This document shows positions 1-64,000 of a stretch of DNA of 64,000 nucleotides, in pieces (the first letter of the stretch is position 1; the number at the start of each line of letters is the position of its first letter). The DNA is from Blastocladiella emersonii ATCC 22665. Lineage: Eukaryota > Fungi > Blastocladiomycota. The stretch covers positions 868,001 to 932,000 of the forward strand of contig JANHCV010000007.1 of NCBI GenBank assembly GCA_025594325.1. The letters run 5' to 3'. Below the pieces are notes generated by a model that saw only the letters and a program-made list of their open reading frames with translations, ran no database searches and had not been told where the DNA came from. The translations under genes and the position numbers were made by a program.

Positions 1-2650
1 CGGCGCTTCAGGCGCGTGCTCCGGAGCGGGCTGATGCGGCTGCGAGTCGGCGGCGACCACGGCAGCGGTGACCACAGCGGCTGCTGCTACGGCGACCAGG
101 GCCGAGGCGACGGCAAAGTCGGCGGCGGGTTGAGGCTCCTGCTCGGCCTTGGGCTCGGCCGGCGCTGTAGCCTGCTGCGCGACGGGCACGGGTTGCGGGG
201 TGGACTCTTCGACGACGGCGGCGACGGGCTGCTGGTCCTGCGCCGCTTCGGCCGGGACAGGTGCGGCGGGCTCCTCGGCAGCGACTGGAGCCGGCACGTC
301 GGCGGGTGCCGAGGCCTGCTCGGCTGGCACCGGACTTGGTTCGGTGGCCGTGGCGAGGGCGTTGGTTGACGCGGCCCGCTCGGCGAGCGCCGGCTCCGAC
401 TTGGCGACGGCCACCGCCTGCTCCTGGAGCGCAGCGTCGGCGGCGAGAGCCGGCGCGGGCTGCGTCTCGGCCTTCTGCGCTGCAGGCTCCTGCTTCTGCT
501 CGGCCACCGACTCTTGCGGCGCCGCCTTAGCCGGCTCAGCGAGCGCCTCGATCGACTTGGCCTTAGACGCCGAGTGATGAAGGGCCGACGAGGAGCCGAG
601 CGCGGCCTTGGACGACGACTTGGAGCGGTTGAGCTGCTCGTTGCTCCGGGTGTGCAGGATCTTGGTGATGGCCGCCGGCACGTCGCCGCCGAGCGCCGCG
701 ATCTGGTTGACGAGGACGCGCTCGGACGCCGTCAGCTTGTCGTACCCGTCGCACGTCGACGGGTCGACGGGTGCGGCGCGAGGGGCGGGCTCCTCGTGCT
801 TCGGCGCGAGTGCAGGGGTCGGTTCGGGTCTATGGTAGCGAGGATGGTCAGCTCGAGTAATGGTGCGTGCCCACAAAGATAAGGCGTACCGAGACACCGG
901 CGGGTCCGCGAGCTGCATCATGACCTGGTACTTGAACACGACGAGGTCCTGCTGTACGTGCGGCAGTCCCGTTGCGTACTTGAACACCATGTCAGCGGCC
1001 GCATCGCGGTCCGCGGCGTCGTGAAGCAGGTGCGCCGACCGGGCACGAAGCAGCGCTGCCTCGGCCAGCACAGCGCGTAGGGGCTGGCAGTCGGCGAGCA
1101 CGGCCGGCGGGTGCGACGACTCAATCTTGCGGCACAGCTCCGACGCGGCGCCGTGGGCCTGCGCGGCGTTGTTGCCGTCGAGGAGCGCCGGCGTCGCCTG
1201 CTCGAGGGCCTCGCGGTATCGCTGGATTCTACACTCAGAGTTTGACACGGTCAGATTCGCTCGAGCCGAAGGGAATAGTCACGAGCTCGTACTCATCAGC
1301 TGTCGGAGCAGGCACGGGCTGCGCAGGCGGCGGCGCTGCAAACGCTTCGCGTGGCACTGGTTCATGAACGGGAGCTGGCTCAGCCGCAGCGACCGGCGGC
1401 GTAGCCGGCTTCTCGATGGGCTGGACCCGCCGCGACGCCGACCCTGGCCGGGCCGAGTGCGGTTTCTCGTGGTGCACCGGCTCGGCCGGCTGCTGCTGCT
1501 GCTGGGCCGCGGCGGCGAGCTGAGCCGAAGACCCCGAGTCGAAATCGTCGGCGTAGTTGGCGTCCTCGGCCTCCTTTTCCTGCTGCTCCGGGATCGCCGG
1601 CGGCGACGCGGGCCGCGCGGCGGCGCCATCGTGACCGAGGTACCGCGTCGGCATGCCTGTCGGTACAATCCGGCGCGGCAGCGACTTGACGGGCGGGAGC
1701 AGCGAGCGCGTGTAATTGTCGACGATGACCGTGGCGCGGTCCGCGGTCCGGCCACGCGGCGGGCCCTGCGGCGGCATCGGCGAGGTCCCGCTCGCCTGGC
1801 GCACGACCACCTCGACCTCGCGGTCCAGGTCGCGCTGCTGCGCCTCGACCTCGAGCTGCATGTTGCGCTCGGCGCGGTCCATGGCCAGCTGCATGTACTG
1901 GAACTCGCGCTCGTCGACAATGTACCCGTCCTCGTCGATCTACACGGCCGCAGTGGTGAGTGATGATGGCCCGACTCAGGTGCAGCGACGCGACGTACGA
2001 TCTTGAGCTTCTGCAAATGCTCGCGGATCGACGGCAAGTTGAAGTAGTCCTGCAAAAAGTCGTCGAGCAGCGGCTCGTACGTCGGCATGCCCGTCGACAC
2101 CAAGTTCACGTCGTACACCTTCTCGCGCGCGCGCTGCTTGAGGTGCTCGTTGCTGATCAGGGACCTACAGCCGGCGGCCATCGTCAGCCATCGAATCCCG
2201 CAAGTATCCCCCAAACTCGATCACGAACCCGCCCTGCTCGCGATTGCGCGACACCGGCCGCGACGCACCTGCGGCTCCGCCGCTGTAGATGGCCGCCGTG
2301 GACGGGACCCCACGCTCGCGCGTGACTGGACGGGACCCGCCGCGCTCGGGCGACGCCGCCTTGGACGCGGGCGCCGAGACGGTGCCCGACTGGAGCTGCG
2401 GCAGTTTCGTGGACGCCTGCGCCTGCGTGTATCCGTCGCCGTTGCGGTCACGGCTGACGGGGCGGCTGCGGGACGGCTTGCCGCCGTTAGCCCCGGTGCG
2501 CGATGGCGGGCGGACGGGCGCCGTGGTGTCCCACTCGGGGAGCGATGGCTCGGGCGGCCGCTTGCTCGGTGACGCCGGCATGCTGCTCGCGCCGCCGCCG
2601 CCGCCGCCGCTGCGGCCGGACGCGGTCCGGTTTCTCGCGCGGTCGGCCAT
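1..2650 (-). CDS. Multi-exon protein with an ERICH3/FSIP2-type motif and a long Ala/Pro/Glu-rich tail; 3' end runs off the window
   Basis: ATG at 2650 (MADRARN). Joining exons across GT-AG introns near 2.2, 1.97, 1.27 and 0.86 kb gives TYEPLLDDFLQDYFNLPSIREHLQKLKI|IDEDGYIVDEREF, resembling the ERICH3 N-terminal motif YNSLxDxHLxxYFxxxRIRRHLxxxGLIxxxGxIxxExE. One junction near 1.1 kb is unresolved. Confidence 0.6.
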
Positions 2651-3062
2651 GGTGTCGGTCCGTCCGGTCGGGCGCGCGGTGATGATCGGGGTGTGGTACG
2701 TTGGATGAAGCGACGAGGATGCGTCAAGAAGGCGCAGTCGCATGCATGGATCTCAGTGAGTTGGAGCTCGTGCAAATTGATGACGGAGGCAGTCGACGGA
2801 TCGGGCCCCACGCGTGCTCCGTGGATCACGGAATACATTTTCCTCGTTGCAGACCGACCGCGTCTCCTGAGGATGGGACACATCGCGGAGCTCTCCTGCC
2901 ACCAGTCGCGGCGCGCGGCACAGGGTGAGACGCGTCGCGTCGCGCCGCGCCAGTGTCTCCCGGCACGCGAGCCGTGCGTGATTGATAAACGTGTGAATCA
3001 AAAACGGGATCGATGATTAACTACTCTTCATATGTACAACTAACATCCACGCGTTCTCACTC

Positions 3063-6000
3063 TCAGCCCATGGCCGTGGCCAGGCACCGCCACAGGGCCC
3101 GGGTGAGGGCGCGCACAAAGAACTCGACGGCCGCGCCCACGTTCTGCTCCTTCTCGTCGCGGATCACCACGTTGACGTGCGGCGGGTGCAGCGAAAGCAG
3201 GTACATGGCCGAGTCGTTCGGGTTGACGAACATGCGGAGCTTGCCGTCCTCGCCAATCGCGCGGACCCCGTAAGGCCACTCGGTCTCGAGGGCGGCCGAG
3301 ATCGCTACACACACGGTAAGGAGGTCAGTGGCCGCACCGAGGCGTTACCGCGATTGAGAAAACGTACCGTCCCAGTCGCCGGGAATCGAGAGCAGCATGT
3401 GCATGCTCGGGTCGAGAGCGACGAGGGAGACGCAAAAGAACTCGCGCGCCGTGGCGAACCACTCGCGCGTGCCGCCGCGGTGGTCGGCATCGAGGAGCGA
3501 CCGCCACTGCTGGTCGCGCGCGAGGTGCGCTGCGGCGCGCTGGACGAGCTCGGAGATGGTCGCCTGCGCCTGCGCCTGCACGTCCTCGCTGGCCGGCGGC
3601 GGCTCCATGACCTCGGTCCGCTTGCGTGGCAGCGTGACGTGCGGGAACCCGGTCGGCGAGACGAGACTGGTGCCGCCCGTGCACTCGAGGACAAAGTACT
3701 CGATCCCGGTCGGCACCTGGCGCAGGACAGCGAGGTACTTGATGAGCGGCGACGCGTCGTGCCCGCCGTCGGCACCACCGACGCCGTCGCTGCCACCGCG
3801 CGTCCAGGTGATGAAGAAGGCGTTGGACTGCGTCATGAGCCCGAGTCGGAACCGCATCGGGTGCGAGAACAGGTACGAGACGAGCTGCGAGTTGGGCTCG
3901 GCGACGACGCCGTGGAACAGGCGGCACCGCGAGTACCCGGCGGGCGGGAAGTGGAGCAGCAGCGTGCGCAGGACGTCGATGACGCTGAACACGGTGACGG
4001 CGGACCCGGCGATCAGGTTCCAAACGGTGCGGATGTGAAAGTCAAACGCGAACGAGTTGACGTGGATCAGGTTCTTGAACTTGGAGCACTCCTCGGCGAA
4101 CAGCCGGAACGACTGCCGCGAGTAGTCGGGCACGTTGAACCCGGGGCTCGGCAGCCGCTGCTGGTGCGGGCCGTACCGCCGGTTGACCGTGTACAGGTTG
4201 ACGGCGAGGAATATGTGCTTGAGCGACACCTCGACGAGCAGGATCCCGCCCTGGAACGACTTTTGCATGTACACGCGGTCGCTCGGCACCGTCAGGTCGG
4301 GCCCGATCAACAGCGTGTCGCGGTCGGCCTGCCGGCTGACGACCACGAGGCCCAGCGTGCCGAGGTAGTGGCAGTACTGGTTGAGCAGCGTCGCCGCGAG
4401 CCGCGCCATGTACGCCCGCGTGTCGTCGGCGTTGCTGGTGAGCGGCGCGCTCGCGAAGCTGAACTGGTCGATGGCGCGCGCGTTGAACACGAGCGGCGTG
4501 CGGCACCAGTGGATGAGCCGCGCGAACCGCAGGACGTGCTTGAGGTCGAGGTCGCTGACCTTTGACGACGGCGACACGGGCCGCGTGGCCTGACCGGCGG
4601 CAACTGCTGCTGGTGGCGGTGGCGAACCCTGCCGCTTCGCGACAGCCTTGCTGGCGTCGTCGCCCTCGACGCCATCGCTCCCGCTGAGGTAGCGCTGGTG
4701 GCGCTGGCGCCAGCGGTTGTAGATGGTGCAAAAGTACTCGGACCGCTCGCGCTCGCGCGTGTACGACGCGAGGAACTCCTCGTACTCCTTGACGTGCTCC
4801 TCGGCGAGAGGGACCTCGGGCACCGTCTCCTCGATGCTGGGCGCCGCCGTAGCGGCAGCCGCGGGCTCCTCGACAGCAGCAGCTGCCACGGACCCGGAGC
4901 TGCCCGAGACCTCGGCGACCGACGGCAGCGGGGCGGCAGAGCCGATTTCCGTGCACGCGCCGGGCGCATCCACCGCCCGCGGCCCATGGCGCGCGAAGGG
5001 CGGGAAGCTCTGGACCTCGCGATCGCGGAACCCGAGTTTCGCCATGGCCACGTCCTGGACGCGCTGCATCTGGCCGCTGTACGTGTCGAGGAACGCGGCG
5101 ACGGCGTTACCGAGCGCCGTGAACGTGGCGGCCTTGACGTCCCACGCGACGGCGTGGATGGCGCGCGGCTCGACGAGGACGAGGACGAGCAGCGTGCGCG
5201 ACACGTTGACGCGCGCGATCTTGTCGCTGCGGAGGTAGTGCGTGTGCGTCGCGTAGAACCCGAGCTCGTCGGACGGCGTGCTGGGCCCAATCTGCACGAG
5301 AGCGCGCGGGTTGGCCGGGTCGGGCACGGGCGCGAGCGCGCCGAGCCCCGCGGTGGCCGCGGCGAGGTGCGCCGCGAGCGGCTTGAGCTTCCACGCGGCG
5401 AGCCGGACGGGGAACGTGCGGATGTGGAAGCACGGGTGGGCGCACGCGGGTCCGCGGGCGGCCATGGACTGCGGAATCTCGGCGAACGTGCGGTCGCGGA
5501 TGATCCGGTCCATGTCGACGTCGAACACGGCCTGCTCGTGCGCGAGGCGGACGTGGTCGACGAGCGCGTCGAGGTGCACGCTGCCGTGTGACCACACCTC
5601 GACCATCCACTCGAGCCCGTCGGCGGACTCGGGGTGGTGCAGCAGGACCTCGCCGTCGCGCGACAGGTACAGGCAAACACACCCGATGCCCTGGCCGATG
5701 GCGGCCTCGGCAGCGGACGGGTTCCGCGTTGAGACGCCGCAGTACAGGAACGCCATGTCGCCGGGCGACATGTCTGAGGGCTCACCGGCCACGTCGTAGC
5801 GGATCTGGAGGTGCTGCATGAGTGTCTGCGCGACGTCGGCACCGCCGAGGATCGTGGTGAAGAGGAGCATCGACTGGCGGAAGTAGGTGAGGTACGTCGC
5901 CGAGGGCTCGGTTCCAAGCTGGATGAACCGCGTGATGCGCGGGCCGCGCGACAGCGGGAGGAGGAAATCCACGTCGGCCTTGGTCAGCCGCAGCAGCGAC

Positions 6001-9000
6001 ACGGCGTTGCGCGACAGGTGCGTGCTGACGTGCTGCAGCACGACGTGGGTAATGCGCGCCGAGATCATGCCGAGCACCTCGTTGGTGAACTCCTTGGACG
6101 GCGGGTCGATGCCGTGCAGGCTGATGACGAGCTTGCGCTGCGTGCTGCTCGGCGTCGACGGCGACGTGGTGTTCGAGTCGTCGTCGGCCATGCCCATCTG
6201 GCTCGCCGAAGACGCGACGGCGGGCGTCGAGTTGAGGCTGCCACCACCGCCCGCGCCGCCTCCGGCCCCGCCCGTGCCCGTCATGGACGACATGGGCGTC
6301 GACGTGGACGGGAGCGCGGCGGCGCACGTCTCGCTGAGCTGCATGTAGTAGATCTCGTCGCCGGGCGCGCCGGGCGACATGACGAACACGTTGCGGCGGT
6401 TGTTGACCGAGAGCGAGCTGAGCATGCCGGCGACGCTGTTGAGGGCGGCCATGGGCTTGAGCCGCCAGTGCAGCGGGAACGTGTGGGTAAAGACGGCGGG
6501 GCACGCGAACTGGCCGATCGCCATGGCCTTGCCCTTGCGGGCGCTGCCGCCCGCACCGCTGAGCTCCTTGTCGCGCGGCTCGGGGTTGTCGGGCATGATG
6601 AGGTATTTGGAGGACGTGTGCGTGTCGCGGAGCTCCATGAGCAACATGCGCGTGTTGAGCATGTGCGCGACCTCCTGGGCCACGGCCTGGAACAGCGACA
6701 CGACCTCGGCCGACTGCGCGAACAGCGTGATGCTGGAGCTGCCCTCGGGCATGAAAATGATCCACTCGCGCATCGGGCCGAGCTCGACCGTCGACCCGCG
6801 GCGGTCCGTCGCCGATACAAGGTCCAACGACGAGCGGTTCGACTGCTGGTGCGCGTCTTTTTGCGGCGGGAGAATGATCCCGAGCCCGGCCTCGAGATCG
6901 TCGGCGTCCAGGTCGAGCGAGGCCCGCGCCGACGGCGACGCGCGCGAATCGCCACCGTTCCCGCCACTCCCCGTCCCGTCAGACGGCGTCGCGCGTGGCA
7001 CGAGGTAGAAGCACCCGTCAAGGCGGACGCAGTGATACGCGCCGTAGTGGGCGCGCTCCATCTCGCGCAGGAGCAGCGGCGCGGGCGCGCCCTTGAACAG
7101 CGGGAGCGGGATCGCGTGGCGCTGCAGGATGTTGAGCTCCTTGAGGACGAGCTGGACGCGCTCGAGCGACACGTGGTCGAGGTGCAGGAGCAGGCGCGCG
7201 ATGGTCTGGCGGAGGTGCGCGTTGAGGTCGGCCATGTGCGCGTCGATGATGGACGTGAGCGCGGGCGCGTCGCGCTCGAGCGAGTAGAAGCACAGGTGCA
7301 GCTCGAGCGGGAACGACGGCAGCGTCAGCGACTCGCCAGCGGCCGCGAGGTGCTCGCCGAGGTTGAGCGGCGGCGCCGGGGCCACGGGCAGCGCCGTGAC
7401 ACGCCGCGAGTGGTCGGGCTGCGTGAAGGTCATGGCGCTGAAGTAGTAGGGCTGGATGAGCGTGAAGAAGGCCGAGTCGGGGATGATGCGCATGAACCCG
7501 TTGAGCTGCTTGCCGAACTGCGCGACCGCGTCCTGGATCAGCGCCGTGAACTTGGCGCCGGCCGCGGGCGAGTCGGCAGCCGCCGCGGCCGCGCGGAGCC
7601 GCTCGAAGACGAGCATGAGGCGCGAGATGTCGAGCGACGCCGAGACCTCGTGGAGCGCCTCGATGCACAGGGCGACGTCGCGCGGGTGGAGCTGGTGCGA
7701 CAGCGAGTAGACGCACTCGACGGCGGCGGGCCACGTGCACGCGTACAGGATCCCCTCAATGTCCTGGGTCGTGACGTGGTACGACGTGTAGTAGAAGGTG
7801 GACACGAGCGCGTTGCGGGTCTGCGGGGCGCGCGAGTGCGGGCACAGCGGGACCGAGTCCCACACGTGGTACGACATCTTGTCGACGAGGCACTCGTAGA
7901 CGATCGTGTAGGGCACGCGCGTGTCGCGCGGCACGAAGAAGATCATGACCGTGACCGACACGTAGATGAAGCAGTCGAAGCTCGACAGCGGCGCCTCGAG
8001 CCCGTGGTACTGGTGGATCGCGTGGTGCACGTTGTCGTGGTCGAACGAGCACTCGAGCGACATGCACGACGCCGCGAGGTGCCGCTTGACGGTGCGCGTG
8101 AGCGAGGTGACGGGCACGTTGATCTGCAGGCTGGTCCCGAGAATCGTCATCTTGCTGTGCGTGAGCACGTTGTGCAGCGAGAAAAGCCGGTCGTCCTCGG
8201 GCACGTTGTTGTGCAGCAGGCAGTCGATCGTGTACATGGCCGACAGCTTCTCGGTGAGGTTGCGCGACTCGACCTTGCGCGACACGGGCAGCTGGTAGTT
8301 GCTGATGATGAGCTGCTGGTCCTTGGAATGCACGCGGCACTGCAGCGTGTCCTTGGCCAGCACGATGAAGTCGGACCCGGAGTCGACCACCGCGTACCCC
8401 TGCTGCGTGTGGTGCTGGACCGTGAGCCCGCTCATGCGCTGCAGCAGGTCGGGCGACACCGTGTACACGTACTGGCGGTGCTTGAGCAGCGCGCGGTTCA
8501 TGTCGACGTACGGCCCGTGCGCGATGCTGATGGCGCCGTGGAACCGGCTCGTCTGCAAAATGTCGGGCACGCTGCGGTACCCGAAGTACAGGCACCGCCA
8601 CGACGAATGGTGGCGCGACCCTGCGACGGCCGTGATGGCGGCGAACCCGAACCCTCCGCCGTAGTCGGCGTTGGGGCCCAGCTGCACGTAGTACCGGCCG
8701 CTGCCGCTGCTACTGCCGGCGCCGACCTCGAGCGACGCCCACTGCTTGAGCGCGAACAGGAGCTCGGGCTCGGGGATGGCGACGTCAATCGTCTCCTCGT
8801 CCATCCACTGCGCATGGGTCTTGAGCAGCGACTCGATGATCTGGACCGTGGTCTGGGTCTGCGCGGGGGTCTCGCGGCCGCGGCCGCCGCCGCCGCCGGG
8901 CGGGTGGTTGCGGCTGATCTTGGCGACGACCTCAGTGATGACCTTGTGGGCGAGGTCCTGGTCGAGAAGGGTCTTGAGAAAGTCGTGGAACCCGACCACG

Positions 9001-10518
9001 TCGCTGCGGGCGTGCTGGGCGGGCGACTGCTTGAAGAGGTCCATGGTGAACTCGGAGTAGGCGAGGATGTTGATCTCGACGCGGGCCGCGGACCAGTCGA
9101 GGCGCGACTTGATGCGGTACTGCAGCGTGACGTGCGGGAGCCAGTGGAGCAGCATGTGGACGCTGATACGCTCGCGCATCGTGACGTTGAGGATGATGAA
9201 CCCCTGGGCTAGCCGGGCGCGGATCACCTGCAGCGGGAGCAGCACCTCATAGTCGCGGTACCGCGTCGGGATGCAGTTGATGGGCAGCGGCTGCGAGCAG
9301 TCCCACGGGAACGCGAGGTGCGCGTGCGACGGCGGCGAGAAGTCGAAGTTGAACTGGCGCGGCATGCGCTGCTGGAACGACCGGTCGCGCAAGAGCAGCT
9401 CGTCGGCGTCGAACCCGGCGAGCCACTTCCCGCCCGTCGAGTGCGTGACGTGCTGCAGGATCTCGACCTCGGGGACGTGCCCGAAGCACTTGATGTGCTG
9501 CTCGAGGAGGAGCACGTGCACGGGGATGTCGCGCGCGGCGAGCTCGAAGAGGACGGGGACGTGCGAGCCCGTCGCGTAGATGCCGTCCGTGATGAGCACG
9601 ATGCTGTGGAACCCGCCCTCGACGAGCCGCACCGTGTGCAGGCACACGGACAGGAGGTCCTGGAGGCGGCTCGGGACCGACGCGGTCACGTCCACGTCGA
9701 GCATCTTGCTGATGATGCGCACGACGCGCTTGAACGAGGTGCTGCGCGCGAGCCGCACGCGCGCGAGGTAGCGCAGCGGGTTCTCGGTCGCGCCGACGTC
9801 GGCGAGGATGGACAGCTCGATGACGGCCTTGCTCTGCACACACGATTGTGTTCGTCAACTCGCGGTTTCGGCGGCGCGCGTGAGAGCGAAGCGTACCGAT
9901 GACGCCGCGCGGGACAGCGTCTCCCAGAGCGCGCGAAAGTGGTCGAAGACGCGCTCGAGCAGGACGCCGCGGAAGCTGACGGAGCGGACGCTGCTGCTCA
10001 GGTCGAGAACGACGACAAAGTGGTAGAGGTCGCTAACGACGCGGATGCGGGTCTGCGACGTGAGCTGGAGCAGCTGCCGCGGATCGACAGGCGGTTCTGG
10101 CGGCGCAGGCTTGGTGGTGAAGATGGGCGACGCGTGCGCCTTGTAGACGGACGCGGACTTGATGGTGCACGCATTTTTCAGGACCTAGAGAACAGCAGGG
10201 CCACGGGCGTAAGCGCTCGCGAAGCTGCTGCGCAGAGCGCGAGGCCGTACGTTTTTCTCGTGCCAGTTGGAGATACTAAACGGGTGGCCGAGCAGCTTGA
10301 GGAGCACGTCCTCGATGCGCGTAAACTTGAGAGCATCGGCCTGGCGCGCGTTGAGCTGCAGCACGAGGCCCTTGACCGCCTACTTGCAAGAAACTCGTCA
10401 GGGCCGCCATTTCATTTGTGATACATGGTAGAGCGAGACCCACCTGAACATCTGCAGGAAGTCGCTGGCGCCGTTCGACGCGGCGGTCCGCGTCGTGGCG
10501 CTGCTTGGGTGCGATCAT
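3063..10518 (-). CDS. SZT2: KICSTOR complex scaffold SZT2 homolog (about 2400 aa, mostly in one 6.5-kb exon)
   Basis: Motifs matching animal SZT2 by eye: TRIRVVSDLYHFVVVLDLSSS, IRARLAQGF...LLHWLPHVTLQY, LSSLSVNNRRNVFV...IYYMQLSE, HVNSFAFDFHIRTV. Three short 5' exons from the ATG at 10518; last intron 3305-3367; TGA at 3063. Confidence 0.9.
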
Positions 10519-10662
10519 CGCGGGCAGCGGGAGCGGCGGCCGCGCGCGGCGCGGCGCGTCGTCGAATCCCACTCACTTTCCCGACTCTGTGTCTCAGGCA
10601 GGCTCAGGAACTAGGACTCTGTTGTACCACTCAATGGAGACAAACGGTGTGCGCACCCGCGG

Positions 10663-12079
10663 TCAGAGCGCCATGCCCCACACCTCGAGCTCGTAGCAGG
10701 TGAACGACTCGTCCGTGGACAGGACCGGGTTGTTGAATGTTGGGACCGCGTGCGACTTGCCCGACTCGAGGTCCGAGTCGAGGTAGATGGCGAACTTGCC
10801 GTCGCTACACGGGCGGGAGTGGTGAGGGCCAGAGCGGGCCGTGGTTGCGGCGAGAAGACGCGTACCCAGCGCCGACGGCAAAGTATTTGGGATCGCCGAA
10901 CAGGAAGAAGTCGTTCATGCCGGTCCACTGGTGGATGTTGACGTTGGTGGTGCCGTCGGCCGCCGAGTTACAGTCGTACACGAACCTGGACGCACAGTCG
11001 CGGTTAGCGCGCGTCGCCACAACCAGAATCACGGCGGAACGTACGTCTCGCCGGTGCCGTAGAACGAGCTGGCGCTGTACTTGAGCGGGTCCGAGAGGTA
11101 GGCGCCAAACAGCTACAGACGAGTGAAACGCGTCAGTGACCACACTCAAATGCGCGCAAGTACGCGAGGATCGTACCTTGCCGTGCGAGTTCTGGATGAT
11201 CAGCACGAAGCCGCGCGGCTGCACCGAGTTGGACGAGACGACCCGCTGGAACCGGCTGTACAACGTGGCGAGTGAGATGCCGTGCTGGTCCATAGAGTAG
11301 ACGAGGTTCCAGCGGTCGGCGAGCCGCGGGAGCGCCGGCATGGACCGGCGGATCTACAAGCGAAGACGTGAGCACCATCTCACGGCGCGTCCAAGAGTCA
11401 GGGTGTACCTGCTGTGCGATTTCGGGCGTCATGAGCGCATGCGTCGTCTCGATCCGGCCCTCGAGCGCGATGACGCGCTCCTCATCGAGCGACTCGGCAA
11501 TCGAGGCGCGGCGCGCCTCCCTCTCGAGCTCCTCGGGCGTCGGCTCCTCCTCCTCGAGCATGACCGCCTCGACGGGCGACTCGCGCAGGACGGCCTCCTC
11601 GGAGATGGTCTCGACCGACGGGTCGCGGCGCACCACGTGCGTGAACCCGTCGAGCGAAGAGGTGCGGTGCATGTCGCTCCCGGGCAGCGACGACGAGAGG
11701 TCCGACTCGGACGGCAGCGAGTGCGCCGACACGGATGTGGACAGCTGCCCCGTGCTCGAGGACGCGCTGGACGAGCCGCTGTTGTGATGCATGTACGACG
11801 AGATGGGGCTCCACACCGTGTTGATGAACGAGCCAATGGTCGTCGTCAGGCTCGACGGCAGCGTCTGCGCGCGCTGCCGCGGGTCGCGCTGTCCCGCTAC
11901 ACGCGAGGTGTGCTGTTAGAACCGCATTCCCCACTCGACAAGAATACAGTCCCTGTACCAGGAGCACCCGTCGCAGCACGCGCACGCGACTGCTGCTGCG
12001 CCGCGTTCCCGTCGCTCACGCTGCGCGCGGGTGCCGGCTCGACAGGCTGGAACCAGGCGTCAATGTATTCCGAGTCCAT
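10663..12079 (-). CDS. OXR1: TLDc-domain oxidation resistance protein (OXR1-like)
   Basis: Spliced C-terminus reads WNLVYSMDQHGISLATLY...FGAYLS...FYGTGE...NDFF...FAVGAG|DGKFAIYLDSDLESGKSHAVPTFNNPVLS...LEVWG, a canonical TLDc domain. GT-AG introns restore the frame. Confidence 0.88.
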
Positions 12080-12339
12080 GAGCGTTGCGTAGAGTTGTGT
12101 TCATTGAGTTGCGTTAGCAGGCAAGGGAGAGGGGGTGAGGAGGGAGAACGCGAGCAGCGCAACGCAACGCGTGCGAGCCGGCGCCACTCGCACACGTGGC
12201 CGCGCGCCGATCTGTCTCGCGGAGACGGGCCACGTGATGCCGTCAACAGCCTCGCGTTCGTGGCGCAGGCGCTCAGCCCTCCTCCTTCCTGACCTGATCC
12301 CGTTCATGTGAACGCGTAGCCCACACGCAACGTAAGCAA

Positions 12340-14882
12340 ATGGTCCAGTCAAAGAAGAAGCAGAAGAAGAATGCCGACTTCAGCAAGGTGAAGCTCAAGG
12401 TCGGCAAGAAGAAGCCCGAGTCGACGAGCTCGGTGAGCCTCGAGGTGCGGTCGCGCCAGCTCGTGCTGCGCGGCCAGAGCGTAGCCAGCGACAAGACGGA
12501 CGTGGCCAAGACGAAGCGCAACCTGACGCTCAAGGAGCTTCTGTCGCACCTCAAGCACCACAACACGGGCGTGCGCCGCGACGCCGTGCGCGGCATCCAG
12601 GAGATTGTCGACGAGCATCCCGAGGAGCTGCTGCTGCACCTCGGCGCGATCCTCGACGCCCTCATCGAGAAGGTCATCGACGACGAGCCCGACGTGCGCG
12701 CCGCGCTGCTCGCCACGCTCGACCACCTGCTCGGCCTGCTCGACGCGAGCCTTGCGCGGCCCTTCGTTTCGACCTTCGTCGTGTTCGTCAAGTCGGCCAT
12801 GAACCACATTTCGCCGGGAATCGCCGCCGACGCGCCCAAGTTCCTCAAGATGTGGATCGACCGGTTCGGCGCCCTGCTGATCCCCCACACGGGCGAGCTG
12901 CTCGCCAATTTCGCCGGCATGCTGGGCTCGGGTACCTCGTCCGACTCGCTCGGCGTCACCTCCTTCAACCCGGACAGCACCCTGAGCAGCAGCAACGCCC
13001 GCACCCGCCTCTTCTACTCGCTCGTCGCCTTCCTCGAGCTGCTGCACGCCGAGCGGTCCGCGAGCGACTCCCGCGCCGCGTCGACGCTGCCTTCTGCCAT
13101 GGACGCGACAGCCACGCTGTGGAGCTCGCCCGTGCCCGTTGCGCAGGGCCTGCCCTTCTCGCTGTTCGGGCACCAGACCGCCGCCGTGACCGCCTTTGAC
13201 ATGCACAAGAACGAGTCGGTGCTCGCGTTCGCCGAGGCGATCACGCCGGCCGTCCAGGCCTTCTGGATGGAGGCGTCGGTCAAGGTCTTTGACAAGGCGC
13301 GCATCACCGCGTCCGAGTCGCTCGACGTGTGCTTCGCGTCGGTCCAGCTCCTCGCCTCCGTGTTCCGCTTCCACCAGGGCCCCGTCCCCGAGGCGTGGGG
13401 CGCAAAGTACCGCGCCAGCACGCTCCGCCATTTCATCTCGGCGTTCCCGTTCGGCGGGTCGGCGCAGACGGATCCCGCTGTACGTTGTCGCTCGCTTGCG
13501 TCTGCTGATGGGCGAAACTGACACGCTGCGCGGACGTGTAGCTCAAGCTCCGCCTCGTCACCATGAACCTGTACTTCACCGAGATCCTGTCCCGCGTGTC
13601 GCGCGACGACATGGAGCCGGCGCTCGCCTTCTTCGTCAAATCGTTCGCGCCCGTGACCCTGAAGAAGGGCGCCGGCGTGGTACTCCTGCCCGAGCAGTTC
13701 ACGGACGCGCTTCCCGCGCTCGACGCGCTGATCCACTCGAGCCCCGCCGTCCTGTCGCAGCTGCTGCCGTGGGCGACCAGCCTGCCCGCGACCAACCCGA
13801 CGCGCGCCCTCGCCACGCGGTTCCTGTGCGAGCGCATGCTCGATGCGCCGCACCCGCCGTCGCCCAACGCCGCGCGCGCCTTCGTCCAGAGCCTCGTGCG
13901 GTACGTGTGGGAGCTCAAGGCGACGGCGCTCGAGACGACGGCCGCCATCTTCCACTTCCTGCGGGTCGCCGTCGCGACGCGCCGGTGCGACGCGGAGGCG
14001 GTCGCGCCGCTGATCGCGCGTGGACTCGGTGTCTTTTTCTACATCCCCGCCAAGGCGGGCGTGACGGCGACCGGGTCGTACGGCCCGTTCCTGGCGCTCC
14101 CCATCCCGACGCAGATGCTCGCGCTCGACCTGCTCTACTACCTCGACGCCTCGCTCGCGCCCGCGGTCGTTGAGTCACTGACGCACTGCCTGCTCGGTAC
14201 GCCGCTTTCACTCTCTGATGTATGGGTTGTGTGCTGACTCTCGATCCTCGTAGCCCCGATTGCAGACACACACGTGGTCGCGTACGCGCTCGACGTGGTA
14301 CAGTTCAAGTGCGCGCCGAACGTGTACTACGGGATCCTGCGCACGCTGTACCTCGGCATGACGCAGCGTACCATCAACAGCGCGGCCGACGCGTCTGACG
14401 ACCTCGCCGCGCACGTCACGCAGGCCTCGGCCGGTCTTCCGGCGGCTGCGACCTCCAACAAGCGCAAGGCGACCGCCGACGACGGCTCCGCGTTGGACCC
14501 CGTCGACGCATACGTCGCCGCGCGGGCGCAGGTGCAGGACGCGCTCGACGAGCGGCTCGCGCGGCCCGCGGTTGCCGAGGAGGGCGAGGCGGAGCCGATG
14601 TCCCCCGATGCCGCGTGGGAGCTGGTGTCAGACGTCGAGGCGGCTAAGTTACCGCTCCTGCCGGCCCTCGCGCTCGCGCGCTGGTCGCTGTTCCACGCGC
14701 CGGCGCAGTCCGGTGTGTCCGCCCTCGTCGCGAACGTCGTGGCGCGTACCGAGCGCGTGATCGCAGCGAGCGACGCGCCGCAGCAGCACCCGGCGTGCGG
14801 GCCGGTGCAGCAGCTCATGTCCCGCGCGCGCGAGGCGTACGAGGAGTGGGAGGCGGTGGTGCAGGCGGCGAGAGAGGCGTAG
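12340..14882 (+). CDS. IPI1: Pre-rRNA processing protein Ipi1/TEX10 (Rix1 complex)
   Basis: N-terminus KKKQKKNADFSKVKLKVGKKKP...NLTLKELLSHLKHHNTGVRRDA...IDDEPDVRAAL is the Ipi1_N signature. Introns at about 13481-13540 and 14197-14253 join three ORFs. Confidence 0.9.
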
Positions 14883-14928
14883 CGTAACGAGCAATACAAT
14901 GTATGGAATAAGCAATGGACGGTATCAC

Positions 14929-15884
14929 CTACTGGATCTCGCAGAACTTTGACTTCTTCTTAGCCGGCGCCGCGGCGGGCGCGGGCTTGACGTCGTAGTG
15001 GTCGAGGACCCAGGCCTTGAACTGCGCGTAGGCGGTCTCCATGTCGTCGTTGACGAAGATCGCGTCGTGGGCGCCCGTCTCGGCGTACTCGAGCTCGGCC
15101 TTGGCCGTGGCGAGGCGCTTGGCGAGCGACTCCTCGGTCTCGGTGCCGCGCGCGCGCAGGCGCTTCTCCACCTCCTCCATGGACGGCGGGCGGATGAAGA
15201 CGAACCGCGCGTTCATGGAGGTCGCTTTGATCGACTTGACGCCCTGCATCTCGATGCTATGATACACGCAGGTACGGGTGAGGGGGACGCGTCGGTGCGA
15301 GAGGGGAAGGCGGGGCAGCGTCGTACTCAAGAACACAGATCTTGCCGGCGTTGGTGACATCCTCGACGGCGGCGAACGAGGTTCCGTAGCAGTTGCCGCT
15401 GAACTCGGCGTGCTCGATGAATGCGTTCTCGGCAACCTTGGCCTCGAACGCCTCGCGCGTCACGTAGTGGTAGCTGGTGCCGTCGACCTCTCCGGGACGC
15501 GGCTGACGCGTCGTGTCTACACAGAAGGGGCGCGAGTAAGCGACTGCGTCGCGATGGCGCTTCACACGGCACAGGAGAGACGTACGTGACACGCTGAAGC
15601 CAAAGACGCCCGGGTACTCCTTGAACATGCGGTTGAGCAGCGTCGACTTGCCTAGGGGCGGGAGGACGGCGTCAGCGACGGCCGAGGGCGCGCAGAGTGG
15701 CACGCGTACCCGATCCGCTCGGCCCGCTCACGACGAGCGGGCGCTTGTTATCCTTGTCCTTGGGCGCGTCAGCGGCAGGCGCAGCAGCAGCAGGGGCCGC
15801 GGCAGCGGGGGCCTCGGCCGGCGCAGGCGCAGGCGCGGCAGCGACGGGCGCTTCAGGGGCGGCAGCGGCGGGCGTGTCCAACAT
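14929..15884 (-). CDS. GUK1: Guanylate kinase with Ala/Pro-rich N-extension and C-terminal polybasic CaaX-like tail
   Basis: RPLVVSGPSGSG|KSTL P-loop, FSVS|HTTRxPRPGEVDGxxYHYV, FIEHAEFSGNCYGTS, FVFIRPPSMEEVEKRLRARGTETEESL. Four short introns; ends KKKSKFCEIQ-stop. Confidence 0.95.
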
Positions 15885-16212
15885 GGTTGGTGATGAGTTC
15901 AGCAAGTGTAAGCTACGTGGTATGCAAAGTTGCTTGTAGACGCAGATCACCGCGGGAGAGAGAGCCGGGGGGGCGGGCGTGGGCGGGGCAGGCCGGCGGG
16001 CGCCCGCGAGACAAAATGCGTGCATGAACGCATGAGTGCGTTTTCGCGGCGCCACACGCGGGAGACAGACACGACCCCGAAACGTCTCGCACCGCGCACG
16101 TGGCCGCGTTCGACGGATTCTTCCGCGGAGGTTTCACTGTTCGGCGAAGCGAGGGATCAGCGCAGCGCAAAAGCTTGGCGGTCGAGCGCACTGGATTCCC
16201 GCTTCCCCATCG

Positions 16213-16270
16213 ACACCTGCTACGCCATCAACACCTGCTACGCCATCAACACCTGCTACGCCATCAACAC
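16213..16270 (+). repeat. 18-bp tandem repeat (ACACCTGCTACGCCATCA) x3 plus partial
   Basis: Three identical units start at 16213, 16231 and 16249; the partial unit ends 3 bp before the ATG at 16274. Confidence 0.97.
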
Positions 16271-16273
16271 ACC

Positions 16274-17338
16274 ATGGGATTCGTCCGCACCAACACCGAC
16301 CGCCGCCGCTCCCAGCGCGCCTACTGCCCGCCGCCGTCTGCCATCCCCGACGATGCGACCGCGACGCCGCACCTCGAGCTGCCCGAGGCCCGCGTCATGT
16401 TCTTCGTGAGCGCGCTGTACGAGAAGGACACGGCGCACATGCGGCAGTTCGCCGAGCGGCTCGAGTCGGTGCTGCTCGCGACCGACCACGCCGGCTACGA
16501 GTCGCACGTGTTCGGGTCGTACCCCAAGTCGTCGCTGGCCGCCGCCGCGTCGGCCCTCGTCGCCGAGGTCACCCGCTTCACCGAGGGCGTCAAGACACTG
16601 CGAGTGCTGCTCGTCGGGCAGGGCATGGGCGGGCTCGTGGCCGCCGAAGCCGCGCGGTCGCTCGTGCTGCCCAAGGCGGGCAAGCCGGGCGACGAGCGCG
16701 TCGGCAAGGTCACCGTCGACGGCGTGATCGCCATCAACACGCCCTTCTTCATGTTCCCCGACAACCTGTGGTCCGCCGCCGAGTACGCGGCCATGGCGCT
16801 GTACACGGGCCGCCTCGCGCAGTCGCGGAAGCCCGACGACGCCGGGCTCGGTCGCAAGATCGCCAACAACCCCGTGTCGCGTTTCTTCTGGCGCGACCTC
16901 GTCGGCGGCGCCGTCAAACTCACCGCCGATATCACCGCGGCGACCGTCGACGCGCTCGGCGGTGACGCGTCGTGGAACGAGCGGCACAAGTTCCTCGACC
17001 CGCTCATCGACGAGTCGTTCGCCGACCGCGTCAAGCGGCTCATGGCCCTCGTCGACCGCGGGGTGCCCGTCGTCTCGCTGCTCACGCGGATCAAGGGCGC
17101 CAACCCCGAGACGTACGCCTACGTCCCCGCGCGGAACGACCTCCCCGAGCCGCTTCGCGAGTGCCACCAGTTCGTCGAGCTGCGGAGCGGCAAGGCCCTC
17201 GACGTCGCCGAGAACGCGCTCGACGAGAGCAAGCAGCCTGACGCGTTCCTGGGACTCGTCGACCAGTGCGCTAACATCGTGGGTGCGTGGGCGCCCGCTG
17301 GCGACGGCGAGTCTGTGGCGGCTGCGGCGTCAGAGTGA
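16274..17338 (+). CDS. Alpha/beta-hydrolase-fold (DUF676/lipase-like) protein with non-canonical nucleophile elbow
   Basis: Single-exon ORF with strong GC3 bias. LRVLLVGQGMGGLVAAEA...VDGVIAINTPF matches the fungal lipase-like pattern GHSMGG...GVIAFDTPY, but the nucleophile Ser is Gly. Confidence 0.7.
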   Translation: MGFVRTNTDRRRSQRAYCPPPSAIPDDATATPHLELPEARVMFFVSALYEKDTAHMRQFAERLESVLLATDHAGYESHVFGSYPKSSLAAAASALVAEVTRFTEGVKTLRVLLVGQGMGGLVAAEAARSLVLPKAGKPGDERVGKVTVDGVIAINTPFFMFPDNLWSAAEYAAMALYTGRLAQSRKPDDAGLGRKIANNPVSRFFWRDLVGGAVKLTADITAATVDALGGDASWNERHKFLDPLIDESFADRVKRLMALVDRGVPVVSLLTRIKGANPETYAYVPARNDLPEPLRECHQFVELRSGKALDVAENALDESKQPDAFLGLVDQCANIVGAWAPAGDGESVAAAASE

Positions 17339-17399
17339 ATACAACCATCGTGCTTTGAGCGACATTTGGACTTGGATTGTTTGAAGATCGTCTAATAGG

Positions 17400-17479
17400 T
17401 CTCGGAAGGTTGCTCCTTGCGAGCACATTGCGCACGAAAACATGTCTCAAACTGGTCACATGATTGTTAGACGCGTCTC
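17400..17479 (-). pseudogene. Possible relic 5' end of a fifth BTB copy
   Basis: Contains the same TCACATGATTGTT...CGCGTCTC motif found upstream of BTB copies A and C. A decayed start AAG GAG CAA CCT (ATG GAG CAA CCT in copy D) lies 38 bp away. Confidence 0.4.
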
Positions 17480-17590
17480 ACACCGCACTGCCCCGCGCAG
17501 CACGAACCAGCGCTCCTCCCGGGAAACATGTTTTGACAAGAGCATGAAGATCAAAATGAATAACAAAACGACGAGGAGGCGTCGAGAGTA

Positions 17591-19203
17591 TTAGAGGAGC
17601 TCAATGCAGACAAGCGCGCGAACAGTGGTCCCCCCGTCCACAAGGACCTTTGCAAGAGGGCCGACTTTGAACATGGGATTACACCCGATGAAAGATAGGT
17701 GAGGACCGCTCCAGCCAGTGCACAACCGGTCGATGCACGGTTTAATTTCCTCGTTTGGGCAAGTCGAGCCTGGTGTGGAACTCAATGATTGGTACGTGAC
17801 GAGGAATATGCGGCGACAGGCACGGTCTCTGATATCTACATAGGGCTCATCTTCGCAAGTGGTCACTCGTTTGTCGTCGCTGAACTTTCGTTAGCGCGTG
17901 ATCTTTCATCAAGTTACGAATTGAGAGTCCGTACATAGAAACCATGGCCTTGGCCGACTTTGAATCATGCTCGATAATCACGCGATAGCGTCTGCCGCCA
18001 AAAAATACCCAGTCGGATTCGATCTCCTGCTCGCCGCAAGGATAGAACTCGACGGGGATCCGCAGCGAGTAGCGCCGAGTCACGAAAGGCAGATGGGATT
18101 CCGCGTCCTGGGCAGCTTGGTCGCTCGCTTTGTTGTTGGCGCGAAGCATAGCGGGTTCCCAAACAGCCTCGTTATCCGGCGGCATCTTTGGGTAACCTGG
18201 TTCGGTGATTTCCTTATCCCACGAGTGAGCTGAGCCGATGATGGCTTGGAGCTCTTGAGCGGCGTACGCTGCAGCACGGATACCCGTGCGAAAGGTATTA
18301 TCTTCGAGTGCAAGCGGGTTCTTGAGGACAGAAAGCATCTCGCTGTCTGACATGTTGCAGAACCGGACAGCGTCCAAGATGTCCGCAGGGGCGACGTCTA
18401 AATCGACAAGAAACTCGAACAGCGCAAACACGGTGGAGAACCAGAAGCCCGGAGAGAGGACGACGCGGCGGACGAGCTCATAGTCGCATTTGGCGAGTAC
18501 TGCACGCGTGAATGGGTGCGGGCCCAAGAACTCGAGGTGCGCGATAGTGGACTTGAGCAGGTTCGCGACATTTTCTGGTAGAGTCGACTGGGAACAGAAG
18601 CTCAGAACGCGAGCAGCCAAGATCGCAATGTCTTCGGGCAGTGGGCCCTTGTAAGGCGAGCATTTGGCAAGCGTGACATGATAGTAGTTGCAGCAAGTGC
18701 TAACGAGTTGCGGCAAGTCTAGTTTTTGAAGTGCACGATTAGGCGCCTCATGTGCAGAAATCGGAGAGGCCTTGACATAACGTACCAAAGTAAAGCGCCG
18801 CTTCGATAACATCGACGAGATTCGAGGTCGACAGTCGCGAGGCAAGAACGCTGGAGCATGCGCCGTACAAGGCGGCGATCACGGTCTCCCAAGCATGGAT
18901 CGTGCTTGCCTCGGTGCAGGTCCCCGACAGCGAGAAATCCAATCGGATCGCACAGCCCTCAGTGGGCGCGTGCCAATCGTCGCTGAGCAGTCCGCGGAAG
19001 AAAGCGCTCGGAACGAGCATGGCACGGTGCAGGTGATAACTCTTGCCGCAAATCAAGACCGTCACATCCGACTGATCGCCGCTGGCGGCAAGCTGGCGCA
19101 GATGGCGGTGAGCCGCGGGAGATTTGGCCGTGCACTCGCACTCGGCGGCAAGAGTTTCTGCCAGCCTCGGTAGATCTTCATTCGTTGCATCAGGTTGTTC
19201 CAT
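17591..19203 (-). CDS. BTB/POZ protein, tandem copy A (BTB, BACK-like, C-terminal MATH-like)
   Basis: SDVTVLICGKSYHLHRAMLVPSAFFRGLL BTB start. Intron 18719-18785 after YFG and a second phase-2 intron near 17.9 kb. C-terminal LRIPVEF...WVFFGGRRYRV...PYVD...LVDGGTTVRALVCIELL. Confidence 0.85.
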
Positions 19204-19295
19204 GGTTGAGGGAGCTGTCGCAGAGTACTGAGACGGCGACGGGTCGGGTCAGTGCTTTGGTCGCGGCGAGGCTCGCGGGCCAGAGGTCTCCGTTT

Positions 19296-19321
19296 TGTCA
19301 CATGATTGTTCAACACGTCTC
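19296..19321. promoter_or_regulatory. Conserved upstream motif of BTB genes (TCACATGATTG..CRCGTCTC)
   Basis: Near-identical 26-bp block about 95 bp upstream of copy A, about 110 bp upstream of copy C (23226-23251), and at 17454-17479; the surrounding DNA does not align. Confidence 0.55.
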
Positions 19322-19598
19322 TCGCTTCGCTGCCACCGGCACCCCTGGTTCCGCGCACACGGGTGATCTCAGTGGTCTGCAAATTTTACTTGAACCTCCT
19401 AGACCTTCGCGCAAGGCCCTCAATTGAGGGCTAAAACCCACCGCCACGTTGGAGCACCGGCTCAGATCATATGGGGGCTCCTGAAGGTGCATGAGTAACA
19501 GCCCCATATGAATGCGTGGAGGGAGGTGCGTTGGTAACACAAGTTATACGGTGCTCCTGATGGGGTGCAGATTGATGTCATTAGATATTATAAAACTC

Positions 19599-21202
19599 CT
19601 AAATGAGCTCAACAAAAAGAAGTCCCCGAACGACTCGATTCCCGTTGACAAGGGCGCATTGGGTGATCCAATAGTGGGTTCCACTTGTGTCAGGGGGGCT
19701 CCAACTTCGAGGCAGGGCTGAGATGCAGGTAGCCGCTTGCGAGCTTGAACAGTCAATCAGGGGTAGGGTGATTGAGGTGTCAAAGAAGGCGGCACGAGTG
19801 CGAATGAGGGCTGATTTATGCGAGTCAACGTAAGGTGCTGCCTGAGAAATCGTTGCTGGCGTGTGCTCCCTATTGGCAAAACGGTGTCAGAGAGATTCCG
19901 TGTCAATCGTATACAGGGAACAGCGTACAGGTAGATAAAGCATTGGCCTAGTTCACGTGAGTTTGGGAGCGCCTGTACGTGGTAATTCCTGCCTCCAAAG
20001 AATAATGTCGCAAGAGTGTATAAACCCGCTTTAAGGGAGGTTACGTCGAGGTCGATAGGAACGCGTAAGCAGTGGCGTCGTGGAACAGAAAGGACGCGCA
20101 TAATTTGAGTCGGGAGGTTTTGGCCGGATTGGCCCGCGCTAATTCGTTGAACAGCAGAGTTGAGGTCCGTTGACGGAGCAGGGTAACGCGGCTGGTTCAA
20201 CATTGTTTCGTCCGGCTTTGCAGCAATTACTGCAAGCCGAAGCTCATGAGCAGCAAACGCTGCCGCGCGGACACCCGTTCCAAAATGCGGATTTTTGGTC
20301 ACGAAGTTGGACGACAAAACATGGGACAGGTCGCCGTCGGGCATGTTGCTAAACCGCACTGCCTGAAGGATTTCGGCGGCGGAGATGCCCAATTTGACAA
20401 GGAAGTCGAATAGCACGAGTTCGGACAGAAACCAGAAACTAGGAGAGAGGACAACACGGCGCACAAGCTCAGGTGAGCAGCGAGTGAGAACAGAGCGCGT
20501 GAAAGGGCAAGGGCCCAAGAACTCGAGGCGCGACACTGTGTGCTTGAGCAAATCGGCAACCGTCCTCGGAAGGGCTGAGCGAGAGCAAAACGCCATGATG
20601 CGAGAAGCCAGCACAGCGAAAGCTTCGGAAGGAGTGCCCGTACTAGCCGAGCAGTTGGCCAGCATCGTCAGATAATAATTCGAGCAGGTTTCGAGAAGCT
20701 GTGGGATGTCTGTATTGAATCGTGAGCATAGTTAGCAAAGCGCTCTACTGATGACCGTGAGCTACGGTTGCTGACTCGTACCGAAATAGAGCGCCGCCTC
20801 GATAATGCCAAGCAAGTTGGTGGTCGACAAGCGAGACGTCAAAACCTTCGAGCACATGCCGTACAAGGCAGCGATCACCGTCTCCCACGCAAAGAGTGCG
20901 CGTGAAGGGTCATTGGGAGCGGAAGAAGGCGCAAAGTAGAGACGGATTGAGCAGCCCTCCATCGGCGTGTGCCAGGCGTCGCTGAGCAGCCCGCGGAAGA
21001 AAGAGCTTTGAGAGAGCATAACACGGTGCAGCGCATAAATTTTACCGTGCAAAACGACGCTTACGTCCGACTGTTCACCGCTCAGAGCGACCTCGCGCAT
21101 GTAGCGATGAGCCGGTGGGGACTTGACCGTGCAATCGCACTTGGCGGCGAGCGTTTCAGCCAGCGTCGGGAGTTTTACATTCGTTGCATCAGGTTGCATC
21201 AT
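19599..21202 (-). CDS. BTB/POZ protein, tandem copy B
   Basis: MMQPDAT...SDVSVVLHGKIYALHRVMLSQSSFFRGLL. Same two intron positions as copy A. The spliced last exon reads PYVDSHK...LVNGNRVVRGLLFVELI-stop. Confidence 0.85.
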
Positions 21203-21495
21203 GGTAGCCGGGGTTGCCGCGCAGATACGACGCAGCGGAGGGAGCAAGCGCGGCTGGTCGCCTGCTTCGTTCGTCAGCGATGGGCGGCTGGTGACGTCAG
21301 TGTCGACCCGTGATGCCCACGGCATGTAACCATCGCGGTTCCAAGCCACTTGGTTTCCCTTGGTGCACCAAATTTATCAAGTACGAGCTGCACGCGTGGC
21401 TTTTTTCGCAACGAAACCAGTGTCGCACTTGAGCCTGAAAATAAAATAGGATCGAAAATACATCAAAAGAATAAATACAACGTCCATCCCAGTCG

Positions 21496-23114
21496 TTACA
21501 GCAGCTCGACGCAGAACATCGCGCGAATCGTCGGCTCGCCGTCGACCAACACCGTCGCAAGGGACTGGCTTTCGACCTCAGCGCTGAGCGACTTGAACAC
21601 CATCGGCTCGCTCCAGACTTGCGGGGCGCGGTCAATCCAGGGCGCCGGCTTTTCGTTGATGCAGAACGATTCAACGGTTGGGAGAACCCGCTGGTAGGTC
21701 ACAACGTGGGTGCGTCGCAAGAAGGTCTTGCGACGATCCGTGTACGAGGAACTCGAGCTGGCCGCCGTGTCTTCGCTACAATGGATTGAACAGGCGAGAA
21801 ACATCCATATCAACCGCGACAACCGCGTGCAGCGCGTACATGGAGAAAGTGGCCAGCGGGGGGACCGTCTTGCCGGGTGTAACCTTGGCCTTGTAGAGCC
21901 TGCCGCCAAAGAAGACAAAGTCGGTTTCGAAAGTCTTACTTGTGTCAGAAGCCTTCAATTCGACGGCAATGCGGAGGCAATGGCGACGAGGCGCGGTAAA
22001 CTTGTGATCACCAGCGGTTTGCTCGCTTTTGGCGCGGCGCTCATGGTCGTTTCCGCCGAGCGCAGGTTCCGCGACAGGTTCCGCGACCGTTGGCTGCTCG
22101 GGATAGCCCGGCTGCTTCAAACGAGCGTCGTCCTCGGCCGCCGCAAGAATCGTGGCGCGGAGCTCGTTGGCGGCGAAGGCGGCCTCGCGAACGCCGGGCC
22201 GAAAAATGGGGTCCTGCAGCGCGAGCGGGGTGGTCATGACGCGGAGGAGCTCATCGTCCGACATTTTGCTGAAGCGGACGGCCTGCAAAAAATCGGCGGG
22301 CGCGACGCGCAGCTCGACGAGAAACTCGAACAGCGCAAACTCGGAGCGGAACCAGAAGCCCGGCGAGGTGACGATGCGTCGAACGAGGTCCGGGGAGCAC
22401 CGAGAAAGAACTGCACGCGTGACCGGGTGCGGGCCCAGAAACTCGAGGTGCGAAACGGTATGCTTGAGCAGGTCTGCCACGTCTTTCGGCAGAGCTGCCC
22501 CTGAGCAAAAAGCCATGACGCGAGCAGCGAGAGTCGCAAAGGCCTCGGACGGCGCATCGTTGGTGGACGAGCAATTTGCTAGCTTGGTTCCGTAGTAGGT
22601 GCAGCACGTTTCCAGGAGCTCGGGAAGATCTGTTTGGATCCACGGTTAGTGAGCACACAGGGACGGGTTCGCACACTCGATGCACCGCGAGCGTACCAAA
22701 GTAGAGCGCCGCCTCGAGAATGTCGAGAAAATTGGTCGTAGACAGCCGCGAAGCCAAGACCGTCGAGCACACGCCGTACATGTTCGCAATCGCCGTCTCC
22801 CAGGCGTAGAGCGTGCGCGCGACGTCGGTCGTGGTCGAGAGCGCGAAATCAACGCGCATGGCGCAGCCCTCCATGGGCGTGTGCCAGGCGTCGTTCAGTA
22901 GGCCTTGAAAGAAGGAGCTCTGGGCAAGCATCACGCGGTGCAGCGGGTACTTTCTTTCTTGGATCACGATGCTCACGTCCGACTGGTCCCCAGTGGCGGC
23001 GACCGAGCGCATGTAGCGGAGCGCGCGCGGCGACTTGGTCGCGCACTCGCACTTGGCCACGAGCGTTTCGGCCAGCGAGGGCAGTCGTTCATCCGTTGCA
23101 TCAGGTTGCTTCAT
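21496..23114 (-). CDS. BTB/POZ protein, tandem copy C
   Basis: MKQPDAT...SDVSIVIQERKYPLHRVMLAQSSFFQGLL. Conserved introns; ends LVDGEPTIRAMFCVELL-stop. Confidence 0.85.
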
Positions 23115-23390
23115 GGTGTGGAGAGTAGTCGACGTGCGAGAGCGGAACGAGAGGCAGTCGAGCGACGAGGAGCAGCCTCGGCGAAAGGCGAATGGCGAGC
23201 GCCCCCGATTTGCGCCACACTAGGTGATCACATGATTGATCGTCGCGTCTCAAAGCGTACGCTAGGTCGCTACGACCCGCCTGCCCGTTGGCGAGCTTGC
23301 ACTTTGGGGGCGGGGATGAACGAATTGGAAAACATTTATTAAATAGCACAAAACGGAAGTCGCGGGCGTTTTCGCTCAGCACTGCTAGTG

Positions 23391-25040
23391 CTAGAGGAGC
23401 TCATAGCTGAGGAGCGCCCGTACCATTGGCTTTCCGTCGACGAGAATGGTAGCAACAGAGCTTCTGGAGAAACTGGCTTCCACTCGCCTGAATGCGTGTG
23501 GTTCATCCCAGTCCTCCGAAATCCGCCGCAGAAGCTTTGAGCTTGACCAGCTCGGGGCGCAATAAAGAGTGCGTTGAGCCGATTCCTGGTGCGTGAAAAA
23601 TAAAATACGCGAGCGTCTGAGGTCCTTTTTGCGCGGGCCCTTGTAAGGGGGGGTTTAGCGTCATATTGCCACGATGTGTTACAGTTTCGCTAAGGTGCGA
23701 GGGTGGGGTCAGGGAGCTGAGACACATTCCGATGGTGGTCCTGATGGTACGCGCATGTAGAACGTGTACTTGTCGCGGGTCCCGACCACTCGAACCGCAC
23801 GCGCACGATAATGAAATCCGCCGAAGAATACCGGGACTGTGACAACGCAATCTGTTTCGGGAAGCGGCCACTCGAATTCAATCCCGATACGCAAGCAATG
23901 CCGCCGCTGGGCAGAAATGGCGCCTATGGCCGCGGGAAGCTGGGCTCCGTCGTCGTCGCTATCCAGGTGAGAATCATCCAGAACGTATCGCTCCTGGACG
24001 GGTTCGGCGCCAGTTGGCGGGGCAGGGTAGCCTTTTTGAAGTACTTGCTGTTGATGTGGGTCCGTTGCGAGGATTGCAGCACGAAGCTCGATAGGCGAGG
24101 ATGCTAATGCGCGAACGCCAATCCGAAAGATGGTGTTGTTGGGCGCAAGTGAGGAATCCAGCACCTTGGTCAACTCCCGCTCCGACATGTTACCAAACTC
24201 GACGGCGCGTAGAATGTCCGCTGGATCAACTTCCAGCTCAGCGAGAAACTCGAAAAGCGCGAGCTCGGAGGGGAACCAGAAGCAGGAGGAGAGAGCCACT
24301 TGACGTACAAGTTTGGAGGGGCAGCGAGAGAGCACGGCACGCGTGATTGGGTGTGGTCCTAGAAATTTGGGGTGCGACTCGGTACAATCCAGAAGATCCG
24401 CGACCGCCTTGGGGGCATCCACTGAAGAGCAATACGTCATGACGCGAACAGCGAGGGCCACGAAAATTTCCGAGGGAGGCCCTGCAGTAGCCGAGCAGTT
24501 TGCAAGCTCGACTCTGTATTATTCGCAGCAGACCAGGACGAGTTGCGGCAGGTCTAGGGCGGTGAGACCGATGTGAGCGTTGACTGATCCAAGAGCTCGT
24601 AGTGGTCGAGTTGTGCGCGTACCAAAGTAGAGAGCCGCCTCAAGGAGGGCCATGAAATTCGTTGTTGATAGTCGCGAGGTAAGAACTTTGGCGCACACAC
24701 CGTATATGGCGGCAACTGCCGTCTCCCATGCATAAATTGTCGATGTATCGTCGGGATCGGTTGCGAGGGAGAAGTCGGAGCGGATCGCGCAGCCCTCCTT
24801 GGGTACATGCCAGTCGTCGCTGAGAAGCCCGCGGAAGAAGGGGCTCTGGACGAGCGTAGCGCGGTGCAGCAAGTAAGCTTTCTCGCGAATTAGGACTCTC
24901 ACGTCCGACTGGTCTCCGTTGACGGCGAGCTCGCGCAGGTGCCGAAGGGCCGGCGGAGACTTGTTAGTGCACTCGCACTCGGCGGTCAGTGTTTCCGCTA
25001 GCGTCGGTAGGTCTTCATTCGTTGCATGAGGTTGCTCCAT
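23391..25040 (-). pseudogene. BTB/POZ protein, tandem copy D, with apparent frameshift in the last exon
   Basis: MEQPHAT...SDVRVLIREKAYLLHRATLVQSPFFRGLL. The homologous terminus ILVDGKPMVRALLSYELL is reached only if the G7 run at 23647-23653 is G6. The homologous second intron donor is GC, not GT. Confidence 0.7.
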
Positions 25041-25298
25041 GGTGAACGCGGCTCCTGCGAGGGGAACGGGAGATGTGAGAGACGAAGGGAAAGTTGACCC
25101 TCGCGTCGCGCGACTCGCGTCCGACTCCACCCGGCTTGCGTCACGGCTCTCGACCTGACGCTCGGCCTGGCCCTCCTGTTCCCGCACGCGGGCGCGAACC
25201 AGTTTCTAGCACACTTCTATCAGCGTAGAGCGAAAGAGTATTACATTTATGCAAACTAGGAGTATCACATCGTCGTCGTCACCTATCCCACGCGCGCT

Positions 25299-27218
25299 TC
25301 ACGCCGTCGCCGCGCCATCCTCCACCTCGGCGACAACCGCGTCGGCAATCTCGCAGATCTCGGCGAGCAACCGGTCGAGGTGCTCTTCGCCGACCTCGGG
25401 CGAGTTCATGGGGACGCGGAAGAAGGACGGGAGCGCGACGGGCGAGCTGAGCGGTGCGTAGTCGCACATGACGTTCCCGCGGACGAGCATACGGACGCGG
25501 ACCGCCGCCGTGACGCGGGCGACGCGCGCCTTCGCCGCCGCGTCCGTCCACACCTCGTGGCGCCACTGCGCGCGTCCGCCAGCGCGTTTCTCGTCCTTGG
25601 CGGGCACGTACCAGAAGCACGTGTTGGCGCCCTGCTCGCGGTCGGCGGCGGGGAGGGAGAGCGGGAAGACGAGCTCGAAGCGCGGGTGTGCGGTGACGCG
25701 CTCGCGGAGGAGGGCGGCCATGGCGAAGGCGCGGTCGACTCGCGACGTGTACCCGGCGGTGCCCTCCCACTTCCACGACAGGAAGAACTTGACGCCGTCG
25801 GCGCGCCGGCCACACCCGATCCCGAGGTTGCCGAGGTCGTACGGCTCAAGCGCCGCGGCCATGTCGTTGTCGGCGTCGGCCGTGCCGAACCCGTCCGTGT
25901 CCTCGGCGCCGAGGAGGTGGCCGAGCGGCGACGCTTCGGTGGTCGTTCGTGGACTCGCCGCGTCCTCTTCACTCCCCTCCTCATCGTCACCGTTGACGGG
26001 CGTCGGTGGGGCGTGGTAGAGGTACGAGGCGCGGGAGCTGTTGGCGGCGACCATGGTGGCGGGCGGGTGTGCGACGAGGAGGCACGAGCAGTGGAGCGGG
26101 ACGCCGAGCATCTTGTGCGGGTTCATGACGAACGAGTCGGACAGCTCGACGCCGTCGAGCAGGTGGCGGTGCGTCGCGCTAAACAGCGTGGACCCGCCCC
26201 ACGACCCGTCGACGTGCAGCCACGCGCCGTGGCGCCGCGCGATGGCGGCGATGGGCCGGATCGGGTCGTACGAGCACTACGAGTCGCGCGTGAGTGAGCG
26301 AAGGTCGATGGGCACGCAATGCGGGTGAGAGAGAGTGCGTACCAGCACGGTGGTCCCAGACGTGGCGTTGACAAAGAACGGGAGCATGCCCTTCTCCTTG
26401 GCCTCGGCGATCTTAGCCTCGAGGTCTTCGGGGATCATGCACCCGTTCGCGGTCGTCGCGACGCGGAACACCTGGCCGCGACCGAGCCCGATGACCATGG
26501 CGCTCTTCTCGATCGAGAAGTGCGAGTGGGCCGAGGTGAAGACGGCAAGCGGCGGCATGCCGACGAGCCCGATCACCTTAGCGTCGGGGAACTTGATATT
26601 CCGCGCCGTGACCATGGCGACGAGGTTGCTGATCGACCCGCCGGGGGACATGAACCCAGCCCCTTGCGCGACCGGGTACCCGATCATGCGGCGGAGCTCG
26701 GCGAGACACGCCATCTCCATGAGCGTGCCGACGGGCGACGCCGCGAACACGTGCGTGTTGATGTTGAGGGCGCCCGTGAGCAGCTCGGTGGCAACCCCCA
26801 CCGGCGTCACGCCCGTGTAAAGCTTGTCGAGGAACAGCGGGTGGCCCGTGCGCACGCTGTAGTCGAGCGTGGCCTGGAACAGCGACAGGAGGTGCGGCAG
26901 GTCGGCGCGGTCGTCGGCGAACCGAAGGTCCAGGCGCGCCGCGAGATCGCGCGGAGGGACGTGCTGCACGACGGGCGTCTCGGGCCGCTGGTTCGCGTCC
27001 GTGTACTGCACCAGCATCCGCGTCAGGTGCGCGAGGAACGTCTCGAGCTCGGCGGCCTGCGGCGACAGCGCGGCGCCGTTCGCGCCGTTGGCGGTCGCGG
27101 CGGCGGCGGGCGCCTTGCCGTTGGCGGCATGGGTGCCGTTGGGCGAGGCCGGGGACGACGGCAGCGTCGGCGGCGGCGTGGGAGCGGCCGGGATCAGGGG
27201 CGGCGGGGGCGGGGTCAT
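25299..27218 (-). CDS. Group II PLP-dependent decarboxylase (GAD/CSAD/GADL1-like)
   Basis: VRTGHPLFLDKLYTG, FTSAHSHFSIEK, PFFVNATSGTTVL|xSYDP, WLHVDGSWGG and the PLP-lysine motif NPHKMLGVPLHCS. One intron near 26.28-26.34 kb. Confidence 0.92.
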
Positions 27219-27804
27219 GGTTTTTGCGGGGGTTGCCTGGCGGTTTTATAGCAAGTCGGTCGGTCGGCGGGTTACAGCACAGCGGTCGGTTGCAGCTAGT
27301 CGCGATACATGGGCTGGGTCAGGGTCTATCTCATCGGGGAGGGCGGCCAAAGGGACGAGGGGGGAGGAGAAGAGGTCGGCGTCTCCCGGGCAACCCGATT
27401 CGATGGCAGGGGCGAGCGACTTGTTGTTTGATCGGGCGCTGTGGCACCTCGCGGAAGAAAATCTACCCACCTGCCCAAAATGGTGATGTATCACGCAATA
27501 ATCGAGCGAGGCGGGCGAGAGAGCGGGGACCGAATCTGCTTTGACGGGCCCACCGCGCGCGCTGGTTACGTGATCCTGGGGCCGCCATCGCGACGCCGCC
27601 GCACATGCAACGCGGCGGCCGGGATCGCCGGGTGTTCCTGTGACGACCCGACTCATTACGGCCAGGGTGTGGGGATGGGAGAGGGGAAGAAGCGACGACG
27701 GCCGCGGTCGTTTACCCGCGGGCGGCGACACGCGGCAAACGCGGCCGAGTGGCTGAACGCGCCGCCCGCGAGTGATGTCATCGACCCAAGTACGACGCGA
27801 TGTA

Positions 27805-28762
27805 TTATGACTGGGGCACGAGCGAGTTGTAGTGCTCGCCGAGGCCAAACTGGTGGCGGTGGTAACACACGCGCAGGGGCTCGGCGCCGTCCTTGAGGAA
27901 CTCGGCGCCGACGGCTAATGGCTCGGCCGCGCCCGGCTGGTAGACGTGGATGCACCGCTCGAGCGCCATGGCCAGCGCCTTGATCTCAATGTGCCCGCCC
28001 CAGTACGGCGTGTGCACGATCAGGTCCACATACTTTTGCAGCTCCTCTACGCGGGCCGATCGCACGGGGTCAGTCCGCTGGCGCACCTTGCTTCACCTCG
28101 CACGAGCGCGAACGCGTACCCTCGGTCATCAGATCGCCCGTCTCCTCGTTGACCAGGAACGGGAGAAACTCGTCGGCGTTGCGCAGGATGCACTGGCCCG
28201 CGAGCGCGCGGAGGGACTGGTACCCGTGGCCACCCGCGTCGCCCGACCGCTCGAGCTGGTGCGCGACCGAGTTGAACAGGCAGTGGCCGTCGGCCGGGAT
28301 CTTGTGCAGCTTCAGCTTGCGCGCCGCCAGCAGCGCCGCGAGCCGCTCGGCCTCGATGGCGCCGTGGTCGACCATGGTTGACGCCTCGGTGCGCGCCGCC
28401 TCCTGCATCGCCTCTACCTCGGCATGCTTGCGCTGTTTGCGCAGCTGCTGCCGGTTCGGCTTCTTGCAGTTCTTGGGCTGGTCGGTGGAGGGAGGCGGCG
28501 ATGGGCTCGCGTCCTGCTGCTCGGCCGCCACCGCATCGGCGCCGTTCTCCTCGGCCGGCGACACGGACACGGCCGCGAGCGAGGCCTCGAGGTCGGCCAT
28601 CTCGCGGGCGTGGCGCGCCTTGAGGTCGGCCTCGAGCTGCTCCATCTGCGCCTGCAGCTCCTTCTTCTGTTTCTTGTTGGCCTGCGCCTGCTTGCGCAGC
28701 GCTGTCAGCTGGCCCTGCAGCGCCTTGGTCTCCTTGCGGTGCGTTGCGACGAGTTCTTCCAT
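27805..28762 (-). CDS. OTU2: OTU-domain deubiquitinase, OTU2/OTUD6B-like
   Basis: N-terminal coiled coil MEELVATHRKETKALQ; catalytic IPADGHCLFNSVAHQL, WGGHIEIKALA and YHRHQFGLGEHYNSL. One intron near 28.05-28.12 kb. Confidence 0.92.
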
Positions 28763-29286
28763 TGCTCTATGCGTGGTTTTGGGTGGCGGGGGAGGAGAGA
28801 GCGAGGGGAGCGTGGACGATGGGCGAAGCGAGAACGAGCGAGCGGCGGTGCGTCACATGCGGCGCAACAGCAGGGACGCGGACGTCGCGTGACCGGAAAC
28901 CAACGCGTCTCCCTGTGTCTCCCGCGTTTTTCCGGCCGGCGCGACGCGTGCTTCTCTCCATGCCTTCCATAGAAGCATCACGGAATAGCTTGCCACGTCG
29001 ATGCGCTGTCCGTTGACGTGGCAGCCACCGCCGCCGCGGCCAGCGTGGCAGACGGAGAACAACAGAGTTTTCGGCTGGAGGGGCGCCGGCCGGCTCGGCG
29101 GAACGCGGATCGGCGCGCAGGACCGTCCACCGCCCCCACAACGCGTCGCAGGAGGAGGCTGGCGGGCCCGGCGCCCAGGCGCTCGACCTGAAGATCGGGA
29201 CGGGAGTATAAAGCTCCTGGTCGGCCCGTCCGCTCGACGATGGCCATCACCAAGCCTTCGCTTCATTGCACACCAACCGATCAACC

Positions 29287-30420
29287 ATGACCACCACCAC
29301 CGACATCTTCAAGGACGACTCGCAGTCGACGCTCCCGCCGCAGTACGCGACGCTCGACCCGGCCGCCGCTAAGGCCAAGGCCGCGAGCGACGCCAAGTCG
29401 GCCGCGGCGCTTGAGGCCGGCCTGTCGTCGCTGGACCTGGTCTCGCCGGCGAACCTGACGCGCAGCGACACGGGCGTGTTCGACCTGTCGACGCTGCCCG
29501 CGGGCGCGACCGTGTCCATCAAGTCCGAGGCCGCGGGCCGCGTGACGATCGTATCCACCGACACTGCGTCGACCGAGCTCAAGTACACGATCGAGCACTA
29601 CTCGACGGCCGTGTGCACCGAGTTCCCGGCGCCGCTCGTCGAGCACGCCGAGTCGCCGGCCAAGTGCGGCGGCGGCAAGCCCGCCGGATGGTCGCTCAAC
29701 GCGACGCCCGCGGCGTCGCTGTCGACGTCGCCGACGGTCCTCCTGTGGCTGTCGAAGCTGTTCACGCCGCACTCCAAGTACCGCGTGCACGTCACGGTGA
29801 CGGTACCGTCGCGCGCCGCAGCCTTGCTCAAGCTCGACGTGAGCACAACGCACTCGGCAGTCCATTTCGCGGGCGACGCCGGTGCCGAGCACGCGTGGCA
29901 CGCGGTGCACGTCGGGACGACCAACGGCGAGATCACGGCCACCGCGGCCCCGCTGACCGTCGCGGCGGGCGGGTTCCGCGCGTGCCTGACGAACGGCGAC
30001 ATCCGCGTCGCGCGCGTCACGGCGACGGGCGGCGGCGAGGTCGCGGGCAAGGCCGTCAACGGGACCGTCGAGTTCAAGGCCGTGCACGTTTCGGGGACCA
30101 AGCCCGTGACGGTGGACCTCAAGACCATCAACGGCGATCTGCGCGGCACCGTGACGGGCGGCGAGCTGCCGGCCGGATCCAAGGTGCTCGCGGCCACGGT
30201 CAACGGGAACGTCGAGATCACGGTGCCGCGGCCCGTCGCGGGCGCTATCGCGTACAAGGTGGCCGCCGTGTGCGGGACCATGCGCGTCGGCGGCGACGAG
30301 ATCAAGGGCCGCAAGTCTACGGGCCGCGTCGAGGGCGTCAAGAAGCTGGAGGAGGGCCACGAGGTTGAGGTCGGCGCGGCCGCCGTCAATGGCGACGTCA
30401 CGGTCGAGCTGACCGAGTAG
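29287..30420 (+). CDS. DUF4097/putative adhesin-like beta-repeat protein, paralog 1
   Basis: Single exon with repeated TxNGxIxV beta-strand units (TTNGEI, LTNGDI, AVNGTV, TINGDL, TVNGNV, AVNGDV). N-terminal LPPQY. Confidence 0.75.
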   Translation: MTTTTDIFKDDSQSTLPPQYATLDPAAAKAKAASDAKSAAALEAGLSSLDLVSPANLTRSDTGVFDLSTLPAGATVSIKSEAAGRVTIVSTDTASTELKYTIEHYSTAVCTEFPAPLVEHAESPAKCGGGKPAGWSLNATPAASLSTSPTVLLWLSKLFTPHSKYRVHVTVTVPSRAAALLKLDVSTTHSAVHFAGDAGAEHAWHAVHVGTTNGEITATAAPLTVAAGGFRACLTNGDIRVARVTATGGGEVAGKAVNGTVEFKAVHVSGTKPVTVDLKTINGDLRGTVTGGELPAGSKVLAATVNGNVEITVPRPVAGAIAYKVAAVCGTMRVGGDEIKGRKSTGRVEGVKKLEEGHEVEVGAAAVNGDVTVELTE

Positions 30421-31123
30421 CGGCGTTGGTATTTGTTGCTTCATATCCTGAGTATACCGGATTGCAGTTTTGTTGTGGTAACGAGCTTCTTGAGCGGTAC
30501 TCTTCAATCTCGACTCCGCAGCGCGCGAGGAAGCACCGTCCACGGCCATGCCTGGCTCGCCTCCCGGCCGGGGAGGCTGGGCACGGTAGCGAGGGTATGT
30601 TGCAGACATCCGTACGACGCAACCGAGCTGGCTGCTGCTTGAGAGAGAGCGAATCAACTGTAAATACGAACAGATCCCTCGGCGCGTGCATGGACGCGTC
30701 GTATGGCAGCCAGGGAGCGCGTCTCACGTCGCGGCTCTTGGCCCGGCTCAGCGTTTTTCCGGCCGACTCGCTCCTCTCTCCTCTCCTCCCTCGTCGCGAA
30801 GAGGCTTCCATGCATCAAACATGCAACCATCCGCAACGAATCCTTCGCGTCGACGCGGTCACGACGCGAACGCGACGCGTCCGCCAGCATGGCAGCGCGG
30901 AGTTGCGCGTGAAGTGGGGCATCCACCCGACGACGACGGCCTCGCCGGTGCGCGGATCGGCGCGCTTGCCCACCCGTCCAGCGCGTCGATGCGAGTGAGG
31001 GAGAACCGACGAGCCGCTCGCCCAGGTCGTCGAGCAGACTCACAGCGACCATGAGGGGAGGGGTTATAAAGTCGTCGCCGGCCCCGCTCGGGTCTCGCTC
31101 CTCGACCACCACACTGAACCGCC

Positions 31124-32215
31124 ATGACCACGACCGACGACTTCCCCACTGGCGACTCGCACTCGACGCTGCCGCCGGCGTACTCGACGCTCGACCCGGC
31201 CGCCGCCAAGGCCAAGGCGACGGGCGACGTCAAGTCGGCCACGACGCTCGAAGCTTCTTCGTGTTCGGACCTCGCCACCACGCACAACCTCGTGCGGACC
31301 GACACCGGCGCCTTCGACCTCTCGACGCTTCCGGCGGGCGCGACCGTGTCGATCAAGTCCGAGGCCGCGGGCCGCATCACCCTCGTCACGTCGCCTGCCG
31401 CGTCGACCGAACTAACGTACACGGTCGAGCACTTCTTGGCACCCAGGTCCACCGCCGAGATCCCCTTGCCGCGCGTCGACTTGTCCGGCAGCCCCGCGGC
31501 GTGGACGCTGACCGCGACGCCCGCGGCCCCACTTCCACCGGCGTTCCAGTGGATGTCACATATCTTTATCCCGCACTCGCCCAAGTACCGCGCGCACGTC
31601 ACCCTGACGGTTCCCGCGCGCGCAACGGCGGCGCTGGTCCTCGACGTGGCCGCGACCAACGCTTCGGTCCACCTCACGGGCAACACCACGCACGCGTGGC
31701 ACGCGGTGCGTCTCGCAACGACTAAAGGCGCGATCACGGTCACCGCGCCCGTGTGCGTCGCCAACGGCGGGTTCCGCGCGTGCCTGACAAACGGCGACAT
31801 CCGCGTCGCGAGCGTCACCGCGGCGGCGGGCGGCGAGGTCGCGGGCAAGGCCGTGAACGGGACCGTCCACTTCGACGCGGTCCATCTCACGGGCGCTGCG
31901 GTGCTGGATTCCAACACGGTCAACGGCGACGTACACACGGCCGTGGTCGGCGCCGCGGGCGAGATGCCGGCCGGGTCCGCGGTGCACGCGGCCACGGTGA
32001 ACGGGAATATCACGCTCGCCGTCCCGCGGCCGGTCGTGGGCGCTGTCAAGTACAGCGTCGCGGCCGTGTCGGGCGTGCTGCGCGTTGGCGGCGAGAAGGT
32101 CAAGGGGCGCAAGGGGACGGGCCGCGTCGAGGGCGGCAAGGGGGCGGGCGAGTATGAGGTCGAGGTCGGCGCGGCGGCGGTCAACGGCAACGTCACGATC
32201 GAGTTGACCGAGTAG
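31124..32215 (+). CDS. DUF4097/putative adhesin-like beta-repeat protein, paralog 2
   Basis: Colinear with 29287-30420, with the same repeats and the near-identical end VGAAAVNGNVTIELTE. N-terminal LPPAY. Confidence 0.75.
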   Translation: MTTTDDFPTGDSHSTLPPAYSTLDPAAAKAKATGDVKSATTLEASSCSDLATTHNLVRTDTGAFDLSTLPAGATVSIKSEAAGRITLVTSPAASTELTYTVEHFLAPRSTAEIPLPRVDLSGSPAAWTLTATPAAPLPPAFQWMSHIFIPHSPKYRAHVTLTVPARATAALVLDVAATNASVHLTGNTTHAWHAVRLATTKGAITVTAPVCVANGGFRACLTNGDIRVASVTAAAGGEVAGKAVNGTVHFDAVHLTGAAVLDSNTVNGDVHTAVVGAAGEMPAGSAVHAATVNGNITLAVPRPVVGAVKYSVAAVSGVLRVGGEKVKGRKGTGRVEGGKGAGEYEVEVGAAAVNGNVTIELTE

Positions 32216-32418
32216 CGCAACATGAGGTGTCTCTATCAATCTGTATCATAAACCCGCCAGTCATTCCTTCCATTCACGCCTCGAAGCCAGCTCGCGGACG
32301 CGACCATGACCACGGCCACGGCCACTTTCCCCTCCTCCGCGTCACTCGGATGCGCGACACTATAGTCTACTAGTATTTCAGAACCTATGATAATTGAAAT
32401 CCCCTCTAACCCACCACC

Positions 32419-35138
32419 TCACATCGACTCCACATGCGCTGCTGCTGATGTTGGCTCACCCACGCCGGCCGCCCACCGCGCGCCAGGCACCAGTGGCGGC
32501 GGCGGGCTGACGGGCGCGTCGGTGGCGACGTCAAACACGCCCGAGTCGTGCTTGGCGTGGCCGCGGCGGGGCACCTCAAGCAGGCGCTTCTGGCCCTGCG
32601 GTTGTGGCGGCTGGGTCGCCGAAACGGCGGGGGGAAGGACAAGGTTGGGCACCGCGGCGGCGCGGTTGGCTGCACGCGCACGCGCCGCCGCGGCCGCGGC
32701 CCATACGCTCGACGGGGTAGCGGGGAGCGCGACGGGGAGCAGGGGCGACGGGAAGTCGCCGAACGCCGAGTCGCGGTCGTCCGAGAGCGCGGGGGACGTG
32801 GACGCGGACGCGGCGGCGGTCGAGGGGGATGCGGCGCGGGCCGAGTCTACGGCGTGGGTCGCGGGCGAGAGCTCGGTGGATACGACGGCCTCGAGCTCAA
32901 CGGACACCTCCTGGTCGTCCTCGCCCGACCCCTTCTCGGCAACAACGTAGGTAAACTCCTTGGCGCCGCGGCGGAGGACGAGGATGCGGAATGCGTTGGC
33001 GCAGTGGGACGTCGCGGGGGCCGCGACGAACCCGAGGAGGCACAGGGGCAGGAGCGCGTAGTCGAGGAGGTTGCGCCACTTGCGGGTGGCCATGGCGGCG
33101 GCGAGGTCGCCCGAGGGACCCGTCAGCATGCCGTTGCGCGCGAGCATGCGGTGCGTGTACTCGTAGAGGAGGGCGAGCGAGACGTAGGGCAGGAGCATGA
33201 GCATGGACAGGGTGGCGATCCCCGACGCGAACGCGGGCGAGGCCGCGAGGGACGGGTTGAGCAGAGCGGTCGCGGGGAGCGCGAGCATCGACAGCCACGA
33301 CGTCGCGGGCACCATGTGCGCCTCGAACACGTGCATGAGGCACAGGAGGCGGTCCGTGAACTTGGGCGTGGACGCCGGGAGCCCGGCCGACGACGGCAGG
33401 TCCATGGCCTCGGGCCAGAACGTGTGGCGGAGCGCGTACAGGGAGTCGGCCGAGCCCGCGAAATGCCGGCGGGCCTGCGTGTACCGGGCGGCGATGGTGC
33501 CCCAGTACCCGTTGGCCTGGACGTTGGCGAGGTTGACGGGGGCGAAGATGGGCGTGGACCGTGCGAGCCCGCGCGTCTTGTAGAAGCACTTGAGGAACAT
33601 GTGCATGTCCTCGCCGATGGCGTCGGCCGTGGTATCCCACCCGCCGACGTGGCGCGCGAGCGGCAGCGTGACCGAGTAGGACGAGCACGGGAAGTGGAGC
33701 CCACGCGCGGACCCGAGGTTCTGCATGAACGCGAGCGACCACGCCGCGTCGGCCGCGCGCACCGCCGCGGGCACCGCCTGCGTGTTGCGGGCAAAGAAGA
33801 TGGGCGGGCAGAACAGGCGGAACTGCGCGTCGACGAGCGGGCGGGCGCCGTGCGCGGGCGTCTGGACCATCTCGCGCTCCACCTCGCTGAAGTAGAGTTC
33901 CGAGATGCCCGCGTCCGCGTCGGCGACCGTCAGGATCACGCGCGCGGGGTCGAGCTGGCGGTGGCGCACGTGGCGGTCGACCTGGGCGGCCGCCCACGCG
34001 ACGTTGGCGCCCTTGCCGCGGCACTCGCCGGGCAGGCCCGCCGGGTGCACGGTCACGAGGACCGAGTGGAACCGGTGCGAGAACTCCTGGCTGAGCGTGG
34101 CGGCCTTGGCCTCGGCGTCGGGACCCTCGGCGGCCTCCATGGCCAGGACCACGAGGTAGTGGTCGCGCGCGGCCGAGTGCAGCGCGAGCTGGCGCAGCGT
34201 GCTGCGCAGCAGGCCGATGGGCTCCTGGTAGTTGGGCAGGATGATGGCGTGCACGTGGTGGAACGGCACGGCGGGTTTCGGGTTCGCGGCTACGCGAGAG
34301 GGTGGTGGGTGGGTGGCAAGGTTAGTGTTTGCGTTTCAAAGCGTGTGCGCGCGCGGCGGTGAGGGAGTGGATCGACCGAATTCGGCCGCCCGACACCGCA
34401 AAATCCGCCCACCACGAAGAAGAACAACGTACCCCACGCCGAGACGGTGCGCTGGAGCTTGGGCAGCACGAGGAGGAACCGGACGAGGTGCGAGTAGTTG
34501 ACGAACATGGTGATGAAGAAGAAGGCGAACAGGATCGCCGTGTACGCGGTGGGCACGACGAGCGGGCCGACGGCGAGCAGGCACAGCGACGCGAGCGACG
34601 ACAGCGGCACAAACATCTTCTTGAGCTCCTCGACGTCGGCGGGCGAGGGCGCCGCGACCAGCGACCGCACGCGCGCGTGCACGGCGCCCGGGTAGTGGCC
34701 GAGCCCGCGCGCCAGCTTGCGGAACCGCAGCCGGATCAGCCCGTTGGCGCGCATGTACAGCGAGCGCGCTGCCGCAGCGGGTTTGCTGGCTGGGCCGCGG
34801 CTCGGATTGCTCGAGGCGGCAGTGGAGGCGCGCAGCGGCCGCACGCTCGACGACGGCGGCGACGACGTGGACAGCGGTGGCGACGGGTACACGGTCTCGA
34901 CGCGGTGGTGGTGGTGGTGGCGGTGGTGGCCGTCGAGCTCGACGTCGTCGAGGCCAAAGTCAATGGCGACGGACGAGTCGTGGCGGCGGTCTGCGGGGGC
35001 CTTGGGCGGCGGCGGTGGCGGAGCGGAGCCGAGGCCCGCGGTGGTGAGCGGGAGGGCGGCCATGGCGGGGACGGAGGAGGTCGGCGACGACGTGAGCGGG
35101 GACATGTGCTTTGTGGAGTAGGAGGGTGGAGCGAGCAA
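32419..35138 (-). CDS. Membrane-bound glycosyltransferase family 2 protein
   Basis: Exon 1 has hydrophobic segments; an intron near 34.29-34.43 kb joins it to HAIILPNYQE, GECRGKGANVAWA, VADADA (DxD), IGEDMHMFLKC and QARRH (QxxRW-like), followed by TM helices. Confidence 0.85.
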
Positions 35139-36850
35139 GGTTCGCGAGGGAGGCAGACAGGAGGGTCAAGTAGAGTGTGCGGTCCGAGCGAGCAGCGAGC
35201 CAGTACAGAGTGCGGGCAGGGACAGGGAGCGCGGCGCCGAGTTGAAGAAGAGCGAGTCGGAAAGTCGAGGCGTGTGCGAGCGAGCGAACAGGCTGCTGAG
35301 GCGATCGCGAGCAGGTGCGTGCGTTAGCGAGCGAACACGAGAGTCTTGGCGCGAGTGCGCGGCCGTGGTGGGAAACAGGTGCGACCGCAGCGCGCAGAGA
35401 GATGGGAGTGGGTGGAAGCGAAAGAAGGGAGAAGGGGAAGCCGAGCGAGGAGGGCCAGCCACGGCAGCGGGTCGAAGCAGGCAGCGGTGCAGGGCGGGCG
35501 GCGAGGCGGCGAGTGATGAAAGAGGGGCAATCCAGGCACCGCCGCCAGCCGCCAAGACGAGGCGAAAAAGTCTGTGCAAGCCCGCGCTTCCACGTCGGGG
35601 CCTCTTCTCTCCTCGCACCCTCGCGCGACGCGGACGCGAATTCAGGCTGGTTGGAGTGGGATGGGAACGGCGGCGCGGAACGGGGCAAGTGGGAGAGGCG
35701 CGAGACAGGCCACCACGGCACACGCGTCACCGCGATGGCTGGCGGCGCGCCGCGAAAACGTGCCCGGAGAGGCAAGAGTGGGGAGGAACGTTTGGGCGCA
35801 GCAGCGACAGCGACGGCGGGTCGAGGAGAAATGAATGGAGGCGGGCAGCGGAGACGCAGGCGAGCGACAGCGACGGGGGCGCCACTTTCGGGGGGTCGCG
35901 GGTCGCGAGCCGAGGCCGCACGGGCCCCGCACACGGCGGTCATCACGCCCTCCCTCGATGGACCGTTTGACCGCGGGGCCGGCGAGCGACGACAGCGACG
36001 AGGAGGGCATACGGCGACGGTGGCGAGGAGAGGAGAAGGAGGGCAAGCGAGAGGGATCACGGTGAAACCGGGTGAGACGGGCAGGCAGCGTACCGAGGGG
36101 CGAGGTCAAGGTGAGGTCACCAGCAGCGTCCGCGAGACCGTGAAGCGGGAGCGACAACGACGACAGCGACGATGGCCGAGAGACACGGCGATGGTGCAAG
36201 CGAGAGGAGCACGCCACAGCCGCGCGGGTAGAAGGGCTAAATATTGCCTGCGAGTGGGCCAGGGACACCAGCCGCACCGGTCGTGGGTGGTGGGTGGTCG
36301 GCGGCGCGGAGCAGGGGTCGGCGGCGAGGGCGATAGCGCGGGCCGCGTGGCGTCGTCGGCGTTGGCGTCGACGCAGGAATGTGGAGCGGTGGAGTCGGCG
36401 AGTGCGGGTGCGGGCAGGATGCGGGGAGCTGCAGGCGGCTCCGCTTCTACGGCTTCTAGTCGGCTTCGAGGAGAGGCCCGTCTACGGAGTGTATGGGAGG
36501 GGTGCAGCGACCACGGCGGTGGGGGGAGGGGAGGAGGGCGGCCGCTCGCTGCTGCTGCCGCTGGTCGAGTGCGTCTATGGTGAAGGTTTGACGGGCGGAC
36601 GGCCGAGGGGAGGGGAAGCCTCGGCCGGGCGAGCGGGTGGCGGCGGCGGCGGAGGCGGCGCACCACACGCCGCACCGCCCCGCCGACCACTTGCCTTTGC
36701 GCTGGGCGCCGCCCTCCACGTGACGCGCTTTTAATGTCTCCCATTTGGCGCTTGCTCTGCTCGCGACCCTAGGCTCGGCCAGCTTCAAAACCGTGACGGC
36801 TCTGTATTCACTCGTCCACCGGTTCACACACATACACACACTATCCACCA

Positions 36851-38494
36851 CTACTCGGCCGTCTGGGCCGTCGACTCGCTCTCACGCCCGACGTCGGACC
36901 GCCGGCGCACACGGCGGCGCCGGTCGAGTGTGGCCGCGGCCTCGGCGCGCCGCGGGAACACGACGTGCGCGCGCTCGATGGTAAACGCGTCGTACGCGAA
37001 CCCGTCGTCGAGCGTGATCTTGATGGCCGGCGGGGCACCGTCCTCCTCGTCCTCGTCGCTCTCGTCGTACTCGACGTCCGACGCGGGGAGCGCGGGCAGG
37101 TCAGTGAACGACGCCGACAGCTCCGCGTCCGCCGCCGCCGCGGCCTCGGTCGCGCGCGCCAGGGTCCCGTCCACGGGCTCGTGCCACGACGACGGGTCGG
37201 GGACCGGCGGGAGCGACGCGGGCTCGGCCATGGCCGCAGCCGCGTGTGGTGGCGCGACGTACGGCGCGGGCTCGGTGAACTCGGCCGTGGCCTCGACGGC
37301 GGGACGAGCGAGCGAGTCCGAACCCGCTGCTTGCGCCGCTTCCGTCTCCTCGGCGATGGCGACGGGCGGTGGTGGCGCAGCTGCAGCCTCAGCGGCCACG
37401 TCCGACCGCCGGCGCACGCGGCGACGCCGGTCGAGCGTCGGTTCCGCGGCCGCCGCTTCGGCGCGGCGCGGGAACAGGACGTGTGCGCGCTCGATGGTGA
37501 AGGCGTCGTACGCGAACCCGTCCTCGAGCGTGATCATGATCTCGGGCGGCGGCGTGATGAGCTCCGGCCGCGACAAGGAGTCGGCCGTTAGGGATCGTGT
37601 CACGGCGGCCACCTCGGCGTCCTCGGCGTCCGACTCGGGCTCCGCAGCGGCGTTTGAGGAAGATGAGGATGAGGGCGATGATGGTGCGGGCGCTTCCACA
37701 ACGGTCACTGGTGGTGGTGGCGGGAGCGGCTCCGCCGACGCAGCGACCGCCTCCTCGGCCTCGCCAGCGGACCGCGAGAGCGACAGCAGCCGACCGGGCA
37801 CCGGTGGCGGCGACGCGACCTCGTTCGCAATCGACGCGGCCGACGATGACGATGCCGCGCTGGGCAAACACCCGCCAAACGAGTCGTGCCCCGCCGGTGC
37901 GCCGCCGCGGGACGGCGACGGGGTGCGGAACGCGCGGAAGATGGTGAGGAACTTGCGCCACCGCTTCTTGAGCACCTTGATCGGGCCGGGCCTCTTCTGG
38001 TGCCGGTGGTGCGACGACGACGACGAGATGGACGACGACCGGCGATGTCGCCCGGCGGCGTTGGCGGCGGCGTACTGCTCGCGCTCGCGCATCGAGGTCG
38101 GCGTGCTCGCGCTGCGTGGCCGGTACCCGCGCGGGATCGAGTCGAGCTGCGTCGTCAGCGGGCCGGCGGCAAACGGCGGCGTTGGGGCGATTGCAGGCCA
38201 CGCTTCCGCGGCGGCCGATGGTGATGATGATGGCGCGGAAACTTTGCTGCCCGGCGAGGGAGCGGCGAAGGCGGCGGCGGCGGCGCCACCGCGAACGGCC
38301 TCGCCGCTCGACGCACTGGCCGACCGCGAGTGGCGCCGCGACGGCGACAGGTTGGGCGAGCTCTTGGTTTGGAAAGTCGCCAGGCTCGCGCCCGACGTGC
38401 GCCGCGCCCGCTCGCGCTCGCCGGCGGCGGTGCCGGCCGCCGACGGCTGTATTGGGCCCGCGGCAACCGTGTTCACCGGGTTTGTTGATGACAT
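36851..38494 (-). CDS. Low-complexity Ser/Ala/Pro-rich protein with an internally duplicated 45-aa motif
   Basis: 547-codon ORF with coding-like GC3. ITL[ED]DGFAYDAFTIERAHV[LV]FPRRAEAAA...TLDRRRRVRRRSDV occurs twice. Confidence 0.65.
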   Translation of the reverse strand: MSSTNPVNTVAAGPIQPSAAGTAAGERERARRTSGASLATFQTKSSPNLSPSRRHSRSASASSGEAVRGGAAAAAFAAPSPGSKVSAPSSSPSAAAEAWPAIAPTPPFAAGPLTTQLDSIPRGYRPRSASTPTSMREREQYAAANAAGRHRRSSSISSSSSHHRHQKRPGPIKVLKKRWRKFLTIFRAFRTPSPSRGGAPAGHDSFGGCLPSAASSSSAASIANEVASPPPVPGRLLSLSRSAGEAEEAVAASAEPLPPPPPVTVVEAPAPSSPSSSSSSNAAAEPESDAEDAEVAAVTRSLTADSLSRPELITPPPEIMITLEDGFAYDAFTIERAHVLFPRRAEAAAAEPTLDRRRRVRRRSDVAAEAAAAPPPPVAIAEETEAAQAAGSDSLARPAVEATAEFTEPAPYVAPPHAAAAMAEPASLPPVPDPSSWHEPVDGTLARATEAAAAADAELSASFTDLPALPASDVEYDESDEDEEDGAPPAIKITLDDGFAYDAFTIERAHVVFPRRAEAAATLDRRRRVRRRSDVGRESESTAQTAE

Positions 38495-38738
38495 GGTGGT
38501 TGCAGCGGTGATGCAGCAAGTCGCGCGCTGGCGGAGGTCGTGGCGAAGGAGGGGGAGAGAGGAGAGGGACGAGCGTGCCCGCGTGTGCAGCGCAGCGGCC
38601 AGCGTGGGGCCGGAAGAACGCAGGGCTTGGTCGGCGCCGCGCCACTAGCAGCAGCCACTCCTCCCTCCCTGATGAACAGATTCGGTGCACATGGATGGTC
38701 TTTATTGTGGCATTACGCCTACAGCTAGGGGATGAGAA

Positions 38739-40074
38739 TCACGCCGCCGCCGCGCGCGCCTTGGCCGCGCCCTCGGCCACCTTCTGCGCCGCAACCAGCG
38801 CGCGCGTCCAGTCGACCTTGAGGTCCTCGACGTCCTCGATCCCGACCGAGATGCGCACCAGGCCGTCGGGCATGCTCGGGTCGCACTGCTGCCGCCACTC
38901 GACCAGCGTCTCGACGCCGCCGAGCGACGTCGCGGGCTTGGCCACGTTGAGGAGGTGGGCCACGGCGCGCGCCGCGTCGCGGTTCGCGAGCTCGACCGCG
39001 AGCACGGGCGAGTGCCCGCCAGGCATCTGCACCTTGACCCACTCGGGCTGCGGGCCGAGCGACGCGTGGCGGACCTTGGTCAGCGTCCCATGCAGCGCGT
39101 TGGGGACCGACGCGTCGCACGCGACAATCTTCTCGAACCACGCCGCGAGCACCGCCGCCGTCTTGGTCTGCTCGCGCACGCGCAGCGCGAGCGTGCGCAG
39201 GCTGCGCAGGAGGAGCCACGCCTCGAGCGAGCCCATGGTCCACCCGATATCCGTGCGCTCCACGCGCAGCGCCGCCGCCGTCGCCGCGTCGTGCGTCACC
39301 AGCACGCCACCGAGCAAGTCGCTGTGCCCGCCGAGATACTTTGTGGCCGAATGGATCACGCAGTCGATGCCCGTGGCCAGCGCATACTGCAGCGGCGGCG
39401 GCGCCAGCGTCCCGTCGACCACGACGTGCGCGCCGACGGCCCGCGCGCGAGCGGCGATCGGCGCCAGGTTCGTCACGTCGCCGAACGGGTTGAGCGGCGA
39501 CTCGACCATGACCAGGTCGCCCGCGCCGAGATCCGCCGGGAGCGCGTCCTGCGGCGTCAGCGCGAGGTGCGTCACGCCCGCCCGGTTGCGCAGGTACTTT
39601 TCCAGGCCCGCCAGCGAGCCAAAGTACCCGAGCATCGTTACGATGCGCTTCGGCGCGTAGTGCTGCATCGCTACACGCGCGATCGTTGCGGTTAGTCGCA
39701 CATCCTTCTCACACCGTCTCAACGCGAAAGACCGTACCAGCCGAGATAGCCGCGAGCCCCGTCGAGAAGACGACCGCGTGCGCATGCCCCGGCGAGCCCG
39801 GGTACGCGCCCTCGAGGGCGCCCATGACGGCCTCAACGCGGCTCGTCGTCGGCGACTCGTCGCGCGAGTAGACGTACTCGAACGACTTGACCTCGCCGTG
39901 CGCCGGCGCCGCCATGGCGGCCTTCTCCGCGGCAATGAACGGCGCCAGGTCCGCGGGCACCGGCTGGATGTACGTTGAGCTCACGGCGATCGGCAGCGCG
40001 ACCGGGTGCGTCTCGGGGTGCGACGAGATGCCCGCGTCAGCGTGGACGAGAAGCGAGTTGAGCGAGTTTGTCAT
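38739..40074 (-). CDS. Cys/Met metabolism PLP enzyme (cystathionine gamma-synthase/lyase family, YHR112C-like)
   Basis: YVYSRDESPT, VFSTGLAA, MVESPLNP, VVDGTLAPP, HSATKYLGGHSDLLGG (PLP Lys), ATSLGGVETLVEWR, GLVRISVGIEDVEDL. One intron near 39.67-39.74 kb. Confidence 0.92.
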
Positions 40075-40789
40075 TGCTGGAGTGTGGGGTCTTGAGTTGG
40101 AGAGAATGGATGAGGGTCGAGGCGGGGCACGCTTATATGGGGCCCGAACAAGCGTGGGAACTTGCGTGTGACCCTCTCACAGTGAGCGACGGCGCGGCCC
40201 GACCACAATCTCCCGATTTGCAAGCGTCCGCGCCTCTCGGAGCGCCATGGCGCGGGTGTCGGAAGCGTGCAGCACATAGGGCTAGTTGAAGCGTACAGGT
40301 GCAGGGTGCGAGAGGAAGGTTGAGCACGATGCACGGAAGGCCGCTAAATATACCTACGCGTCGCACACATGTCACGCCGATGACTCGAGCGATGACTCAA
40401 AGGTCACGCCGCCGCGATCAGAGTTGCGATCAGCAGCCTTTCACCTGACCTCGTGGGCGACGTTCAGCCATGGCTTTCGCCTCGCCTCCTTGCACTCTAC
40501 GTAATCGTGGAACTTGATGAATGCAAACCGATAAGGGGAGCGTGTGGGAGCACTGGCAGTTCAAGTACACGTGACCGCGTTGCGCCACAGTCACCGGACG
40601 CGTGCGACCCCGCCCGCGTCACGCGCGTCACGCGCACCGCGCCGATCTCCTTTGTCATCGCCGCGGACCGCTTCACCTCACCGAGCGACGCGTCGGCCCG
40701 CTCACATCGGACGACGCGCCTCCGCATCCCCTCTCTCTCTTGTTCCTTTGACCAGTTGCTAGTATTAGCCACCACATACAGCATGTTGT

Positions 40790-40864
40790 CCTCTCGTGAA
40801 CCTCCTCACCGTCTCCTCTTGTGAACCTCTTCACCGTCCCCTCTTGTGAACCTCTTCACCGCCT
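40790..40864 (+). repeat. 25-bp tandem repeat x3
   Basis: CCTCT[CT]GTGAACCTC[CT]TCACCG(TCT/TCC/CCT), head to tail with no spacers. Confidence 0.9.
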
Positions 40865-43399
40865 TGATCTTCATCTCCACCAAGATCGCACGTCCATCGT
40901 GCCGAGCTTCCTCCCAGTCGAGTACGCTTCAACTCTGGCGGTAGCCCTGCAGACGGTAATCAGGCGATGGACTTTCAGGGTGCCGTAAGCTGAGAGCTAG
41001 GCGAGGATGTTGTGCCTGCGGCGACTTTCACGTAGCTCTCACGAAGTCAAACGTTGAGTCACGAGCCTCGTGAACGGCAAAGTTCGTTCTCAACGAGGTC
41101 CCAGCGTTTACTATCAGTCATTCTGTGAGGATGGGCTGAAGGAACGCGTGGCCGCGTGTCGCGCAAGTCCTGGTGGCGCAGCGCGTCGCTGAGCCACTCA
41201 CATGTCATCCATTAATGACGCTCGTGGTGCATCGAATGGACTGGGTTGCGCTCAAGGCTCGGTTCAACAAGCTTATATGTAGACAGGGAACAACACGAAA
41301 CTTACAAATAGCCGAAACGCGAGTGTTACGCCATCGAAATGCATGGGTCACGGAGCTTTTCCGGATACGCTCCGTCGCTCCACTGCAGCCAGGGGCGGCA
41401 GGTGCTTCAATGGGAAACTTGTGCAGGGTTCGCAGGAGTGGAGCAGAATTTCTCTGCGCACGGAGCCCACGTTCCTTTTTCCAGGCCGGTGCACAGAAGA
41501 GCCAACGTCCGGCGCGAGGTGATGAAAGACCCCACAGAATAAGCGGTGATGAGGCACATGCGACCATCTCCCGAGGTGCGGAGACCGAATCTGAAGCTTG
41601 CAAAGCGAGAAGTGGCAGGAGGAGCTCGAGATGATTGACGATATCGGTCATGTTGGCTTGGAAACCAAGGAACAGAGTGCCCGTTAGCGCGTACGTGATT
41701 CTGTGCATGAAGGCCTTCATGAGTTGATGGTCCTCCGCGGAAAGAAGCCGCAGCTTGTCGGAGACGAGCGCATTGGAACCTTGGAACTGCATTGCTACGG
41801 CTTCCAACGGAACCGGTCTCATGACGACGGCTACATGAATGCGAGAGGTGAGCAGCGGCAACGATGCCTGAAGTGATGCGTGAGATGTCAAGGACGTGGA
41901 AGGTGGGGGAGACCCGAGCGTTGTCCTGCACTTGCGCTCATCTCGGATGAGTGCGAATCGTGTCTAGTGTGTGAGAAAGGTTGTGCTGCTCTTGAATCAA
42001 CAGAGGAGTGGAGCCGCCGGTGCTTGGGTCTTCGACATGAGCAAGATGGCACCGCTTGGCTGCCTGCACTCACGCAAAGTACGGGTCAGCCGATTGCGGC
42101 CGGACTCCAGTGGCTCATTTTCCTTGTGTCGTGACATGAATGCACAAAAGCAATTCAGTCAAATGTCGCGGATGGTGGGATTCTACTAACACACGGCCCC
42201 GCGTGAGCGCTGAGCCCTGGAAGCAACAAACGTACATGATTGTACAACTTGACCTGTGCCGCAAAACTGGCTTCTGGCATCGCCTTGAACTTCTCAGGAG
42301 ACCTGCGCTACGGGAAAACTGAGCGAAGATGCCGGGAACACCAATGGCGAAGAGTCCTGCCTGCAGAAGTTACGACGCAGCAGAAACGTTTGCTGACGAT
42401 GGTTCAGGTTAATCCGATCAACCATTCGATCGAGCTTGCGCTCGTGGGTGCGCCGAACCCGCGCGTGCGGCGGCCCGGCTCCGAGCCGGGGTGTTGCTCC
42501 AAGGACGAGCAGGGGACGCGTTGCGCCACTCACGTGATGCTGAAACGGGATCAGTGGCGAGGCAAGTCGAAGACTGTATCACATTGATTGACCTGTATTA
42601 ATTGACCTGGCACAAAAAATATTGCGTGTGCTTGGCTTAACTTGGTAAGCTGAAAATAAGAATCAATGCCGATGCATTAAACAGCAAAATCTTGAGGTCT
42701 ACCTCAGCATCCATTTACGGACGTCTACTGCTGAGAAAAGGGTGAGCAAGGTCTCACTCCCCTGTTCAAGAAAGAAGAGCAAAAAGTGGATGGATGACAC
42801 CGCCGACTGGGTACCCCCTGGAAGCGTACAGGTGGCCAACGAGCGGGTTGATGATGGGTTCGAACCCTGGTGCGCGCTCTCCACTTTCCCTGCCCCGAAG
42901 CCCAGACCGACGGCGACACTTGCCCAGCAGCATGTGCAATTAAAACTTAACAAGTGCCCCATTGATTCTGATCCCCCGACTCTGAAGAAGGGAAGCGAGA
43001 GTGGATTAAACCGCATGCGCCATGTCACAGCGATTACTCCAACTGACTCCCCGACTCCCCGACTCCCGGCATTGGCCTCAACTCGGTGTAATATAAACTA
43101 CTCTAGTGTGATTGTGACCTACTTCGACGCCTTCGCGGGCGTGGCAAGCTGGAGCGGCAGTGGAGCAGTCAGTCACTCATGTCTCCCACTGCTGCGCCAC
43201 CTGCCCGCGCCACCTGCTATGCCATCACGCTCCGACCCCACCTCCAGCTCCATCGCGAACCCCACCGACCGCTGCCATACGACAACGGACGCAGCACAAC
43301 GGTCGTTGTTGAAAGTCTCGAGGCTTTGTTTGCGCCAGCTCGGATGCAATATTCCGCTCCTGATTGATTCCAGTCCTTCAAGCGCTCAACGAAGTTGCA

Positions 43400-45840
43400 A
43401 GACAGCGCAATCGCGCCATAACAACCATAGCACAATACCAGCGGCCAGCTGATCACGCTCGACCTGATCCGCGCAAGGGCGAGAAGACGTGAGTCTACAC
43501 GACGTACAGCTTCGCCCACGTGCCGCTCTACCAGTTCCTGCGCATGGTCACGAACGCGGCGGGCTCGGACGCGGCGAGCAACACAACTGACGCGCAGCCC
43601 GTCGGCGAGGACGGATCCGCGGCAGACGACGATGAGCGCGAGCTCGAGCAGGAGGACGACAAGAACGACAACAAGCGCATCACGTTCTCGAACCGCCTGA
43701 TCACCGACAAGGTCACGATCGCCAACCACTACATGCACCGGCCCGACGAGCTCGAGTCGTTCTCGCTGTACGACTTTGTCCGGTGCTGTCGCGTGGAGCA
43801 CATCAAGTCCGCAACGAACCGTTCGCAGCAGTCCGTGCCCGTCGGCGATGCTGACAACGGCAACGCGCCACGCGCCAAGCGCGGTCGCCACGCCGAGCCG
43901 CGGTACAAGTTCCGCGGCACCCATGCTGCAGTCGGCAAGCTCGTCGTCGCGATGCGCGCGACCAAGGTCGTTCCCGTGCCGCTGTTCAACAAGCAGGTCA
44001 GCCAGTCGTCCGATATCGGCAGCACCGAGTCGCGCGCCATGATCTCCATGATCCTGTTCAAGCCGTTCCGCGCCATCAACGAGGTGGCTCCGGCTCGCGG
44101 CGAGACGTGGTCGCAGACGCTCGATCTCTTCAAAAGCACGCTCGAGCAGGGCAGCGACTGGCTCCGGTGGATCAATAACTTCCGCGACTACGTGAACACG
44201 TCGCCCGGCAAGCTGGTCAACGATTCGGAGGCCGACAACAGCGCGACGCCCGAGCAGGTCGACCTTCAATGCGCCGGCGGTACTGGCATGGGTAACAACA
44301 ACGAGGCTGACGGTGAGATCATGCCCGTCGGCATCGCGCAAGAAGCTCACGGCAACGACGCTTTCCTGCACTAGATCCTCTCGATCATCTCCCAGAACGA
44401 CCAGCACGCGGCCATGCTCCTCATGTCGGCAGTACACTACGGACTGCTCTCGAACTCGAACGCGCCCGTGCCTGCTCTGCCACTCGAGCTTCGCCAGCAG
44501 CTGCTCAAGGTCGACTCGGATCCGGCGTGGTTCGCGCAACTCGCCAACTACACCGACCTGGCCAGAAAGGCGGACGAGGATGCCCGTTGATTGCCGCAGA
44601 ACGCTCGGCGGAGCCACCTCGCACTCGACTCGTTCAAGCAGACGGCGGTGTTGCACCGCCAGCCGTCCATGTGCAGCTCGTGCAGCAGGAGCAGCTCGCT
44701 CCGTACCTTCAAGGGCTCAACGTCGAGCAGCGCCGCGTGGCCGAGCACGTTGAGTCGACGCTCAATGCCATCAGGCGCGGCGACGCTGACGTCGAGCAGC
44801 TCCTAATGCTCGTCCACGGCGAGGCGGGCAAGAGTCGCGTCATCAACTCCATCCGCGACATGTTCGTCTCCAAGGGCTGCAGCTTGTGGCTCAAGAACTG
44901 CGCGCCAACTGGCGTAGCCGCGGCGCCCATTGGCGGCTCCACGATCCACGCCATGTGCGGTATCGGCACCATCGTCTCAGCGACCAAGCCGAAAAGCGAC
45001 AAAGCCAAGGCCGAGCTCGAGGCCTCGTTGGGCCCCGTCAAATGTGTCCTCATCGACGAGATCTCCATGGTCGGCGCCAAGCTCTTTGCCGTAGTGCATC
45101 TGCGCTTCGACGCGCTGTACCCGAGCCGCTACCATCGTCCGTTTGGCGGCCTGCACGTCCTCGCGTCCGGCGATTTCTCCCGGTTCGAGCCTGTCATGGC
45201 CCGCTCGCTCACGGTTCCATCCGAGCAGCTGGTCAAACGCGCACCTGAACCCGAGGTGGATGCAGCTCATGATGGAGACTCAATCGATGCAGGGCGACGG
45301 CGAGCCTCAGCAGCAGAAGAAGAAGCGCGCGTCCAAGCGCAAGGAGCGGCCAGCGGTCAGCAGATCTTGAACCGACGCCAACATTGGTCACGATCAGTGG
45401 CTCGCCTTCGACTCGGTCTTCTTCCTCGTCCAGCAGATGCGGCAGTCGGGCGACGCGAGCTTCCTCAACGTGCTTCAAGACCTGCGCAACTGCATTGTCT
45501 CGCAGCGCGTGATCGAGTACATTCGTTCGCGTCGAGCAGACGTTGTACTTGGCCAGCATGCAAACCGACTCCACGACAGGAGCGACCAGGTCCTCATCAC
45601 GGCGCAGAACTAGGTGCGCGACGCGTGAATCACGATGGCCGCTCGACTGCAAAGTCTGGCGGAGGCAACCACTACCTAGTCCCTGGCTCCTTAATACATA
45701 GCGATTTTGACACGTCATTCACTACTAACCTTCCAACGTGGACGGACTTTCCAACGTGGACGGACTTTGACGTCCGGTCTTTCACAACACAGCCAAGTCG
45801 CCTACTGCTGAGGCAGAGTGTGCAACGCACACACCCCTAG
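43400..45840 (+). mobile_element. Degenerate Helitron remnant (Rep-helicase linker and PIF1 helicase fragments) with intact 3' end
   Basis: Fragments read YTTYSF, HYMHRPDELESFSLYDF, MILFKPFR, LNVEQ, a damaged Walker A HGEAGKS, APTGVAAAPIGGSTIH, VLIDEISMV, FGGLHVLASGDF and FFLVQQMRQSGDASFLNVL. There are stops (e.g. TAG at 44372) and frameshifts. Ends with a GTGTGCAACGCACAC hairpin then CTAG|T. The 5' boundary was not found. Confidence 0.82.
45731..45766 (+). repeat. 18-bp subterminal tandem repeat x2 in the Helitron 3' region
   Basis: TTCCAACGTGGACGGACT at 45731 and 45749. Confidence 0.9.
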
Positions 45841-45841
45841 T
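45818..45841 (+). terminator. Helitron 3' terminal hairpin and CTAG end
   Basis: Perfect 6-bp stem GTGTGC-AAC-GCACAC (45818-45832), then ACCC, CTAG (45837-45840) and a T, as expected for a Helitron A/T insertion site. Confidence 0.75.
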
Positions 45842-45886
45842 GACAACACAAAAGCTGGGCTCGATTACAAAGAACGTTGACACTCA

Positions 45887-47354
45887 CTACTTGCGCTCGT
45901 GCTTGGCGAACGCGACGATCGGCAGCCCCGAATCCGTGTCGCGCGGCACGTCACGCGTGATCTCGCGGAGCTTGTTCGTTGACATCCGACCGTGGAGCAG
46001 CCGGTCGAGGAGAGCGCACGAGTCGTCAGTGAACTGCTGGCCGAGCGCCCCGTTCGGGTCGTTGAGCGACGCGAGGGCCTCGTTGTACAGCTGCTGAAGC
46101 GGTCCAAGCTGGTACCGATCGATGCCGAGGTGCGAGGCGATGCCAACGTTTGCCTAGCATTGGAGCGAGAGTGAGCTTCCGCGGTCACCGTGAAAGGACG
46201 GCGGGTAGACCGTACAAACGTCGCGATGGCGATCACAATCAGCGGCGCGAGCTGGTGCAGCGTGACGACCTTGGCCCCAGCACCTTTGGTCTGGACCATG
46301 CGTGCGTTGATCCGCTCGATGTACTCGTTGATGGCCGCGACGCTGTTCACTACAAACAGGCACCGGCTGGTCAGTCAAGCAGCTCCATGGGAGCCAGAGA
46401 GAAACAGTAACGAACGATCGTTAGCGCCCTCACGCCAGGTCAAAGTACGTCGGACGACGTCAGCGAGGAACGGGTGGAGCGCGCGAGACTCGCTGCTGCT
46501 GCTGCCGTGGTGCGAAGCTTCGAGCATCCAGCGCTGGTTGAACGCCAGACTGCGAAGCTCCGTCGCCGCGACGTTGGTCGGAAGTTTCGGGCAGATTCCT
46601 GCGTTCTGCGAGTTCTTGAAGATCTTTATTACCGCGTCGCTTGCGGTAGCACGGAACTTGTGCACAACGTCCAAGAAGTGCTTGTGGTACTGAAGGCAGA
46701 GTCGCTTCGAGTCAGTGTCTGGACAGGGGAGCATTGCGAGCGGGGGGAGCAGCAGTACCTCGTCGAATTCAACAACGGGCGATTCACCCTCGCGACACAG
46801 CTCGACGTAGTCTGAGAAGCAGAAGCGACGAACGACCTCGGGAGCGGCGAACGGCCCGTACACCAGGATGCTCACGCGCAACTGCATCTTGAGTTCCATC
46901 GGCAAGTCGCGCAGCATGAACGTCTGCGTCCGCCGCCGTTGGTTGCGCGAACTGAACGGCGTCACGCGTATGAGTCGCGGTCCAGATTGGTGGCGCACAG
47001 CTGCTGTCCGAAGCCGTACCTGCGAGCCCCAGGTTCCTCCTTGACATCCTTGACGTCGCTCGCATCCTCCTCACCCTCGCTCGCACCACCAGCGTTTGCG
47101 CCCACGCCGTCGCCCTCGGACTCCCACTCGTCGCTGCTGGGCCCGTGCGACGGCTCGTGCACGCGATCGGCCGTCCGTGACTCAAGCGGCTGGGTGAGAG
47201 CAGGGCGATTGGGGCCTGATTGAAGCGCTCGGGGGCGAAGCCGCGGCCGACTAGCCGTGGGAACCGGTGGTTCCGCGGGCGCCATGAGCGGCGTGACGGG
47301 CACACCGCGGATGCGTTTGCTGCGGCGGACTAGCATATTTGCATTAGGTTCCAT
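45887..47354 (-). CDS. Unrecognised five-exon array gene, copy 1 (subtype A)
   Basis: MEPNANMLVRRSKR, acidic tract, QLRVSILVYGPFAAPEVVRRFCFSDY, LAFNQRWM, LHPFLADVVRR, VTLHQLAPLIV, ANVGIASHLG, LQQLYNEA, DVPRD. The frame is open after splicing if the third donor is GC (GT in paralogs). Confidence 0.75.
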
Positions 47355-47436
47355 GGTTTAGAAGTGTGTTGATCTTCGTCGCTGGGGCGAGCGGGGAAGA
47401 GCGCTCGAGTTGATTGGGCGGGGCTAGGCGCTGTGT

Positions 47437-47449
47437 GTGGCGCAACACG
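47437..47449 (-). promoter_or_regulatory. Conserved 13-bp upstream motif of the array genes (plus strand GTGGCGCAACRCG)
   Basis: Found 83-112 bp upstream of the ATG of copies 1 (47437), 2 (54830), 4 (57435), 5 (59043) and 6 (61139); partial in copy 7 (62744). Confidence 0.75.
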
Positions 47450-47795
47450 ATTTCGGGCTGGCTCGCTCAACTCTTCGTGCGAGGTCAGCCGGGGTGAATA
47501 AGATATGAATACACATGAATGAGAGAGGGAAAACACAACATCACTCCTCGCGGTCGTGGTCGATGAACGCAACCATGGGGATCCCGTAGTTGGCGTCGCG
47601 GGGCACGTCGACCATGCGACCGTCGCTTCCCATGATGGCCGCCGTCGCCGTAGTGCGCGTGTACAGCTCATCGACGAGATCGCGCGACGCCTTGGCAAAC
47701 TTCTTGCCGAGCGGCCCGTCGCGCTGGTTGAGCGCCCCCATCATCTCGCAGTACAGTTGCTGCAGCGGTGGGATTTGGCGCCGGTTGATCCCCAG

Positions 47796-47814
47796 CATCG
47801 CAAAACCTGCAGCA
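47796..47814 (+). repeat. Left terminal inverted repeat
   Basis: CATCGCAAAACCTGCAGCA; exact reverse complement at 53702-53720. Confidence 0.97.
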
Positions 47815-48100
47815 GCGGTTCGGGGCCCGATCGCGGCCGGATCGCGGCCAGAAAGCAGCATCTGGGCCGGATCTGTGGTATTACCCTGACGCGGACCGGA
47901 TCTGGCTCAGACGCCGCGCGGGCGGCGCGAGCGGGGTCGGGGCAGCGTCTGGGCAGCGTTGGGGCGGTATCCGGCCCAGATCCGGCCCTGATCGTGCCGT
48001 GATCCTGCCCTGATCTCGCCCAGGTCCGGTACAGAGGCTGCCGTGATGCCGCCGCGAAGTGCGCACCGATCGTGTCACGATCCCGCTCGCATCGTGGCCG

Positions 48101-48221
48101 GATCCGGGCACACGTCGCAGTCAGATCCTGGCCATATCGTCGCCAGATCCGGGCCATGTCGCGCTCAGATCCTGGCCGTATTGTCGCCGGATCCGGGCCA
48201 TGTCGCGCTCAGATCCTGACC
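48101..48221 (+). repeat. About 44-bp subterminal tandem repeat x2.7 inside the left end of the transposon
   Basis: GATCCGGGCCATGTCGCGCTCAGATCCTGGCCGTATTGTCGCCG-like units start at 48101, 48146 and 48190. Confidence 0.88.
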
Positions 48222-48375
48222 CAGCCGGGGAGTCATCCGCATAGCATTCGGGTATATATATATACAATATCATCATATCGGAACACGCTTGGGCGGCCGG
48301 CCGGCCGGCCTGCCCGCCCGCTCGCCCGCCCCCACCCCACGGTCAACAGCGTGTGCGCGCGCGCGCGCCCTTGGC

Positions 48376-50161
48376 CTACTTCTTGGCCTTGGTCTTCGTT
48401 CTGCGCGGCATCGAGATGGCGAGCGCCGCGAGCGTCGCCGCGCGCTTGGCGCTGGGCTTGCGCACGCGCGTCGACTTGGCCCGCGTCGCGGGTGGCGCGT
48501 TCTTGACGTTATTGGTTGGGTCCGTCTCCTGCGTGACTTGAGCATCGGACCACGCTGACTCGTTGTCCTCGGCGCGCTCGTCGTCCTCGATGACGCCACC
48601 CTTGGACGCCGCCGACTGGCGCAGCTTGGCCTCGGTCTGGCCGTCGACCACGCCCGCTGGATCTTGAGCAGCAGCCGCAGCATCGACGGCCGCGGCCGGC
48701 GAGGTGAGCCCGTGTGCCGCGCCGACTTGGGGCTCAACCATGGACCTGCTGGTCGATGTTGCACCAGCATCGACACCTGCAGCAGTGGAGCGATGGGCTG
48801 GGAGGTGGGAGCGATGGCATGAGCGTCAGCGTTGGTCACTCGGACGCGGAGACAGCAGCGAAGGGAAGGGAGCATACGACGAGGCCGCTGCTGCAGTGGC
48901 GGAGGTGGTGATGGCCGAGGTGGTGGCGGGGTCGGCAAACGTGGACGACGAAGGGGACTGGCGTCGCTCTCGCCGCCCTCGTCATCGAGAGAGGGGTGGG
49001 AGAGCGGGAGCGGGAGCGGGGACGAGGGGAAGGGCGCGGTTGTAGTCTCAACAGGCACGAGCGAGGGCGCGCCAGTGGCGAGTGGGATTGTGGCTGAGGT
49101 CGAGGCCAACATGGTGAGCGACGCCAGGCCGCTACCGTTGCCGCTGCGCGCGAGCAGCTCAAAGATACCGGGGTCGAGGCCGTTGTGGGCAGCAAGGTGA
49201 AGAGGCGACGCCGGGTTGCTGGGGTTGATGAGCATCGACGACGTGTTGCCCGACGGCATCTCGACCGCGTAGCCCGAGTCGGAGAAGGGCACGGCGCCAG
49301 CGGGTACCGATGACAAGGCCGAGGCCGCTGCTGGTGCCCCGGCGATGGCGAGGCCAGACGCGGGCGTGGCGGTGCTCGGCGGCGGGGCAGTGAACCACGC
49401 GAAGCCCGTACCGTACCCACGTCGGGCACACGTCTCGCGGAACAGCACCGAGAAGCCGGTCACCTTCTCGGTAAAGTCGGGTTCCGCCACGACCTTGCAG
49501 AGCTTGGTGAGGTTGGATTGCTGGTCCGACTGGTTGCGGAAGTCACCCCACCCCTTCGCGGGCGACAGGGCCGAGCCCAGCTAGGCAGCGCGCGCGCGCA
49601 GGGGTGAGCAGGCTGCAGAAAGAAAGCGGCGGTGATGGCGGAGGCGCAACGTACCACGGCGAGAAGTAGAGCGAGGAAGCACTGGGCGCAGTTGACCTTG
49701 AGCACGGCCCCGTCCAGTTCCTGCAGCACCAGCACAGCGATGGATCCAAAGGATACATTCGCTATGAGGGCAAGGTCGGAGGGGGAGGGGAGGGGCGAAT
49801 GAGGGGTACAAGTCGTGTCGAGGGATGGGCAGATGCACGCAACATACAGTTCACGGACGACAGGAGGACGCCGTCGAGCAGCACCTCAAGGATCGTGTTC
49901 GGGTTGCCGGCCGCGTCGAAGAGCACGTTGTTGGTCCACGCAGGCTCGAGGACGCCCATGTTGCCGGCCTTGGCGGCCTTGAAGGCGGCGTGCGCCGTGT
50001 CCCAGGTCCCTGAGGCGATCGAGGCGTTGTTGACCAGCTTCTGCTTGATGAACTTGAGGACCAGCGTGAAGAGGTTGGAGCTCGTCCGCCGTCGTGTCGA
50101 GCGGCAACACGGCAGGCGCCGAGCCGGACAACGGGCTGGGTGCGGGTTGGTGCGACGCCAT
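48376..50161 (-). pseudogene. Transposon accessory gene (ORF-A), four exons, with a frameshift near the start
   Basis: GT-AG introns join SNLFTLVLKFIKQKL...NPNTILEVLLDGVLLSSVN|SNVSFG...FLALLLAV|LGSALSPAKGWGDF... to a basic C-terminus. The ATG at 50161 is out of frame with SNLF; restoring 2 nt near 50090 fixes this. Confidence 0.65.
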
Positions 50162-50407
50162 GACGGGCGACGCTCGGGACGCGAGATGGCGGTGACGGTG
50201 GCGGTGGAGGGCGGGTGGGTCGGATGCCAGCAGGTCGAGGGTGGCGGGTGTCTTGTGGGAGCGGAAGCGACCGAGGCCGAGCAGGCGCAAAGTCAAGAGA
50301 GGGGAGGGAGAGCGGGAGCGGGAGCGGGCGGGGCGGGGCGAGGGGGCGCCCCCTCTTCGCCTGCCTCTTCGCCGCCGCTGTGCAGCAGGCTGTGCAGCAC
50401 GCCGCCG

Positions 50408-50458
50408 AACGCGCAAACGCGCCAACGCGCCAACGCGCCAACGCGCCAACGCGCCAAT
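50408..50458 (+). repeat. 8-bp microsatellite (AACGCGCC) x5-6 between the two divergent transposon genes
   Basis: Direct reading of 50408-50458. Confidence 0.95.
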
Positions 50459-50597
50459 CACGTGCTCGGCGCGTCGCTGCCTCGCCGCCGCGCCGCAATC
50501 TCTCCCGCGCGCGCGCACGCCAACGCTGGGCCGCCCACGCCCAAACTAGTTCCCATGTAACTGCCCGCAACTCGACCCGTCCACCCGTCCATCCATC

Positions 50598-52577
50598 ATG
50601 CCGCCAGCCGAACCCGGCCGCCCCGTCTCCCGCTGGCACGCGGCCGCTGTCGCCACCGCTGCCTCTGGAGCCGCCGCGCCGGCCTCGTCTTCGTCTTCGT
50701 CATCGTCGTTGGTCGCAACGAACCCGACCGCTTCCACTGCGCCTGCCGCATCCGCCGCGCCTGCACCGTACACGGCGCCGCCTCGGCGGAGCGCCCGCCC
50801 GCGCAAGCCCAACCCGCGCGCCAACCTCAGTTGTATCCCGCCCTGCACCTTCAAATCCGATTCGTACGCGGGCCTGCACATCCACGAGGCCAGCTGTCAC
50901 GTCGTCGACGCCCTCCTGAACCAAAATGCACGGGCCCCGGCCGTTGCGTCTGGGCACCAGCCGGGTGAGATCTGCCGCGCCGCGCCGTCTGGTCCCGGCG
51001 GGGTGTTTACAGCTCCGCCACCACCTCCGCTACCACCTCCGCTACCACCGCTGCAGCAGCAGCCTCAGCAGCACTCGCAGCACTCGCAGCACTCGCAGCT
51101 CAAGCAGCAGTTGCAGCAGGATGTCGTCATGCAGGACTCGCCCAAAAACGACTCGCAGGATGGCGTCGGCTCCACCGAGGACGCCGGGACCGTGACCAAC
51201 CTCAATGGCGACGTTGTCATGGAGGACGCCAACGCCGAGACCGTGACCAACGGCGCGCCCGCTCCCGTCGCTGAATCCACGTCCGCTGCGCCCGCCACGA
51301 CCGTGCTCGCCTACGGCGCCAAGCTCCCGATTGGCAAGCACCGTGTTCTGGGAACGACGCTGCCCGTGCCCATTGGCCACGAGCCAATCCCGCGCGCCGT
51401 CCAGCAGTCGCCCACCCTCACCAACGCGCCGTGGGACCCGTTCCCGGACTTTGTGTCGTGGTGCTTTACCTTCTTCTGCATGGTCAAGGCCGCGCTCTCG
51501 GACTGCAAGATTGACGCGCTCATCAACCTGATCAACCTGATCGCCGCCATCGTCATTGTCAACAAGTTCGGCAACCTCAACATGTTCCCCGACCGCCCGC
51601 TCGTCAAGCTGCCCAAGGGCATCGTGCAGCGCAAGCTTGTCAAGAAGAGCGCCTTCTACTGCAAGTTCAAGTGCTCCGTGCTCACAGACTCGGATGGCAA
51701 CAAGTACAACTTCATCACGCTCAGCGTCGTTCCCTTGCTGCTGCGCGGGTCCCGCCACGGCGTCACGCTTGACTGGCTTGGGAACAAGTTCCCAAACCTC
51801 CTGCACGGCCTCACCAAGGCCATGGCCAAGCACGTCCTGCTTGACATCGAGTACGTACTCCCGCATCACTGCCCTCTCTCGAAGTCATGCACTGACGCCA
51901 TTCTCCTGTTCGCTCCCTGTCCTTTTCTGCCACCCAGCAACCGCAACGCCAACGCTGCGCTTCGTCCCAAGGACCTTACCGATGCTGCTGGCCGCGTGTT
52001 GCAGGTCTGCGGGTTCCAGTGCATGGAGATCCATTGCACAAGCGACCTCAACCGCCAGCCAATCGTTGAGATCCTCAAGGCCCGCATCACCAAGTCCCAT
52101 GGTCGCCTCATCAATGACTTTTTTGTGGTACGTTTAACCTCGCCTTGTTATCTTCCTGCCGCTTTACACCACTTGTTACTGATCGCCTCCCCCTGGCGAC
52201 AAACCCAGGCTTGACGCAGCAACCAGGGCGGGCTCAACATCATGGAGCCCATCCTCTTCCTCGACTTTGCCGTCAAGGGCTTTGACAACCGCTTCCAGGT
52301 CGCCATCAGTCGCTGGTTCTCGCGGTTCAAGCCCAACAGCAACACCATGCTCGCCCGCGACGCCATCACTCACCTAATCCAGGTGCGCCGCGAGGACGGC
52401 CTTGCCGTCGTACCCGTTCCCGCCATTGTCGGCCCTGTCCATCTCGTGCCAACGTTCCTCAAGCACCTCGTCAACGGGAAGCCCAAGAAGAAGCCGTACT
52501 ACCACCTTAATTGGTTCATTGGCCGCGAGCAGTTCTTCCAGGAGTCTGACACGGCCTTCGACTCGATCCTGCGCTGA
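50598..52577 (+). CDS. Plavaka-like transposase derivative lacking the central catalytic region (about 600 aa after splicing)
   Basis: N-terminal zinc-finger-like CIPPCTFKSDSYAGLHIHEASC and PWDPF...AALSDCKIDALINLI. C-terminal SRWF...DAITHL...VVPVPAIVGPVHLVPTF...YYHLNWFI. No DDE-core motifs in between. Introns 51851-51937 and about 52128-52226. Confidence 0.72.
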
Positions 52578-52773
52578 GCAACGCTCGCCCACCATCCCCA
52601 CCCCGCCGCGCTCGCCCCTCCTCTCCACCACGTTTGCAACCGCCATGGGCTAGTCCGGCTTGGCTTCATTGCATTCTTTGCCTCACCCAAGTCCGTCGGT
52701 TGCGCACGGCTGGTCACACACAGCTGCAACTTCACGCGCGGTCCCGACGGTCGCCGGCCCACCACCATCTCCG

Positions 52774-52869
52774 CCGACGCCGGTTCTCGCTCGCCCGCGG
52801 CTCCGCTGACGCCGGTTCTCGCTCGCCCGCGGCTCCGCCGACGCCGGTTCTCGCTCGCCCGCGGCTCCG
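52774..52869 (+). repeat. 32-bp tandem repeat x3 inside the transposon
   Basis: C[CT]GACGCCGGTTCTCGCTCGCCCGCGGCTCCG at 52774, 52806 and 52838. Confidence 0.95.
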
Positions 52870-53701
52870 CGGCGGCAGTCGCATCGGCTGCGCGCGCCGC
52901 AACCTATGGCCCGCACTCCGCCTACTCGTTTTCGCGGGTCGACGGGCATCATCAACAGCGCTGAGCCGCCCGACAAGCGTGCCGCCGCGCGCGACCGTGC
53001 CTCGGCGGCTCGCCGCGCCTTGGCGCTTGTCGAGATCTCTCGCGCGCGCGACTTGGGCCCGCCGCGCAGAAGACAGTGGCGGTGAAGCCGTCGCCGCCGG
53101 ATCGTTCCGACACGCGCCACCTCGCTCAAGACCCGGCGCGGGTCAAGTCGCCGCCGTCCTCGCGCGCTGGACCTCGCGCTGCCGCCGCCGCGGACCGTGC
53201 CACCGCAGCGGCCGTGTGGCCGGCCGGGCCGACTCGCGGCCATCGCATCAGCTCAGCAGCCACCGCTACGCACGGTGGCCGCCGCCGCCGCGGTGGTCGC
53301 TGCTGCCGCGTCCCCACGCTGTCCACCAGTCCCTGGTGGGCGGGTATGGCGTCGCCCACGGCGGGCATCGCGACCACGTTGCGCAGCGACTACTCTCGCT
53401 CGCCCTCGCCCCGCGGATCGACCCATAGCAATCAATACATGCATTTGATACTTGACACCGCGTCCCACCGTCCCGCCGCCGCGGCTTGCGGCCATGGCAG
53501 CTGCAGCTCACGGCCAAGTCCCCCGTCTGGGCCAGATCTGGGCCTGGCAACCAGATCTGGCCCGGATCTGAGCCAGACGGCTCATCTGGGCCGGATCCCG
53601 CCCCGACACCCAAGCCCCTCCGCGCGCGCCCACCCCGCCACCCGCGTCTGAGCCGGATCCGGCCCAGAAGCGCAGTCTGGCTCAGATCTGGGCCAGAGCG
53701 G

Positions 53702-53720
53702 TGCTGCAGGTTTTGCGATG
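53702..53720 (-). repeat. Right terminal inverted repeat
   Basis: TGCTGCAGGTTTTGCGATG, followed by CCAG. Confidence 0.97.
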
Positions 53721-54953
53721 CCAGGTGCGACACAAAGCCGACGTTGGCCTAGCTCGGAGCACGTCAGTGGTTGAGATCACTCGTTGCGGAGAGAAGACCG
53801 TACCAAAGTCGCAAGGGTCGCGATAAAGAAGGGCGCAAGGCCGCGGAGCGTCGCCAGCTTGGCCCCTGCCGCGCTGCCGCTGCGCACCACGCGCTCGTTG
53901 AGCCGCCCAAGATACGCCTCAATCACGTCGAATCGCCAGCCTACATTCGCGTGCCGCGAGTCAGTGGATCAGTCAGCGGCTGTGATGGTTCAGAGTCAGG
54001 GTCCCAGGCAGCCGTACCCTCCCGCCAAGTCATCGCGCGCTGCACGAGCTTGACCAGGAACGGATGCAGCGCAAACTCGAAATCACTGTCGCCCGTCGGT
54101 TGCTGAATCATCCAGTGCAGGTTGAAGCGAGCGTCCAAACGTTGTCGTCCGCGTCAAGATTTGGTAGGGTTGGGAGGATCAACGCGGTGCTTTTGGTCTT
54201 GAAGAGCCAGACGGAGCACGATGGATGCCAGGTGCGAGCGAAGGTAGCGCTTTGCCGGCAGGAGCATCTTGTAGTACTAGAACAGTCTGTGCGTGAGCTT
54301 CGTTTTCTCAAAGGTCAGTTGTGAGAAAACGTATGTCGTCAAATTTGAGAAGCTCGCCCTCGCTCTCTTTCTCGCTGAGGAGCTCGACATAGTCGGCGTA
54401 GCAGTGCTTCCGAACGACTTCGGGCTTGGCAAAGGGACCGTAGACCATGACGCTCGCGCGGAGCTGCAGCCAGAGTCCCGGTGACTGCTTGGACAGGAAC
54501 ATGTTTTGCTGGCGCTTGGTTGCGGGGCTATCAGATGCGCAAAGGTTGCATGAGCTGTAGAAGGACTCGCATTAGAGGGAGAGAGCGGCACTAACCCAGC
54601 GTCGTCCTTGTCATCATCGTCATCTTCCTCACTGGGCACGTCTGACAGATCGTCCACGCTCTCCGCCTTGACCGAGCTCTCCTCGAGCTTTACATTTGGC
54701 GAAGCCCCTTGAGGAGAGCATGAGGTTCCATGGCCTGCTGATACGTCAGCGCATACGTGCGAAGGGAGGGAGAGGGGATCAAACCGCTGATGAAGGCCAA
54801 GCGTCGGTGCGCGTTTCAGCCTCGCCGGCGTGGCGCAACGCGTTTTGGCCTTCCGACATCGGGCCGTCAGACTTGGTTGACCACCCGCAACGATCGAGAC
54901 GGGCGACCAACAATCGATTCCGTATTATACACCACAAGCGCACACAACATCCA

Positions 54954-55872
54954 TCACTCTTCCTTGTCGTCGCTGCCGAGGAACGCCACAAGCGGGAGCC
55001 CAGACTGCGCCTCGCACGGCACCTCGCCGATCCTGGCTTGATCGTCGACGCTCGAGTCGTGGATCAGCTTGCGGCACTGCTTGGCGAACCGCGTGCCAAG
55101 AGGCCCGTTCTTGTTCTTGAGCGCCTCGAAAAGCGTCGAGTAGAAGTGAAGCAGCGGCGGCAGGTCCTTGGCCAAGACGCCCAGGTGGTTCGTGATGGCG
55201 CAGTTGATCTGTTTGTAGTCACCGGAGTCAGTCTCAAGGTTCGGAGGTTCCCGAAACGTTGAAGACGAGAGAAACGTACGGAGCAAACCATGGTGAGCAC
55301 CATGAGCGGGGCGAGCTGGTCAAGCGTGACAGGCGCAGGCGGGGGTTGAACGAGCGACTTTTGGGCCACGCGCGCGTTGAGGCGGTCGAGGTACTTGCCC
55401 ACGGCCGCAACACAGTTCTCTGAATGCCGAAGGGCCGTGTGAGCGCAGAAGTACAGCAAATCATTTTGGCAAAATTACGTACCGTCGCGCCAGCGAAGTG
55501 CTCGCTGGACCACGGTCACGAGGAATGGGTGAAGGTCGTAAACGCCGGCGGTCCCGTCCTCGGCCGCCACGAGCATCCACGCCAGGCGTTGCGTTACGTT
55601 GCGTCGCGGAGCGATGGGCATCAACGCGGACCGGCTCGACGAAGGCGCGCGCAGCCTCGCGTCAATCACCACGTTTTGATTACCTGATTTCGGAACGCGT
55701 CTTGCAGCAGGGGTAAAAGCACCCCTGCTCGCAGCGCGAACCTGCGCAGAGTGCCCTTTGCTTCTCCCACTTTGCAGCACCACGGCACGAAGTCATCAAC
55801 ACGATGGGACGCGGATCCGCGAGACGCGATCGGGCGCCGTCGAGGCGCTAGTCTCTGCCGCGAACGCGGCAT
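54954..55872 (-). pseudogene. Array gene copy 3 (subtype C), 5'-truncated
   Basis: The last three exons are recognisable (LAWML...LHPFLVTVVQRALRWRDG; YLDRLNARV...VTLDQLAPL; GPLGTRFAKQCR...SGLPLVAF). Exons 1-2 and the 13-bp motif are missing, and there is a frame change near 55675. The 5' coordinate is approximate. Confidence 0.7.
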
Positions 55873-55932
55873 GGGGATCGACCGAAGTGGGTATATTGAT
55901 ACTATTGTGAGAATGGGCTCAAAGCTCACTGT

Positions 55933-57323
55933 TCACTGTTCACGCTTGACCGCCGAAATGAGAGCGAGTCCCGTATCCTCGTCGCGCGACACGTCGCGCG
56001 TGATCTCGCTCAGCTTGGCCTGCGAGATGTGCTCGCGTAGCATCTGGTCGACGAGGGCGCAAGAGTCCGCGACAAACTGGTCGCCGAGAATGCCCTCCGG
56101 GTCGTTGAGCGACGTGATGGCCTCGTTGTACAGCTGCTGGAGCGGCGGAAGCTGATTGCTGTCAAGGACGAGGTGCGAGGCAATCCCAACGTTGGTCTAC
56201 CGGCGAGCGCGCAAGGTGAGTCGTCTGGGAGGCGGTCAGGAGCGAGGATCAGACCGTACAAACGTCGCGATGGCGACGACGATAAGCGGTGCAAGTTGGT
56301 CCAGCGTGACACATTTCGCCTCGGCCTGCCCGTTGGTCCGAACCAAGCGGTCGTTCACGCGCTCGAGATAAGTCTCGATGGCTTCGAAGCTATTGACTAC
56401 AGGAGCGCGCTTTGGTGAGCTATACGCGTGCGTGTGCATCGAGCACGCGGCGAGGAGGCGAGCGAAGGCGGGCACGTACGATTGCGCGAACCGTCGCGCC
56501 AGGACATGGCCCGCCGCACGGCTTGGGCGAGGAACGGGTGCATGGCGAAGCTGCTGCTCTCGTCTGCGGTCTGCTGGACCATCCAGTGTTGTTTGAACTC
56601 GAGGCTCCGGATAGCACATGTCGATTCGAGAGGAGGCAGCGCGGGCAGGATGTCGGCGCAGGTACGGTTCTTGAGGATCTTTCCCGCCCACTCATTCAAG
56701 GATCGGCGACACTTAAGCACCGTTTCCGCGAACAGCCAGCGGTACTAGCACACCGCAACGAAGCGTCAGCTTTGCGCACAAACGCGGCGTTGCGGGGTCG
56801 CAAGTACCTCTTCAAAATTCATGTGCGGTCCGTCCCCGCCAACAAGCGCGATGTAGTCGGCGTAGCAGTAACGACGAATAACCTCGGAATCCGCAAACGG
56901 CCCGTACACGTAAACGCTCACGCGCACCTGCATCCTCACCTCCAGCGGCACGCCGCTCAGCGCCGTGCTTCGCCGGCGCCGCTTCGTGTCGTTCCTGGGG
57001 AGAGCGAAGGGTAGAGCGTGAGTTCACGGCCACCGGTCTCAGCTGCGCCGGCTAGACACTGAGACGTGCCCGCGGTCGTTGCCATCCTCGTCCGCCTCGG
57101 CCTCCTCGGCCCCATCATCGCTGAATTCATCATCCTTATCATACTCATCATCGCCATCCTCTGAGCTGCTGTTATCATCCATCGACGCAGGTTCGCGCGC
57201 TTGAGGGCCGAGCCGTGGCCGCGTAGAGTTGGGGCGACGCAGCACCAGCGGAGCGGGTTTCGGCGCGGCGAGCCCGCGAAGGCGACGGCTTTGCCGCGGC
57301 CGTGACTTTGCATCAAGTTTCAT
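55933..57323 (-). CDS. Array gene copy 4 (subtype A), apparently intact
   Basis: MKLDAKSRPRQSRRLR, acidic tract, QVRVSVYVYGPFADSEVIRRYCYADY, MHPFLAQAVRR, VTLDQLAPLIV, LPPLQQLYNEA. All four introns keep the frame. Confidence 0.78.
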
Positions 57324-57567
57324 GGTAGCGTGTGCAGGGTGCAGCGATCTCGGCGTGCTTTGGCGGAGAGATGAGCGGAGCGTACCTGAGCGAGCGCGAT
57401 GGCGGTGTGCCGTGTTTCAGGCCCAGTCACCCGAGTGGCGCAACGCGAGGGATCCGTCGCTCCTCGGCGTTGCTCGTTGAACTTGGAGTGCGGATTGAAC
57501 GGGCAGAGGATTCAAACTCTGAATGTATTGAGGCAACTATTGAGGTATGCAGGGACATGCTTATTCC

Positions 57568-58952
57568 TCACTCCGCGCGTTCACGCTTGGTGAATGCCGC
57601 GACGGGCAGGCCCGAGTCAGCGCCGCGCGGCACGTCGTTCATAGTTTCGCGCAGCTTGATGGACGAAACACGTCCTTCAAGCAGCTGGTCCACGAGAGTG
57701 CACGAGCCGTCGACAAACTGCTTGCCGAGGATGCCGTTCGGATCGGACAGCGATGCCATGGCCTCGTTGTACAGGTCCTGCAGCGGCGGCAGTCGAAAGT
57801 GATCAGCGCCGACACGCGTCGCGACGGCGACGTTTGCCTATAGGTCACCGGGATGAGTTCTCGGCCGACACAACGTGGAGCAACCGAAAGGAACGTACAA
57901 ACGTGGCGATAGTGGTCACGATCAGCGGCGCGATGTGGTGCAGCGTGACGATCTTGGCCTCGGTCCCCTTGATCCGCGCCATGCGCTTGTTGAGCCGAAC
58001 GAGGTAGGCCTCGATCACGGCAGCGCTGTTGACTAGGTTGCGGTGCGAAAGAAAATGACGGGTGTTAGCGGAAAACAGTTTGGCGAGAGGGATAAGTGAG
58101 ACGACAAACTTTCGCGCATGTTCTCGCGCCAAGCGAGAGACCGTCGAACGATCTCGACGAGAAACGGGTGTAGCGTGCCGAGCGGTGCTGCATTCGAGTC
58201 GGCCGGCGCCGCGAGCATCCACTTCTGGTTGAAGGCAAGCGTTCGCAGCTCACTCGCAGCGACGGTGGTCGGAAGTGCTGGGAGCGGGACGTGGCGCCGG
58301 TTTTTGAAGATTTTGGTTGTTATCTCGGCCGTTAGCCTTCGGCATTTAGCAGCGAGCCCCACGAATGCAGCGTGGTACTAGAGTCGCACGTGTTAGTTGG
58401 ACCCGCATCCTTGGTGCGAGCGTGTTAGGGCGGCACCTCGCCAAACTGCATGACTGAGTCCGATTCGCCAGTAAACTGCTCCATATAGTCGGCGTAGCAG
58501 TGGCGGCGAACGATCTCGCGGTCCGCGTACGGCCCGTGCACCAAGATACTCACACGGAGCTGGTTTTTCAGGACCGTGGGCAGGGCATTCAGCTCCGCCG
58601 CCCGCCGCCGTGCCCGTTCTTTGTGGTCTGAGCTAAATTCCGCAATACGACACGGCAATGAGTTGGTGCTATCGATAGCGAAAGCGCAACCGGGACCGTA
58701 CGGGCGAGCCTTGTCCTCGCTTCCGTCGTCGCCCTCGCTCACATCGACCTCGGACTCCTGCTCCGACTCGCCGCTGCTCGAGAGATCAGACAGTTGACCT
58801 TCATTGGGAGCGGAGCTCACCTTGGCCGCCCGGGGACGCAGGCGCGGCCGTGAAGCGACAGCAAGCGGTGACTCCACGGGCACGGCGGCAGGCTCAGACC
58901 GGTCGCGGAGACGTTTACTACGGCGCACTGGCGCGTTTGCATGAGGTTCCAT
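57568..58952 (-). CDS. Array gene copy 5 (subtype A), apparently intact
   Basis: MEPHANAPVRRSKRLR, QLRVSILVHGPYADREIVRRHCYADY, LAFNQKWM, LHPFLVEIVRR, VTLHHIAPLIV, LPPLQDLYNEA, DVPRGADSGLP. GT-AG introns at homologous positions. Confidence 0.82.
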
Positions 58953-59213
58953 GGTCGAGAAGCGTCGGTTGCTGTTGGGCCGGAGAGGGCGAGCGGCTCG
59001 AGCCTCATTGCTGGCCGAGCAGGTCGGCGCTCGACCCGTGGCGTGGCGCAACGCGATTTCCTTGTGCCATCCCGACTCCTCCCTTCGACTCAGGCTCTTT
59101 CGCGCCCATGGTGATGCGATCGAGGAAAGAGTCACTTAGGGGATACTTTTTATATACTCCTATCTACGCAACTGCCGGCTCGCGAGACGAGCTGTTCATG
59201 GACGAGGGGTAAC

Positions 59214-61037
59214 TCACTCCTCGTACTTGATGAACGCGATAGTCGGCAGCCCGAACTTGCTGTCGCGAGGAACGTCGTAGGCGCCGCTGAGAACGGACGC
59301 CACGCTCCCGCTCTCGCCGCGCAGCTTGTCGAGGAGAGCGCGCGAGGCCTTGGCAAACTTCTTGCCAAGCGGGCCGTCGCGGTCGTTGAGCGCGCGCACC
59401 GTCTCGTAGTAGAGCTCGGTGAGCGGCGGGAGGTTGCGGTGCCGGCCGAGGCCGAGGTGCGACGCGATGCCGATGTTGGCCTATGTGCGCGGGAGGGAGA
59501 CAGTGAGCGATGGCGGTGCGATGAACAAGTGAAGACGTACGGTCACCGCGATCGTCGCGACGATGAGCGGCGCGAGCCCATGTAGCGTCACCGGCTTGGC
59601 GCCTGGACCGTCGGTGCGTGCGACGCGATCGTTGACGCGCTTGAGGTACTCGTCGAGCGCGTCGAAGCTGTTGCTGGCTACACAGGCGTGGGGCGGGAGG
59701 ATTCCGTCAACCTCGTAGCTCGAATAAGGAAGCAGGGCGCGTACCGTTGTGCCAGTACATGCCCCGCCGCACGACCTCGACGAGACACGGGTGCAGTCCG
59801 TACGCCTTGCCGTCGCTTGTCGAGGTCTGGATCATCCAGTGCAGGTTGAACGCAAGCGTCCGCACGGCGCTCGGTGACTCAAACGCGGGCAGCGTCGGTA
59901 GGATCGGCAGGTTGCGCGAGCCCTTGAAGAACGACATGGTGACACTGCGAAGCTGGGAGCGAAGCTTCGTGAACGCCGCCGCATAGTGTTTCTGGTACTA
60001 CACACGAGAGTGATAGGACACGGGTCAGCTCAGCGCACGCTGTTTCGCGTGCTAATCGACCCGCGCGCCGTACATCTTCAAAGCTGAGCGGACTTCCATC
60101 GCCGCCGCCGCAGAGCTCGAGGTAGTCGGTGTAGCAGTGGTCGCGAATGACCTCGGGAGCGGCGAACGGGCCGTACACGAACACGCTGGCGCGCAGCTGC
60201 ACCTGGATCTCCGACGGCAGCTCGGCCGTGGATGGGTCCGACGGACGCTGGGGCGCGGCACTAAATCGACGCGGAAAAGTTCAGCCGGCAACGGTTCCAC
60301 GAGCGAGCGGCTACCACGAACCCGTCGTCGTTGTCGTGGGTTTGGTTCTCGTTGCTGTTGTCGTTCCCGCTCGCGCTCGCCTCCAGGTTCGCCTCCTCGA
60401 TCCCTTCCGACCCAAGCGAGTTCTTGCCAGATCGAACGTCAAACTGGTCGAGCGTGGTTCCAGCGTCAAACTCCTCCATCTCGGCCGGCTCCTCGGCTTC
60501 CGCCATAGGCGCGTCCTGCGACTCCTCGTCGACTTCAGCCGCTTGGGCCACCGCAGCGGTCCCGCCCTGCGACACGTCGTCGGCTTCAGTCGCCACAGCC
60601 TCCGCCGCCGCCGCTTCAGTCGACGCTGCGGCAGCGATCTCGGGAGGTGGCTCGTCCAACACGAGCTCGCTCTCCGGTCCGGCGACCGCCGCCACCTCAG
60701 CAGATGCAGCAGTAGTGGTCTCGGGCTGTGGTTCGGCCACTACGTGCTCGCGCTGCGGCTCGTCGGCCTCACTCGACGCGGCCCCCGCCGCCACCCCGGC
60801 GGACGCAGCAGCAGCGGTCTCGGGCTGTGGATCGGGCACCACTACTTCTGCTGCAGAAGAAGGTGTTGATGAGGCGGCGACAACGGCAACGGGTGCGATG
60901 GCAGCGGCCTTGCCCCTCGATCGGCGCTCCTCGCGCTGCTGGCGCGGGCGCGGTTGCGTCGGCCGCAGCCACCCGGCCGCCACGCGCTGCTGGATGCGCC
61001 GGCTGCGTCGAGTCGAGTCTTTTGCATCAGGTTCCAT
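59214..61037 (-). CDS. Array gene copy 6 (subtype B), apparently intact, with an expanded acidic exon 1
   Basis: MEPDAKDSTRRSRRI, three ExVxxEPxPExxxAAS repeats, QLRASVFVYGPFAAPEVIRDHCYTDY, LAFNLHWM, LHPCLVEVVRR, RDGPLGKKFAKASR, DVPRDSKFGLP. Confidence 0.82.
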
Positions 61038-61207
61038 GGTCGGTGTGTGTCCGAGTTGCTTCATTGAGGTGGTCAAGGCGGGAGGGAGAGCGAGAGCGAG
61101 AGGTGAAGCTCGCTGTTGGCGCAGCAGCTGTTCCCGCTGTGGCGCAACGCGCAAATCCCAGCAAACCAAGGTATACGATAGAAATACATGTGCAACCTCG
61201 GACACAT

Positions 61208-62687
61208 TCACTCTTCCTCATCGTCGTCATCGTCATCATCGCTGTCGAACATGGCGACGAGCGGGACACCGGACCGCGTGTCGCGGCGCACGTCGCCGTT
61301 CGGGGCGCGGTCGCCCATAGCCTCGGTGCACAGGCCCTGGACCAGCGCGCGGCACTGCTTGACGAACCGGTACCCGAGCGGGCCGTCCTGCTTGTTGAGC
61401 GCCTTGAGCAGCTCGGCGTACAGGAAATGGAGCGGCGGGATCGTCTCGCGGTTGAGGCCGAGGCGGATCCCGATCGCGTAGATAGCCTGCAGGAGACGCG
61501 GTTAGGAGTCGAGCGGAGGCGCGGAGGAGCGACAGCAGCATGTTCGTACGTAGCACGCCGTCGTGAGGACCAAGAGCGGCGCGATTTGGTCAAGGACGAC
61601 GCGCTTGGGCGGCGGCCCGTGCGCCGGCGAAGCCTTGGCCACACGCGCGTTGAGGCGGTTGAGGTAGTCGGATACGGCCACGATGCACTGCGCGCCCGCA
61701 CCTAGGTGATGGTGGAAAGCTGGTCAACACACGACGGACGATTACTCGTTCCCACACAAAGACGCACGAGCGTTCCAGCGGAGCATTCGCTGCGCCGCCA
61801 ACATGAAGAACGGGGAGATATCGAAGGACCCGGCGGGCCCGTTCTTGGCGGGCGCGAGCATCCACGCCAGGTTGAACTTGAGCCCGGCGAGCTCGTCCGT
61901 GGACGCGAAATCGGGGAGCGCTGGTTGCGGCAGCCCAACCTCAGACCCGGACATGATCTGGTTCACAATGATGATGCTGCGATTGCGGATACAGCCGGCG
62001 GTAGTCGAGACGAACTTGGTATACTAGTAACGTGCGGGAGGCGCATGTGTGAGCTTTGAGCGACCGACAAGTGAACGCAAAGGCGACGGACCAGCTCGAG
62101 CGAGACCAGCGGGCCCTCAGCGGCCAGAATCTCGCAATAGTCCGGATAGTAGAACTCGCGGATGACCTTGATCCCCGCAAACGGCCCGTGGACCAGAATG
62201 CACGCGCGGATCTGGCTCTTGAACGCCGGCGAGAGGTCACTCAGGTGCGTCCCGCGCGTCGGGTTCGCGGATGACTTGGACTGCGAGGTCCGCGCTCGAC
62301 GTGCGCGTTTCGCGGGTCTGCCACGGAACAGTCATGTCAGGGCCGAGACAAAGTCATGCACAAGCGAAACGGGACGTCATACCGCACAGTCTCCACTTCC
62401 TCGCCGTCCACATCGCTGCGGTCGTCGAACGCGGCTTCGCCGCCGGTCGCTTCCTCCTCCTCGTAGTCCATGTCCTCGCCATTGTCCTCGGCCATGAACA
62501 CATCATCATCGTCTTCATCACCAAGCGGCGCCTTGCGCTTCGTGCGAGTAGCGATCGGCGCGCCTGTGGACCGCGCGACGGCGGGTCCCTCGTTCGGGTT
62601 GGACGGGATCCACCCCATTGGGGCGCGCATCTCTGGCCGAGCATCGGGGCGAGAGATGCTCTCGGGTGGCATTGCATCAAGATTCAT
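61208..62687 (-). CDS. Array gene copy 7 (subtype C), apparently intact
   Basis: MNLDAMPPES, acidic tract, QIRACILVHGPFAGIKVIREFYYPDY, LKFNLAWML, YLNRLNARV, VVLDQIAPL, KQDGPLGYRFVKQCR, poly-Asp end. Confidence 0.78.
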
Positions 62688-62821
62688 GGGTTTTGATGAA
62701 GGGTTTAGCGGGAGGGGTGGGGAGGACGCAGTTCCAGGTTCGCGTGGCGCAGGCTCGGCACGGCGACGGATCAAGCAGTTACAGAGACCGCGGGTCATAT
62801 AATGATACAGGTGCACGCCAC

Positions 62822-64000
62822 TCACTCCTCGTGGTCGAGGAACGCGACGTCCGGGATCCCGTAGTCAGCGTCGCGGGGCACGTCCACGATGCGACTGTCC
62901 TGCTTGATCTGCCGCACCACGCGATCGTTGTACAGCTTGTCGATGAGCTCGCGCGAGGCCTTTGCGAACCGCTTGCCGAGCGGCCCGTCGCGCTGGCTGA
63001 GCGCGGCCATGACCTCGTTGTACAGCTGCGGCAGCGGCGGCAAGTTGCGGCCGTTGATGCCCAAGTGCGACGTGATGCCGACGTTGGCCTAGCCAGTACG
63101 ATTGAGTGAGCGACTGAGTGGGTGTGCGTGCGACCCAGCGCAGTGGACTGAATCGTACGAGGACCGCGATCGTCGCGACGATGACGGGCGCAAGTCCGCG
63201 GAGCGACGCTGACTTGACCCCAGCCGCGCCGGTGCGGGCCACACGCTTGTTGAGTCGCTGGAGGTGCGCTTCGACGGCGCCGAACCGGCTCCCTACACAC
63301 GCGCGCGTGTCGTGTCAGCGAGGAAAGCGAGCAGCACGAGTCGGTGTCACGAAGGGAAACAAGGGCACCGTCGCGATGGTTTACGGCCCGTTTCACGACT
63401 TCGGCAAGGAACGGGTGCAGAGCAAACTCGCCGCCTTCATTGCCCGTCGGCTGCTGGACCATCCAGTGCAGGGACGTCCTTGTTCGCACCGCGCGCCGGC
63501 AACGTCGGGCGAATGGCCGCGGTGGACTTGCATTTGAACAGCCTGGTCGTGATCGCGTTGAGCTGAGAGCGGAGATGGTGGACAACGTCCAAGAACAGCG
63601 CGTGGTACTAGGTCACGCACGGATCCATCAGTTCGAACTGACCTTGCCGATCGTCCAACAACGCAGCGCGGTGGGTCAGCTTACCTCATCAAAGCCAAGG
63701 GACTCGCCGCCGGGAGCCAGCTCCAGATAGCCGGCGTAGCAGTGCTGGCGGACCACGTCAGGCTCAGCGAACGGCCCGTAGATCAGGACGCTCGCGCGAA
63801 TCTGCATCCGGATGCTTGAGGTCACGTCGGTCTCTGACCCGCTCCGCTGGCGTTTTGCCGCGGGCCTGAGGTTCGAGTAAGCTACAGCATCGCAAAAGCG
63901 GAACGCGAAGCAACACGTGTCCATCCTTGTCAACATCATCGTCTTCTTCGTCGTCCTCCTCCTCTTCATCGTCCTCCTCCTCTTCGTCGTCCTCCTCGCC
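62822..64000 (-). pseudogene. Array gene copy 8 (subtype B); 5' end beyond the window; frameshift in exon 3
   Basis: QIRASVLIYGPFAEPDVVRQHCYAGY; ANVGITSHLGINGRNLPPLPQLYNE...RDGPLGKRFAKASR. Exon 3 lacks about 17 nt (the RTLAFN codons) near 63470 relative to copy 6, shifting the frame. Confidence 0.75.

Follow-up and report, generated by a model that had tools for sequence, protein, structure and literature searches.

A tandemly arrayed gene family of Blastocladiella emersonii whose protein core is predicted to adopt the DUF6532 fold

The window, by which we mean the entire stretch of 64,000 nucleotides of Blastocladiella emersonii ATCC 22665 DNA that was analyzed, carries at positions 45887-64000 eight units of a single gene family, arranged head-to-tail and all on the minus strand. 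As judged by database searches, this multigene family is specific to B. emersonii in current databases. Its copies are old, constrained, fast-evolving paralogs with a core under purifying selection, and this core has the predicted fold of DUF6532 (PF20149).

With regard to the extent of the array, tblastn with the annotated copy-1 protein and a comparison of the family HMM with all ORF pieces confined family exons to positions 45890-63999 of the minus strand, and neither approach detected any family exon within positions 1-45000 of the window. In agreement with the first-pass annotation, which had claimed at least eight tandem minus-strand copies, eight units (c1 to c8) were recovered by tblastn and the family HMM. 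They are listed here together with a 13-mer found upstream of several of them and with an inserted transposon:

45887-47354, minus strand: c1, subtype A, intact (NCBI H9P43_006247, P0001); exons 1-5 at 47020-47354, 46759-46951, 46416-46689, 46216-46349 and 45887-46153, all minus strand
47437-47449, minus strand: 13-mer of c1, CGTGTTGCGCCAC, one mismatch, 83 nt before the ATG
47541-47794, minus strand: c2, subtype B, 3' portion of exon 5 lying downstream from the transposon
47795-53721, no strand assigned: TIR transposon of 5.9 kb within c2 exon 5
53722-54731, minus strand: 5' part of c2, running from a decayed exon 1 through exon 2, a frameshifted exon 3, exon 4 and intron 4 into the opening codons of exon 5
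54830-54842, minus strand: 13-mer of c2, exact match, 99 nt upstream of the ATG
54954-55600, minus strand: c3, subtype C, 5'-truncated, with just exons 4 and 5 and the second half of exon 3 left
55933-57323, minus strand: c4, subtype A, open reading frame intact, intron-1 donor non-consensus
57435-57447, minus strand: 13-mer of c4, exact match, 112 nt upstream of the ATG
57568-58952, minus strand: c5, subtype A, intact
59043-59055, minus strand: 13-mer of c5, exact match, 91 nt upstream of the ATG
59214-61037, minus strand: c6, subtype B, intact; exon 1 is long (H9P43_006253, P0006, 519 aa)
61139-61151, minus strand: 13-mer of c6, exact match, 102 nt upstream of the ATG
61208-62687, minus strand: c7, subtype C, intact (H9P43_006254, P0007)
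62822 to beyond 64000, minus strand: c8, subtype B, exon 1 past the window end; 3' part corresponds to H9P43_006255 (P0016)

The earlier statement that several copies are intact holds true for c1, c5, c6 and c7 and probably for c4 with its weak intron-1 donor, but not for three of the eight units, which are disabled: c2 (Plavaka-like transposon insertion and frameshift), c3 (5' truncation, with the 5' half gone) and c8 (frameshift in exon 3 near 63468-63482). Past the window the array continues as 006256 and 006257; it comprises at least ten units in total. Independent short-read contigs match the assembly over 57560-63559 with a sole discrepancy of 1 nt at 62719; the c8 frameshift site is not covered by them. 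The four sequencing runs listed, with no RNA run among them, are genomic DNA of one sample and yielded zero intron-skipping joints; the genome paper, in the text searched, mentions neither RNA-seq nor a transcriptome. A practical problem is posed by several NCBI gene models in these arrays that are chimeras of adjacent copies; H9P43_006251 (P0004), e.g., represents c3 fused with adjoining copies. For c1, model H9P43_006247 is spliced differently within exon 1 and at intron 3. An apparent domain fusion to RabGAP-TBC in H9P43_006338 was judged to be an annotation merge of two adjacent genes.

The transposon in c2 is bounded by 23-nt TIRs (47795-47817 and 53699-53721). Its termini read (G)CATCG..CGATG(C) and the target duplication measures 2-3 bp, and both features are consistent with the description of PlavakaB (PMC12730594). 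Upon its excision in silico, the family reading frame ANVGFVSHLGINR is regained in c2. In addition, a PIF1/Helitron-like (PIF1-helicase) remnant at 44527-45840 adjoins c1, and the two elements together bear out the first-pass description of the surroundings as transposon-rich DNA.

Each gene consists of five exons, and the four intron positions are common to all units that have the respective exons. Introns 2, 3 and 4 proved homologous wherever these exons are present, just as the claim of four shared intron positions had implied; they measure 59-84 nt, with donors mostly reading GTACGK and acceptors YAG. The donor of intron 3 shifts by a few codons between copies, and intron 1 lies just ahead of the basic patch that precedes the core. 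The resulting proteins of 350-520 aa comprise an N-terminal region (basic, Pro-rich, acidic tract, second basic patch), predicted to be disordered, and a 260-aa core that is modelled as globular and all-helical. Exon 1 had been characterized as hypervariable and basic-then-acidic. The order was found as described, with a Pro-rich part in between, whereas the hypervariability is not total, since MEPxA..RRSKRxR and SRPRLRPRA recur among the copies. Motifs of the RRSKRxR and KRARRAR types as well as D/E tracts are directly visible in the translations, and no tandem repeat was detected by TRF in c6 exon 1. The core is almost neutral in charge, exhibits no clear DNA-binding signature and features a conserved hydrophobic stretch of about 22 residues (LAPLIVxTIAxxANVGIASHLG) that is central in the core model.

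The 13-mer CGCGTTGCGCCAC is present, exact or with one mismatch, 83-112 nt before the ATG of five units (c1, c2, c4, c5 and c6), and the intergenic DNA around it is otherwise unalignable between copies. It includes an E2F-like GGCGC core adjoining an MCB-like ACGCG. The promoter motif reported as shared in the first-pass annotation is thereby found ahead of these five units but is absent from the 135-nt upstream spacer of c7; c3 is likewise without it. The other arrays contain a further nine copies, each on the coding strand, and eight of the nine are located 440-560 nt before exon 2 of a unit. Most genes of the family carry the 13-bp element roughly 100 nt ahead of their ATG. That the 13-mer is part of a repeated element was considered and rejected, as additional copies at 40576 and 42517 have no flank similarity to each other or to the array promoters.

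A profile search of 1.84 billion proteins (E<=1e-10) retrieved 24 relatives, all of them H9P43_ proteins of the single B. emersonii ATCC 22665 assembly, and no homologs outside this genome were found among the proteins searched. About 35 units were counted within the genome, most of them belonging to tandem arrays located on three contigs. In HMM scans, three other loci each yielded 4-7 further tandem units, on a single strand per locus. Pfam searches with E up to 10 returned no match for exon pieces, 11 annotated proteins and all 33 rows of alignment A5 (about 40 sequences). The first-pass annotation had been unable to assign the family to any known function. The lack of a Pfam match and of a homolog beyond the genome agrees with this, and no full-length match to a well-characterized family was found; on the other hand, the predicted DUF6532 fold of the core now offers a structural relationship.

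Within subtypes, dN/dS (omega) of the core amounts to 0.39-0.64 with bootstrap confidence intervals that exclude 1, and not near 1, the alternative considered in the first-pass annotation. No pair exhibits omega >1. An alignment that took in exon-2 fragments had been misaligned by MAFFT and was discarded. Identity between copies is 30-59% and dS is 0.65-1.3, open frames and splice sites having been retained at a dS of about 1. The subtypes A, B and C are old and interleaved within the arrays. The description of the family as rapidly evolving is in line with these values and with its restriction to one lineage. The birth-and-death evolution proposed at the same time needs to be qualified: duplication, decay by insertion, truncation and frameshifts, and fast evolution are all evident, but recent bursts are not, given dS of 0.65-1.3. 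From these dS values in combination with omega of 0.39-0.64 we therefore conclude that birth-and-death here means long-term turnover and not recent bursts.

The predicted relationship to DUF6532 derives from AlphaFold models of two cores. For the c1 core (pLDDT 77.7), DUF6532 proteins account for 7 of the 30 best Foldseek matches among AFDB clusters (probability 0.63-0.96). The c6 core gave the better of the two models (pLDDT 89, pTM 0.84), and here DUF6532 accounts for 18 of the 30 best matches, with probability 0.98-1.0, TM 0.45-0.54 and about 230-260 residues aligned. The best structural matches for both core models are DUF6532 proteins. For c6, TM by query is 0.43-0.54 and TM by hit is <=0.51 for short hits. 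A TM of about 0.5 is borderline, and predicted models were compared with predicted models. By Foldseek on predicted models, the core and DUF6532 share the same fold. At the sequence level, the PF20149 profile did not match any family sequence in hmmscan even with E up to 10, and a relaxed database search (E<=10) returned family members only and zero DUF6532 proteins. Searches of the PDB with Foldseek and VIA-align yielded nothing over Z 4.6, those of BFVD viral structures background matches only, and those of the ESM Atlas, whether by features or by shape, chance-level rows. Residues 1-65 of the c6 core, forming three helices in the model, were aligned with about ten homeodomain/HMG entries at Z 3.2-4.0 and rmsd 1.8-3 Å, which is under the tool's meaningful level.

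To our knowledge, DUF6532 is a large, multi-copy fungal domain family without known function, and for this reason the fold gives no mechanism; the domain is scarcely mentioned in the literature searched. The likeness to the family described here extends beyond the shared predicted topology of an all-helical domain about 230-260 residues long: in many of the matched proteins the domain is likewise preceded by several hundred N-terminal residues, and DUF6532 also forms multi-copy families in fungal genomes. In contrast, no sequence similarity is detectable, the host is a blastoclad and not a mushroom-forming fungus, and the genes form tandem arrays in which three subtypes are interleaved and a promoter element is shared.

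Several other explanations for the family have to be weighed. Its location amid transposons, i.e., the Plavaka-like insertion in c2 and the PIF1-helicase remnant next to c1, would be compatible with an origin from, or continued membership among, the passenger or accessory genes of KDZ/Plavaka-type DNA transposons. A comparative paper lists DUF6532 beside KDZ, Plavaka and CxC2 domains as extra domains of certain Ganoderma genomes; this co-listing, however, is no evidence of physical linkage. We regard such an origin, in which DUF6532 would be a transposon-borne domain and the arrays domesticated or fossil passenger genes, as unlikely. The family HMM is blank inside the transposon (47795-53721) and in the rest of the window beyond the array (E<=10, filters off). 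The accessory gene of the c2 transposon, which encodes a 366-aa protein (H9P43_006249-like), shares the locus with the family, but it lies within a TIR-bounded mobile element, has no family-HMM similarity and no Pfam match; indeed, neither of the two annotated products of the transposon has a Pfam match on record. The units are head-to-tail with their own promoters, conserved introns and dS >=0.65, and they are not flanked by TIRs, the sole TIR pair in the array being the boundaries of the 5.9-kb insertion. Decaying pseudogenes or over-predicted ORFs in GC-rich DNA might be suspected on account of the three disabled units among eight and the chimeric NCBI models. This is highly improbable in view of four to five units with full frames and canonical splice sites at dS of about 1, omega significantly below 1, a 13-bp element conserved amid otherwise diverged spacers and models that fold confidently.

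Tandem arrays, identities of 30-59%, elevated omega of 0.4-0.8, copy turnover, transposon-rich surroundings and the limitation to one species in current databases are also what paralogs engaged in an arms race might display, be it transposon repression in the manner of KRAB zinc-finger proteins, meiotic drive or self/non-self recognition. By analogy only, the array resembles vertebrate KRAB zinc-finger clusters, which are likewise tandem diverged paralogs, presumed nuclear, situated in transposon-rich DNA and subject to gain and loss of copies. The family differs from these in having neither zinc fingers nor a repressor domain, omega <1 and no recent duplicates. As omega never exceeds 1 in any pair, divergence is old and not recent, and PDB and AFDB-cluster structure searches revealed no resemblance to a known driver, toxin, NLR or repressor domain, genetic conflict appears very unlikely. 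There is even less to be said for a membrane-active helical bundle of the Bcl-2/colicin type, in which the long hydrophobic helix might insert into membranes. The conserved stretch of about 22 residues central in the model and weak Bcl-2-like rows in two libraries would fit, but the Bcl-2-like matches do not rise above background (Z 3.4, probability 0.10), a signal peptide is missing, the flanking regions are highly charged and NLS-like, and the hydrophobic helix is confidently modelled as buried.

With about even confidence, we consider the proteins most likely to be co-regulated nuclear adaptors or regulators with a DUF6532-like core, nuclear location, partner binding and co-expression all being putative. 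Candidate nuclear localization has the basic NLS-like motifs as its sole basis; these would mediate import, while the acidic tracts may engage basic partners, e.g., chromatin proteins. The helical core would bind a partner, either protein or nucleic acid, and variable surface segments could confer on each paralog a specificity of its own. The shared promoter element may activate all family members jointly at a single stage of the life or cell cycle. The arrays would gain members by tandem and segmental duplication and lose them by transposon insertion, truncation and frameshift. A more elaborate proposal, and one to which we assign little likelihood, is that subtypes A, B and C are subunits of one stage-specific nuclear complex that is driven by the 13-bp element and polices transposons or chromatin; if true, it would open a first functional route to the DUF6532 fold, a fold that is expanded in mushroom-forming fungi.

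The occurrence of the same predicted fold in a sequence-orphan family of an early-diverging fungus suggests that the DUF6532 fold is far older and more widespread than its Pfam profile reveals. B. emersonii is an early-diverging, experimentally tractable zoosporic fungus for studying the DUF6532-like fold, and the array, with intact and naturally disrupted copies adjacent to each other, a candidate shared promoter element and clear subtypes, constitutes a compact test bed.

Eight head-to-tail units of one gene family (c1-c8) lie on the minus strand from 45890 to 63999, as concordantly indicated by motif scans, three-frame reading, tblastn with the annotated copy-1 protein as query and a family HMM; when the latter was applied to every ORF piece of the window, no family exons were detected outside this minus-strand range. 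Past the window, the array extends with loci 006256 and 006257. Splice junctions were chosen among all GT..AG introns that keep the ORF open from one conserved anchor to the next, each candidate being scored by comparison with copy 1. Intron 1 lies directly 5' of the basic patch that precedes the core, the globular part of about 260 residues predicted to be all-helical. In all copies, intron 2 separates F-[DEG]-[ED] from Y, and the 3' end of intron 3 is placed ahead of xNS[VFA], with a donor position that shifts by a few codons; intron 4 interrupts a hydrophobic helix (IATF / ANVG). Intron lengths range from 59 to 84 nt, GTACGK..YAG being predominant. As these junctions recur at conserved anchors across copies, the five-exon structure is real, and the tandem family proposed in the first-pass annotation is confirmed in array and anatomy.

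The earlier statement that several copies remain intact holds for c1, c5, c6 and c7 and, with a weak intron-1 donor in an open reading frame, for c4. It does not apply to c2 (exon 1 decayed, exon 3 frameshifted, exon 5 interrupted by a 5.9-kb element), c3 (3' half only) and c8 (exon 3 frameshifted, gene running past the window end). Same-sample genomic contigs match the assembly over 57560-63559 save one nucleotide at 62719; the c8 frameshift is not independently covered. At 62719, in the spacer upstream of c7, one base is missing in a short-read contig of run X3 compared with the assembly, which may reflect either a polymorphism or an error in the assembly. The sequencing runs retrieved are of genomic DNA, with no RNA run among those listed, and the text of the genome paper makes no mention of RNA-seq or a transcriptome. 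The c2 insertion is bounded by 23-nt inverted repeats at 47795-47817 and 53699-53721. Its ends read (G)CATCG..CGATG(C), the target site is duplicated over 2-3 bp, and excision of the element in silico brings ANVGFVSHLGINR back in frame. Termini and duplication fit the PlavakaB lineage (CATCA..TGATG, 2-3 bp TSDs; PMC12730594). The element's genes have no HMM similarity to the array family and no Pfam match on record. Two further ORFs lie inside the c2 element and next to the array, respectively:

50598-52214, plus strand, transposase ORF of the c2 element, no Pfam match
44527-45840, plus strand, ORF whose PIF1-like helicase domain scores E 2e-16, adjoining the 3' end of c1

The latter is consistent with a Helitron remnant.

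In the database search, copy 1 corresponds to H9P43_006247, a hypothetical protein from Blastocladiella emersonii ATCC 22665; the window is located on contig JANHCV010000007.1 at about 868-932 kb. Because several NCBI models (P0002, P0003, P0004) are chimeras of neighbouring units, as P0005 is too, only clean sub-ranges and exon references in frame went into the family alignment A3, and an HMM of 262 positions was built from it. The HMM search suggested at first pass, run with hmmsearch on 1.84 billion representative proteins, yielded 24 matches at E<=1e-10 plus one spurious row; 22 of the 24 bear the H9P43_ prefix that marks this assembly, with P0024 and P0025 lying outside the name check. 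The match P0021 is unnamed and located on the same contig. HMM scans delineated three other tandem arrays:

around H9P43_006206-8, one strand, about seven units
around 006777-8 on another contig, one strand, four units
around 006338-40, one strand, four units

With the remaining annotated fragments included, the total is about 35 units. By sequence, the family is an orphan, limited to one species in current data. In the first of these arrays (L002), two units contain exons 3 and 4 in one ORF and have thus lost intron 3 (L002:10591-11067 and L002:12116-12571). In the third (L004:3054-9074), the 1725-aa model H9P43_006338 fuses a RabGAP-TBC gene with the array's first unit, a fusion most likely introduced at annotation.

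In codon alignments, the cores exhibit 30-59% amino-acid identity and dS values of 0.64-1.37 that are, if anything, underestimated because GC3 amounts to 0.77-0.89. In the dN/dS analysis put forward earlier, comparisons inside a subtype gave omega values of 0.39-0.64, and the bootstrap 95% intervals stay below 1; selection on the family is purifying but relaxed. A midpoint-rooted tree of exon-5 peptides features a robust C clade (c3, c7, 006256 and units from two other arrays) and a large, expanded A-like clade. Subtype B, comprising c2, c8 and, with a looser attachment, c6, sits near the root and is seen in this array only. Along the plus strand, the subtypes are ordered A-B-C, A, A-B-C, B, followed past the window by the C-type exon 5 of 006256, an order that would fit the ancient duplication of a set of three genes.

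The disordered N-terminal exon reads MEPxA..RRSKRxR, then a Pro-rich segment that includes SRPRLRPRA, then a D/E tract; the other basic patch lies 3' of intron 1. Predicted core structures of c1 (28 alignment rows; pLDDT 77.7, pTM 0.74) and c6 (33 rows; pLDDT 89.0, pTM 0.84) are all-helical, with about 12 helices, one small hairpin and a hydrophobic helix that is long and buried. Among AlphaFold DB clusters, DUF6532 proteins are the best matches of the c1 model (seven of the top 30, probability up to 0.96), and for c6 18 of the top 30 are named DUF6532 (probability 0.98-1.0; TM by query 0.43-0.54 over 230-260 aligned residues). The match stands well above noise, since both models gave only background against PDB (Foldseek probability <=0.14, VIA-align Z <=4.6), BFVD and ESM Atlas, and it is reproduced in two paralogs from different subtypes. 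We consider it quite likely on these models that family core and DUF6532 share a fold, probably through remote homology. The view that the family cannot be assigned therefore stands for sequence, as Pfam returned no match and DUF6532 membership by sequence failed, but not for the predicted fold. One paper lists the uncharacterised DUF6532 among the domains enriched in some Ganoderma genomes, beside KDZ, Plavaka and CxC2. The first three helices of the c6 core (residues 1-65, about 59900-60226, minus strand) also align weakly with many homeodomain and HMG structures (Z 3.2-4.0).

The promoter motif noted at first pass was recovered as the 13-mer CGCGTTGCGCCAC, exact upstream of c2, c4, c5 and c6 and differing at one position upstream of c1, at 83-112 nt from the ATG in otherwise unalignable spacers. 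Nine more 13-mers occur in the three other arrays, all on the coding strand and eight of them 440-560 nt upstream of a unit's exon 2. The 13-mer at L002:14621 is 3' of its array's last unit and followed by no family unit; it may be the trace of a lost copy. Exact plus-strand 13-mers at 40576-40588 and 42517-42529 lie in lower-GC DNA without an adjacent family gene, common flanks or downstream annotation. In the reverse complement, GTGGCGCAACGCG, a core fits the E2F-only pattern NNSGCGSN and is followed by ACGCG, similar to the MCB ACGCGT (both patterns from PMC4862756); in either case this is a likeness only.

The comparison with genetic-conflict systems remains an analogy only. Most likely, we infer, the family members would act as co-regulated nuclear adaptor or regulator proteins. 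The array represents a family limited, in current data, to one species, with a DUF6532-type predicted fold and a common promoter element.
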